A stretch of 64,000 bases of DNA from Blastocladiella emersonii ATCC 22665. Lineage: Eukaryota; Fungi; Blastocladiomycota. A program made the position numbers and the translations under genes. Of the stretch, positions 1 to 64,000 are shown piece after piece (the first letter of the stretch is position 1; the number at the start of each line of letters is the position of its first letter). The notes beneath the pieces are model-generated. The model had not been told where the DNA came from. It ran no database searches and saw only the letters and a list, made by a program, of their open reading frames with translations. Location: the NCBI GenBank assembly GCA_025594325.1, contig JANHCV010000002.1, forward strand, positions 1,488,001 to 1,552,000, written 5' to 3'.

Positions 1-48
1 TAGAAAACTTTCATCTTAGAAAATGGGACAAAGGAACAAATCGTGGGA

Positions 49-1856
49 TCAGATCGAGATGTCGAGACCTGCAGGTGCGGCCTCATGAATGGCGGCTTCG
101 TTGTTTGGATCGATTGCATTTCCCAAAAGGCCCAGAAACGTGAGACTAGGTGGAGCACCGGCGACGATTGAAAGAGCGCCAGTAAGGGTGAGTTTGTTCG
201 CGGTGAGGTCAAGCTTGGCCAAGGACTGAGGGAGTCCATCACTCAGGATGGACGCACACGCGTCATCAAGTTGCCCGGAGTGCAGCGAAAGGTTTTCGAG
301 CCGCGGCGCCATATGTTGAACAAGAGCCCGAGTGGCCGTTCTATCAAGGATCGAACCGGCGAGTTTGAGAATGCGCAGCGAGGGCGGCAAGTCATGGAAG
401 AGCCTGGCCGTCTGCGTCGCTGAAAAGTTGCACGAGCAACTGTCAAGAACCGTCAAATCGCTCGGAAAGCTAAGTGCAAGTGCAGCAACTTCAATGTCAT
501 GGAGCGAATTGCCTCCAATGTCAAGAGTTGTAAGCGAATTGGGAAGTGCGACAAAAAGACTGGTCGCCTCGATTGATTCAAGCTTGCTCCGCGTGAGCCT
601 GAGTAGCCCAAGCGACCGAGGCAGTACACTTGCAATAGCACGAGTGCCATACTGGTAGAGTTTGATATCAGTCAGGTCAAGCTCGACAAGCGTCGGAGGA
701 AGCGGCTGGATTTCAACGGGTGCCTCAGCGCGCTCGAGCTTGTTGCGCGCCAGGTTGAGCAATTGAAGCGAGGCGGGGAGCCGATCCAAGACGGCCGAGA
801 GACCGGCCAAGGTAAACTTGTTACCGTTTTGCACGTACAGCTTTTCCAGAGTCGGAGGAAGGGTCTGCACAACGGCGAGTAAGCTGTCATCGTCGAGGCT
901 GCAATCAGAAATGGAGAGACACTGGAGCGTGCTTGGCAGGGTACCGTGAAAGAGCAGCGGCACGATGTTGGTAAGGTCGATGCTCATGAGGACGAGCGTC
1001 TCGAGACGCGAGGGCCAGCGCACGGGGTCAAGCAAGTCACGGTGCACGCGGCCAGTGTCGCTCAGCCAGTGTCCAGCAAGGCGGACGTCGGCCACCGAAT
1101 CGGGAATGCATAGAGCAGTCAGCCGTGGGAGATTCGTCGTACATCCGAGAATCGAAAGCTTTTGGAGTTGCTACGACGGGCTAGTCATGGCTTCATTCAG
1201 CTGTTCAATCCCATCTCGTGAGATCGGCTCATGAAGCAGCTCTAGCTCGTGAATTGCACCGCTCGCAATCGAGTCGAACGACTCTGCGATGGCTCGATAA
1301 ACGACCTGAGTCGACTTGGTGCCCTACAGAGCAAAATTCACAGGTTGGCTGGTTAGCGGGATAACGCTGTTACGGATTAACGAAACACGCACCGCAAAAA
1401 CCACGGTGTCCTCGTGCTCATCCTCAAACTCGTCGACGTCGACGTCAAGCCCAAGAGCAACGCGCACGTCACTCCATACGTCGCCGTTGGATATCTCGAG
1501 CTCGTCAAGCCAATCCGCAAGCTCTGGGGCCGAAAAGTCCAGCGCGTTCGCATCTCGCCACCACTCAAGCACTTCGAGATGCCGCGAGTCAATCGCCCGT
1601 TGCAGGGCTTCGGCGGAACACTCGAGCGGCGCAAGGCTGTTGGCGACCCAGCGACACTGCCGCGAGCCGTGGCCTCGTCGACCGAGAAAGCAGCTGCGTG
1701 AGACAAGATGGCCGGCTCGATGCGAGGGGTAAGCTTCCGCGGCATTACGCGGGCATACTGCAAGAAACATTCAGCGTCATCGTCCGCGTCGTGGAGCTCG
1801 ATGGCGAATAACAGGATCCGCTCGATGACTTCGGGTAAGTGCAAGGTGCCAAACAT
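49..1856 (-). pseudogene. F-box-like/ankyrin-like + RNI-type leucine-rich repeat gene with two lesions
   Basis: ORF 1377..1856 starts with LHLPEVIERILLF. The frame switches at about 1655 into ORF 1324..1770 (RWVANS...LEVLEWW). A 69-nt intron (1392-1324; GTGCGT...GCTAAC...TGTAG) then joins in frame to GTKSTQ...NEAMTSPS, followed by an in-frame TAG at 1173-1171 and then QLQKLSILGC and the LRR ORF 49..1095 (LxxLxLxxNxL repeats). Confidence 0.7.
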
Positions 1857-2010
1857 GGTTGCATCAGCTTAACATTGGTCGCAGGCTGTGATCGAGGGGA
1901 GAGTTGATTAGGAGAGGGAGAAGGAACGGGACGGTGGCGCACGCGCTCGCCCCCGCGCACTCCCACCATCTACTTCCCTCCCGAGATTTATACTCGCACA
2001 CTGCTTCACC

Positions 2011-4185
2011 ATGCAACCTGATGAACAAACGTCCTTGCTACTTACCCTACCGGACGAGCTCCTGACCATGGTCGCGTCGGCGGGCCTGACTAATGCGGAT
2101 CGGCTCGCCCTCCGCGCGACCTGCCGAACTGTCCTTGCCAGGTCGCTTTGGCGCGCGCGCGCTCCTCCTGCACTCGAAATGACGATTGCGCTCTGTCGAG
2201 CCGACCGTGCTGCGTTCTTTGCTGCCGCGCCCGTCTATTTTGGTCGGAAGCGTGGGCGCCACCGCGCCAAGTCGTCTGCGCGCCTGTCCATCTCGAACAC
2301 CCAGATGCGCACCATATTCCTCGACGTCGCTCGCCGGCTTGTGCTCAGCGATGTGGGCGATCCGCGCCCGTGGTCGTGGCTCCGCGCGTGGGCGCAGGGC
2401 CAGGTGCCTGTTTCGACGGCGGCCGAGTTCCGCAACCTTCTTTTCGCAGCGCTTCCGCCGTGTGCCCGAGCCAAGCTCGCCGCCAAGGTGCTTCCCGCCG
2501 ACGAGCTGCGCACTGGGTATCGTCCCGAGGGTTCGCCGCACGCGCTCGCGTACATTCTCGCCAACTGGCGCGACCGCGTGACGGGCCTTTCTACGGCCTT
2601 CTTGCGGTACCGGCACGCGATATTCCCGTACAATCGTGACTATATTGGGCTGACCCATCAACTGCCAAACTTGTGGAGCATCTTCGAGTGCCTCCTCGCC
2701 GCGCGGACAAATCGAGACGACCCTATTTACCGTGCACTCGCTGTGGAAGCTGTCCCGATCGTCACTATTTTTCCGATCCGCGACCCCATGACCAAGGCAG
2801 CGAAACGGTTTGACGCCGAGGCGAATGTGGAGACAGCTCTCCAAGTTTTGCTTACCGCGGGACCCCAAGCTGTGGTCGGAGCCGTGTCGCGATTGCTTGC
2901 CTCAAACAATCATTTCGTTGCCTACCGAGCGATATCTGCGACCATTCAAGCCGCGCGATTTCAAGGGCCGCGGGGCTTTGCTTCGTTCACAACACTTGCT
3001 GACTTGCTTGTGCTCGCATCCCCAAGACTAGTAAATCGCCCTCCTAAATCTTCGCCGCAGGAATGGAGTTTGGTTGCACAAGACGCTTCAGACGATGCTC
3101 TTCGCGTTCGGCTCGAGCCAACGAGCAACGCCGTTCCAACCCTTCTCGCCCGCGTTCTTCCTCATTGCGCCTCGTTGGTGCGTGGGCACGATTTGTCCAC
3201 CTTTCTGGACAAGCTGGGCGACGCAAGCGTGGTTAATCTCTTGGCCGAGGTTTGGTCGTTCCGGAACCTTACCAGTGGCGCCAAGTCGCCTTACGCTTCC
3301 TGGATGTGCCGTTACTGGGTCCCGACCCGCGCACATGTTCACTTGCTTAACACGCTCCGCTTCAACTACGTCGAGGCCAACGTGTGGCCCGCTGTGCAGG
3401 CCATCCAAAACGCGGTCCCAGTCGTGCCTTACCACAGCTGTCCAAAGTCCTCTCGATCCTCCAGGGCGCTCTTGGATCTCCCAGCAAGCTGCAGTGCGTG
3501 CAAGCACCTCATGGCCCAAGTAGAAACTGCCGCAGTCGTTGACTGGCCGTTTCCTGGTGACTTGATCTTGCGCATCGAGCCGTACACAGACGCCGAGCTC
3601 GCTTCGAACGCGGCGCGGTTGCTTGAGCATCAGCACCAGATCATGGCCAGCGATCCCGATTGGATACGCGATCATATCGAGGACGGCTGGCGCGACCTCT
3701 TGGTCGCCGCGCGCGGGCCCATGTTCGGCTACTTGCTCGCGCACCGTTCGCCGCACATCTCAATTCCCGACGACACGTGCGTCGTTCGGGGCGGTCTCGG
3801 ACCCGACGCATCCGTCCGCGGCGGCATTAACGGGCTCGGTCTGACCATCTTCGATCTTCTCGCGCTCGCAAACCTCGGCGGACCTCGTTTCACTGGCGAC
3901 AAGACCGGGCACGAGATCTACGCGGCGGCCATGGTCGCGTTCATCCGACCGGGCGCGCCTGTCGACCTTACCGACGGCGATCTTGCGGACCTGGCCAAAC
4001 ACGAGTGGGGCGGGAACATCGTTCGCTTGCTGCACTTTTTCGAGCACGCGCTCAAAGTCGCTGCAGTGCGTGGTGAGCAAAGTTACAACGCTCGTCTGCA
4101 GCGGTTGCGCGAATGGGCCACATCGCACGAGGATGTGGAAGTGCGCAAGTGGGGACTGGCTGCGCGACAGGCCGAGACGGAATAA
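2011..4185 (+). CDS. F-box-like N-terminus hypothetical protein, 724 aa, apparently single exon
   Basis: Long open frame with a good ATG context (caccATG). The N-terminus LLTLPDELLTMVAS...LALRATCR fits the F-box consensus. The rest is not recognised. Confidence 0.7.
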   Translation: MQPDEQTSLLLTLPDELLTMVASAGLTNADRLALRATCRTVLARSLWRARAPPALEMTIALCRADRAAFFAAAPVYFGRKRGRHRAKSSARLSISNTQMRTIFLDVARRLVLSDVGDPRPWSWLRAWAQGQVPVSTAAEFRNLLFAALPPCARAKLAAKVLPADELRTGYRPEGSPHALAYILANWRDRVTGLSTAFLRYRHAIFPYNRDYIGLTHQLPNLWSIFECLLAARTNRDDPIYRALAVEAVPIVTIFPIRDPMTKAAKRFDAEANVETALQVLLTAGPQAVVGAVSRLLASNNHFVAYRAISATIQAARFQGPRGFASFTTLADLLVLASPRLVNRPPKSSPQEWSLVAQDASDDALRVRLEPTSNAVPTLLARVLPHCASLVRGHDLSTFLDKLGDASVVNLLAEVWSFRNLTSGAKSPYASWMCRYWVPTRAHVHLLNTLRFNYVEANVWPAVQAIQNAVPVVPYHSCPKSSRSSRALLDLPASCSACKHLMAQVETAAVVDWPFPGDLILRIEPYTDAELASNAARLLEHQHQIMASDPDWIRDHIEDGWRDLLVAARGPMFGYLLAHRSPHISIPDDTCVVRGGLGPDASVRGGINGLGLTIFDLLALANLGGPRFTGDKTGHEIYAAAMVAFIRPGAPVDLTDGDLADLAKHEWGGNIVRLLHFFEHALKVAAVRGEQSYNARLQRLREWATSHEDVEVRKWGLAARQAETE

Positions 4186-5000
4186 GTTGTTGAAGAATCA
4201 ACTTTGTTGTTTACATGCGGGGAAAACGCAAAGAGCACCGGTTTTTATTGAGGAATTGTGCACTCCATGATGCGCTGAACCGTACCAAAGATGGTGAGCA
4301 TGGTCGCCGCTCGCCAGGTTGTCCACAATCCAGTCTTGGACTGATGGAGCAGCCGGTCCCTCTCAATCTACATGGAGGCAATCGGATCATGGCGGACCGC
4401 TTCGCCGGCGAGCAGTTCCGCGGCGCTGATGAGCTTCGACCCAACAAACTCACGCGCTCGTGGCCGTGTGACGGCCTGCATCAACACGGCCGAGCGCTTG
4501 CCAACGCACTCGTACGACTCGCCCGGGTCCTTGATCACCGTGACTCACGGTCAAAGAGTGTCGCCTTGCTCGATTGAGTTTCAGAGACAACCACGCGTTG
4601 GGCGAGGGGTCCGTTCGTTGTCGCCGTGAGAGGTCGCAGCAAGGGGCAAACTCTCATCACCAGCTGCTCAACCGGCAAGAAGATTTCCTAATGTTGATTG
4701 CACATCGTCATCTATCTTGATTCCGCCGTTTTCGTTGCAGGGAGTGCGGGCGTCCGCGGACCGCCATCGGCGCGCGGGTCTCCTGCACGTGAGGCGCGCT
4801 CCGCCACAGCCACAGCGGGAATGCCGCGCCACACGGCACGCGCGGCGCAAAAAGCGTTTCCCGCTCCCGCTCCCGTCGCCCGCGCCGCTCAAGCGACCCG
4901 CTGCCATGCATCTCGGACCGTGATCACGCAACCCGCCGCAACCCCGTCCTCTGCGCCGGCCCTGTCTCCTGCCGACCCCTGTCATCCGCGCTCTGCACCC

Positions 5001-6084
5001 ATGGCGACCCGCTCGCGCACGACCCTCTTCATCGAGCTGCGGCGATCCGTGCCGCGGCAACCGGCCGCCGGCCGCTCCGGGCGCGGCGGCGCGCTCGAGT
5101 CCGAGAAGGTCGGGCTCATCTCCGAGCCGCACACGGCCGTCGATGTCGGCCACATTCGCGACCTGCCGCCCGCGTGGGTCGATACGGTCGAGGAGATCGA
5201 GTCAACCATTGACCGCATCCAGCAGCAGTGTATGTCGGTCCGCCATCTGCTATGGACGCGAAACCCACTTACTGACGCGATCCGAGTGTAGTAAACAACC
5301 TCGAGACGCTGCAGAAGAAGCACCTGCTGCCGGGCTTCGACGACCGGTCCGACACCGAGGCGAGCATCGACGCGGCGACCCACGGCGTCACCACCATGTT
5401 CAAGCAGTGCCAGAAGCAGATCAAGGCCTTCGAGGCCAACCATCAGGCCGCCGCCGTCGCCGCACGGAAACGCGGCGCGCCCATGTCGCAGCAGGAGCTC
5501 AAGCTGCACCAGAACGTCACCTCGTCGCTCGCTGCCCGCGTCTCTACACTGTCGACGCAGTTTCGCAAGGGCCAGTCCAACTACGTCTCGCGTACGTCCT
5601 TTCGATCGCGTGTCGCGACGCGTGGTGCTTTGGCCTTACTCGTCGTCGCGTGTGCGTAGGGTTGAAGAACCGATCCGCGAAAGCCTCCCCACTCTTCTCG
5701 CTGTCCGACACCGAGGACGAGGAAAGCGGCGGCGGCGGGGGCGGCACCATGTCGTCGGCGTTCACGGACCAGCAGGTGACGCAGGTCGCGCAGAACGAGG
5801 ACGTGATTCGGACGCGCGAGCGCGAGATCGAGGAGATTGCCAAGACCATGACCGAGATCGCCGAGCTGTTCCGCGACATGCACACCATGGTCATCGACCA
5901 GGGCAGCCTGCTCGACCGCATCGACTACCATCTCGAGGTCGCCGCCACCAACGTCGAGAAGGGCAACGAGGAGCTCGACAAGGCCGTCGTCTACCAGGCC
6001 TCGGCGCGCAAGAAGATGCTCATCTACCTCCTCTGCCTCGCCATCCTCTTCGTCATCCTGCTCCTCGCCATCAAGCGCAGGTGA
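5001..6084 (+). CDS. TLG2: Syntaxin-16/Tlg2 Qa-SNARE; exons 5001-5229, 5292-5591, 5660-6084
   Basis: N-peptide MATRSRTTLFIELRR, Habc region LPPAWVD...KKHLLPGFDD, SNARE motif REREIEEIAKTMTEIAELFRDMHTMVIDQGSLLDRIDY and a C-terminal TM helix. Two GT-AG introns restore the frame. Confidence 0.93.
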
Positions 6085-6157
6085 ACGATTGATCTTACGC
6101 TGCTTCATTCTAAACAACAACCAAATAGACTACGTGGTTCGTGACCTTCTCGCTCGC

Positions 6158-8233
6158 CTACACCTTGGCCCCGAGCGATGCCTGGCGCCACCGCGGCACT
6201 GGCGTCGTCGGGATCATGAGCGTCCGCCGCAGCAGCTCGCCCGACAGGCCCATGCCCGTCGGCGGCACCGACCGCCCGCGCCGCTTCGGGTGCAGGATCA
6301 GCGCCTGCGAATCGCGTCCGCGACGTGGCTCGATCACGGGCAGCGGCGCCAGGATCGCCGTCTCGCTCGGCTGGCGTGCGAGTGATGGGGCTGTTGCTGT
6401 GGCAGCCCGCACCGGCTCAGCCTCGGACGCGGCTGGGCCGCTTGATGGAGCGAGAGTCGCTGGACCTTGTGCGGGCGCCGCCAACTGCGTCACGGCGGCG
6501 GTCTCACCGGCCTCCGGCGCTTGAGGCGCTTCAGCGGCGACAGCTTGCACGGCCGGTTCGGTCTCGCTCGCTTTGCGCGTGACGGCTGCGGGCGAGGTAG
6601 CACCGGGCACGGCCTTGACGTTGCTCACCGGGGCAGTCGTCACGAGGGCTGACACGGGCGCAGGCGCTGCGCTTGGTGCCGGCGCGGGGGCACTAGCGGC
6701 CTTCGCTGACGCGGGCCGTGAGCGAGGGGGAACCGGTGGCGCAAGCGCAGCCGGCGGGGCAGGTACAGCCTCGGCTGCGGCCGGGCGAGCGACTGGTTCG
6801 GCAGGCGAAAACTTCGTGATGGGCGAGCCGGTCTCGAGGGCTGTGGGCTCTGCGGGCGCCTGCGGAACGGGGGCGACGGGTACTGCCTGCTCGACGGCAG
6901 CGACGGGTGCGGTTCCAGATGAAGTTAAGGCTGCTGCTGGCGCCGGAGCGGCGGGCGTGACCTCGGTCTCGGCCATCTTGTCGTGAGAAACAGCGGGCGC
7001 CGTGGCGGGTTCCCGCTCGACCATCTCGGGCGGCGAGACCGGGTGCGAGTCGACCATGACAAACTCGTCGCGCGACGTGGATGCCGGCGACGCGACCGCC
7101 GCTGCCGCAGGTGTCACGGCCGCACCGATAGCCGCACTGACGTGGGCCGCGAGTCCGCCACTCGCCGCGAGCATCGGCCCGAGCGGGGTCGCGGAGCTGA
7201 CCGAGTCGTTGAGCGGCGGCGTGCTGGACGCCGAGAAGAAGACGGACCCGAGCGACTGCGCCTCGATCCCCGCGGGCGACACGGCGGTAGTCTCGGCGCC
7301 CGGCGGCTGCACCGACAGCGAGCTGGACGAGGTCGCGGCGCTCGTGAGAGCGGACGTCGGCGCGGTCGACGGCGCGAGCGAGTCGCCGAGGAGCCGCTTG
7401 ATCCCCGCCTCGCGCTGTTGCTGCTTTTCCACCACGCCGCGGCGCGCCGGCGAGACGCTCCGCGCGCGCTGCGGCGTCGGCGTCACGGTGCTGCTCGCCG
7501 ACTCGACGACCGTGAACGAGGTGCCGCGCTTGGGCGTCACCATGGCCGAGGACCCGTGGAACGAGGTCTGGCGGGATACCGGGACCGGATTCGGTCCCAC
7601 GGCGCTTGCCGTGTCGGCCGCGAGGTTCTCGGTGCTGCACACCCACGAGCCCGGGATCCCCGCTGCCGCTGCCGCACCGTCGCCCGCCTCGCCGTCACCA
7701 CCACCTGCCTCGGCGGGAATCCACGCCTCGCTCGCGGCCGGGTCGGGGACCAGCGAGTTGGTCGACTGCCACAGGTCGCCCTCGAGGTCATCCATGTCCT
7801 CCTTGACGCGGAAAGACAGCGGGACCATGCGCGACGACGCGCTCACGGACCGGCTGCGCGACCGGTTCGCGCTGGCGCGGCGGATCGTGGGGCGGGCGGT
7901 CGCGCGCTCGCCTGGGACGGCGGGCGCCGCCGGGGTGTCGGACGTGGCGGTCGTGGGCGGTTTCGCGCGGCGCTTCGTGCTGCGGCCGCGCTTGACCGAG
8001 TCGGTCGAGCCAGAGGCGGACGAGGCGCCCGAGTGCGCGGTCGGCGGGTCGGGCTTCGCGGCAGCGGAAACCGCGGCCGGAACGGCGCCGTCGGTCACAT
8101 TCGCGGTGCCCACATTGGCGGAAGGCGCATGATGCAGCTCGCCCGAGGACGAGTGGTGGAACTCGAGCGACCGGTGCGCGTGCAGCTCGTTCCGCTTGGA
8201 TATCTTGCGGGGCAGGTTGCGACCTTTCCCCAT
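6158..8233 (-). CDS. Ser/Ala/Pro/Thr-rich, probably disordered hypothetical protein, 691 aa
   Basis: 2-kb ORF with caccATGG start and host-like C/G-ending codons. It fits between the IBTK stop and the convergent TLG2 3' end. No domain was recognised. Confidence 0.6.
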   Translation of the reverse strand: MGKGRNLPRKISKRNELHAHRSLEFHHSSSGELHHAPSANVGTANVTDGAVPAAVSAAAKPDPPTAHSGASSASGSTDSVKRGRSTKRRAKPPTTATSDTPAAPAVPGERATARPTIRRASANRSRSRSVSASSRMVPLSFRVKEDMDDLEGDLWQSTNSLVPDPAASEAWIPAEAGGGDGEAGDGAAAAAGIPGSWVCSTENLAADTASAVGPNPVPVSRQTSFHGSSAMVTPKRGTSFTVVESASSTVTPTPQRARSVSPARRGVVEKQQQREAGIKRLLGDSLAPSTAPTSALTSAATSSSSLSVQPPGAETTAVSPAGIEAQSLGSVFFSASSTPPLNDSVSSATPLGPMLAASGGLAAHVSAAIGAAVTPAAAAVASPASTSRDEFVMVDSHPVSPPEMVEREPATAPAVSHDKMAETEVTPAAPAPAAALTSSGTAPVAAVEQAVPVAPVPQAPAEPTALETGSPITKFSPAEPVARPAAAEAVPAPPAALAPPVPPRSRPASAKAASAPAPAPSAAPAPVSALVTTAPVSNVKAVPGATSPAAVTRKASETEPAVQAVAAEAPQAPEAGETAAVTQLAAPAQGPATLAPSSGPAASEAEPVRAATATAPSLARQPSETAILAPLPVIEPRRGRDSQALILHPKRRGRSVPPTGMGLSGELLRRTLMIPTTPVPRWRQASLGAKV

Positions 8234-8399
8234 GGTGTGATTCGTTGCTATGACTCAAGTAAACTCTGGAGAGCATAAACGTTTGATCGCAGCACTGGGA
8301 TATATTCACGCCGAGCAAACCGGCGGGAGCGCGAGGTGCGAGACGCGTTGTTCTATCACGTGCGGGAGACATAGACATTTTTCTCCTACTGCGGCGACC

Positions 8400-11300
8400 T
8401 CACGCGTCTCGCGGCACCACGACGACCTCGAGAAACTCGCCCGACACGAGCTGGCGCGTCTGGCGGAACTCGGCGTGCAGCGCCGCGACGGCGGCCTCCT
8501 CGGCCAGGATCTGCGCCAGCGCCTTCTTCTTGATCGAGCTGATCGACACCTTGGCCGTGCGCTGCTCCTCCTGGATCGCCAGGAACGACGACCGCGACGC
8601 CAGCTCGGCCGAGGACACGAGCGATGGGAACGCGTCCGGTGCAGGCGACGAGGCGCCGCGGCCGCTCGAGGCGACAGTGGGCTTTGCCTTGCCCTTGCCC
8701 TTGCTCGACGGCGGCGACCCGTTGCTCCGCGGACTCGCAGCCGCCGCAGCTGCAGGCCATCCCGGTGCGGCGAACGCCGAAGCCGCAGCATCGACCGGCG
8801 CCGCGGCGGGCGGGGCAGCCGCCTTCCACGCGCCCTGCCACGGCGGCGTGGCGATGGCCGACGGCGGCGTCGTGGCGGGCACCGCGGCCTGACCCGCCTT
8901 GGCCTGCTTCTTACGCTCCTTCTGCGGCGCTTTGCCGGCGCGGATCGGGATAGCGACGGGCGAAGCGAGGGTCGGCGGCTCGATGGCGGCGGGGGCGACC
9001 ATGGGTGCGATCTGCGTCTGCTGCGGGACGGGGATGCGCGAAGGGCCCACAGCGGGTCCACGCGGCGGCGGGGCAACGCCGTTGGAGCCGGCAGACTTGG
9101 TCGCCGCGGCGCGCTGCTGCTTGCGCCGCTCCTCCTGCGCCTGGATCTCGAGCAGCGAGACCTTTTTGGTCGGTACAGGGACGAAGATCGGCGGGGCCCG
9201 CGGCGGGAGCGGCGAGGGGGGTTCGGCGAGTGGTGAGGAGGGTGGTGGCGTGGGGAGGGACGGGACGGTTGAGGCGGGGGTAGAGATCGAGGACGGTTTA
9301 CTGGGGGTTGTGGAACCCGGTTCGCGCACCGCGGCTGAGCTGGGCCGGTCCGAAGACGACGATGACGGCTGCTCCTGCTGCTGGTTCGACTCGGCCTCGT
9401 CGTCGGACGAGGGCAGCACGTCGATGAGCGGCCTAACGCGGCGCGGGCGCGGGAGCGGGACGTAGAAGGCGACCGGCTCGAACTTGCGCATGAGCGGCCG
9501 CGTCCTCGCGAGTGGGAGGCGCTCGACCTGGAGCTCCTGGCACAGGTGCTCGACGAGGAGGAACGCGTGGTGGAACGCGAAGTCGGGGCTGGTCGCAGCC
9601 GCCGCGTGCTTGCGCAGGAGGTACTCGACGTTGGACAGCGCGAATCGCGCGCACGCGAGCCGCAGCGCGGGCGCGAAATGGCGGTCGCTCAGCGTCAGCA
9701 GCTCGAGCACGTTGCGCGTCGTCAGGCACCGCGTCAGAATGTCCGACAGGGCGAGCTTCAGGTCGTCGGCCATGATGAAGTCGGCCAGCTTGAACAGCTT
9801 GACCAGCTCGGCGTACGTCAGCGAGTACTCGCCCGTCGCCGCCCACTCGACGAACGCCGACACGGTGCTCGCCTGGAACTCGGTCAGCTGGATCGCCCGC
9901 GACTTGCCGCCGTTCCAGTCGCTGCTCAGCGCAGTGTGGAAGTACGACAGCTCGGGGACGAGCGACGGGTCGAGCTCGTGCGAGTCCGTGTCCGACGCGA
10001 GCGAGGCGACCGCGCGCCCGTCACCCGCTGGTGCCGAGTGCGCACGGCGACGATCGTGGGAGGCCGCGTTCCGCCTCGACTCGTCGGGGAGCGCTTGCCG
10101 AGGGTTCGCCTTGAGCGCGGCAAACGCGCCGTGCCCGTTAGCTGCGACGTGCGTGACGCGGTCGAGTGCAAACGGCTGCCAGTACACCTTGGCGCGGCCC
10201 GTCGACGGGTTGATCTCGGCCCACGTCGTCGCGGCCGACGTCGCGTACATGGCGCCGGTCTCGGTCGTCAGCAGCAGGCGGCCGTCGAGCCCAACCGCGA
10301 GATCGCGCGCGCGGCCACCCTGCTTGGTGTTGTCCCAGACGAGCCGTGGCGGCACGCGCTTCATCTGGATCGAGGGCGCGGGCGCCGTGGCCGAGGTGCC
10401 GCGCGGCGACGGCGACAGCGTGCCGGCAACGGACCACGCGAAGGCGTCGCCGTGGCGTGTGATGAGGGCGCCATACGACGTGCCGCGCGAGTCGCCCGCG
10501 GTAATGAGGCTGATGGACGGCGCGGTTGCCGCGCGCGTCTTGCTCCACCCGCCGGCCGACGAGTAGGGCGACGCGATGGGTTCGGGCGGGACAATCACGA
10601 ACCGCTTCGTCCCAAAGTGCTGCAGCAGGTACAGCTCGCCCGAATCGAGCAGGACGGCCGTGAACCGCTCGGTGCACGCGACCTGCAGGATCCCGTCGCC
10701 GTCGTTGGGCGGGATCGACGCGACCTTGCGCGGCTGCACGACGACGCTGTCGCGCGCGTGGCCGAGCTGGCCGAGGTTGAGCCCGAACGTGATCAGCGTG
10801 TGCCGGTTCCACACGCACGTGTGGACCTTGGACGCGGCGACGCCGTGCACGGGCTCGCGGCGCAGCGCGCCCGCGTTGAGGACGCGCGGCGTCACAATGT
10901 GGTCGTCGCGCGGCGGCGTGTCGGCCATGGATTTCGGGTACCCGGCGAGCTGGTCCACGTCCGCGTCGTCGAGCGAGAAGCCGCACTGGCCAAACTGGTT
11001 CGAGCCCCATACCCACACGGAGCCCGTGTCGCTCACGGCGACCGTGTGGTCGCGGCCGACGGCGACGGCCGTCACCTGCACGATGGGCGGGAGGAAGTCG
11101 ACGTGCTGCGGCTGCACGATGACGTGGCCGCCTTGAGATCGGCTCCCGCCGCCAGCGCCGTTGGCGCGCGACTCGGGCGAGCGCCGCGAGAAGCCGAGCT
11201 TGCCGTGGCTCCCGTAACCCCACAGGTACAGGCCCTGGGTCGTGAGCAGCGCCGAGTGCATTTTGGCCATGGCGACCTGCAGGATGGTGGGCGGGGCAAA

Positions 11301-12049
11301 GTCGGGCGAGTACTCGAACGAGGGCAGGTCGTCGGGGCGGAAGGACACGCGGTGCGGCTGGTCCGAGTCGCTGCCGGCGCCGTACCCGAGGACAAAGTTC
11401 GAGTTGTGGCCCCAGGTGAAGGCCTCGTCGGGCGCGTCGAGGCGCACGGGGTACATGGTGGTCGCGAGCAGCTGGAACGGCGTCAGGCCCTCGTTGTCGC
11501 GGATCGACAGGTCAATGTCCGGCCTGGACAGGAGCAGCAGCGCGACGCCGAGGTTTCCCTCGTATAGAGCACTACGTGTACAGGCTGTCAGTGGGTTTGC
11601 CGGATCGGGACCAACTGATCGAGAAACGCGCACCGGTGAAGCGCAGTCCAGCCGCTCTCAGAGTCCTGGACGTTGACGTGCACGCCGGGGTGCGCGACAA
11701 ACGACTCGACGGCGTCGATCTTGTTGAGCGTACACGCGGCGTGCAGCGCCGTCTTGCCGACCACGCGCATCGGCCGGTTGACGTGTAGTGGGAGATCGGC
11801 GCTCGATGCCGCGCCCGCAGCCGATCCCGACGACGACGACGCAGAGCTCGATGCAGCCGGTTGTCGGCCACCGGTGCGCTTGCCCTGGCCCGCACTCGCG
11901 CCAGCACCGGCTCGCGCGGATCGGCCGCCCACGGCGGCGTCGCCGAGGTGCTTCTTCAGGATCTGGTGCACAGTGCCGGCATCGTTGCGCAGGGCGGCCT
12001 CGGTCAGCGCCTGCAGGACCGGGTGATGTTGATGCGTAATGTGATCCAT
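8400..12049 (-). CDS. IBTK/Btb1-like ankyrin + RCC1 + BTB protein; exons 12049-11634, 11571-8400
   Basis: Ankyrin repeats (GKTALHAAC, QDSESGWTALHR|ALYEGN) span a 62-nt intron. RCC1 repeats include FTWGHNSNFVLG, LYLWGYGSHGKLG, VAVGRDHTVAV and WVWGSNQFGQCG. The BTB/BACK-like segment reads SYFHTALSSDW...LFKLADFIMADDLK. Confidence 0.88.
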
Positions 12050-12332
12050 GGAGGGCCAGAGAAGCGGTGCCGCGGTCCAGTGCGTCGAGTTGCGAAGGGC
12101 AATCGAGCGTGGCAGGCGCAGACGGTGTGAAGTTGAAGGAGAGGGAGCGCGGAGCGGATTCGATGGCGGCGCGCGACCAAGCACACGTGTGCCGATCGGA
12201 TGCCCTCGTTCTCTTCTCCCTCCCTCATGTATGATGACCATGCCCATAGTGGAACACGAAGCTGATGCAAAGCGACAACGGCTATGAGTATATACAATGA
12301 AAGGGGTCCAAAATGTGAGGCGAGCGGGCGAC

Positions 12333-15300
12333 CTACTGCGTCGACAGGATGCACGCGGTCCCGCGCTTGATGAAAAAGTCGGCGTCGATGGCGCCCGTGC
12401 GCAGGTCGATGGCAATGACAAACGACGCGCGGCCCTTGACCTCGGCGCGGATCGGGTAGTAGTAGAGCGGGCACGAGTACAGGCCCTTGCTCGACTTGCG
12501 CTTGCCCTCGGTCGGCTTGAAGTGGATCGGCGGCAGCGCCGTGAGCAGCTCCATGGGCTTGGGCTCGCACAGCGCGTTGGCCTTGCGGTCCCACCCGGCG
12601 CCCTCGAGGTACGCCCCGCGTACCACGATCCCGTCCTTGATCTGCGCCGCCTGCGTCGCCCCCGCCGTGCTGTTGCCGCCGTCGTCCTCGACCTGTAGCA
12701 CTGAAAAGTCCCACGCCAGCGAGTCGATCGACACGTTGAGCTTGCGCGCCGTCTTCTGCAGCACCGCCGTGAGGAACCCCGTCGGGAACGTGAACGCGCT
12801 CAGCCAGTACAGCTTGGGCTCGTTTCTGTGTGATTCGTGTCGACCGTTAGCAATCTGCTCAACTCCGCCGACAGAGAATCAAACCGTACCCGCGCGCCCA
12901 GTCGGCGAAAAAGTCGACGCGCATCCCGAGATCGCGGATCCACGCCGCGAGCAGCTTAACCGACGGGTACGCGCGCGCCCACTCGGGCGGGACGCGCGCG
13001 TCGAAGATGCACGTGAACATCTCCTCGAGCTCGGGCGTCATGAGCACGATGCCCTTGATCCCGTTCTGCAGGTCGGCCAGCGACTGCCGCATGCTGGCGA
13101 GCAGCGAGTTGTACCGCTTGATCTCCTGCAGCAGCACCACGAGCGTCGGCGACTGGTCCGCCTGCACCAGCTTGTACGCGTACTCGTAGTCGATCTCGTT
13201 GGGCACGCGCCGCTGCAGGTCGGCCGCGAGCGCGAGCACCTTGTCCTCGCGCGTCACGCCCGTGCCCGTCTGCACCTGCGGCTGCAGCGACACGAGCGTC
13301 ATGAGCAGGTTGTTGGACTCGCGGATCTGACTTGCAATGTCCGCGTTCGGGTGCTGCCCAAACGCCTCGGGCCGGTCGTACCCGGGCCACGTCGCAATGT
13401 AGTCGCGGTACTGCTGCGCCGTCGACGTCGGGTCGGGCACGTAGTACTGCGGCAGCGACGACAGCTTGAACTGCGGTACCGTGATGGCCTCGGGGCAAAA
13501 GTACGACCCAATGTACGTCTTGAGCACGCGCCGGTCCCAGTCGTCCGTGATGCGCCCGCCGTAGTTGGCCTCGGCGATCAGGTACCGCAGCGCGTCCCAC
13601 GGCGTGTCCGGGTAGTCGTCGAGCAGCAGCGACAGGATGCTGACGCAGATCTCGAAATCCGAGTCGTTGAAGTCGACGGCGTTGTTCCACCCGAGCGTGA
13701 GGAACTTTTTGCGCTCGAGCACCACCGAGTGGAAGAAGGACAGCCCGAACAGCAGCCGCTTGTAGTCGGTCGTCTTGCGGCACGAGTTGAGCGACTCCTC
13801 GGTCTGCTTCGTGTACAGGCGGATCATGTTGGCGCGCAGGCCCTTGGGCGGCTCCGTCGTCATCTTGATGGCCGAGTGCAGGATCGTGATCGGGAACTGC
13901 GGGTGCGGGCTGGAACTGAGCCACAGGCGGAAGTCCGGGTGCGGCTCCTCCTTGGCGAGCCCCTCGACAATCTTCTCGAGCGTCGGCATCCAGCTGATAC
14001 TGAGGTGGCAGTTGGCGAGGAACACCCACTGGCCCTGGCGGATCCCCTCCTGCAGCAGGTGCGTGGCCTTGGGCGCCTGGCCCTGGCCGAGCGACAGGTG
14101 GTGGAACCGCTCGCCCATGCCGACGGCCTGCGCGAGCGACGTGAGGTTCGAGATCGGGTCGACGCCCGACGACAGGATGAACACGAGCGGGATGTGCGGC
14201 GCCGAGTCGTTGACGGCCTCCTGCATATCAAGGATCGGCGGGTCCGTGAAGGCGGCGCCGAGGTTGGCCGCGACAAAGTTGCGCGCGCAGAAGATGACGC
14301 GGTCGGGGCGGAACGAGCGGACCAGCACGATGCGCTGGAAGTCGGACGTGCGCGTGTGCCAGTCGCCGGGCAGCGTCAGCTTCTCGGGCTCGCTCGACAT
14401 GAACCACGCGCGCCACTCGCGCTCGCTCTGCTCCATGGACGAGATGAGCGACTGGAACCCGGGCATCGTGTCGAGGATGCAGATGTTGTCCCAGGCCACC
14501 TCGCTGAGCCACTCGGCGCATGGGTTGGGCGCCTGCGCGTCGCGGTCGAGGATCAGGCCGCCGCGCAGGAAGAACTCGTACAGGTCCTTGTTGAGCTTGC
14601 CCGCGTTGACGAGGATCTTGGCCGTCATGTGGAACGAGAAGAGCAGCTTGTCCTTTTCGAACAGCCCGCGGCACGCGTACTTGTACACGGCGTACGTGTG
14701 GAACTGGTTCAGGAACTCGATGCGCTGCGCGAGGTCTTCCGACTTCTTGCTCTTGAGGATGCTCTTCTCGAACAGCTCGACGTACGACTCGAGCGAGAAC
14801 TGGTACATGGGGTCGACGCTCGACAGGTCGTTGAGCACAAAGTACAGCACACTGGCACGCGCCGCGCTGGGGCGGTACTGCTCGCGCGCCGTGTCGATCT
14901 CGGCCTCGGTCTGCTGGCTGACAATCAGCTGCTGCGTCACCTGCTCGGCGATGCTCTTACTCGTCTTGAGCGTGTTGACCATCTTTTCGTCGTCGAGCAG
15001 CGAGCCCTCGCTCGAGCTGAGCAGGCCGAGAATCTCGTCCTCGAGCTCGAGCAGCCGCTTCTTGGCCGCGGCTACGCTCGTGACCAGCTTGTCCTTCTGG
15101 TCCTCGAGGTCGGGCTTCTCCTTGCGCACCACGATCCCGAGCAGCTGGTCCTCGAGCCCGCGCTCCTTGACGGCAAAGTTGACGATGGTCGCCTTGGCAA
15201 AGATCTCGGGCGAGTAGTGCGGGTTCGCGAGCTTGGTCGTCAGGTACAGCTTGAAGTCCGGGTTGAAGTCGACCTCCTTGTCGCCGAGCCTGATCACGAG

Positions 15301-18300
15301 GCGGCCCTGCTTCTTGGTCACGCTCTTGTTGAGCAGCGGGTCGAGCGAGGGGTCGATGGCCTCCATGATGCCCTGCACAAGGACGGGCACGCCGAACTGG
15401 ATGCTGCTTTCGAGCGTGCGCAGCAGGTCCGACTGCTTCATGTCGACGATCTTGAGCCCGCGCGCCGTCTCCATGTTCTTGAGCCACGTGCTGGCCTGCG
15501 ACTGCGGGTCAATGAGCAGCGGCCAGCGGCGGCCGCTCGTGACGATGATGCCGTTCTCGATCGAGAAGGCGTCCGTCGGCAGGCCCTGGATGTTCCACTG
15601 GCGAATCTGCGACTCGCTGCCAAGGAACTTGCACACGTTGAAGTCGGGGCTGCACGGGATCTCGAGCGCCTTGATCGCCTTGATCCACGTCCCCTCGACG
15701 AGCTCCATGCGGTACGTGGTGTTGAACGGGCCCGCGTACGACATGAACGCCGACGCGAGGAGACAGTCGCCGGGCAGCAGACCGATGGCCTCCTGGTACA
15801 CCTTGATGCTCGACTCCCAGCGCGACTTCTCGCCCGAGAGCCCCGACACGAGCTGCTCGGCGCGCGACAGCTTGAGCTCGGTCATGTCCGACTCCTTCTT
15901 GAGCTTCTCCTTGAGCGCGAGCTTCTCGTCGTACTGGTTCTGCAGGCTCGTGAGCTTGTCCTGGATCTCCTGCAGCTTCTCCTTGGCGTCGCGCAGCGTG
16001 GCCTGCTTCTTCTCGAGCGTCTCCTGCGCGAGCCGCAGCCGCTCGCGCTTGGGCGCGACCGTGCGGTAGATGTTGGCGTACGTCTCCATGGCGCGCACCC
16101 ACATGCACAGCGACTTGGCGGCGCCCGACACCTTGCCGACCACGTCGGGCATGAAGTTCTCGTCGGCGCAGTACTGCGACACGCGCTTGAGGATCTTGTC
16201 CGAGATGTTGTCCTTGTCGAACCCGATCAGCTGCTTGATGAAGTTGGGGTTGCCGAGCTGGCGCTTGGCCTCGTCCCACGTCGGCTCACACTTCTTCAGC
16301 ACCATGACGCCCTCCATGACCTTCTCGACGAGAGGCGGCGGCTTGCCGTACGACCGGATCTCGTTGAGGTCCTTCTTGTTCAGGGCCTCGAGCGCCTTGG
16401 TCGCGGCCTCGAGCGCGGGCAGCGCCTGGTCGAGGTCGGCGCGCGCCGCGTCGGCCACGGCCTTGACCTCCTCCTCCTCGACCTGCAGCTTCTCGCTGCG
16501 CGCCGAGACCTGCTTGGCCTGCTCGTCGGCCTCGCGCTTCTGCTGCACGATGATCACGAGGTAGTCCTCGCACTGCTTCTGGAACTGGGCCACCTGCTTG
16601 CGCGCGCCCTCGAGCTCGATCGAGATCTTCTGCACGTTCTCGCGCGTGTCGTCGAGCTTGCGCAGGCCGTTCGACAGCTTGTTGGCGAGGTCGCCGATCG
16701 ACTTTTTCTTGGCCTTGTACAGCTCGCAGAAGTTGGTCACGAGCTCGAGGTAGTTGATGGGCGTCACGTACGAGTGCCGCTTGATCTCGACGCGCATGCG
16801 CTTCGAGCACGCGACGACCGACAGGTGCGCCGTCGTGAACACGCTCGCGATGTTGAGCTTGTTGACGGCCGGGTCGAGCGGGAACCCGTTGAGATACTTT
16901 GCGGCGACCTCGAGCAGCGCGTCCTCGGGCCAGTCCGAGAACCAGTCGATGGTGCTGCAGTTGACGAGCGCGGGGAACATGCGCAGGCGGTTGCGGAACG
17001 CGTCGCCGACGGGACTCAGGCACAGGATCGCGTGCAGGTTGTTGCGCACGCGCTCGAGGAACAGCGCGTACAGCGCGTCGGGCGTGTCGAGCCGCTTCTC
17101 GGCCCGCGCAATCGGCCGCATCGCCTCGCGCAGCTCGCCCATCTCGTCGGGCGTGAACAAGTTCGGCACCTCGCCGCTGCTGAGGATCGACGAAAAGTCC
17201 TCGAGGAACGCCTCGTTCACGATCTGTGTGTCCGAGAGCAGGAACGCCGTTTCCTGCGCGTCGCACCCGCACTTGCGGTACAGCGTCTTGAGGTCCTCGC
17301 GGAAGTCGGTGATGCGGTAGTTCTTGGACAGCTGGATGCGGAACGTCTTGATCCCGGCCACGTACGCGGCGAGGCACGACAGCGACTGGCGGCCGGACCC
17401 GCCGACGCCAATGAGCAGGACGTGGCCGCTCGGCTGGCCGAGCACGCGGATGATGCGCGCCATGTGCTCGATGGCGTCGCGGAACAGGACGAGGTCGAGT
17501 TGGATGTACCCCGGCTCCGAGTTGTAGTCCTGCAGCTTCTCCTCGAAGAAGCGCTTGACCTGCTCGGGCTCCGCCATCTCCTGGTAGATTTTGTCCGAGG
17601 TCATGAAGTCGCCGAACAGCGACGCGCGTTTGCCCGGGAACAGCTGCTTGAGCGACGTACTCATGTCCTGCGCGAGCTTGTCGTCGAGGATCTTGATGAA
17701 CGCGTCCTTATCGGTCTGGTCAATGAGGCGGTCGTGGAACACGCGGAACACCTCGTGGACCCACAGCTTGACGAGCGCGTCCTTGGAGTCGTAGTAGTCC
17801 TTGTGGCACCGCAGCAGGCCCTGGAACACGCGCGAAATGTCGCGCAGGTTGAACAGGTAGTGCATGCGGGTCGGCGTGGGCAGGAACTGCGACACAATCG
17901 TGTGGTACACGTCGATGGTCGCCTGCGTCATGATCCCGCCGAGCGGCTTGAGCTCCTCCTCAAAGTCCTGCAGCTTCTGGTTGACAATCGTCGAGAAGAT
18001 GCGGTGCAGCGACACCTCGTTCGGGAACGCCATGTGGATCAGGTGGAACCGCGACTGCACGCGCGAGCTGAGCACGTTGCGGCCGCCGCCGGGCGGGCCC
18101 ATGGCCGCGACGAGCTGGATCTCGTTGATGTACTTGACCAGCTGCTTCTGCTTGTCGAAGCAGTACCCGTAGTCCATCCAGTGCCGCAGGAACTCGAGCG
18201 GGCCCTGCGACCCGAACGCGTCCTTTTGCGGCATGTTGAGGTCGTCGATGAAGCAGATCATGTGCTTGCCGCCGACGGGGACGAACACGTTCTTGGTCCG

Positions 18301-21300
18301 CTTCTCGAGCTTGCCCTCGATGATGGACTGCAGGCGGTCGGCCGTGGTGCGCGCCGAGAAGGGCACTGACAGGATCGTCGTGTGCTCGTCGGCCGCCGAC
18401 AGCACGCTCTGCAGCAGGGACGTCTTGCCGACGCCCACATCGCCGACCACGAGGCACGGCTGGCGCGCCTTGATGAGCGCGCGCGCGAGGTACTCGATGC
18501 GCAACGTGTCGACCGTCGGCACGAAGATCTTGTAGAAGGGCACGTTGGTCGGGTACCGCCAGTTCTCGGGCAGCCGGCTCTCCCACAGCAGCCACGTCTC
18601 CTTGTCGACCGAGACAAAGTACTCATACACCGTGTCCTTGCTCGGGAACTGGCCGTCGATCTCGCGCAGCAGCATGTCAAACTTGTGCCGGCTCTCGTCG
18701 CGCAGCGGGCCGCCGACGGCCCAGATTACCGCGAAGAGGAACCACATCTCGATCACCTTGTCGGACGTGAGCGGCGACGCCTCCATGGCGACGAGCGAGT
18801 CGAACAGCACCGTGATGGACCGCACGATGGTCGACTCGTGGACCTGGACAATCTCGATGCACTGCTTGCGGAACTTGAGCAGCGGCGGGAGGTACTTGTC
18901 GACGAGCTGCGAGAGCTTGGCCGACAGCGCCTCGTTGTCCTTGCACTGGACCCACGATGTGATGACGGGGCGCCATCCAATGTCGGCGTAGTCCATGTAG
19001 ATCATGCCGCACCGCGAGACCGTGGCGGGCGAGGCCGCGGCCAGGTTCTCGACCTCGAACAGCAGCGAGACCTGCTCGGGCAGCGCGATGCGCTCACCGT
19101 TGGTGAGCGTGAGCACCTTGTTGTCGTCCATGACCGAGTTCATGTTCTCGATCCAGATCGTGTCGACGGGGCCGTCGAACACAACCCACTTGAGGTCGCC
19201 CGAGTCGTCGGCCGCGCACACGGTGCGCACGATGCTCGAGAGCACGCCGTCGGTCCACTCGTTGGTCTGCAGGTTGACCTCGCCGTACAGCTCGCCGAGC
19301 GTGAGCGACTTGGGGTTCATGATGTGCGTGTGCACCTGGCTGAACTTGCCCGGGTTGGCCTTGTGCAGCGTGTTGTGCGCCTGCTGCAGCGCCTTCCAGC
19401 ACGTCGACTTGCCGACGCCCGTGGCCCCAACGACCATGACCGAGTGGCGCGACGCCTTGGTGTCGTACAGCTGGATGATCTTGTGGATGGCCGAGTCGAG
19501 CACCTGCAGCCGCTTCTCCTGGTAGATCTTGACCAGCGTGTCGCGAATGTCGTCGGGCACCGACCGCGGCGCCTCGACGCCCGGGAACAGGTCGTTGATG
19601 ATGCCCATGAACAGCGGGCCGTCGTCGGACGTGAGCTTGGGCACGTTCATGTCGGTCATGGTGAGCACGATGACCGTCTCGTCGGGCACGCTGAAGTCGG
19701 CGCGGCGGCGGACACCGGCGGCGCGCAGGGCCGAGGTCAGCGGCCGCAGCCCGAAGTCGTAGTGGTCCTGCTTGCTGAGCTGCTGCGCCGAGACCTTGTA
19801 CAGCGTGTCGACCTTCTTCGAGATCACCTTGGTGTTGTTGAAACCTTCGGCGAAGAGCATGATCTCGGCGATGAGCGCCGTGTCGGGGCTCATCATGGCC
19901 ACGGGCCGGAACAGCGACTTGAGGTTGTCGGGCAGCTCGACACGGCCGGCGTACGTCGGGTTCATGGTGATGAAGATGCCCGTGGTCCAGTTGAGCTTGA
20001 TCTCCTGGCCCTCAAAGATGAAGGTCGTGGCGCGGCGCTGGATCGCGTTGAGCACCGACGAGATCTGCAGGGCCACGACGGACAGCACCTCGATGTCGAT
20101 GCGGTTGAACTCGTCAAAGCAGCCCCACGCGCCCGTCTGCGCGAGCCCGCTGAACATGCGGCCCATGCTCTTGTAGTCGAGGTCGGACGAGCAGTTCTGG
20201 ATGATGACGAGCTTGCCGAGGCCCTTGCCGAGGTCCTTGACCGTCTCGGTCTTGCCCGTGCCGGCGGGTCCCTGCGGACTGCCGCCGCGGTACAGGTGCA
20301 GCGCCGTGGTAAGCGTCATATAGCAGCGGTCCGTGAGCGGCGTGATGACGAGGCGGCCGCTGTTGCCGAGGTACTCGTAGCCGTAGCGGAACCGCGTGTT
20401 GGTCTGGCGGATCACGCAGTCGTCCTCTTCCTTGTCCCAGAAGAAGCGCAGCTGGCTGAGCCACTCGAAGGCGTTGACGCTCTCGAGGTTGTTCTTACAC
20501 ATGCGCTCGATCACGTCGCGCGAGTGCACCTCGGTCGTGATGAGCGCGATCAGCTTCTTGCGGTCGACTTTGGACAGGTTGGTGCGGACGAGGTCGGCGA
20601 GCTTCTTGAGCATCGAGATCTGCTTCTTCTTGAGGTCCTTGAGCGCGTGGCGCTCGCCCTTCTCCATGTCGGTCAGCGCCTTGACGCAGTCGGCGGTCCA
20701 CGAGATCTGGCCCGACAGGATGAGCAGCTGGCCGGGCCAGTCGGTGAGCCACTTGTCGCGCTTCGACTTCTTCATGGCGGCGAGGCAGCCGATGAGCACG
20801 TTGCGCAGCGTGACGCGCATCGCGCTCTCGACGTCCTGGAGCCAGCCCTCGACGGGGCCCTCGAGCGACACGGGCAGGTTGAACGGCACGTACTCGCCGT
20901 CGGGCGAGTGCATGCCGACGGCCTCCCAGTGCTTGCGCATCTCGGGCCCGACCTGCGTCAGCTCGAGCTTGTTGATGCCGTCGAAACACTTCTTCATGTG
21001 CGGCTGCACCGCGGGCGGGTCGCGCGCCTGGCCGAGGATCTCGAGCAGGTCATCATTCGACAGAAAGTAGAACCGCGGGAAGAACTGGCGCTTGGTCTCG
21101 AGGTACATGTCGAGCGACTTTTGCACCTTCTCGAGCTTGTTGAACATGTCCTGCAGCATGTCGAGCAGCCCGGGCGTCTCGACGGCGTGGATCACGCCGC
21201 GGTTCGCGTTGAGCCCCGCGAACAGCTCCTTCCACCGCTTGTTGACGAGGTCGAAGACGGCCGACTCCTTGGGCAGCTGCTTGCGGATGTCCTCGGCGCC

Positions 21301-24300
21301 GACAAAGATGTTCTCGAGGTACATCCACTGCTTCTGGACCTGCAGCAGCACGTCAATGATCTCGACCACCTTGGACAGCGTGCGCTCCCAAAAGTCGATG
21401 GTCTGGCCGAACGCGACGTAGTACTTGGACGCCTTCATGGACGAGAGCGTGACCTGGTTGTCCTCGAGCAGCTCGAAGATGGCGTCGGTGCTGCGCAGCT
21501 TGTGGTACTTGTCCTTGTACCCGACAATGTCGAGCTCCATGGACTGCCACGCCTCCTTGATGTCCGTGAGTCCCTGCTCGATGGACAGCTCCTTGGTCGC
21601 GGCGCCCGACATGGTCGAGATGGACTCGGCGTACTGGTCGAGGCCGAGCTCGAGGACGCGGTCGAGCGACGACTCGGGCGAGTTCGGGTCAAAGGCCTTG
21701 CCGATCTCGTCGACGAGCTGCTCCCAGTGGCGCGAGCGGAGCGCCGGGTTGCGCAGGTCCTGGAGCACGGGCAGGATGCGCTTGACGTGCGTGACCTTGT
21801 CCTTGAGGAACGCGAGCACCTCCCAGTCCTTGGCGGCCTCGCGCTGCAGCTTGGTCAGCTTCTTGATGTACGTCTGGACCACCTCCTCGACCTTGCCGAG
21901 GTCGAGCGTGAGGAACTGCTGCTCCTTCCACGCGCTGTAGCTGCCCGACCAGTCGTCGACCATCTGCCACACGTTCTCGAGCGTCTCGAGCTCGACGCGG
22001 ACCACGGGCAGGTCCTTGGCCGGCGTGTGCTCGATCCCGAACACGGTGAGCCCCTTGCGCAGGTTCTCCTCGGTGGCCATGGTGTCGTCGATCTGTCGCA
22101 GGTAGTCGGCGATCTGCTTGTGCGCGCGGTCGCTGGCCGTGGCGCTCGAGAACGGGCCCTTGGTGCGCACCTCCTCGTTGAGCGCGCCCGACCGCGCCTT
22201 GAACTCCTCGACCTCGGTGAGCAGCTTGGACCGGAACTTCTCCTTGTTCTCCTGCAGCCGCACGTCGGCCTCGGCGAGCGTCTCCTTGAAGCTGACCCAG
22301 ACCGTCGGCAGCGCCTCGAGCTTGGACTTTTCGTCGTCCTTGATCTGCACCTCGTACTTCTCGAGGATCATGTACTGCTCCTGGATCGGCGCGAACTGGG
22401 CCTCGACGTTGCCGAGGTCCGTCTTGAGGTCCGTGACGAGCGTAAGCTTGGACGTGAGGTCGTCGAGGTCGCGCGGCGGCGCACGGAGCCGGTCCGACTT
22501 CTTCTGGAACATGTCGAAGAGCGTCGACAGGTCGGCGTTGGCGTTGTTGTTGAGCAGCGTCGTGAGCTTGGACTGCCACGTGTGGCAGTGCGCGACAATG
22601 GCGTGCTTGAGCGGCGAGCAGTCGAGCCGGACAAAGTTGACGTTGCTCAGCGTCTCCTCCTTCTGCGCGTTGTTGGCCACCTCGTTGTACCGGTTGATGT
22701 CGGCGTCGAACGTCGACATGGCCGGCTTGAGCTTGGCGTAGCGCCGGATGAAGGCGTCCTTGTTGATCTCCCAGATCTCGCGGTACGAGTCCCAGTGCTT
22801 GATGTACGTCTGGCAGTTGGTCGCGTTCTGCGACATGCCGGTCTGGATCCCGGCAAAGATCTTGATCACGTCGTCATCGGCCGCGATAATGTCGTAGAAC
22901 CGCTTGAGGCCGGCCGCGTTGCCGGCACCAATCGCGGCCGCCGCGCCCGTCGACGACATGGACACGGACAGCCCCGCGGGCGCGATAGACGGCACCTCGA
23001 TCATGCCGCCGACGGGGATCAGGACCTCGGGGAGACGCGGGACGACGGCGATGATCTGTACGAGCTCCTTGGCCGCGGCGTTGACGGCCGACTCGAGGCG
23101 CGGGAGCGGCGGGGCAAACTCCATGCGCGTGTTGTCGAGGACGACGTTGACGCGGAACAGGGGCTGCACCTCGCCGCTGCGGTTCTCGGACGCCTTGGCG
23201 TCGCCGTTGATGGCCTTGGACACCTCCTGCAGCGAGCGCTTGACCGAGAGCCGCAGCGCGTCCTCGATGGCGAGGTCGACCTTGGCGACGAACCGCGCCC
23301 ACTGTGCGTGCACGTCGCGGCCGTCCGTCTTGAACGCGTCGAACATGGACCCGAGGATCTGCGCAATGGTCGCGTGCACGTTCTGCAGCTTGGTGCGGAC
23401 CATGTTGCGGTGCGCCGTCTGCGCGGTCTCGAACTCGGCCAGCTCGTAGATGCGCTTGGGCTCAATGTACCACAGGCCCGTATCGGCGATCTGCTTGCAG
23501 CACGCGGCGATGGCGCGGTTCGACTCCATGAAGGTGGTGACAATGCGCTGCACCTCGCCGGCGTGCTTGCGGCACTCCTTGACAAAGTAGTCGGTAACGC
23601 CCTTGGACGCCCACGTCAGCGACTGCAGGCCCGGGTTGATCTTGCGGTCGAGGAACCGGACGCGCTCGCGGAACAGCAGCACCTCCTCCTTGGACAGCAC
23701 CTCGAGGATCGAGTTGTAGTCGCGGATCACGAGCAGCACGTTCTCGCGCAGGACGCGCAGCTCCTCGCGCTTGGCGTACACCTCCTGCACGTAGTACGGG
23801 ATGTCGAACTTGAGCTTCTGCCAGTACACGATCTCGGCAAACAGCTTGAGCATGTCCTTGGAGAACTTGAGCTCGAGGAACCCGTCGGCGCGCCGCGCCA
23901 TGAGCGGCGTCTCGAGCTGCGTGCCGATCTGCTTGTCGATCTGGTTGACCCACTCCTGGTGCGTCTTGGACACGTACTCCTCGAGCGACGAGGAGAGCGT
24001 CTCGTACATGGCCTTGACCTCGGTCGCGAACGGCGTGGGCTGGAGGTAGTCGGCGGCCGCGATCACGTTGATGGGCACCGTAATGCGGCGCAGCAGGGCG
24101 CGTGCCCACAGCGCGGCGCCGGCGTACGGCGGGTGCGCGGCGAGAATCGCGGGCGACTTGCGGTGGGTCTCGAACTCGACCTTGACGACGTTGAGCTCGT
24201 GCAGGAACTGCTGGAACACGTCGGCCGTCTTGCGCTCGACGGCGCGCTTGATGCCGTCGCGCTTGGCCAGGTACGAGAAGATCTCGAGCAGCTCGACGCG

Positions 24301-26351
24301 GCCCTGCACCGTGGTGCTGGACTCGAAGGCGGTCTGGATCACGTTCTGCAGCATCACCTCGAGGTCCTTGACCGCCTGCTTGAAGTTGTTGTAGTCGTCG
24401 TGCCACCGCGTCGCCTTGACGTCGAGGATCAGGTCGCGGATCGTCCACAGGTACGCGAGCTGCTGCTCGAACGACTTCTCAATGTCCTCGAGCGACTTGC
24501 CGATCTCGGCGCCCTTGGACCCGCCGAAGATGGGGATCGGCAGCTTCTTGCCGTCGGGCGTGAGCTTGCGGGCAAACTGCATCTGGCCCTCGCACAGCTC
24601 GAGCAGGTCGCGGCACCGCTGCACGAACGCGTCGATCTGGGCGAAGATGGAGCTGTGGTCAAAGTCCCACGGTCGCTTCGTGTAGTGGGTGACGTGGGCG
24701 ACCGTCTTGGTGTAGGTCTGCTTCCACTGCTCGCCGCACGCGACGCTGTCCTGGAGCGACTGGATGCTGGCCTGGGTGTTGCCGTGGAAGATGTCGTCGA
24801 GCGAGATCTTGAGCGAGCACCGGCGGATGATCTCGTTGGAGATCTTGCGCAGCAGGCTGGTCATGCGCTCCTTGGAGTTGTAGAAGCGCGAGTTGGCCCA
24901 GATAATGCGGATGTAGTTGAGCACCTTGGGCAGGATCTTGGCCACGGCGCGCGGCTCGGCCGCCGCCAGCTCGGTGCAGCTCGCCGTCAGCAGCGACAGG
25001 AACTTGAGGTTGTCCTGGGCCTGCATCGAGCCCTCCTGGATCAGGTTCGACAGGCGGTGGAACTGGTCGAGGTACGACGACTTGGCCACCTCGAGCACGC
25101 GGATGATCTGCTGCACCTCGGCGCGGTTGATCTGGTTGCTGATCCCCGACAGGTCCTCGCACCGGCTGCGCCAGAAGGCGATCTCGTCGAGCGGGCCCGA
25201 GTTCTCGGACGTCTCGGACGTGTTCTGGTTGTTGATGACCTCCTTGATCTGCCGCGTCCAGTGCACGAGCAGCGACTCGAGCCGCTGGACCACGTCCTTG
25301 GAGCTCGCGACTACACGCGTCGTTCAAGCGTGAGCGTTGCGCGACGGGTCACCAACCGCGAAATTCAAAGCGTACCCTCGTCAATGGACGGCAGCTTCTC
25401 CTTGGGCACGTAGAGCACCGTGTGGCCCTGCGAGTGGAACGCCGTGTCGGTGAGCACGGCCATGAACTTGTGCAGCTGCCCGGCAAAGTCCTTGCGGACC
25501 GTGTCGGGCCACCCGCGGTTGTCGAGGAACAGCGGCACGTAGACGCCGTTCATGAGCACGACGAGGCTGTCGAGCACCGACCGGGCGATCGTGCCGTACT
25601 GGATCCGCGCGAGCAGGTTGGTCGCCGTCAGCGGGTCAGCGAGCAGCGCCGCCGCGCCGCCGTTTTGGCTCCCGTGCAGCGTCAGCGACCCGTTGTCGGG
25701 CCCGGTGCCCGACACGAGCCCGCCCGCGGGGTGCCCGTTCGCCGCGTGTGCGTGGCCGTTGTGGTGCCCGTGACCGTTGAGCGAGCCGGAGCTGCCATGC
25801 CCGGACCCAGCGTTACCGTACGCGCCGCCGCCGCCGCCATTTGCCGCGGCGCTGTTGTTGCGCAGAAAGTACATGAGCTCGGCGACGCGGTGCGTTGGGA
25901 GCGCCTTGGACACGACGAGCCGCGGGCCGGTGCTCGCGGGGACGAGGTACAGGATGAGCTTGTTGGTAGCGGCCGACGTGGCGAACTCGGCGAGGGCTGC
26001 CGAGTGGTCGGACGTCCACAGGCCGGGCGCGAACCCGGACAAGGTGACGAGGCGTAGGAACCGCGCCTCGAGCGCGCGGAAGTTGGCCTCGCGCGCCGCG
26101 GCCTGCGCGGCGAGGATGGCCGCGACATCGGGCTCGTGCGGCGTGAGGTGCATCTGCGACGAGGTCGCACCGGCGAGGTGCTTGACCGACCCGTTGGTCG
26201 CGGCGAGCGTGCCGTCGAGGAACAGCGTGCGCGAGCCGTGCGAGCTTGCCGGGTTGCTCTGGCCGGGTGCCGCGCCGTTTGCGGCGGCGGCGTCGGGCGC
26301 CGCGGCCGGGTCACCGTCCCGCGTCGGGGTACCGGCTTCGGAGCGGAGCAT
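12333..26351 (-). CDS. DNAH2: Axonemal inner-arm I1/f beta dynein heavy chain (DNAH2/DHC10 type); exons 26351-25376, 25310-12890, 12825-12333
   Basis: The P-loops are GPAGTGKT, GATGVGKS, GDVGVGKT and GVGGSGRQS. The N-terminal tail LVHWTRQIKEV...GPLDEIAFWRSRCEDLSGIS is DNAH2-like, and the C-terminus reads GAYLEGAGWD...YSCPLYYYP. Introns 25375-25311 and 12889-12826 restore the frame. Confidence 0.95.
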
Positions 26352-26867
26352 GGGAATGAGGAGTCGCGGCTACACGTAGGGGGTGGTGAGCGCCGAGCTC
26401 GTGCGCCCTCATCGGGACACGGCGTACGGTAGCGCTTCTTCAAGCAGAATCAAAACTTCCCTGCTCGGCGTTGGTGTGTGTGGATGAGGCGGCAGACGAT
26501 CGGCGCTGCTCAGAGTCGCTACACGCGCGTGGACATAAGCCAGGGTGCTCACGCGCTGCATCGAGTACGAGCGTACTGCAGTGGACCAAAACTCCTCCGC
26601 TTAACGTCGAGCGACTCGCGCCAGCTGTCGATGCGTGTGGTTGGAGGGCGGAGCGCGCTGAAGACAGCGTCAGATTCGTCGATACAGGGCGTGTATGCGT
26701 GGAAAAAGGTTTACAGGGAGAGAGGGCGGGAGCACTCAAGGCGGGACGAGGAGTGATCGACGCAGCGAGGCGGGAGACAAACGCGGCGACGCGTCGCGCC
26801 GGCTGGGAACGCGGTCCCCTCGCGCGCACGTGACCGCGCCGCGCCACACCTTTTTTCGCCTGCTTGC

Positions 26868-29800
26868 TCACGGCTGCCGCGACCGCCGCCGTGGCGCGGG
26901 CGCCTTGAACTGCGACGGCGCCGTTGTGGGCCGGCTCGGCGATGGCGGGATGAGCATACGGGTGCGGTCGCGTGACGGCGGGGCCGAGGACGCGGGCGAA
27001 TCGTCGGCAGAAGGCGGCGGCGGCGGCGAGTCGTGCCTCGCGCGCTTACGCAGCCGCCCCTTCTTTCGCTCGCGGCGGCGCGCGTGCTCGAGCTGCTCCT
27101 CGAGGTCCTCGAGCGACTGCGTGGCGTCAACACCGCTCTCGCCGCCGTCACCGTCCTCGTCGGAAGCGATGAACGAGTCCTCGCTGTCGTAACGGTCCTC
27201 GTCTCCCGTCCCGCTCGGTTCCGCGGACGACGGCACAGCATCGCGCCCGCTGCGCACCCGCTTCCGGCGCGAGACCGACGGCGACGGGACCACGACGCGC
27301 GCGCGGCCGCGCAGCAGGAACGCGGGTAGCTGGTGCAGGTCGTCCTCGTCCTCGTCGCGCGCGTGGACGCCGCGGTAGAAGGCGATCCGCGAGTTGGGCG
27401 TGATATCGGGCCGCTGCTGCGACGCGCCGCTTCCCGCGGGCGAGATCTGCGTCGCGGACCGCTCGTCGATCCAGTCGTTGAGGCTGCCCGCGCTGTCGTC
27501 CGAATCGTAGTCGTCCGTGTGGCCGCCGCGCCCGTCGTCCGAGATGTCGGCTTCGAGGTCCAGGATCCCGGCGAGCGCGGCAGCGGGGTCACGGCGCCGC
27601 CGCTTCTTGGGCTTCGGCGACGCCTCGCTGTCGCTGACCGTCTGGCGGTGAACGAGGACCGCCGCGGCCGCCGGGTCGCCCGCGCGCCTGATCCGCCGCA
27701 GGCGCTTGCGGTTGACGATTGGCGTCGTGATGCGCTCAGGCGAGATGAACGGCGCCATGGACGGCGGCGGCGTGTCGTCGATCGTGATCACCTCGCGGGC
27801 CGGCTGGCCCGGCCGCCGCCGTGCGCCAGCGGGACGAGGCGCGGGCGTCGATGCAGCCGACGACGCAGCCGAGTCGGGCGCTGCTGCCGCCGCGGGCGCG
27901 GGCGACTCGAGCGGGGTCGCGGGCACCTGCTGCTGCTGGCGGAGCGGGTGCTGCTGCGGGGTCGACAACGCGTGCGGCGGCGGTGGCGGCGGAGTTGGCG
28001 CGATCAGGTCGATGCTGTCGGCGCGCGATTTCCGTGCGGGCGTCGACGAGACGGGCCGCCGCACGACTGTCACATCGACGATATCGTCCTACAAATCTCA
28101 AACGCGTCAGCCCTCGGGTGCAATGAAGTAGCAACGCGACCAAGCGTACCTCCTCCATCTCCTGGCTCCCCGCAACCGACTCGGCGGGGCTCGGCTGCGA
28201 CATGGCCGCGGCGAACTCGCGCTCCCTCGCCATCGCCTCGACGGCCCATAGCGGCGGGAGCGACGCGGAGCCCGCAGGCCCAGGCGACGGGGGAAGCGAC
28301 GGCGGCGTCGACTGCGCCTGCGCTGCTGCCGCCGCTTGCGCGAGGAGAGCGCTGGGCGGAACGACGGGGAGGGGCAGGTGCGCGAGGGCGCCGATGAGCG
28401 GGAGCCGCTGGGTGAGCGGCGGGCCGGCCGTGAGCGGGGCCGTTGCGGCGAGCGGGTCGAGTGAGACGCCCGTGAGGTACGACGGCAGCGCATGGTCGAG
28501 GATCGGCGGACCGAACTCGACGGCGGCGGGCGGGATGGGCTGCTGCGACGCGAGCGGGGGAGCTCGCGTGCGGACGAGGGTCGCGGACGAGATGGCGGGC
28601 GCGGGAGGGGCGGGAGCGCGGGGCGTGGGCGGGCCACGAGGTGTCGGCGGGGCGGCTTCTCCTGGGTCAAAGTCAAAGTCATCAAAGTCGTCGATGTCGA
28701 TGGAAATGACGCAGCTGTCGTCGACGGGCGCGACCGACTTCGACACGGCCGCGGGCTGCGCGGGTGCCAGCGCCGGACGCGACTCGGCCGCTGGACGCAG
28801 CGGTGGAGCCGGGGCCGCTGGCTCGACGACCCAGACATCATCATCGTCGTCGTCGTCGTCCATGTCGTCGAACCCCGCGAGGTCGGCCTCGCACAGGTCG
28901 ACGACGACTTGGACATCGTCATCGACGTCGACATCCACGACCGCGGCTTGTCGTGCCGCCGGCGGCCGGTGCGATGGCGGCGGCTGGATCCCGAGGTCGA
29001 TCATCTCGATGGGCGACGACGGCGGCGAGTCGGGGATCGGGCGGAGCTCGGGAATCTCCTCCGGCCGGACGGGCGGCCGCTTCGGCGCCTGCTGCTGCGT
29101 GGCGAGCTTCTTGGCGAACACGGCGTCGAGGTCGAGCTCGTCAGGGAGCGAGATCTGCGTAAGCGGCGGCTCTTCCACCTCCTCCGCTGGGCGGTTGCGC
29201 GAGCGACGGTGTGGCGACGTCGGCCCGTCGTCCCACGGCGCTGCACCCGCGCCACCGCCATCAGCGTGGGCCGCCTGCGAGAGGAGCAGCGCGTCGCCGC
29301 CGTGCATCTTGTCGATCTCGCCGACCGTCTCGAACAGCTCCATGAGGGCGCGGCTGGTCGCCGACGGTCCGATGCGGTGGCCGAACCGGAGCACCTGCTT
29401 GTCGATGTGGGCCGAGAGCGAGAGTTTCGGGAGCGCGGGCTCCGCGCGCGACGCGGCGAAGCGGTGGAGGTAGTCAATCATCTCGTCGGACGTGAGGAAG
29501 GGTCCGAGGATCGTGCGCCGCGCGCCGCGGCGACCCGACTTACCGTCGTCGTCCTCGTCGGGCGGCGGCGGGATGTTGAACCGCATCTGGACGCAGACGG
29601 GCTTGACGATAGCGGGGAGCATGCGGGGCACGTCCTTGGCGAAGGTGAGCTCGCGCGTGTTCTGGATGATGGACTGGACCGACTTGTACTGGTTCTGGGA
29701 CTTGCGGTACGCGTTCTCCTCGCGCCCCGCCGCGAGCAGGCACACGACGCGGCCCTCGCGCTTACGCCCGGTACGGCCCATTCGCTGCAGCATCTGGATG

Positions 29801-32299
29801 GGCGACTGCGACGCGTCGTAGCAGATGATCAGGTCGACCTCGCCGATATCGAGTCCCTCCTCGCCGACCGACGTGGACACGAGCACGTTGTGGCCGCCGG
29901 CCTGGAACCGCTTGATGATGCCGAGCTGCTCGCGCTGGTTGAGCCCGCGCTCGCCCGACTTGGCCTTGGACTGGCCGACGAACGACGTGGGCCGGATCAG
30001 CGGCGAGTGGCGGGCCAGGATCTGCGTGAGCTCCTCGACGACGGACCGCAGCTTGGCGAAGATCATGACCTTGGACGACGTAACGGGCGCCGTGTTGTCG
30101 GGCCGCCGCTGCTGCTCCTCCTGTGCCTCCTCGTGGTTGGTGAAGTGCTCGAGGACGAGCCGCTCGACCCACTCCTGCTTCGGGTGCGCAACGAACTGCG
30201 GGTCGTCGAGCACGGCGGCGCGGAGCCACGCGAGAAACTCCTTGAACGTGGCCGACATGACGAGGTTGGTCAGCGTCTTGTTGGGTTTCACGGTGCCGCT
30301 GCGCAGGTCTTCGGGGAGCCGCGCGAGGTCCTGGTAGAAGACGCGGACCGACTGCGAGACGAGGAGGTCGTTGAGCGACACGAGCTTATGCAGGGCCATG
30401 AAGTCGTAGTGGGACGGGTGGAACCCGCCGCACTGCTTCATGTACCGTTCGCGCGCCGAGTGGATGGCGTAGGGCGCCATACTGTCAAAGTCGTCCGTGT
30501 GCAAGGCGCGCGTGGCGCGCAGCCGCTGGATCATGGGCAGCGCAAAGGTGCCGAACCGGCGGCGCACCTCCTGGGCGAGCCCCGACATGGGGACCGTGAT
30601 GGGCTCGACGTTGCGGCGGAACGTGTAGGGGCGAAGGTCGACCAACTCCTCGGTGCGGATCTCAATGTGGTCAATGTGCAGGTTCGAGACCACGTCCTGG
30701 ACCTGCTCGCGCTTGGACCCGGGCGTCGCGGACAGGGCGAGGACGCGGAACCGCGCGTTGGACCCGAGCAGGTCGCGGACCACGTTGACGGACGCGTAGT
30801 TGCCCGTGGCGCGGTGCGCCTCGTCAATGACGACGAGCACCACGTCGGTGCCGGGGTACACACCGCGCTCGAGGTCGTTCTGCATGATCTGCGGGGTGGC
30901 GAAGAAGACGCGGCGCTCGCGCCACAGGTGGACGCGGTCGGCGGGCGAGTGCTCGGTGCCGACGAACACGATCTGGTCCTCGGGCGGGATGCCCGTGATG
31001 CCCGTGCACGCCTTCTGCTGCTGCGAGACGAGCGGGCGGGTCGGCGCGAGGAACACGATCTTGCCCTCGGGGAACCACCGGTAGTAGTTGACCATGACAA
31101 CGGCGGCGATGAGCGTCTTTCCCATACCTGTTAAGTGGCACGCGGTGAGCGAATCGTTGCGTGTGGGGGGCAAGGGAGAAGTGCGTACCGGTCGGGATCG
31201 AGACGAGCGTGTTGCGGAACAACGCCTTCTGGACAATGTTGAACTGGTAGTCGCGGACGGGCTTGTTGGTCGGGTAGAGCCAGGTGGAGATGGCGCCGGC
31301 GTCGAACGGGTGCATGACGGTGGCGGTGCGGAGCAGGTCCTCGTTCGAGTAGTGCTGCGGGACGCCCGAGATGCGGGTGTCGGCGTCGTCGATGGGGGCA
31401 CCGGCCATCGGCGCGGCAGCACCAGCGGCAGCGGCAGGTGCGGGTGGCGGTCGCTGCTGCAGTTGAGGTGGAGGCGGTTGCGGGCGGACCGAGTCGAACA
31501 GGGTCGACTGGTGCTGCTGGCGCGGCCGTTGTGGTGGGCACGGGGTTGCCTGCGGTAGCGGTTGCGGCGGCGGTGGCTGCGCGGGCGGAAACGGTTGCTG
31601 TTGCTGGACGGGTGGACGCGGCGGCGCAGCGGCGAACATGGTAGCGACGGACGGGTAAGACTTGGACACGCCGGCGGGGCGCGGTCCCGGCTGGCGTGCG
31701 GGTGGCGGTCGCGCCGCGTTGCCGACGGGCGGGCGGCCGGGTGGCTGCGCTGCAGGGCCCGCGCCGGGCGGTGGTCCCGGCTGCTGCTGCCACGATCCAG
31801 TCGGCGCGCCCGGCCCTGCAGGTGGTGGCGGTTGCCATGCATTCTGCTGCGGAGGCGGGCGGACACCGGGTCCCGACGGGCCAGCGGGCGGTCCCTGGTT
31901 CGGCATGGGCTGCGGGCGGTACGAGCTTGACGCGCCCCACGGCTGCACCGGGCCGCTCAGCTGCGCGGGAGGTTCGGGCGGGCGAGCCGGCAGTTGCGGT
32001 GGTTGTTGCTGCTGCTGCCACGATGGCGGGCGAGCGTACGGCTGTTGCTGCTGCTGCTGCGCATGCGGTGGTGGCCGCGGCGGCTGCTGGAACCCGTTCT
32101 GCGGCTGCTGCTGCGGTGGTGGCGGCCGGCCTGGCCCGTAGAACTGCTGCTGTTGGTACGGAGCAGGTACTGCTGCCGTTGGTGGTCGTGGTGGCGGTGG
32201 GCGCGGTCTCGGTTGGGGCGGGGCGGGTGCCGCGGCGGTGGCCGGGATCACGACGCGGTCCCAGTTGACGTCGTCCCAGAACCCGTCGTCGTCGCTCAT
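26868..32299 (-). CDS. MPH1: FANCM/Mph1/Fml1 DEAH DNA translocase; exons 32299-31189, 31127-28150, 28088-26868
   Basis: Helicase motifs are VRDYQFNIVQKALF, PTG|MGKT (across a 61-nt intron), VVIDEAHRA, LALSATPG, FVGQSK, STSVGEEGLDIGEVDLIICYD and QRMGRTGRKREG. The second intron is 28149-28089. Confidence 0.93.
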
Positions 32300-32500
32300 G
32301 GTGGCGATGCGGATGTCCTCGGAGTGCGTTGCATGGAGTGGCGGTCGGGCGCGGGCCGTGCTTTTGATGTGCGCTGCAAAGATGGGACTCTGAGATGCGC
32401 GGCCGCGCCCGTCGCGTCGGCCGACACTCGTCGACTCACAGCGCTTCCCACTCCTCTCCTCTCTCTCTCCCCCCGCCCGCCCCTCGCAAATGCACACACC
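32300..32500. promoter_or_regulatory. Putative bidirectional promoter shared by FANCM/MPH1 and SLX4
   Basis: Only about 200 bp separate the two divergent ATGs (32299 minus, 32501 plus). A pyrimidine tract precedes the SLX4 start. Confidence 0.6.
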
Positions 32501-34620
32501 ATGAATGCACCCCCGTCCCGCACCGTGCACGTCATCGACGACTCGGACTCGAGCAGCGACGACGATGGCGGCCTGCTGTACCGCATCCCGACCAAGACGC
32601 TGCTGCGCCGCCAGCAGCTCGAGCGCGAGGAGCGCGCTGCCGCCCTCGCCGCCGCTGCGCCGTCCAGCTCGGCCTCGTCCTCGACGCGTCGCACGGTGGC
32701 CGTCAACCCGCCGCAGCCGCAGCGCGCGTCGCTCGTCATGAACGGCACTTCGGCGTCGATCTCGCGCGTGCCGCGGCAGTCCTCGTCTCCGATCCCGCCA
32801 CCAGCAGCACAGCAACAGCAGCCGCCACCACCTCCACCCGTCGTCGCGCCCGCCGCCATTGAGTCGCCCGATCCCTACACGTACCTGCCGCAGCACATGG
32901 CCCTGGAGCAGCACACGCGGCGGACCGCGCGCCCGGCCGGCCGCTCTCGCTCGTCGATCCTGCTGCCCGACGAGGTCGACGTCGACGAGGACCTGCAGCT
33001 CGCGCTCGCCATGTCGGCCTCCGTCGCGCCGAGCGACGCGCCGGGCCCCGCGCTGCTCGAGCTCGACTGGAAGACGGGCCGGTTCAAGTACCCGGGCGTG
33101 CCGACCGCCGGCCCGGGCTCGCGCCGGCGCAAGGACACCGTCGACCTCAACTCGACGTCGCTGCTCGCCGTCGCGCAGGCACGGGATAACGCGCAGGCGG
33201 CCGCGCTCGAGCGGCTGTGGTCGTCGTCCGAGTCGGACTCGGAGCGCCGGTCGTCGCCGCGCGCCGCGCTCCGACCGACGGCGCTCAAGGACACGGACCC
33301 GGCGTGTCGGCTGTGGCGCCACGCGAGCCCGCGCGTCGACGACGCCGAGCCCGTGTGGACGCGCGCCGTGTCGGGCGGGGCAGGGGAAGCGATTGATCTC
33401 GTGTCGTCCGAGGACGAGGGCATGGACGTTGTCGAAGACGAGCCGCCGCCGCAGGAAGAGCACTGGCGCGCACCGACGCCGCTGTCGCCCATGTACCCCG
33501 AGGACGAGTACCACCCACCGCCACCACCACCGCCACCACAGCTGCAGCGTAGCGTCAGCAGCCCGAGCCAGCAGCAGCAGCGCAACCTACCAGCACCTCA
33601 AACCCTACCTGCACAAGGTGACGACTACAGCGACGCTAGTGACGACGACGATCTGTTTCTCCTGGCGTGAGTCCTCGTCGTCGTCGCCCTCCCGCTACCC
33701 TTCTACTAACACTCACTCTGCCACCCTGTAGTGCAGCGCACCTTGGCGTCTAATCCCGCCCCCGCCGACCCCGACCCGCTCGCCCTCGCGCAAGCCCGCA
33801 CCCGCTTCCTCCGCGACTCGCCGCTGTGGTCGCTCGTAGCAACCGCCCCACCCACCATGCGCGCCGCCCTGCACACGCGCGTCGAGGCCCAGCTCACCGC
33901 GCTCTGGGACACGACTGCCTCCGCCATCGCGACAGGCGTCGTCCCCGCCGTCGTGCCCGTGCTCCGCCCCGAGTCCGCGGGGCAGGCCGGGTCCCAGCTG
34001 CAGCAGATGCCCGGCAGCGACCTCGTCTACGACGGCACGCCCGATCTGACGGACCCCGAGGTCCAGGCCAACGTCAAGCGCGGGCTCGACGCGGTCCTAG
34101 CGCTCGAGGTCGATGCGTTGCCTAAGATGCGTGTCACGGAACTCAAGGTGCGTTTTCTACGTCATCCCGCGACGCGACGGACGCCGAGCTGAGAATCTGC
34201 GCATGTAGCTGCTCGCACGCAACGCCGGACTCAAGACGACGGGCAACAAGGACGCGCTGGTCGCGCGGCTGCGCCAGGTGCACGAGCACGGCGGCGCCCC
34301 GCCGCCCACCGATACCGCGGCGCGCGTCGCGGCCATCGTCGAGGCCGACGAGGAGCTGTACACCAAGGTGCTTCTGTTCGAGGTACGGTTCCCGCGCGAT
34401 GCACGCGCACGAACACCACTGACAGCCCTCGCGAACGTAGCCAATCGACCTCGAAGTCGTCGCGGCACGGCTCGCGGCGGCCAAGATCCGGTGCGGCCGG
34501 CCGGCGCTCATCTCGATTCTAGACGCGCAGGGCGTGCTGCACATGTCGAGCGCGGTCAACGGGCGGTGGGGGCGGTACGGAAGGGACAACGGCGGCGGTG
34601 GCGGAGGTGGCGAAGAGTGA
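32501..34620 (+). CDS. SLX4: Slx4 (FANCP) structure-specific nuclease scaffold; later introns 34148-34208 and 34383-34440, first intron ambiguous
   Basis: Spliced SAP motif LPKMRVTELK|LLARNAGLKTTGNKDALVARLRQV. The Slx1-binding C-terminal domain reads ELYTKVLLFE|PIDLEVVAARL...LISILDAQGV. The N-terminal part carries a UIM/MLR-like motif, DEDLQLALAMSAS. Confidence 0.8.
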
Positions 34621-36058
34621 GGATGATACATTGCTGCTCGATCATACTTGCGTCTGCGTATCGCATGCAAGTATTTACAATGAGCTACGACCGCGCGAGC
34701 CCACTCCCCAACCTTCTTGTTTGCCACGAAGGCATGTCCGCGAAACTGCTCAAGCGCATCGTCCTCGCCACACTTTATTTGCAGCTGAGATCAGGGAGGA
34801 ATCGCGGGCCGTGATCCGCTGCGGCGTGAAGACCGGCGACAAAAGCGAAGGAAGCTACAAATTCGAGGTCCTTTGAGCGCGATGCTGCTGAGTGAGAAAG
34901 CTAAAAGCCATAGCGGCGACGATTGAGGAGCTGATTGAGTCGACGGCAGCAAGGATCGTTAGACGGCAGCGGCGCCATCTCCATGCTGCACAGTTCGGTC
35001 AGTGGAGACCACAAGGTCGCGCACGACGCTGGCAGCCGGGAATTCGGAATCCGCGGCGCGCTGGCCATGGGCGGGCAAAGTGCCGCCTCCAAAACCGCGC
35101 AGTCTCACCGGGTTTGGTCGTTCATGGACGGCGTAGGTACATGACCGTGGACTCGGTCGCGGATGATCATGAAGGCAGCCGACGGGCACGAGCTGGTTTG
35201 GCGAGCGCATCGAGGGCGAGGACGGGTGCCCGTGCACGAGGGCAAGAACGGGTGACCGTGAACGCCGGTTCGAGAATATGGACGGCAACATGACGAGCTC
35301 GCGCAGAGAGATTCAAGGCGGGGCGCATCGTTGAGTGGGGCGGCGTAATCGAAGACGACGGCGAGATCAGCCGTCAGTCGACGGGCAGCAGCAGCAGAGG
35401 CAGGAGCGAGACGGTCGGCGGGCAACTCGAGTACGACTCGAGTGAGGATACTGTAGCGAGCGGCGGGGCCGAGGCAGGTGGCGGTAGTCGGCGTCGGCGA
35501 TGCCGGTCGCCTTCCTCGAGGACAACGTTCCAGTGGTTGACATGATTACATTGCTGCAAGTCATTGGTAGTGAACATGAATGCATGGTTGTCAATTGGTG
35601 TGAGCGACAAGCTTTTTAGCGCGCGGCCCCCTTCAGGAAAGACCGTGCAGGAAACATCGGGCCGCGCGATGCCCGAGATCCAAGGAGAGAATTTGAGTCG
35701 GTGGCGTCGGGTGATGCGGCGTGACACAAAGTGGAGGACGCGGAGGGGAGCTCGCCGCTGCGCTCGCGTGCGAGATCTGGACTCCGGAGCACTCGAAGCG
35801 TGAAGGGAAAGCAGGCGACGGAAATGAATGTAACTCACAACAAACACTTCGTTATGAGGTCTCCGACTGTGAGCCGCGACGACGGGGGTGGTCGGCGTGG
35901 GGTGCTGGAGTCACGGCCGCGCCGGCCACGGTCACGGTGGGCTCGATGGCCGTCTGCGGGCCTCGGAGCGGGTCGAAGAGACAGCGCGGGATGTACCTCG
36001 TGTGTGGGAAGCGATGGTAGCGCGGGCAGCAAGTTCGGGTTGAGCGTGGTAAGTGGGG

Positions 36059-36260
36059 AGGCCGCGAGCGCTCGTGGCGAGGCGCGCGGCGAGTGCAGCT
36101 TGAACGTGACGAACGGGAGGGTATGAGCGCCTGCGGCGCGGTTCGACAGCGATCGCAGCTCGAGCGTGATGAGCAGAAGGGTGGGCGCGCCTGCGGCGTG
36201 ACTCTACAGTGATCGCACCTTGAGCGTGATGAGCGAGAGGGTGTGAGCGCCTGTGGCGAA
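36059..36260. repeat. 60-bp period minisatellite, about 3.3 degenerate copies
   Basis: GCGCCTGYGGCG recurs at 36127, 36187 and 36247, and GATCGCA...GAGCGTGATGAGC recurs with 60-bp spacing. Confidence 0.8.
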
Positions 36261-36459
36261 GCCACGTTAGAGACGATCCTGTGTGATGGGAGGGAAACTG
36301 GGAATAACGCATGGCGTTAGCAGACGTACGGCGGAAAGGGGGCAGCTCGCGCGCGTTGCGAAGTAACAGAAGGGATGAGGTGATTCAACGAAACGATGAT
36401 GGCGCGAGAGACGACGTCCAGGTGTTGACGCGGCGACGCGGGCAGCGGCTACGCAGCAA

Positions 36460-37170
36460 CGACGGCGGCGGCAAGATGATCGCCGACCAAGCGCCTGCGG
36501 CGAGGATTGACGTACGGAGTTGAGTGATGGTATGGTCGTCGGTTATGGTCGTCAGGATCGAGTGAAGCAATGAGATCTGGTCGTAGAGGCGCGTCGTGTT
36601 TCAGCCGCGGCCGCCACGGCACCTTGGCGACGACTGACTGCTGCAACACGGCGCCGCACGAAACGCGCGCCTCAATACTCCAAGTAGGTAAAGGAACCAT
36701 AACGAATAGCAACAGGGCCAGCCGCGAGCGAGCGAGCACCTTGGCGGCCAACGATCAAGGACACGGCTATGAAGCGACGCCGTGTCGCGCTGATCGCCCT
36801 CGCCGCGGCATGCGCCGCGGATCGACTAAGACGGCGGCAGAGTGATCGCAGACTTTGCGCCTGCGGCGAAGATCTACGGTTGAAGTTCAGTGATGGAATG
36901 GTCGTCGGTTATGTTCGCCAGGATCGAGTGGAGAAGAGGGACCCGGTCGGAGAGACGCGTCGTGTTTCAGCCGCGGCCGCCACGCTACCCTGGAGACGGC
37001 GCGGCACTGGACGCGAAGCGCATCGCGAAAGTCCAAGGAGGGAGAGGGATCATAACGATTAGCATCAGGGCCAGCCGCGAGTGGACGCTCTGGCGGCCGG
37101 CGACCAAGGGTACGGCCGTGAAGCAACGGTCCGCGCTGTTCGTGCTCGCTTCGGCATGCGCCGAGGCTCA
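36460..37170. repeat. Tandem direct duplication of a unit of about 366 bp
   Basis: AGTGATGG.ATGGTCGTCGGTTATG at 36523 and 36889; CGCGTCGTGTTTCAGCCGCGGCCGCCACG and CAGGGCCAGCCGCGAG occur in both units. Confidence 0.85.
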
Positions 37171-37524
37171 ACGAACTTTTGAGCACACGGGAAACCGCGA
37201 ACTGGAGCCGCGAGAGCCGACTTGCCTCGCAGAAAAGCTGGGCGACGTCGGCGACCGTGAGATACGTACGCACGCACGCGCGACGGCAAGCACGACGACG
37301 ATTCGGAACGGCACGCACGCCATGACCCATCCAGCGCGATCAAAACCCAAACCGAACACTGTGAAGCGATCGACCTGGAGCGGCCGCCACGCGAAGAGCG
37401 ACACCGAAGGCTCGTAGACGCACGTAAACGCGGGATCACGGTGCAGGGTCAACGCGCGACCGCCGAAACTCGCAGGCGGGGACCGACCGCGCGCCGTTGC
37501 GAGGGCCGACCGCGGGAACGCCCG

Positions 37525-37865
37525 CCACTCCCGCCCGCCCACATCTAGAGAGCGACCTTTGCACAGCGCCAACGTTGCATCAGCCGTAAGAAAGCAGCCG
37601 TACGCAGACCAAGGGTGTAGCGGGCCGAGGGACGGCGCGCGCTTCGCACGCGGTCGCGCTACCGCACGACGAAACGACGCGAGGGGCAAGCACTGACCCA
37701 CTCCCCGCCTACATCTAAAGAGCGACCCTTGCACCGCGCCCACGCTGCATCGCCCGCGAGAGAGCAGCCGTACGCAGACCAAAGGAGAGATCGACCGAGG
37801 GACGGCGCGCGTGCGCTTCGCGCTCGCGGTCGCGCTGACGCGCGACGAACAGACGACACCACGTA
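37525..37865. repeat. Tandem direct duplication of a unit of about 170 bp
   Basis: ACATCTA.AGAGCGACC.TTGCAC at 37541 and 37711; GCAGCCGTACGCAGACCAA and CCGAGGGACGGCGCGCG occur in both copies. Confidence 0.85.
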
Positions 37866-39364
37866 GCGACGACGCCATGATACGTTGATCGACATGAGGA
37901 GATACATTGCAAGTTGCTGGGAGAGCGAGAGAGGGAGAGCGACGATCGGCAGAGAGAGAGCGCCGAGGTCGAGGGAAGCGCCAAGGTGGAGAGAAAAAAA
38001 CAAAAGAACGCTGGACGGTGATTGGCCGAGCACCAGGGAGCCATAGTTTAGCCAGGAAAAGCCGCTGCAAGGCGACGCCGAAGTCACGCGACTGACCGAC
38101 CAATGAAATGGCGGGACGCTCTTCAGGAGGTGGCGTGAATTGAGGGACGGCGGCTAGAGTAATTGTAGGAAGAGGCGGGCGAGCGACAGCGCGCGTCGCG
38201 TTTCGTTTCAGATCAGCATCACGTGAGGCAATTAATCTTTCTCGCACTCGCTGTCTCGCGCAATCTCGACGCGCGTTTGGCGACCAGCAACCCGTTTCTC
38301 GAACTATGGCTGAGTCTTTATCGAACCTGAGAGGGTACTGGGGAGGGTTGCCTCGTTCGGCATCAGATCCGCGGCGGTGCCGCGCTACGATTGTTGCGCA
38401 GCGTCAAGGACGAGTCGCCGAGCCGATCCCGATCCACCCATGATGCAAAGCCTGATCCACCAGCCAACGCTCAATCGGCTCTTCAATGTCAGGGAGCTCC
38501 GAGGTTTCGCGTGAACCCACGGCACGGCCGCACGCTTGGACTGCGACGGATCGGACAGAGGGGAGACGCGTTTTCGCGGCTCGCACGCGCATTGAGCTCG
38601 CTCCAGTCTCCCACGCGCACCGAAGTGAAGAGAAGGCCAACAAAATCCGCTGGAAATGTACGGTAATAGCAAAAAGCAAAAGGATAGTAGTTAGTGGGAT
38701 AGGGTTGGGAGGGTGGGGAGCAGCGCAGGGCAGTATGGGCCAGAATGCAAGGCGAAGGATCGACAACATGGCCGTACCAGCGATTGATGGGATTTCAACT
38801 CGGGCCCGAAAGGGTCCGAACCCTGTTGGCGCCTTCCTACCGAGACACCCCGCCGGCGCGAACCGGTAACCCACCTTATCCACTCCGCTGCGCCCCACCA
38901 TGGACTGAAGAACAAACTTTTGCCGAGTACCTGCCGCCGCGCGCCCTCGTTCAGCATCAGGCCGCACATCCCCTTTGTGAATTGCCTCCGAGAAGGTTAC
39001 TCTCATCACTCCGAAACTTGCTCGTGCACGCACGCACTCGAGCGAGAGAGAGGTGAGCATCACGCGAGGCGCGGTGCGGTGGTGGCGCAACACGTCCCGT
39101 TTCACGTTGCCCCGGAGCCCCGCTCATCGCAGTCTTGTTCGCAGCAGCAGCAGGTCACCGAGAAGACACAATCTGATTGACGGGATCAAAGTTGACGACG
39201 AGTGCTACGGTCTACGCGCATATGGAGCAAGGATCGGGCTTTCACGCACTGGATCAACCAGCCGTTGTCGAAAAGTACGTTTATTCTACTCTCCCTTCCG
39301 CACAAAAACGAACCAAGAGCCCGCCCGCCCGCGGCTCTCGCAAATCTTACACGCGCACGCACTC

Positions 39365-41681
39365 CTAGTCCGTGTCCGTGCGCAGCTCGTCGAGCAGCGG
39401 CCCGAGCCACGCGACACGGTTCTTCGGCTTGGGCTTCCGCTGTTCCAGCAGTTCCAGCTGTTCCAGCCGCAGCAGCTCTTTGAGCCCGGCAACGGCCACC
39501 TGCGACTCGGGGAACAGGTCTGTGTAGTCCTGGATGTAGCCCGACAGTCCGCTGGCGCGGCTGTAGAGATCGCTGTCGGACACGCCCGCGCCGCCCGCGC
39601 AGAATGACGCCAGCGGCCGCTCGTGGATGATGGCGAGGTACGGCTCGATGCGCGCCGCGAGGTTGCGCGGGTCCTTGAGCGCCGGGCATTCGACGGCGCG
39701 GTGCTGCAGCGAGGGCATCTGGCCGGTCGGATCGAGCTCGGCAACGACATTGCAGTAGCCGCACACGGTGCCTGGCTCGAGCGCCGAAGCTGCCGCGGCG
39801 GTTGCCGCAGCGGGGCGTGCGAGGAGGGAGACGACGCGCGTGGGCGCAGGCGCGGATCGCTCGGGGCAGGCCGTGGTGCTTGGGCGACGGCGGCGGCGGC
39901 GGCGGCAGGAAGCGCGACGACGACGGCCGCGGCCGCGGCCGCGAGCTTGGCGGAGGCGGCGGCGGCGACCCACGCGGCGACATGCGGGACCAGCGACTCC
40001 TGCTGCAGCACAAACACATTGTTGAAGAACTGCGCAATGTAGACGAGGCGCTTGGACTTGCGCGGCATGCGCGCGAGCGCGTTGAGCGCGACCTGGACCG
40101 GCCGGTACGCCGGGTAGAGGTCGCACATCGGGCTCATGTCGCGCGCGAGGTCCTTGGCGCGCTGCGCGAGCGCGTGCTCGCTGATCCCGGCCCCGGTCCC
40201 GCGCTCGACAAACGGCAGCTCCGGAAGGTGCTCCCGCAGCCCCGCGACGAGCAGCGCGCCCAGGCGGCCGAGTTCTCGCGGGCACCGGAGCAGCCTGCAC
40301 TCAGACTCATGATGCGCCTGCACGCGAGGCTGCTTGGGTCTCCTGTTGCCGTTGCGGTCGCGGCTGGCCTCGGCTTTCGTCTTGGCGAGGCAGTAGGCGC
40401 AGATGGGCCCGCTCGTGGTAGCCGGAGCGGCGGCGGGGATGACCGGAAGTGTGGCGGTCCTGGTCCCGGTCCCAGTCCCGCGGAGAAGCGGTGTACCCGA
40501 GGTGGAGGAGAGGGAGCGGTGTGAACACGAGGAGTGCGAGCAGGCGGCGCGTGAGCAGGAAGAAGTGGCGCCGGCGGGGACCGACCCCGCCGCCGTCGAC
40601 GTCGTTGACGATGATGATGCCCGTTGGCCGAGGAGACCCACCGATGGCGCACCCGACGATCTCGCTGTCGCGGCATCCGCGGCGGCGGCGAGCGCGTTCT
40701 TGGAGGCGCCGGCCGAGGTGGCGACCGTCGACGACGCGGGCATTGACTGCGACTGCTTGGCCAGCGGCATCTGCTGCTTCTCCTTCTTCATGATGTCCAG
40801 CGGGATCTGCTTCTTGACCAGCGGTGGCGACTTGGACGATGGCGCGGCGCGCGACGAGGATGAGGATGGCGACGACGAGTCGCCGAAGCCGAAGCTGTTG
40901 AGCACGTCGGCGGGACGCTTCTTGGGCGACTTGATGGCGGCCGCCGAACCGTCGGCGCGGCCACTGCCGCTGGTGCCGCTGCTGCGACTCGCGGCGGTGG
41001 TCGGGGAGCTTGACGTCGATCGCCCGAGCTTGGAGGCGGGCACGGACGCGGATGCCGCGGCCGAGAGCGATCCGAGCGGCCGCGGCGGCGACGAGTCGAG
41101 GTTGGGCGAAGGCAAAGGCGTCGGCGGGCTCTGCGGGCGTCGTCGCCGAGGCTCCTGCGTCTCGGGAGCAGCAGCGGCAGGTTGTGGTGGCGGTGGTGAT
41201 GCGGATGGCGCGTGAGCAATCGGCGAGGGCGGCGGCGACAGCTCGTGCACCGCGATCCGCGCCGCAATCGTCTGCCCCGAGGCGGCGGCGAGCCGCGACA
41301 TTTCGACCTTGGTCTGTTCCAGGAGCACGCCCGCCGTGCCGAATCGCAGTCGGTGGACGGCGAGTTGCGCGCGCGCTCGGTCGGCCGACGCGGACCCAAG
41401 GCCGGGCGGCAGGTAGGCCGACGACGGCGGCATGGCGAACGGCAAAAGCGCCACCGGCACGGCAGGCGCCGGCCCCGCGTTGATCGACGGCGGCGGCGCG
41501 GCGAACGGCAAAAGCGCCACCGGCACGGCAGGCGCCGGGCCCGCGTTGATCGACGGCGGCGGCGCGGCGAACGGCACAAACGCCGCTGATGGACGGTGGG
41601 CGCCGGCCCCGCGTAGTTGATCGGCGGATGCGGCGGCGGTGCGGCACCAGCGCCGTCACCGTGTTCTTGAATCGGATGCAT
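39365..41681 (-). pseudogene. Gene with two CxxC...HxxxxC domains, disrupted by two apparent frameshifts
   Basis: The start MHPIQEHG (41681) shifts at about 41592 into ORF 39286..41577, then shifts again at about 39890 into ORF 39365..40300. Domain 1 is CAYC...HHESEC...DLYP and domain 2 is CGYC...HRAVECP...DLFP. Confidence 0.6.
41434..41640. repeat. 66-bp coding tandem repeat (PFAAPPPSINAGPAPAVPVALL), two near-perfect copies plus one degenerate copy
   Basis: GGCGAACGGCA recurs at 41434, 41500 and 41566. Confidence 0.9.
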
Positions 41682-42124
41682 GGTGTTGGACGAGTGCCTC
41701 CGTGCGGCTTCAGGAGAGAGAGCGCGGAGTCACGGATCGGATCGTGCATTATCACGGCGCCCGCGTGAAGTCAAAGTGGGAGACAATTTACGCGCGCGTG
41801 TTCCGCTTTCGGGCGTGGCCGCGACCGCGCGGACCAGGCCACACGTGAGCCGTTCCCGGCATGCGTTCGCGAGTGGGTGGCGCAGCGCGTCTCGCGCGCT
41901 GCGTTTCACATGGTGTGGCTCAGCTCGCGGGCATCGGCCCGATCTCACTTCACGCGGAGAAGCAAGCGTAGAGCATGTTTCTTCGTGCGCTCACTCACTA
42001 TCTATTGATCGATCCTCGTCGATTGCACACGGAAGACAAGTCATGCGAGCTGCCTCATGTGCGCTTGATCGCGTTTCGCGACATACATACACTCGAGCAT
42101 CATACAATCAACCGTCTTCTTGTT

Positions 42125-43768
42125 TTACAGATACTTCTTCTCCTCCTTGCCGGCGCGCACCTTGCGCCAGACAGCGTACATGCACCACGCGGCGACCTGC
42201 GCGGCGATCATGAGCGCGAACATGCCCATCCAGCCCATGCCGTCGCCGCTCTCGGCCGACTTGGCCGACACGCTCGCGACGTGGCCGGCGAGCCGCTCGG
42301 TCGACTCGGGCAGGCCCTGCAGCTGGCGCACGAGCGCAACAATCTCGTTGTACCGGTGGTCGAGGGCGCGCTCGGTGAGGCCGAGGCGCGAGTCGAGCGA
42401 GGCGCGCCACTCGCGGTCGCGGTCGGCGGCCGACTCGGCGCGGCGGTCGGTCTCGCGGTTCTGGGCGGCGAGCGAGTCGACGGCGCGCGACAGCGTCGCG
42501 AGCTGGGTCTCGATGCGGTTGATGGCGGACTCGAGGCGCGACAGGTCCGCGGTGGCGGCAGCAGCACCGCCGGTGGGGGGAGGCACGAGCGGGGAAGCGG
42601 GGGCAGCCGGCGACGACGACATGGCGGCGTTCAGCTTGGCGTTGGACTCGGCGAGACGCAGCGCGGCGTCGTCGGTCTTGGCGCGGAGCTTCTGCATGAG
42701 GGCCTCGATCTCGGCGATATGGTCGCGGGTCTTGTTGTCGACCTTCCCGTCCTTGGCGGGGTCGTAGGTGATGGCGGACATGGCGGTCTTCGGGGGCCGG
42801 GGCGGGGCGTCGAGCGCGTACACGTCGAGGGCGAGCACGTCCATGTCGTCGGTGCGGTCGAGCTCGCCGTTGGCGGCGGACAGGGCGAGGTACCCGCCGC
42901 GCGGCGGGAGCTCGATCTTGCGGCGGAAGCACGGGGACGTGTACCCCTTGTTGGTGGCGCTCGGGTCGACCCACACGGACAGCTCGCGGTCGCGGTCGAC
43001 GTACATGATGGACAGCGTGACGGGGCTGTCGGCGGTGCGCAGGTCGGCGGTGCACGAGCCGAGCGTGACGATCTGGCCGGCGAGCTGGAACGCGACCTGG
43101 CCCGATATCAGCACGCGGCCGGGGAACGCGGCCGAGGGGACGGGCTGGATCGCGATGCGCAGCCCATCGTACGCGTCCTTGGGCACGCCAAACTCGACGC
43201 CGTCGCGCGCGTCGGGCGCCGCGAGCGCAATGGGCGTCGACGTGAGCCACACGGCCATGCCAATCCCCGGCAGCGCGTTCGAGTCGATCTTGCCGCCCGT
43301 CGCGGCGGCCAGCGCCACGGGCGACGGCGTCACACGCATCGTCAGGACGGCCTCCCAGCCGCGCGACACGGCGAGCATGCTGGTCGGGTCGTCGAGGCGG
43401 CCGCCCTCACGCGCGGGGTCAGCGACGCCCGAGCCGTCCTGGGCGCCGCGCAGCGGGCGGGTCGACGCGACGAGACCGCGCGCGCGCGGGACCGCGGGGA
43501 CGAGGCGTAGGGTCAGGCCGGCGGGGCCCGGCACGGTGCCGCCCTCGGCGCGGAAGTGCGGGATCACCTTCTCGGTATCGGTTGCGTTGGGCGCAGTCAC
43601 CCAGAAGGGGCGGCGCAGCGAGTGCTTGTACTCGTGGTGCTGCGGGAGCACCGGCTTGTCGTCGTACCCGCCGCCCGTCGAGATCTGCGCCGCGGCGGGC
43701 GCGGCGAGGACGGCGGCGAGCGCGAGCAGGGCGAGAAGGGCGGACAGGCGCCTTGCGGGTCGCTTCAT
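42125..43768 (-). CDS. ERGIC-53/LMAN1/Emp46-47-like L-type lectin cargo receptor
   Basis: Signal peptide, HEYKHSLRRPF, lectin core (GMAVWL, DGLRIAI, LPPRGGYLALSAANGELDRTDDMDV), coiled coil, C-terminal TM helix and di-lysine tail EEKKYL. Confidence 0.85.
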   Translation of the reverse strand: MKRPARRLSALLALLALAAVLAAPAAAQISTGGGYDDKPVLPQHHEYKHSLRRPFWVTAPNATDTEKVIPHFRAEGGTVPGPAGLTLRLVPAVPRARGLVASTRPLRGAQDGSGVADPAREGGRLDDPTSMLAVSRGWEAVLTMRVTPSPVALAAATGGKIDSNALPGIGMAVWLTSTPIALAAPDARDGVEFGVPKDAYDGLRIAIQPVPSAAFPGRVLISGQVAFQLAGQIVTLGSCTADLRTADSPVTLSIMYVDRDRELSVWVDPSATNKGYTSPCFRRKIELPPRGGYLALSAANGELDRTDDMDVLALDVYALDAPPRPPKTAMSAITYDPAKDGKVDNKTRDHIAEIEALMQKLRAKTDDAALRLAESNAKLNAAMSSSPAAPASPLVPPPTGGAAAATADLSRLESAINRIETQLATLSRAVDSLAAQNRETDRRAESAADRDREWRASLDSRLGLTERALDHRYNEIVALVRQLQGLPESTERLAGHVASVSAKSAESGDGMGWMGMFALMIAAQVAAWCMYAVWRKVRAGKEEKKYL

Positions 43769-44119
43769 GGTTGTGGTCTGTGTCGTTGCGTTGCGTACGG
43801 GGAGAGAGCGAGAGCGGCGAGGGCGACTCGACGCGTTCGGGCTGAAACGGAGTGGCGGCAGGATCGGCGACGACGAGAAACCGAGCGAAACCTACATCAT
43901 CTGATACCCACGCGGACGCAAAACCAGGCTAAAAGAGGACATGCTCCTTGGCATGGCGTGATCAAGCCCGGAAACAGCCGAGAAGCGGTCCAGGCCATCG
44001 TGGCAGCCCCCCTGATCGTGGAACGTCGCGCTCCGTCCGCCCCGCTCACGCTCACGCTCCCCCTCGACCCCTGCTGAGCCTCAAGGCGCTCCACCACGTA
44101 AGCACACGCAATCTACGCC

Positions 44120-45874
44120 ATGCTGGACTCGGTGCTGCAGCCCACCGACATCAACCGGCTGTCGATGCTCGGCGGCGGCTTCATCGCCGTCTTCTGCCTC
44201 GTCTCGCTGCAGGTCCGCGAGCGCCTCTACATTGGCGAGACCACTGGTGCGCGGCCCGCTACAGCTTCTCGCGGTGAAGCCTGACGCGTACTCGTCGTCG
44301 CGGCACGCGTGCTGACCACCACGTCGCGTCTCCACGTAGTCGCCGTTCTCGTCGGCATCCTGGCCGGCAGCCATGTCCTCGGCATCCTCGACACGGCGAG
44401 ATGGGAGCCCAAGGCCCTCGAGACTGTCTTCTTCGAGGCCTCGCGCTTCCTCATCGCCATCCAGGTCATGTTCGCCGGCATCGAGCTCCCCGCAAAGTAC
44501 CTCAAGAAGGAGATCCGGAGTCTCGGCATGCTGCTCACCGTCCTGATGCTGCTCAAGTGGGCGACCACCGCCGCCATCATCCACTGGGTGCTCGGCCTCG
44601 AGTGGCTCGATGCCCTCGTCGTCGCGTCGTGTGTTGCGCCTACCGACCCGGTCCTCGCTAACAGTATTGTCAAGGGCAAGTACGCAGAGCGTCATGTCCC
44701 CGAAAACTTGCGCGACCTGCTCACGGCCGAGTCGGGCGCCAACGACGGCCTCGGGTTCCCGTTCCTCTTCATCGCCCTGTACCTTCGCACCTCTTCCTCG
44801 AGCAGCCAGGCCGTCGCGGACTGGGCCGTCAACATCATCGTGTACCAGATCATCATCGGAATCGGGCTCGGCGCCGTCATCGGGTTCGCCGCGTCGTGGG
44901 CCCTGTCGTTTGCCACGCGCCGCGACTGGATCGACAAGCCGTCGCTGCTCGCGTACGGTGTCGCCCTCGCCATCTTCACCACGGGCTTCGTCGGCTACCT
45001 CGGCAGCGACGACCTGCTCGCCGCCTTCATCGCGGGCAACACGCTCAGTTGGGACGACTGGATCCGCAAGGAGACGGCCGAGGAGCACATCCAGTCGACC
45101 ATCGACCAGCTGCTCACGCTCGCCTACTTTGTGCTGTTCGGCGCCATCTTCCCCTTTGCCGAGCTCGCCCACCTCTACCCGTGGTGGCAGATCCTGCTCC
45201 TGTGCCTCGCCGTCCTCATCTTCCGCCGCCTGCCGTGGGTCGCCGCCCTGTACCGCTGGATCCCCGCCATCAAGTCGTGGAACGAGGCGCTGTTCGCCGG
45301 CTGGTTCGGGCCCATGGGCGTCTCGGGCCTCTACTACGCGTATCTCGTCGCCGACACCCCGACCGCGCCCGAGCGCCTGCGCCGCGAGATTGTCCCGCTC
45401 GTCAGCGTCATTGTCCTGACCTCGGTCATCGCCCATGGCATGTCGATCGCCAGCTTCAAGGTCGGCCGCAAGGTCTCCAACACCAACTTTGTCGAGCTCT
45501 CGCGCACCATCACCTCGTCGCTGCAGACGGGCGCCGCCGCCGCCGTGCGCCGCTCGCGGTCCCAGTCGCGCTCCGCCGCCGCACGCAAGCACTCGCGCAC
45601 CGCCATGCCCGCCGAGTTCACCGACGTGAAGGGTGTCTCGCCCATCGCCTCGCTGTCCGGCAACGAGGCGCTCCCGCCCACGTCGACCGTCGACCTGCTC
45701 CGCGACGGTAACGACCACACGGTCGATATCCACATCGACAATGAGTCGGGCCACGGTGGGCTCGCCGTGGCCATCGCCAGCGGCGTCCAGCCGCAGCAGT
45801 ACCGCGACGCGAGCCCCGCTGGCCGCCGCGGACGGTCGCGCACCCGCGCCGCGTCATTCGAGGAGTCGCGATGA
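44120..45874 (+). CDS. NHA1: Fungal-type CPA1 Na+(K+)/H+ antiporter (Nha1/Sod2); exons 44120-44246, 44340-45874
   Basis: RERLYIGE|, IAIQVMFAGIELPAKYL, PTDPVLANSIVKGKYAE, AESGANDGLGFPF, GSDDLLAAFIAG and EALFAGWFGPMGV. A 93-nt GT-AG intron restores the frame. Confidence 0.93.
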
Positions 45875-46060
45875 CATGGGACGCGCCGGGCCGTGTGGGT
45901 TGGTTCGGAACTATACTATACACAAAGACTTGACTTGGACCTCTCTTCTCAGTGTGCTGCTGCCCGGGGCTTGGGGTCGGAGAGGGGGTCGGACGCGCGC
46001 ATGCGCTGCCCCCATCGGCCGGGGGCCCCCTTCTCGATCTCCCTCCCCAGCGATCCTTGA

Positions 46061-47605
46061 ATGCAAACGATCATGGGCTCTGAAGTGCCACCCTCACCTC
46101 ACCTATTGACACTTGATGCAACTCATGGATCCCGCGACGGAACGCTGACGCGCGCGCACGCCGCCGTCGCCGCGGTGCTCGAGTCGCAGGCTCTCCCGAC
46201 GCTGCCGCACGACCTCGGCGTGCTCCTGCAGGGCGTCCTCGCGCGGTCGCTCGATCTGCGTCTCCGGTCCACTCGCCTTGCCCTCAGCATGCGGATAGGA
46301 AGCGACAATGCCGAGTGCGCTGCCGCCGCGACCAACCACGGCCAACTAGACTCGGTGCTTCACGACCTCGACCGGGTCCGCGGCGAGGTCGAGGCGCGGA
46401 TTGCGGCCACACTTGTTGCGGGCTACAACACGGTCGACGCGTGTTCACCTCAGCTTGCTATGACCGAGATCGCGGCTGCGGCGGAAGCGTGGGAAACCAA
46501 CGCGCGGTCTCCGCCGACCCCCGCCGCGCAGAACATGCCAACGCTTCAATCCACGACGGTCTCGCTCGATCCCACCTCGGTTTCTTCGATCGCTCCCGCT
46601 GCCGAGGACGGCACATTCTCGTCTTATGCGGGGTCGCTCACCGTGTCGCGGTCCCCCTCGCCGCCTTTGAGCATGCCCCTTTTCCCTGTTGCGCACGATG
46701 AACGACCGGAATCGCCTCGCTGCTCACGCTTGCCGTCACGGAACGATAGCGGATACTACTCGCCGAGATCTCATTTGCGGGCTCGCCGCTCGTCGCGGAT
46801 GCGCTCACGCTCACGCTCACGCTCGCGGTCGCGGTCGCCAGCTCGCTTCCACCACCGGTTTCGCTCACGATCGCCACGTCGCGAGAACTCGCGTCGTCCC
46901 GCGCAATGTGAGAACGGGTACCGTTCACCGAGATCGTGCTCGCCGTCGCGACCACCGCTTCCGCTCCCACGCCGCTTCCAGCGCTCTCCGTCGCCGTATC
47001 GGCTCGGTCCTTCCGCGCTGCGCAACCTCGTCCAATCCCGCGGTCCGAACTTCTCGCTTCCCGCGCCGCCCGGCCGGACCACCACCGCGGACCCGAGCGA
47101 GTTTCTCTCACAGTTCCGCGCACTGGTTCCGCGAGGCCAGCTCGCCGAGGCACTGCTGCTTTCGCGGCCCAACCTCCCGCAGCTCGTCTTTGACTACCTC
47201 GCTGTCACCGCGTCGCCGGACCTCAACGACGGCACGGCAGTGGACAGGTTTCTCGATAGCCTGGATCGAGGTCTCGAGTGGCGGCGCGCCCGCCCTTGGC
47301 TCAAAACGTTCCCGTCGCCTGGTGAGCTCGTGGTCGACTACGGCGCGCGGTTCTGGGCCGCGCTGGCCCGCATCGGTAAGCCCAGCGCGTTCACGGCGCG
47401 GAGGGCGGTCAAGGAGGTGTTTCTCGAGCGGCTTGTCGCGGCCGCGAGCCGTGGAAGCGGTGCGGCTGTCACAAAATTGGCCGCGGCCGCAACGTCGGGC
47501 AAGGTCCGTGCGTGGGCTGCGGATCCAACGGTGTCGCTGGCCGTGATCGTGGACCATCTCGGCGGGATGCGGATTCCCAAAGTCGACCCGGCAGCGGCAA
47601 AGTGA
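46061..47605 (+). CDS. Gag-capsid-like family copy A (intact): helical N-terminus, RS-rich linker, CA-like C-terminus
   Basis: 514-aa ORF that aligns by eye with 49402..51069 and 52069..53220. It contains GPNFSLP...DPSEFLSQF...PSPGELVVDYGARF...KEVFLERL...IVDHLGGMRIP. Confidence 0.7.
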   Translation: MQTIMGSEVPPSPHLLTLDATHGSRDGTLTRAHAAVAAVLESQALPTLPHDLGVLLQGVLARSLDLRLRSTRLALSMRIGSDNAECAAAATNHGQLDSVLHDLDRVRGEVEARIAATLVAGYNTVDACSPQLAMTEIAAAAEAWETNARSPPTPAAQNMPTLQSTTVSLDPTSVSSIAPAAEDGTFSSYAGSLTVSRSPSPPLSMPLFPVAHDERPESPRCSRLPSRNDSGYYSPRSHLRARRSSRMRSRSRSRSRSRSPARFHHRFRSRSPRRENSRRPAQCENGYRSPRSCSPSRPPLPLPRRFQRSPSPYRLGPSALRNLVQSRGPNFSLPAPPGRTTTADPSEFLSQFRALVPRGQLAEALLLSRPNLPQLVFDYLAVTASPDLNDGTAVDRFLDSLDRGLEWRRARPWLKTFPSPGELVVDYGARFWAALARIGKPSAFTARRAVKEVFLERLVAAASRGSGAAVTKLAAAATSGKVRAWAADPTVSLAVIVDHLGGMRIPKVDPAAAK

Positions 47606-47750
47606 TGGGCGCGTCCGTGGCCGCGGCCATGGGGCGTGGCCAACGCGCAGGCCGCCGCGAGCGGAGCGGCGAAGCGACCAAGGTCGACTGTCCCTTTCGT
47701 CTCTTGGCTCCCCCACTTCCTATGCTCAATGAATGAACTTTGCTCTTCCG

Positions 47751-48657
47751 CACTCCATGCAACACATGCATCTAGACTTCTTCTTAAGCATTCAGTGGCG
47801 ACGGAGCTGACGCCGGCATGCGCCGTCGCTGCTGTCGTCGAGTCGTGCACGCTTCCGTCTTCGGCCCGTGAGCTCGCACTCGTGCTGCAAGGCGTCATGG
47901 AGCGGTCGCTTGTTCTGCGTGCGCAACGAATTCGATCCGCAGCCAACGCACGGATCTCGGGCGATAAAATGGTGAAAGGCGATGCGAGCCAGCTTGAAGC
48001 GGTGCTCCTTGAACTCGACGGTGTGCGGGTCGAAGGTCGAGGCGCGGCTTTCGTACCTTTTTGGTGGACAATCTCTCCCTACTACAACAAGCAGCAAAAC
48101 GCTCTCGTCTTCGCAAAACAAGTCGGAGTCGGAGCCCGTCGCAGCATCAGTGTGCGAATTGTTCGAGTGCCTCGAGCCCCAGCATGTGGCTCCGGCTGCC
48201 GAATGCATGTCAACCCGGCACTCAATCTCAATCTCAAGCGCGGCTTCGGCTTCGGCTTCGGCTTCTTTATCGCTTCCTTTCGCTGCAAACGGCGTGCGAT
48301 CGGACTTGCAGGGGAGCGAGACAAGTTCGCGAACTTGGTCGGGGTCCGTTTCGCCGGCCGTCTCACAGTTTCCCCGCTCGCCTTCACGCGAAAGCCGGCC
48401 CAAGGGTCGTTTGCCAGCTCGGTCGCGGTCTCGCTCGCCAGTGCAGGCTAGTAACGGGTGGGTTTCCTCTCGAACACAGCCTGAGTGACGATGGAGCAGG
48501 GACCGATGTGGTCAAGGCCGCCACGTCCAGCAAGATCCGTGAATGGACTTCCACCATGACCGTGCCCTTGACCAGCATCATGGACTACCTTGGTGGGTTG
48601 CGCTTCCCGGGTGATGTACCAGCGAAGTCGACTGGGAACGGTGGAGTCGATAAATAA
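47751..48657 (+). pseudogene. Gag-like family copy B: frameshifted and internally deleted
   Basis: The N-terminus CAVAAVVESCTLPSSARELALVLQGVMERSLVLRA matches copy A. There is a frameshift at about 48030 and a short RS linker, then a jump at about 48490 straight to the tail AATSSKIREW...IMDYLGGLRFP. Confidence 0.75.
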
Positions 48658-48756
48658 TTTGAATGAGCTTCCATACTTAAACCCCTTACCTCGGCGCGAG
48701 TTCAGCTTGAGCCGCTCGAACTGTTCGCCGCGGAGGCAAAGTCTATCAGGTTCCGC

Positions 48757-49230
48757 ATGATGGCCACGAGTACGACTGTGTCCCGCAGCCATCTCAGCGC
48801 GATGTGGTTGCCAGTCATCGGTGCAACCGGTTCAGCGGGTCCCTGCAGCGCGAGGACTGATGGGCATAAGGCATGCCAGTGCTTCAGTGAGCCCACGAAG
48901 CCATTTCGGGGCTTAATTCAGCCCGGTGGTGACGGCAGTGACAGTGAAATCCGGCCGGAAAAGGCGTTATCAGAGGTCGTCGGTGCCGGTGAGGGGCCGA
49001 TGGACGCGCTGCGCCACGCACGTGACATGATTGACATGATGGAGGTGAGCGCACTCGAAACATCGAGTGCCCTGATCGTAGACAGAATCCAGTTGATGGC
49101 TAGAGTGATAGAAGAGGATTCCGCAAGAGAAGATGGACCAGCCAATTCGAGCGCATCATCATCACCATCACGAAGGGGCACGCGTGTTGTCCGATCCTTC
49201 TGTTGCCCTTGCCTCACAATTTCTATGTGA
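48757..49230 (+). CDS. Possible small hypothetical protein ending in CCPCLTISM
   Basis: 157-aa ORF with a helical-looking middle (MDALRHARDMIDMMEVSALE...). No homology was recognised. Confidence 0.25.
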   Translation: MMATSTTVSRSHLSAMWLPVIGATGSAGPCSARTDGHKACQCFSEPTKPFRGLIQPGGDGSDSEIRPEKALSEVVGAGEGPMDALRHARDMIDMMEVSALETSSALIVDRIQLMARVIEEDSAREDGPANSSASSSPSRRGTRVVRSFCCPCLTISM

Positions 49231-49401
49231 TTAAAGCGTGAGGGGGAAAGGGACTATTCTCACTATAATCATTGACATGCTATTCACGCGGCGTCACTTG
49301 ATCGCACCTGGGCCACGCAAGCAACCTGAGACAACTCGTCTCAGAGCTCCGTCCTCGCTGGCACCGCAGCGTCGCTCCCTCACCCCGCCACGCCTGGCCA
49401 C

Positions 49402-51069
49402 ATGCATGCAAACTATCCATCGCCACTTGATGCAACTGATGAATATGACCATGTATTCTCCTTCAAGGGGTGTGCGACTGATCTAACGTTCGGACGGGGG
49501 CTGGCCCCGCTAGAGTCGCTGACCATGCCGACCTCAGCGCCCGAACTCGACAATCGCTTATCAAACGTCCTCACACAATGTCTCAATCTTCGATTGCAAT
49601 CTATTCGCTTCACTTTTGACGCGCGCGTCGCGAATCCGGACTGTACGAGCCGCGTGACCGCGATGGCGAGCCAGCTTCGGTCAACGCTCACCGACTTGGA
49701 ACGGACGCGCGAGGAGCTGGAAGCCCGGATCCTTTATGATGCGAACGATTCAAGTCAGGGCGTCGTAACTCGCAGCTTCCAATCGCCTGGTACACATGCC
49801 ACTTCACAATCATCCCCGCCGCTACCGGTCGCTCCTGCGGCCGAGGCCGCAACCGACTTTCCTCAAGCCGCGTATGATGACGAGACGCTTTTCATGTCCG
49901 AGGAACGCTCGAGCATTGTTTCGGAATCCGCTGACTTGCCCATACTTTTTTCTTCTACGGCGACTTCTTCTCCTCTTCGATCAAACTCCGTCCCGCCGGT
50001 TTCGCAGCCCTGTCACTTACCTCCGCGGGCTGACCAGTACCGGCGCCCTGAACCCAGCCCACCTCCGCGAAAACGATCGCGGAACGGACGATCGCGGTCC
50101 CCGCCTCGTCCGTCGTCGATTTCGAACGGGCGAGAGCAGCGCCCATCGCTTTCATCAATTTACCAAGGAATGCTCACACCGCGATCGCACTCGACTACTC
50201 GCCGCGATTCGCATTCACGCTCCCAGCCGCAGTCGAGCGTTTCTGCCTGCACACTTGCGGCGAGCGACAGGAAACGGCGCCCGTCAAGGTCGCGGTCGCC
50301 ATCGCCAGGCTCTTCACGCTCACCATCGCCAACGAAGCGAGTACGACGTTCATCACAATCGCGCCTCCAGCCACGAGGTCTCCTCTCCGAATCAATCCGG
50401 CGCTTCGAGTCTTCTTCCTCGCTGGCGGTCCAGCTTGAGCCAGGCGAGATTGTGGATCCTCCTCGCCGCGGACCTACAGCTCGGCTGTCTCTAATGAGCA
50501 CCACCGCGCTGCGCAAGCTCGTTCACTCGAGCGGCCCGATCTTCGATGGCCCCGCACCCGCTGGCCGCACCTCAACGACAGACCGGCGCGAGTTCCTTGC
50601 CCAGCTCCGCGCCCTTGTTCCGCCGGGGCAGCTTGCTCGCGCGTTGCTTCTGTCGCGGCCTAACATCCCGCCGGCCGTTGCTGACTACTTTGCTGTCAAA
50701 CTGACACCTAACAGCTGTGACCATAATGCCTCGCGCTTGGCCCTGAATGTTATGAGGTTCGAGATCTCGCGACAGGCGCGGGCCTGGATTGACACGCTGC
50801 CAAAGCCGGAAGAGTCCGTGTGCGACTTTGCCGCGCGCTTTAAGTCCGCTCTCGCGCCTATCGGGACGCTCAGCGAGCTCATGTATCGACCTGCCATCAA
50901 GGAGGCGTTTCTTGCGCGGATCACGGCGGTGCATGGCGACGGCGCCGCGGCCGCCTTGGCCAAGACCGTCGCGTGCAAGAAAGTCAAGGCCTGGGTCGCC
51001 GATGTGGACGTGCCGCTGGCGACAACCGTCGACCACTTGGGCGGGATGCGGTTTCCGGGTGCTCGGTGA
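49402..51069 (+). CDS. Gag-capsid-like family copy C (intact)
   Basis: 555-aa ORF containing GPIFDGP...DRREFLAQL...PKPEESVCDFAARFKSAL...AIKEAFLARI...TVDHLGGMRFP. The true start may be the downstream ATG of MPTSAPEL. Confidence 0.72.
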   Translation: MHANYPSPLDATDEYDHVFSFKGCATDLTFGRGLAPLESLTMPTSAPELDNRLSNVLTQCLNLRLQSIRFTFDARVANPDCTSRVTAMASQLRSTLTDLERTREELEARILYDANDSSQGVVTRSFQSPGTHATSQSSPPLPVAPAAEAATDFPQAAYDDETLFMSEERSSIVSESADLPILFSSTATSSPLRSNSVPPVSQPCHLPPRADQYRRPEPSPPPRKRSRNGRSRSPPRPSSISNGREQRPSLSSIYQGMLTPRSHSTTRRDSHSRSQPQSSVSACTLAASDRKRRPSRSRSPSPGSSRSPSPTKRVRRSSQSRLQPRGLLSESIRRFESSSSLAVQLEPGEIVDPPRRGPTARLSLMSTTALRKLVHSSGPIFDGPAPAGRTSTTDRREFLAQLRALVPPGQLARALLLSRPNIPPAVADYFAVKLTPNSCDHNASRLALNVMRFEISRQARAWIDTLPKPEESVCDFAARFKSALAPIGTLSELMYRPAIKEAFLARITAVHGDGAAAALAKTVACKKVKAWVADVDVPLATTVDHLGGMRFPGAR

Positions 51070-51345
51070 TGGGCGTGCTGATGTGTGGACGTTATACTTG
51101 AACTATATCAATAGCTTACCGGTACACGCCGCCAACGCCATAGATTTGATCAGCGCTCGATGGATGCTAGCGAGGCGTGAGACGCGGTTCCAATCCATAG
51201 ATTCATTGGTCTTTTTGATGAGCGCTTGCGGTCCTCGGTGGCCGCGACTTGAGGGGAAGCCCGTGGGTCGGAAAACTGGTCGCGGGCTGAACCCTGACCC
51301 GCTCATCCTTTTTCTACGTAGCTATCTGCTCGGAATCTGGGACCA

Positions 51346-51854
51346 GTGTCGCGCCTCGGCTCGGCGCAACGCCTCGTAATCTCAAACCCGAAACCCGCGA
51401 GCCCGTCTATCCGGGCCAGATTATCTACTTGGGTCCGCACCCGTTCGAGTTCGCGTCCGGCCCCGATCCTCTCCTCCTCTCACCCACGCCCGCACCGGTG
51501 TTCCCGTCGACCGTTGCCTTGCACACGACGGACCGTGGCTCCGACGGATCCGGCGCGTCGCGCGAGCAGGCGCACCCGGCGCACCTGACGACTTGACCAT
51601 CCAACACCCTCTCGAGACTCCATCCTCACTCACTTCCGCATTCGCTGCGCCCACGCACTCGCTCTCATCTCCTACTCTCTCGCAGTAACGCCGCTCTGGC
51701 GAATGCCGCGACGTCCGCCAAGGTGCGTGCGTGGGTGGTCAGCGCCGAGGAGCCCCTGTCCACGATCATCGACTACCTCGGCGCGATGCGGATCCCGGAT
51801 GCCCCGGCCGCGAGCGCGACGGGACCGCTGGAATGTGCACGAGGCATCGAATGA
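51346..51854 (+). pseudogene. Gag-like family copy D: remnant retaining the C-terminal tail
   Basis: 51681-51854 reads RSNAALANAATSAKVRAWVVSAEEPLSTIIDYLGAMRIPD..., homologous to the tails of A, B and C. It is preceded by decayed Arg/Ser-rich sequence. Confidence 0.7.
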
Positions 51855-52000
51855 CCATGACTCTTGATTTATCACATCATGTTATGGATCGAGGGTCCAT
51901 GGAGCGGGAGAGCGTACCAGCAGGTGGACGCGTTCGACGGCAACGGACGCGGCGGTCACATCACCACCTGCCCCTCCTTCACCCGCCCTCTTTCCACCTC

Positions 52001-52062
52001 CCACTCAATGCAACTAATGGATCGAACGAGCCCACTCTATGCAACTAATGGATCGAACGAGC
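52001..52062. repeat. 31-bp tandem duplication containing the family's conserved 5' motif
   Basis: CCACTCAATGCAACTAATGGATCGAACGAGC is followed directly by CCACTCTATGCAACTAATGGATCGAACGAGC. Confidence 0.9.
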
Positions 52063-52068
52063 TATAAT

Positions 52069-53222
52069 ATGGACCCATGTCAGGACGCGACGCCCACGTC
52101 CGCCGTCGCAGCCGCCTCGCTCACGTCGCGGACACTCCCCACGTCGACGCACGATCTTGAGCGGCTCCTGCACGACACCCTGATTCAATCGATCGATCTA
52201 CGCGCCCATTCCTTTCGCGAACGGCTTCACGCACGCTTAGCGGGAGAGCGTGAAGATCGGTCCGGCGGAAGCCAGCTCGAGGTGGCACTCCGCGACTTGG
52301 ACCGTCAGCGCGAGGGGATCGAGGGACGTCTCTCAACCGCGCGCTCCTCGGCAGAAACTCTCGCCGCGGGCGAAGGCGCGTGGCGGACCGACTCTGGGGC
52401 CCGCTTACATCTGGATTCTGCAGTACTCGGCGTAGTGGGGGCCGAGACGACGCAACAGATGGCCATATCCACTGCGCAGCAGCAGCAGCCAACATCGCCG
52501 AACGAAAACCCGGTCACGCTCTCGAGATCGGCTTCATTTGTGCAGTCCCGCGCACGCTCACGCTCGCCGCTTCCCTCCGACTTGTCGGAAGCACGCTCTC
52601 AGCACTCGAACGCGGTCCTACGCGCCCCTTCGAATCTGGATCAACAACCATCGGCCCCGTCTCGTACGCACTCGCCGACGCGCTCGCTTTCGCGTGACGA
52701 ACGGACTTGGCACCCTGCGGACGATCCCTCTCCTCGTCGAACGCACTCTCGAGACCGTTCTTCTTCGACCCGTCGCCCGCGGTCCCGGTCTCGTTCTCGC
52801 TCTCCACCGCGTCCTTCGTCTCTGCGTCGGAGCGACCGCGAGTGGCGCCCGTCGCGGTCACGGTCCCGACCGCGGGGCCATTGGCGTCGATCTCGGTCGC
52901 CGCCAGCTTCCTCACGCACCCTGTCGCCCAGTGAACGAGCATGGCGCCCAGCAGGGTCGCGATCCAGATCAAGGTCGCGGCCGCGGTCCGCTTCTCGCCC
53001 GCTGTCCCAGAGCGATCGCGAATGGCGCCCGTCAAGGTCGCCGACGCCGCTGCGTTGTCCTTCGCCGAGTTCGCGGCGCTACGAACCCTCCGCCCCGCCT
53101 ACAGCTCTCGACCGGAAAACTGGAGAAACCGCACCTCACTCGCCCTCGTCACGCCTAAACCCTTCCACGCTGCGCGAGCTCGTCCACTCGCGCGGCCCCC
53201 TCTTCGACCGCCCCGCGCCGCC
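52069..53222 (+). pseudogene. Gag-like family copy E: truncated at the start of the capsid-like domain
   Basis: MDPCQDATPTSAVAAASL...HDLERLLHDTLIQSIDLRA, an RS linker, then LRELVHSRGPLFDRPAPP. Homology stops at about 53222, where the sequence becomes the AT-richer 3' flank of DBP9. Confidence 0.7.
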
Positions 53223-53304
53223 TTGGCCGTTCAAGCTCATTCAACACAACATTGGTAGACGTATTTATGCTATATTAAACTGGAATGCTTTCCGCCCTCG
53301 CCAT

Positions 53305-55394
53305 CTACAGCTTGAGGCGCTTGAGCGGGTCGTTGCGGCGGCGCTTGTTGGCGCCGCGGCCGCCCTTGATCTCGAGGCGTTTCCGCTTCTCGCCCGTCTT
53401 GTGGAAGGACACGTTGGTGACCTTGACCTCCTTGACGGCGTTGGGCAGCAGGTACGCGGGCGTGTTCTTGAGGTGTTTCTGGACGCGCGTGGGCGCAAGC
53501 GGCTGGTCGCGGCGCAGGAACGTGAGATCGGCCGCGTGGTCCTCGAAGTGCGACCGCAGCTTCTCGGACCGGAGCACCTCGCGCTTGAGCTCGGCGATGC
53601 GGGCCTCGCGGACGGCGGTGCGCGTCACGGCGCGCATCGCGTCCTGCATGCGGTACCGGAACGCGTCGACCTGCTGCTTGTTGAACGTGAAGGGCTTGAT
53701 GACGGCGCCGAGCTGCGTCTGCGCCGCGACGATGCGCTTGAAGACGGCGGCCTCGGGGACCATCTGCGTCGGCTTGAGGTCGACGGGCTTGACGGCGGGG
53801 TCCGTCAGCACCAGCGACAGGGACATGCCCTTGCGCCCGCCGCGCGCCGTGCGGCCCACGCGGTGCACGTACGACTGCGGCGTCGCGGGCATGTCGAAGT
53901 TGATCACGGCCGTGACGTGCTGGAAGTCGATACCGCGCGACACGCCGTGCTCCGAGTCCTGCCGCTTGGCGCCCTTGCGCTTGGCCTGCGCAGCTGCCGC
54001 GGCGCTGCTCGCGCCGGCCTTGGCGTCCACCACCTCGAGCGTCTCCTCGGACACGACGTTGCTGGATGATGGCTTGGTCGTGGACTCCTCGTCGTCCGAG
54101 TCGCCAAAGCCCTTCATCTCGTCGTCCGAGTCCGCGTCCGAGTCGCCGAAGCCCTTCATCTCGGCGTCCGAGTCCGTCTCCTCGTCCCCGGCCTGCTCCT
54201 CCTCGGCCTCCGGCTCGACGTCCTCCTCCTCCTCCTCGGCGTCCTCCTTGACGGTGAGTTCGGCCGAGTTGCCCTTGCCGCCCTCATCCGTGGCAATGAG
54301 GATGTCGTAGGTACCCTTGTTGAACTCGGCGACAATGTGCATGCGCGAGTTGAGGGGCAGCTCCGAGTTGAGCACGACCGACTTGATGCCGAACTGCTCG
54401 AGGAACAGGCGCAGGCGGAAGCCGCGGTCGATGCTGTTGACGAACACCATGGACTTGCCCTTGATCAGGCGCAGCTTGAAGATGAAGTACATGAGCAGGA
54501 ACTTCTCGCGGTCGCCGTCGGTGCCCGAAATGTGGATCACGAACTGCGTCAGCGCCTCGTTCAAGCCCTCGGCCGCCGACAGGTCGAGGTACACGGGCTG
54601 CACGAGCAGGCGCGCCGCAAAGTCGGACACCTTGCGCTCGAGCGTCGCCGACGCGAGGAAGGTCTGGTACCGCGACGCCTCGGGCAGGTGCGCCGTCAGC
54701 GCCTGCATGTCAGGCTGGTAGCCGAACGAGAGCAGCAGGTCGGCCTCGTCGATGACCAGGTACTTGAGCGCGTGCATGTAGCCCTTGGGCAGCATGTTGA
54801 GCGGGCCGAGAATGCGCGCCGGCGTCGTGATGACGAGCTCGACGCCCTGCGACATGACCTGGCTACAGATCGGCGGTTCGGGTCAGTTTCGCGTCACGCG
54901 GGCCTTGCAATCGTGGAGTGAACGTACATCTGCTGCACAACACCACCCTTGGCGCACAGGTTGGCAAACTCGAGCTTCTTGGAGAACTTGCAGAAGGCGC
55001 GCACCATGGCGGCGACCTGGTCGGCGAGCTCGGTCGTGGGCACGAGGATGAGGCCGCGCGGGCCCTTGGTCTCGCCGTCGGCCGAAGCGTCGCGCGGGTT
55101 CATGAGGATGTGGTTGAGCATCGGGATCAGGTACGCGGCCGTCTTGCCGGACCCGGTGCGCGCCTTGGTGGCGACATCACGGCCCTGCAGCGCGAGTGGG
55201 ATGGCGCGCTGCTGCACGAGTGTCGGTTCCCGGAAGCCCAGAGCAGCAATCGCACTCTTGATCTGCGGGCACAGGTCGAACTCGGAGAAGGACGTGATGG
55301 CGGCGGGCTTGCCAGCGGGGGCGGGTGCCGCGGCGGCAGCGACGGGCGCGGACGCCTTGGCGGGGCTCGATGCATCAACTGGTGTGTCTGACAT
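53305..55394 (-). CDS. DBP9: DEAD-box RNA helicase Dbp9/DDX56 (60S biogenesis); exons 55394-54928, 54862-53305
   Basis: Q motif PTLVQQRAIP, ARTGSGKT, LVPTTEL, VIDEADLLLSFGY, SATL, SRGIDF, YVHRVGRTARGG, FRYRMQDAMRAVT and C-terminal DPLK. A 65-nt intron restores the frame. Confidence 0.95.
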
Positions 55395-55679
55395 GGCGTT
55401 ACTCCTTGATGACGACGTGGTCTATGATGCGCTGGTGGCGCGTCGGTCTCCATCGCGGGGCGGGTGACGAGGGCTGAGCGGGAGGCGTTGCGACTCGGGT
55501 CAGCTGACACCGGCTGACCCGTTGGCACCCACGTCGTGTGGCGCAACGCGACTTCTCGCCGCGCCAGCTATCGCCCACTTCCCCATGATCTTCGATCACG
55601 TTCAACTATTCTAAATCAGCTGTATTAAGCAAACAGCTTAACCTATCTGCAACGGGGCACGCCAACAGCGGATCCTGGT

Positions 55680-57449
55680 TCAATCGCACTTTGCGCGGCG
55701 GCAACGGTCGCCCGCCTGAAGGAGCTGCGGATAGCCGGCGAGGTTTCCGAGATCCTCGAGAAATTTGACTGTACGGTCGAGAGGCTGGATTCCGAGGCCA
55801 ATCATCTCGTCAACGAGCTCGCTCGCCTCTGCAACGTCAAGCTCGCCATTCTGCTGCTGCTCTGGGTCTGTGGCGGGCGCCCGGTCGACGAAGTAAAGCT
55901 TAGCAAAGAGAAGCGCGTTGTAGTATCCCGGCGTGAGGACGTTCGGGTGCTTGAGTGAGAGCACATATTGATGGAGAACGTCAAGCTTGTCAGTGTTCCC
56001 GCGGGCGCAGATAGCGTTCATGAGAGGGGCGAACACACGCCATGATGGCAAGGGTAGCTTCTCGCCCTGCTCGCCGAGGTGTTCGAAAGTGAGAAGAGCA
56101 AAGTCGGGGCGGTGAGCCTGCAAGCTCGCCATACGAAGCTTGGCGCGAGGAGTGAGATCAAGTCCGACGCGCATGGCGAGCTTCAAGGCATAACTGCCAT
56201 TGTACACCGAGTACTTGTAGTACTCGTGTGCCTCGTAACCGAACACAGAGAACATTTCTGACGTCAAAGCGACGCCATCGCGCTGACCTGGCGCCTCCTT
56301 GAGCTTTGCCTCCATCATCTTCTCAAGCCGGTCGAACGCGTACGACTCGTGCGGGTCGTACAACTCCTTGATCAGGGCAAGATTGACCACCGGATCCGCC
56401 CACTTGTGCGGAAGAATACCGTCGGCTACCGCACGTTTCACGAGACGATCCACGGTCCGAGCGCCCCATCTCGTCACCGAGCGCGTGGCCTCGATCCGAA
56501 CCCGGTCGAGCGGCGTGAGACCGACCGCGGCCTTGACCATGGCCTCGACCTCCGATGCCTCGTTGCGCTTCGCCTCGATCATTTTCTCAAGGCGTCCGAA
56601 CGCGTACGAGTCGTGCGGGCAGTACAAGTCCTTGATCAGTGCGACATTGATGACTGGGTCAGCCCATTTGTGCGGGAGGACGCCCTCGGCGACAGCGCGC
56701 CGGGCAATCTCGTCAACGGTGTCCGAACCCTCCGGCTCAAAGGAGCCTTCCCAATCTCGCGTCGCAAGCGTGGCTCGAATGCGGACCTGGTCAAGCGGCG
56801 TGAGACCGACGGCGGCCTCGGCCATGGTCTTGACGTGCGAGATGTGCAGGGTTCGATGGACTTCGGCATACACCTCCCGGACCGCTTCAGCACGGTTCCC
56901 GGCGGCGGCCACCAGGCCGACGACCGCACGGACTGCATCAGCTTCGAGGTGGTGCTTTCCAGCGATGACGGTTAGTCTGGTGATGAGATCCGGGCGCGAC
57001 GCGGCGAGCTTGTTGACGCCCTCGCATTTAGCAAGACGAAGAACCGCGTCGTTGACTCCGCCACACCACTCGTCGTCGACCGAGTCGGCCCACGATGGAA
57101 GCTTAGCGAACTCGTCGAGCAGGGCCTCGATGGCATCGGGGGTACATGTCGCGACATCGTTGAGCCACGACAGGTCCTTTACGGCCAACTCCAACTCGAA
57201 TCCGCCGGCGTGGTACGCTTCGATGGCTGCGCCGACACGGTCGAGTTCATGCCGGACGTCGGGCATGACCGCGTCATGATGAGAGGCCGTGCCCGCGAAG
57301 CGATGAAAGCGTTGAAGCGGGAGTCGCGGAAAACCCGGGTGGATGTTGAGCTGCAGAACAGCTCGCGCGGCGACAGGCGGCGCGAGCCGGGCACCGCGCG
57401 ACACGACAGCTGGGCGCGCAAGACGTGAAATTCGTGTGAGGCGATACAT
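55680..57449 (-). CDS. Putative mitochondrial PPR-like protein with an internal duplication, about 589 aa
   Basis: The Arg-rich, acid-free N-terminus MYRLTRISRLARPAVVSRG resembles a presequence. There are two 80-90 aa repeats containing LPHKWADP. The C-terminal helical motifs are PPR-like: FAPLMNAICARG and YYNALL...ELVDEMIGLGIQP. Confidence 0.65.
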   Translation of the reverse strand: MYRLTRISRLARPAVVSRGARLAPPVAARAVLQLNIHPGFPRLPLQRFHRFAGTASHHDAVMPDVRHELDRVGAAIEAYHAGGFELELAVKDLSWLNDVATCTPDAIEALLDEFAKLPSWADSVDDEWCGGVNDAVLRLAKCEGVNKLAASRPDLITRLTVIAGKHHLEADAVRAVVGLVAAAGNRAEAVREVYAEVHRTLHISHVKTMAEAAVGLTPLDQVRIRATLATRDWEGSFEPEGSDTVDEIARRAVAEGVLPHKWADPVINVALIKDLYCPHDSYAFGRLEKMIEAKRNEASEVEAMVKAAVGLTPLDRVRIEATRSVTRWGARTVDRLVKRAVADGILPHKWADPVVNLALIKELYDPHESYAFDRLEKMMEAKLKEAPGQRDGVALTSEMFSVFGYEAHEYYKYSVYNGSYALKLAMRVGLDLTPRAKLRMASLQAHRPDFALLTFEHLGEQGEKLPLPSWRVFAPLMNAICARGNTDKLDVLHQYVLSLKHPNVLTPGYYNALLFAKLYFVDRAPATDPEQQQNGELDVAEASELVDEMIGLGIQPLDRTVKFLEDLGNLAGYPQLLQAGDRCRRAKCD

Positions 57450-57754
57450 GGTTCGTAATGGGTCAACGTTGCGGCAGCAGGAGCAGAAGCGAGCGCGAGC
57501 GTTGTCGGAACCAGCTCCCCTTGCTCCTGGGGCGATGGCGAGCGACGGTGTGCGACCCCCTGACGCACTGACGAGTCTGATTCGACGCGTCGATTTATCA
57601 CGTGGCGGGCGCGAGACATTGCGCACGTGATGATTTTCGACCTGTTGTGGTGGCTCCGCCGCGCTCCATGTCGTCGCGGCGTCGCTCAGTTCTCTGCCAT
57701 CATCGTAACGGCAAATCTCTGCCCCACGTAACCTACTGCAACGAATCAACCACC

Positions 57755-58136
57755 ATGAGCATCGACCCGTCCGCCCTGAACCCCTACGAGCGCCAGATCT
57801 TCGAGGCCATGGTCGAGCAGAAGCAGGTATAGCCCGCTCGCTCGCTCCACCCACCGCTGTTATGGATCCCAGGACCAACCCCCGCCCGCCCGATGAACGA
57901 CGACGATGATGTAGATGAAGGAGTCGATGGGCATGTTCAGCCGCGTGCTCGAGACGTGCTTCACGTCGTGCGTGACCGAGTTCACGACGTCGGCGCTGAC
58001 GCCCGGCGAGGACAAGTGCGTCGACCGGTGCATCGACAAGTTCATGAAGCACAGCGAGCGCATCTCGCAGCGCTTCCAGGAGTTCAACATGCTGCTCGAG
58101 CAGCGCCAGATGCAGAGCGCCGCCGCGAACCTTTAG
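57755..58136 (+). CDS. TIM9: Mitochondrial intermembrane-space chaperone Tim9; exons 57755-57826, 57915-58136
   Basis: EQKQ|MKE, twin CX3C motif CFTSC...CVDRC and KFMKHSERISQRFQE. Confidence 0.93.
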
Positions 58137-58212
58137 GCGGGCGGGCTCATAGTTTGATTAATCCACGCAGTATATATACAGTAATTACACACTCACTAGT
58201 CTCTCTTCTGCA

Positions 58213-61204
58213 TCAAATCGGGTGCGACGCCATCATCATGACCTGCCCGAGCTGCCCGTCGCGGTGCGTGCGATGCGTCGTGGCGAAGGCGATCGAGTGC
58301 GCGGCCATGAGCTCGTCGCCCTCGCCCGCGCCGCCGTCGCCGCCGCGGCCCGCATCCCCGCCGTGCTCGTGGTGGTGGTGGTGCCCGTGCTGGTGCATGG
58401 CGTAGTACGCCGCCGGGTCCGTGTTGTACCCGTACATGTACACGGCTTCGTCGTACCCGGGCGGCGGGCCGTGGTGGTGGTGATGGTGGTGGTGCGGGTC
58501 CTGGTCGTCGTCATTGGCCGCGCCCGAAGCGAGCGTCGGACTCACGATCGGCGCGAGCGTCAGCGGCACGATCGGGTCGCCCGTGATCATCATGGCCAAG
58601 GGCGCCGCCGCGTTCGAGTTGCCGCGGCCGCGGCCGCGCGGGAGCGTCGCCGCCACCATCTCGTCCATGAACTCGGCCGCGACGGGCGACTTGGACGTCT
58701 GGCCCGCGTACTGCTGATGTTCCGAGTACGGTTGCTGCTGCTGATGGAAGTAGTCCTGGTGGTACCCAGCATACTGCGTCGGCTGCTGGGCCGCGCTGTC
58801 CGAGTACGACCGCGGCGGTGACCGCGACGCGGTACTGACGGGCGTCGTCGACCGGCTGGTCGCGGGCAGCTTGGGCACGGGCGGCGCGCCGGGCGCTGTG
58901 GTACGGTGCTGCGCCATCTTCGGGTTCGACACCTTGCGGCGGAGCGACGCGACGCGGGAGAAGGCGCGTGCGACGGTCCCGCCCACGTTATCCTCGGTCC
59001 CGCTGCCGTGCGACTCGCTGCCGCTGGTGCCGTCCTGCGATGGCTCGCGCGACCCGGGGTTCAGCGCGCGGCGCAGGCGGCCGAACAGGCCCGGCGAGCT
59101 GGTCCCCGAGGCCGACGAGGACCCGAGCCGCGGGCGGCCGCCGCTGCTCGTGCTCCGCCGCGCGCCCTCGTCGCTGTCCTCGTCCAGGTCCATGCCCGAC
59201 ACGGGCATGATGTCTTGCGACTCGGAAAAGGTGCGGCCGCGCAGCGCAGGGGCCACTGCAGCGGGAGCGGGGGTGGGGGCGGGAGCAGGGGTGCGGGAAG
59301 CCGTCGAGTTACTGGCGACGCTGGACTCGCCGCTAGTCGCGGCAACCGACGACGACAGCGTCGCGTGCGTGAACGTGGTCGCCGCGGCCGTAGCGTGCGC
59401 GCGGGGCGACGGGAGCGAGACCTGGCGGCGCAGCACGGGCGCGGTACCCGCCGCCTGCGCGATCGCTGCCGACGCCGACGGATGTCCGTCGGACGGCGAG
59501 CGGCGGAGCGGGCTCGGTGCCGCGGGATCGACGCCGACCTGGCCGGCGAGCGAGGACGCGCCGCCCGACGCGGCGCTGCTGCCGCTCTCGGTACCCGTGC
59601 CCGAGCTGCTGCTGACGCCGGACCGCGCGAGGGTGCTCTGCGGCGGCGGGGCGAGGAACTTGGGCCGCTCGTTGCGGCGGATCGACGACTTGCGCGGCGG
59701 GAAGGTGGTGGGGCCTGAGGGTGGCGGCGAGGTGAGCGAGGCCGCCGAGGGCGAGGGTAGGGGCTCGAGGTCCAGGATGTGCAGATCGCTCATGAACTCC
59801 ATGGGCGGGAGCTCGATGTCGATGGGCGCCTCGGTCGGAACGCCCGACCGGCTCAGCGTCATGGGCAGCATGGACGGGAGCGAGGAGCCGCCGACCGAGA
59901 GCTCGGGTAGCTGCGGCGGGAGGAGCTGCGGCGGCACGGCGAGGTCGGTGAACGAGAGGATGGGCGGGGAATCCTGCTGCTTCGCCCTGCTGCTGCGCGA
60001 CTTGAGGGTGCTGCGTCCCGCGGGCGCCGACGACGACATGAGCGACGCAGCCACCGCCGACGCCGCCGCCGTCCGCGGCGTGACGGGGTCGAGCGCGCGG
60101 CCGAGCGACAGGTCGGCGAGCGAGACCTGGAGCTCCGAGTCGGGCAGCACGCTCTCGTCGGGTGCGCGCGCGACAATCGGCAGGCCGCGGCCGCGTGTCT
60201 GGCTCGGGAGCATGGGCATGGGCGGGACCGGCTCGCTGTTAGCGCGCGACCGCTCGAGCGTCGGCGGCAGCGCGCGGGGCAGCGTGGCGCGGTCGAACGC
60301 GGACATGTCGACCGACAGGACGCGCGGGCCCGACGCCGTCGTGCTGGGCGACGACGGCGCCACCGCGACCGTGCTGCTCCCGACGGCCGAGGTGTCGGGG
60401 ACGACGGGCCGCGGCAGGTCGGCGTCGATGGCGGCCATGGAGCTCGTGCGGCGCGGGCGCGCGAGGCTCTTGGCGGGGATCTCGGGGACGGGCGGCGCGC
60501 GCGGGCTCGTCACGACGACGGGCGAGGTCGGGCCGCCGAGCTCCGAGAGTCCGTCGGCGTCGGCGCCCTCGATGGACGCGGTCGGGATCGATCCGCCGGC
60601 GCCGCCGCGCGAGAGCGAGAGCGACGAGAGCGCCGACAGGGTGCTGTTGCGGTTGCGGTTGCGGAACAGCGAGCGGCGGAGCGCGCCGGGGGTGCGGGCG
60701 ATGAGGGCGCGCGTGGCCTCGTGCGTCGAGCCGTACGACGGCAGCAGGCCGTCGTCGTCGGCGGGGGCCGAGTCGGCGTAGGCGGGCGGGATGACCCAGT
60801 CGGCCCACTGCGCGTAGTCGGGCGAGTCGAAGGCGATGCGGCCCAGCGCGTCGACGCACCCGATGCGCTGGTACGACGTGCGCGTCCCGTCGTCGCGGTG
60901 CGGGTTGTTGACCTCGGTCGCGAGCAGCACGTCGCCGGACGGCTACACGGGTGGGGGTCAGCGCGATGGCCCTTGTTGGCGGAGCTTCAAGGCAGCGTAC
61001 CTCGAGCAGCGTCGACACCATGGTTTCGTTGCCGTGCTCATCGACGCTCTACATCGAGGGTGACGGTGTGAGCACTCGCATCGTCTCGTCATACGAGAGC
61101 ACGGCGCATACCCAGGTCGTGGCAAGAACCACCGTCTCCTCGGCGCGAGCGCGGGCGAGGCTGCTCGAGCTCGAGGCAGCGGGTGAGGGCGGAACCCGCA
61201 TCAT
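58213..61204 (-). CDS. Hypothetical protein: small folded N-terminal domain plus a long disordered tail; introns 61111-61049 and 61000-60943
   Basis: Two canonical short introns join MMRVPP...LATTW|SVDEHGNETMVSTLLE|PSGDVLLATEV in frame to the 905-aa ORF. The start codon is uncertain. Confidence 0.62.
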
Positions 61205-61853
61205 GATGGTCGCCGGAAGTAGGGATGAAGCGACGATGGCGGCTCTAGGTCGTGGTCGCGGTCGTCGTCGTTCAAGGTCGGGGATGAGGGCCAGCGAGGT
61301 CCTGCTGCTAGCTGCGCCTTGAGTCCGCGATGGTGATACGTTGCAGAGTAGTCGTGATGAAGGCGAGCAAGGCAGAGCAAGAGAGCGAAAGCTTGCCGAG
61401 GCCCCCGTGCGCGGCCAGCCAGTCCCCCGAGGGCGCGAGCGAGGGAGACGGTGATGAAGAGGCGCGCTGCTGCTGCTGCGGCTCGCGGCATGCACGGAAG
61501 CGGCCGCGGACCCGCGTGCCTCGGCACCAACCAGCGAGGGCATCCGTGGCGCCGGCGCACAAGGGATGCGCGTATGAGGCGAGCGAGGCTGGGGAGATGG
61601 AGCAGCGACGTGGCTCAGCCGTCAAGGCTTGGCCGGACCTCATTTTGCAACGCATCAGGCGTGAAAGTGCATCTCACGCTCAAGGCAGCGGCCACGAAGC
61701 CGAACAGGGGCCTAGACGCTGAGCATCACGAACAGGATCAAGAGACGAGAAAGAGATGTGTTGTGTGAACTAGTGTGTATTCCGTGGACAACAAGCGCTG
61801 CCCGAGAACGCGCGCCAGCGTCACAGAGCGGTCGAGGGAGGAGAGACGACAAC

Positions 61854-63292
61854 TTACAGGTCCTTCTTGAGGGTACCCATGAAGGTCTTCTTCTCGTCGG
61901 CGGTCTGGAAGCGACCGTGGCCGAACTTGGACGAGGTGTCGATGAACTTAAGCGACACCTTCTCGAGCGAGGCGCGCGAGGTGTGGGTAACCATGGTCTT
62001 GCGCAGGGTGACGATGCGCTTGCGGGTGCCGACGCAGCAGCCCTTGATCATGAGGAAGTCCTCGTTGACCATACCGTAGTGCGGGAAGCCGCCCATGGGG
62101 TTGATGGTCTTCTCGGTGATGTCGAACTCGGTCGAGCCCGAGGCCGAGGCCTGGCCGTTCGAGACGCGGTAGATCTTCTTGTTGATCTCGGTACGGTGGT
62201 GGTAGCCGTTCTGACCAGCGCGCGGCACCGAGTACATGACGCGCGACGGGTGCCAGGCACCGACACAGGCAATCTTGCGGAGACCACGGTGCGTCTTGCG
62301 GGGGAGCTTCTTGGTGCCCCAACGGTGGGTGACACCCTCGTAACCGTGACCCTTGGTCACACCGATGATGTCGATGTTCTCGTCCTGCTCGAAGACCGAC
62401 TTGATGTCGACCTCCTTCTCGAAGTGCTCCTTGGCCCAGTCGACCTTCTGCGCAATCGAGCCGCCGTTGAGCTGGATCTCCATGAGGTGCGCCTTCTTCT
62501 GGCCGATCTTGACCTTGCGGATCTGCGTGTGCGCGAGGACGCGGACAACCTGGCAGTACTTCTTGATGCGCTCGAGCTCGCGGGTGATGTCCTTGGCGCC
62601 CTCGGCGTACTTGCCGGCGTACTTGGTGAAGGCCTTCTTCTTGGACTTGTACCAGTTCTTGTAGAAGCGGCGCTTGACCTCCTCCGAGAGGTGCTCGGCC
62701 CACACCGTGGTGAGGGTGCGCAGGCCGCGGGGGGTCTCGACGTAGCCGACAACACCGACGACGACCATAGGGGGCGTCTCGATGATGGTCACGGCCTCGA
62801 CGATCTCCTTCTTGTGCATCTCTGAGCGCGCGCGAGCGGGTTTCCACGGTTAGCGCACGTTCCAAACACACGCATTCCACCACAACGAGAAAATTCAACG
62901 TACTCGACGCGGGGCGGTCGAGGTCGCGCACAATGTGGGTCATGCCGGCCTTGTAGCCGATGAAGGCCGTGAGGTGCACGGGCTTCTTGGCATCGTCGCG
63001 GGGGAACGACTTGACCTTACCGCGGTGATGGCGGCAGCGCTTGCGGGGCAGGAAACCCAGCGAACCGTGACGGGGGTGCTCGAACTTGCGGTGGGACTAA
63101 CGAAATGGGGGGGGGAAAATGCGGATGGTTGCGGGTGGCCACCACGGCACAGCAGGTCGTTTTCGTCAGTCATCCGTCGGTTTCATTGGTCCCCGCCGCG
63201 GTCGTCGCGGCCGAAGCCAGCAAAACGCCGAGCGGGGATTGAATACCGCCGTCCGACAGAGCGGCACGACTGCATGCGATTCATCTCACCAT
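61854..63292 (-). CDS. RPL3: 60S ribosomal protein L3 (uL3); exons 63292-63290 (ATG only), 63096-62904, 62821-61854
   Basis: M|[20 protein letters not shown]...[20 protein letters not shown]|[12 protein letters not shown]...[13 protein letters not shown]...[13 protein letters not shown]. Confidence 0.97.
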
Positions 63293-63471
63293 TGTAAATA
63301 TCCGTGCTCCAGGAGGGAAGAACAGGCAAGGCGGTCGTCGCGGAGCTTTAAGCTGGCGGACTCCCAGTTCAGCCACATCACCTGACGTTCAATTTCGCTT
63401 TCTCTCCACCGCCAAGTCACTGCCGCGTCCTTCCGCGACCTCGATCCGTGCACGCCACATATGAGAAACCA

Positions 63472-64000
63472 ATGGAGAACGCCAAACTCGACTTGCTGCC
63501 CTCTGTCGTGATCGCGAACCTCGCCGCGTTCCTCGAAGGGCGCCAGCTCTCGCGGCTGCGGCAGACCTGCACTGCCATGAGCCGCGTGCCAGCCAACGTA
63601 ACGGCCAGCCGTGAGCACCTCGACTGGGCCCTTCGCCGCGGGTCATACACGCCGATACATCGGATTTATTTCGACCGTGCGATACGCCTTGATCAAAGTT
63701 CTGCTTACCGAGCAAGGCAGGTTCTGATCCGCGATGCAGTCGACTTGCTCGACGCTGACACGATTCGCGCCCTGCTTGACCCTCGCTCTCCGCGCGTGCA
63801 CGGCAAAGCGCTCGACGTGGAAGTGGCCTTCTTTCGCGCTCTACAACAGGTTGACCGAGGACGACCCGGTGCGGCTGAAATCGCGCGGATGTTGCTCGTC
63901 GACTCGCACATTTTTCCCTTCACGTTCGAGTTTCGCTACATGAGCGACCACGAATTCCTCGCACTGTGCACTACTGCTGCAGCTGTCGACATCGGCTCGC
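63472..64000 (+). CDS. F-box-like hypothetical protein, 5' part only (runs off the window)
   Basis: My translation is MENAKLDLLPSVVIANLAAFLEGRQLSRLRQTCTAMSRV..., open to the window end. It is absent from the ORF track because it has no stop codon in the window. Confidence 0.65.
   Translation, partial: MENAKLDLLPSVVIANLAAFLEGRQLSRLRQTCTAMSRVPANVTASREHLDWALRRGSYTPIHRIYFDRAIRLDQSSAYRARQVLIRDAVDLLDADTIRALLDPRSPRVHGKALDVEVAFFRALQQVDRGRPGAAEIARMLLVDSHIFPFTFEFRYMSDHEFLALCTTAAAVDIGS

Follow-up and report, generated by a model that had tools for sequence, protein, structure and literature searches.

Organization of the array and its surroundings

We identified a tandem array of five paralogous units, all on the forward strand, at positions 46061-53222 of a 64,000-nucleotide stretch (hereafter the window) of the genome of Blastocladiella emersonii ATCC 22665, an early-diverging, flagellated, zoosporic, water mould-like fungus. 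The original prediction for this region had spoken of five genes; tblastn and HMM searches recovered all five units where they had been placed, and resolved them into two genes and three fragments. An intact protein consisted of an N-terminal helical segment of ~110 aa, a disordered linker of ~170-220 aa and an all-alpha domain of ~190 aa, predicted to be two-lobed and referred to here as the CA-like domain. Copy A (46061..47605) was an intact ORF of 514 aa, in which the N-terminal helical domain (46061-46480) was followed by an RS-rich disordered linker (46481-47002, with 30 Arg and 23 Ser in its densest 100 aa) and the CA-like C-terminal domain (47003-47605). In copy C (49402..51069), an intact ORF of 555 aa, the N-domain spanned 49402-49830 and was joined by an RS/Pro-rich linker (49831-50493) to the CA-like domain at 50494-51069; the sequence of this last domain was used for modelling. 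The two proteins aligned end to end (35% identity, E-value 3e-59 by BLASTP), and their C-terminal domains alone were 52% identical.

The remaining copies were broken. Copy B (47735..48654) was decayed and scattered over three frames: the N-domain was found in frame 2 (47735-48049), a linker remnant in frame 3 (48123-48446) and a C-domain tail representing the final ~50 codons only in frame 1 (48472-48654), which implies at least two frameshifts and deletion of most of the CA-like domain. Copy D (51654..51851) was a C-terminal tail comprising the final ~45 codons of the CA-like domain, that is, the final helix and a DYLGAMRIP end; neither an N-domain nor a linker was recognisable upstream of it. 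Copy E (52039..~53222) was truncated: the N-domain was followed by the most RS-rich linker of the array (33 Arg and 29 Ser in 100 aa), and of the CA-like domain the initial ~25 residues remained. Its homology to the other copies ended 83 nt short of the stop codon (53305) of the downstream helicase gene, and its ORF continued antisense to that gene. Repeat comparison showed a 31-nt sequence duplicated in tandem at the 5' end of copy E (52000..52061, forward strand), and the same 31-mer was also kept at the 5' ends of copies A (position 46108), B (position 47749) and C (position 49422). This mix of intact and decayed copies fits the birth-and-death evolution proposed earlier for the locus.

The array is bounded on the left by a Na+/H+ exchanger gene (44309..45874, forward strand, GC3 0.92) and on the right by a convergent gene for a DBP9/DDX56-type DEAD-box helicase (53305..55394, reverse strand, one intron, GC3 0.96), whose product matched a protein of B. 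emersonii ATCC 22665 with 100% identity. No gene call was present across 46061-53222 in the public NCBI annotation. This annotation was produced ab initio with training genes whose GC3 was near 0.95 (PMC9730499), and genes of atypical GC3 could therefore easily be missed. GC3 in the family was 0.56-0.80, compared to 0.92-0.97 in adjacent host genes; neither this atypical composition nor the missing annotation is expected of a well-integrated host gene.

Distribution, retroelement features and coding status of the family

Among 1.84 billion representative proteins, the sole true match was another B. emersonii protein, KAI9175498.1 (E-value 1.6e-15), whose locus on a different contig proved to be a second array with eight further copies (L006, hereafter the sister array). 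Genes are sparse around the sister array, which adjoins a different multi-copy family and a weak match to PIF1. No homolog was found in the proteome of any other species in this protein set, searches of metagenomes for homologs also found nothing, and no relative linked to pol was detected among the same 1.84 billion proteins. In B. britannica, Catenaria and Allomyces, no homolog lay within 10 kb of the ortholog of the helicase gene, so the comparison of synteny that had been suggested revealed no ortholog at the syntenic site in these organisms. The array thus appears to be a member of a multigene family so far found in B. emersonii only. Its copies were mutually only 20-65% identical at the protein level, suggesting that the duplications are old.

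Pfam searches of the ORFs in both arrays revealed no pol domain, and neither LTR-like direct repeats nor TIRs were present at either locus; the longest direct repeats in the window array were the paralogs themselves (60-77% identity). The description of the locus as lacking pol and LTRs was thus borne out.

The longest stop-free runs in the array region were 579 and 514 codons, whereas of 500 sequences simulated for the region under a Markov-1 model only 3 had a longest run of at least 514 codons; beyond what was simulated, nine long ORFs of the family remain open. Conservation among the paralogs was confined to a single frame, and dN was lower than dS. For copies A and C, dN/dS was 0.38, and among sister-array copies it was 0.27-0.61 with a saturating dS of 0.8-1.8. 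The dN/dS check that had been proposed therefore gave values of 0.27-0.61 on intact ORFs, which are rough because of this saturation. Within that precision, substitution patterns indicate that the family is under moderate purifying selection, and retention of ORFs together with dN/dS of 0.3-0.6 points to real coding genes.

In the linker, RS/SR dipeptides numbered 16-28 per 100 aa. The linker was Arg/Ser-rich in the window subfamily and Pro/Ser-rich in most of the sister array. Despite the RS-rich linker, neither an RRM nor any other RNA-binding Pfam domain was found in the ORFs of the array.

Predicted fold and motifs of the C-terminal domain

An AlphaFold2 model of the copy C CA-like domain, built on an alignment of ten copies, had a pLDDT of 87.8 and a pTM of 0.83, with about 11 helices and, at the N terminus, a small hairpin. 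When the model was compared with the PDB using Foldseek, 40 of the top 50 matches were HTLV, BLV, HIV, MLV, RSV or CAEV capsids (best E-value 1.4); the BLV CA C-terminal domain alone matched with a TM-score of 0.60 and an rmsd of 4.3 Å. Against BFVD, eight of the top ten were retroviral Gag or core proteins, the best being HTLV-3 Gag-Pro (E-value 0.19, probability 0.60, TMq 0.40), and caulimovirid coat proteins were also among the matches. Global TM-scores were 0.2-0.4 and sequence identity to retroviral CA was 12-18%. Neither library gave a match at E <= 0.001; all E-values were above 0.1, so no match is significant alone, and as the CA entries are homologous to one another the list represents one superfamily match rather than 40 independent ones. 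With a poor model made from two sequences, rat Arc CTD ranked first and MLV CA fourth and sixth. The capsid fold that had been predicted from motifs was therefore the top-ranked class in two independent libraries when the confident model was used, at E-values that all exceeded 0.1. Judging from the model, the C-terminal domain is predicted to resemble retroviral/retrotransposon CA more than other solved or predicted viral folds.

Every motif quoted in the original prediction was present in the translations. Alignment of the ten copies showed that E107 was invariant and that P105, R115 and F116 were nearly so. The resulting E-x7-R-F motif sits on a strand-turn-helix that opens lobe 2 (model residues 108-120). 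In retroviral Gag, the major homology region (MHR; consensus Q-x3-E-x7-R) lies at the start of the CA C-terminal lobe. The motif of the B. emersonii family, in which the MHR Gln position is occupied by Pro, recalls this region.

Copies A, C and E of the window, and their C-domains, matched no Gag family in Pfam at E <= 10. The only Gag-family signals for the whole family came from a triple-copy protein of the sister array (P0121), which matched PNMA (PF14893) with an E-value of 9e-5 (22.4 bits, cut-off 25) and Retrotrans_gag (PF03732) with an E-value of 0.033 (14.8 bits, cut-off 24.1). Both were sub-threshold, and no Gag-family match in either array reached the Pfam gathering score; the comparison with Retrotrans_gag and PNMA profiles recommended earlier thus passed no curated threshold. 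Sequence and profile searches of the PDB found no Arc, PNMA, Ty3, PEG10 or CA, yielding unrelated weak matches only. The canonical zinc knuckle CX2CX4HX4C was absent from the window copies, as had been noted before. Five copies of the sister array contained a CX2CX12HX4C motif after the CA-like domain; its spacing is non-canonical, and it matched neither zf-CCHC nor any other zinc-finger profile.

Origin of the family and comparison with known systems

On balance, we think it somewhat more probable than not that this B. emersonii multigene family of Gag-like proteins descended from an ancient retroelement gag, the most likely origin. The Cys-Cys-His-Cys motif that follows the CA-like domain in the sister array would correspond to the CA-then-NC order of Gag, and the window copies may have lost this tail. 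Spread would have occurred by tandem duplication without pol or LTRs, and loss of copies by frameshift and deletion. The competing view is that this is an orphan, fast-evolving fungal family without any relation between its helical C-terminal domain and Gag, the resemblance reflecting the likeness that small helical bundles generically show, along with a few short motifs; we regard it as possible though rather doubtful. It is consistent with the structural E-values, with HMM matches that are sub-threshold in the family and missing for window copies, with the unrelated PDB sequence matches and with the lack of a pol-linked relative among the proteins searched. Against it, the fold class named a priori topped both Foldseek libraries well ahead of other helical folds, the position of E-x7-R-F coincides exactly with the strand-helix at the start of lobe 2, the Cys-Cys-His-Cys motif is placed like NC in Gag, and P0121 matched PNMA at the E-value given above.

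Decay of a gag-only or non-autonomous retroelement, or of an endogenous virus-like element, with copies that are selfish or junk, we consider unlikely. Of the five units in the window three are broken, codon usage differs from that of host genes, the array is unannotated, the family has so far been seen in one species only, and the sister array shares a gene-poor region with a multi-copy family and a weak PIF1 match, all of which would agree with such an element; the copies are nevertheless arranged head to tail rather than dispersed, their duplications are old, as many as nine long ORFs remain uninterrupted, beyond what was simulated, dN/dS is 0.27-0.61, and LTRs, TIRs and pol are all absent. 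That the array represents chance ORFs in GC-rich DNA and no genes is very improbable. This genome does yield many long spurious ORFs, for example antisense to real genes, and no gene is annotated at the array, but conservation in a single frame with dN below dS, a confident fold from the ten-copy alignment and ORF lengths above those simulated already disfavour such a reading, and annotation trained near GC3 0.95 could miss atypical genes (PMC9730499).

If the family did descend from gag, its CA-like domain may drive self-association, possibly into a lattice or capsid, and the arginine-rich RS linker may bind RNA, perhaps under control of phosphorylation, taking over the nucleic-acid-binding role of the Gag zinc knuckle. 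Rapid tandem turnover and atypical codon usage suggest that a conflict-related role, in which these proteins interfere with capsids of retroelements or viruses as Fv1 and Ty1 p22 do, would fit no less well than Arc-like transfer. A bolder proposal, that A, C and the sister copies form capsid-like particles with RNA bound via the RS-rich linker, as an independently kept and amplified fungal counterpart of Arc/PNMA or a capsid-poisoning defence too diverged for sequence profiles to recognise, is speculative and, in our estimation, improbable. That this early-diverging fungus has retained capsid genes in the array is plausible but unproven. If true, capsid co-option would extend to Blastocladiomycota, and such genes could sit below profile-HMM thresholds and outside annotation, and would then be undercounted when annotated proteomes are surveyed. 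The life stages of B. emersonii, a developing laboratory model, are synchronous, so stage expression and particle formation would be directly testable. Under the rival views, an orphan family or old retroelement debris would be of local interest only.

Animals provide well-known examples of co-opted gag genes, and the only three cases reported in fungi are all from Dikarya and all found by sequence (PMC8321522); no case was found in the literature for Blastocladiomycota. Wang & Han 2021 recognised such genes by orthologs in conserved synteny across taxa. Like the array, co-opted gags are genes without pol or LTRs; they retain a two-lobed helical domain of CA type, as the array is predicted to do. 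Arc has the same order of N-terminal helical domain, flexible linker and CA, and the plant co-opted gag Crtg9 is also tandemly duplicated. Known examples are recognisable in sequence and syntenic across families, whereas the B. emersonii family passed no profile threshold and has no ortholog detected outside B. emersonii; the array further differs from them in its RS-rich linker, many decayed copies and codon usage unlike that of the host. In both PDB and BFVD, the structures that matched best were orthoretroviral CA proteins (HTLV-1/BLV, HIV-1, MLV and RSV). The model resembles these in its N-terminal hairpin, in having a helical N lobe and a helical C lobe, and in the E-x7-R motif on the strand-helix opening the C lobe, which recalls the MHR. 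Unlike orthoretroviruses, the array is without protease, RT, IN, Env, the MHR Gln and the canonical CX2CX4HX4C knuckle.

Mouse Fv1, sheep enJS56A1 and yeast Ty1 p22 are Gag-derived restriction factors, encoded by host or element genes, that bind capsids or poison their assembly and evolve fast. The tandem birth-and-death pattern seen here fits conflict genes of this kind; pairwise dN/dS was below 1, giving no sign of positive selection, and we know of no target element or virus in B. emersonii. Arginine-rich nucleic-acid-binding tails occur in the hepadnavirus core C-terminal domain and as the GR boxes of foamy virus Gag, and SR proteins contain RS domains. By analogy, the RS/SR density of the array linker would suit RNA binding and phospho-regulation and could replace a zinc-knuckle NC. 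Unlike these tails, the RS region is N-terminal to the CA-like domain, and whereas SR splicing factors combine an RS domain with an RRM, the array proteins have an RS linker without one. A further parallel is STORM, a domesticated totivirus-like tandem array of Scheffersomyces yeasts. STORM (PMC13756089) derives from a dsRNA totivirus capsid, which has a different fold, and occurs in ascomycete yeasts (no totivirus capsid was among our BFVD matches), and, like the array as we interpret it, consists of tandem virus-capsid-derived ORFs maintained in a fungal genome.

Array organization and sequence relatives

Searching by tblastn with copies A and C, and then with HMMs, we recovered five same-strand paralogous units, with A and C intact and B, D and E broken, as had been proposed. 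Copy A (46061-47605, + strand) encodes 514 aa and copy C (49402-51069, + strand) 555 aa; the two align over their full length (35% identity, E 3e-59), with 52% identity in the C-terminal domain. In copy B, whose three frames were searched as separate pieces, the N-domain, a linker remnant and the C-terminal tail each lie in a different frame, and most of the CA-like C-terminal domain (C-domain) is gone. Copy D is a tail of ~45 codons only, and copy E retains the N-domain, the RS linker and ~25 C-domain residues, its homology ending 83 nt short of the stop codon of the adjacent helicase gene. The N-terminal helical motif, RS-rich linker and C-domain motifs of the original prediction were all confirmed in the window array, which also proved, on searching, to be free of LTR-like repeats, pol domains and zinc knuckles. 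The densest 100 residues of the linker held 16-28 RS/SR dipeptides and 51-62 Arg plus Ser residues.

Copy E carries, at its 5' end, a 31-nt tandem duplication in perfect register (52000-52061, 97% identical). This 31-mer recurs in other versions at the corresponding ends of A, B and C, and the start codon of E is in a different frame from that used by A and C across the element. The B/C (48660-49401) and C/D (51070-51650) spacers had lower GC (0.57-0.61) and showed no match to the family or to Pfam models; a 157-aa ORF (48757-49230) was located inside the B/C spacer.

The window copies gave no matches in word-indexed protein, Pfam and PDB sequence searches, and the C-domain, used as a single sequence or a two-sequence query, found nothing in Pfam, PDB (phmmer/hmmsearch) or the word-indexed protein search. 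No record was found for A, C or a further window ORF when each was looked up by exact sequence. When 1.84 billion representatives were searched in full with HMMER, one real match emerged (E 1.6e-15), KAI9175498.1, a B. emersonii 'hypothetical protein' from contig JANHCV010000008.1. A second representative match (P0122, a He_PIG repeat protein) and the sole IMG/VR scan match (L001, a phage helicase) were spurious, and two scans of JGI metagenomes found no relative.

The gene model of KAI9175498.1 (P0121, 556 aa; L006:10001-13458) is a chimera splicing three adjacent tandem paralogs that belong to the family's second and larger array (L006:1-23458; JANHCV010000008.1, 1153511-1176968, reversed). 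This sister array contained seven head-to-tail copies (6.0-18.0 kb) and one inverted copy (1460-3385) of the C-domain, in ORFs of 257-642 codons, and neither LTR-like repeats nor pol domains were detected in it. On its flanks lie, in inverted orientation, members of a different multi-copy family of unknown function (2-1408, +; 3171-5054, -; 17982-19490, +) with weak N-terminal F-box matches (E ~0.02). A weak PIF1-like gene was also seen at L006:20736-21826. In a phylogenetic tree, the inverted L006 copy, which also has an RSRS linker, joined window copies A and C (support 99/98), and the seven head-to-tail copies made up the other group. In five L006 copies, among them the RS-type one, the domain is followed by a CX2CX12HX4C motif of strict spacing and by a helical tail. 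Window copies stop before this position, and an HMM of the Cys/His tail found nothing in any window ORF; the window lineage probably lost this tail.

Sequence and predicted structure of the C-domain

The sister-array protein P0121 had sub-threshold matches to Pfam PNMA (E 9e-5) and Retrotrans_gag (E 0.033), both under the gathering scores, but the window copies were blank. Single copies reached only E 0.03-0.19 against these Gag-type families, and scanning the 10 domains individually against Pfam gave PNMA in just one member. Arc, PNMA, Ty3 and CA were all missing from the results of profile searches against PDB sequences. Other matches were discarded: an implausible His_Phos_1 Pfam match in three of the 10 domains, a short PDB alignment of copy A to an Fe/2OG dioxygenase (E 0.0055), which did not fit the predicted all-helical domain and was ascribed to chance, and a match of copy C to DUF7696 (E 0.015), also judged to be chance. 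Across the ten copies E107 was invariant, and P105, R115 and F116 were nearly so. These residues map to the strand-helix that opens lobe 2 in the model, and their position and E-x7-R spacing resemble those of the major homology region of retroviral and Ty3 capsids; the consensus Gln of that region is absent.

AlphaFold2 with two sequences gave a poor model (pLDDT 59.7), and the Foldseek list obtained from it was distrusted for that reason. With the ten-copy alignment (A4, window and L006 copies), pLDDT rose to 87.8 and pTM was 0.83, and the model comprised a short hairpin and ~11 helices in two groups. Foldseek searches of PDB and BFVD with this model returned no match at E <= 0.001 and none formally significant. 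Retroviral capsids (HTLV-1, BLV, HIV-1, MLV, RSV, CAEV) made up 40 of the best 50 PDB matches, which, being mutually homologous, count as one superfamily; among them was the isolated BLV CA C-terminal domain (TM 0.60, rmsd 4.3 Å). Eight of the best 10 BFVD matches were retroviral Gag or core proteins, headed by HTLV-3 Gag-Pro (E 0.19, prob 0.60, TMq 0.40), and caulimovirid coat proteins also appeared. For the predicted model, the ranking is one-sided toward retroviral capsid. The superfamily forecast from motifs alone came out on top, but below formal significance. Low global TM-scores would be expected if the two lobes were hinged differently. Comparison of lobe 1 with lobe 2 by hhalign gave no signal of internal duplication.

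Genomic setting and annotation

The array fills the entire interval between a Na+/H+ exchanger gene on its left (44309-45874, + strand) and the convergent DEAD-box helicase gene. The helicase ORF (53305-54852, - strand) is 100% identical to a B. emersonii ATCC 22665 protein, whose gene is placed on JANHCV010000002.1 of assembly GCA_025594325.1, and the window also encodes an axonemal-type dynein heavy chain, whose 4144 codons form a single ORF without interruption (12859-25293, - strand). Attribution to a zoosporic fungus was therefore right. The dynein gene probably has a further exon upstream, since its first Pfam domain already begins at residue 1. A scan for bacterial promoters and terminators was irrelevant to this eukaryote and was set aside.

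No gene is called in the 7.4 kb array interval in the NCBI annotation. GC3 was 0.92-0.97 in nearby host genes (12859-25290, 44309-45871, 53305-54852), versus 0.56-0.79 in the window array and 0.67-0.80 in the sister array. The B. emersonii annotation is ab initio, made with funannotate (PMC9730499), and this codon-usage contrast probably explains the omission, which is therefore no evidence against coding. Elsewhere in the window, ~5 kb (34000-39300) was ORF-poor, with GC ~0.63 and an AT skew that was unusually strong, reaching 0.27; it contained no gene recognizable by Pfam and is unrelated to the array. ARAGORN called a tRNA-Asp with the unusual anticodon ATC at 1258-1334 (- strand), which may be a pseudo-tRNA or a miscall.

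Interpretation and comparison with known systems

We lean toward a pol-less, LTR-less Gag-like protein family that has been amplified in tandem arrays in B. emersonii. That the ORFs arose by chance is highly improbable: the longest stop-free runs in the window array, 579 and 514 codons, surpass composition expectation (514 was attained by the longest run in 3 of 500 simulations), and seven L006 ORFs lie above the 95th percentile of the longest simulated ORF. Decaying debris of a gag-only retroelement, a reading that suits the broken copies, also appears improbable, if less so. Pairwise Nei-Gojobori dN/dS was 0.38-0.40 between A and C and spanned 0.27-0.61 among the L006 copies, values that are rough given saturating dS (0.8-1.8). 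Family members encode, or for a long time encoded, proteins under moderate constraint; copies are gained through duplication and lost to frameshifts and deletions. That this is an orphan helical family, its resemblance to capsids only generic, is unlikely, though it is the likeliest of the alternatives; the sub-threshold Gag profile scores would suit such an origin, and the retroviral bias of the structural matches would suit it less.

The 'domesticated' label did not pass a formal test of synteny across taxa. Around the helicase orthologs of B. britannica, Catenaria and Allomyces, searches turned up no homolog; gene order around these orthologs is not conserved anyway, and the test therefore carries little weight. 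Nor was a homolog detected among the annotated proteins of any other proteome. Because the family does not pass the formal tests of Gag membership (profile thresholds and a canonical knuckle) or of domestication, we file it as one that works like a Gag derivative rather than as a proven Gag member. For the favored Gag-like family, the protein layout would comprise a helical N-domain, then a disordered linker and a CA-like domain, with a Cys/His motif present ancestrally; the CA-like domain may mediate self-association and the RS linker may bind RNA. A conflict-type role fits the tandem birth-and-death and atypical codon usage as well as an Arc-like role does.

Co-option of gag genes is well established in both animals and plants, and three cases are known in Dikarya (PMC8321522). 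None has been reported in Blastocladiomycota, a phylum not included in a kingdom-wide fusion screen (PMC10799480). In yeasts, totivirus-capsid-derived ORFs are reported to form a tandem array (PMC13756089), which provides a loose precedent for fungal capsid-gene arrays.
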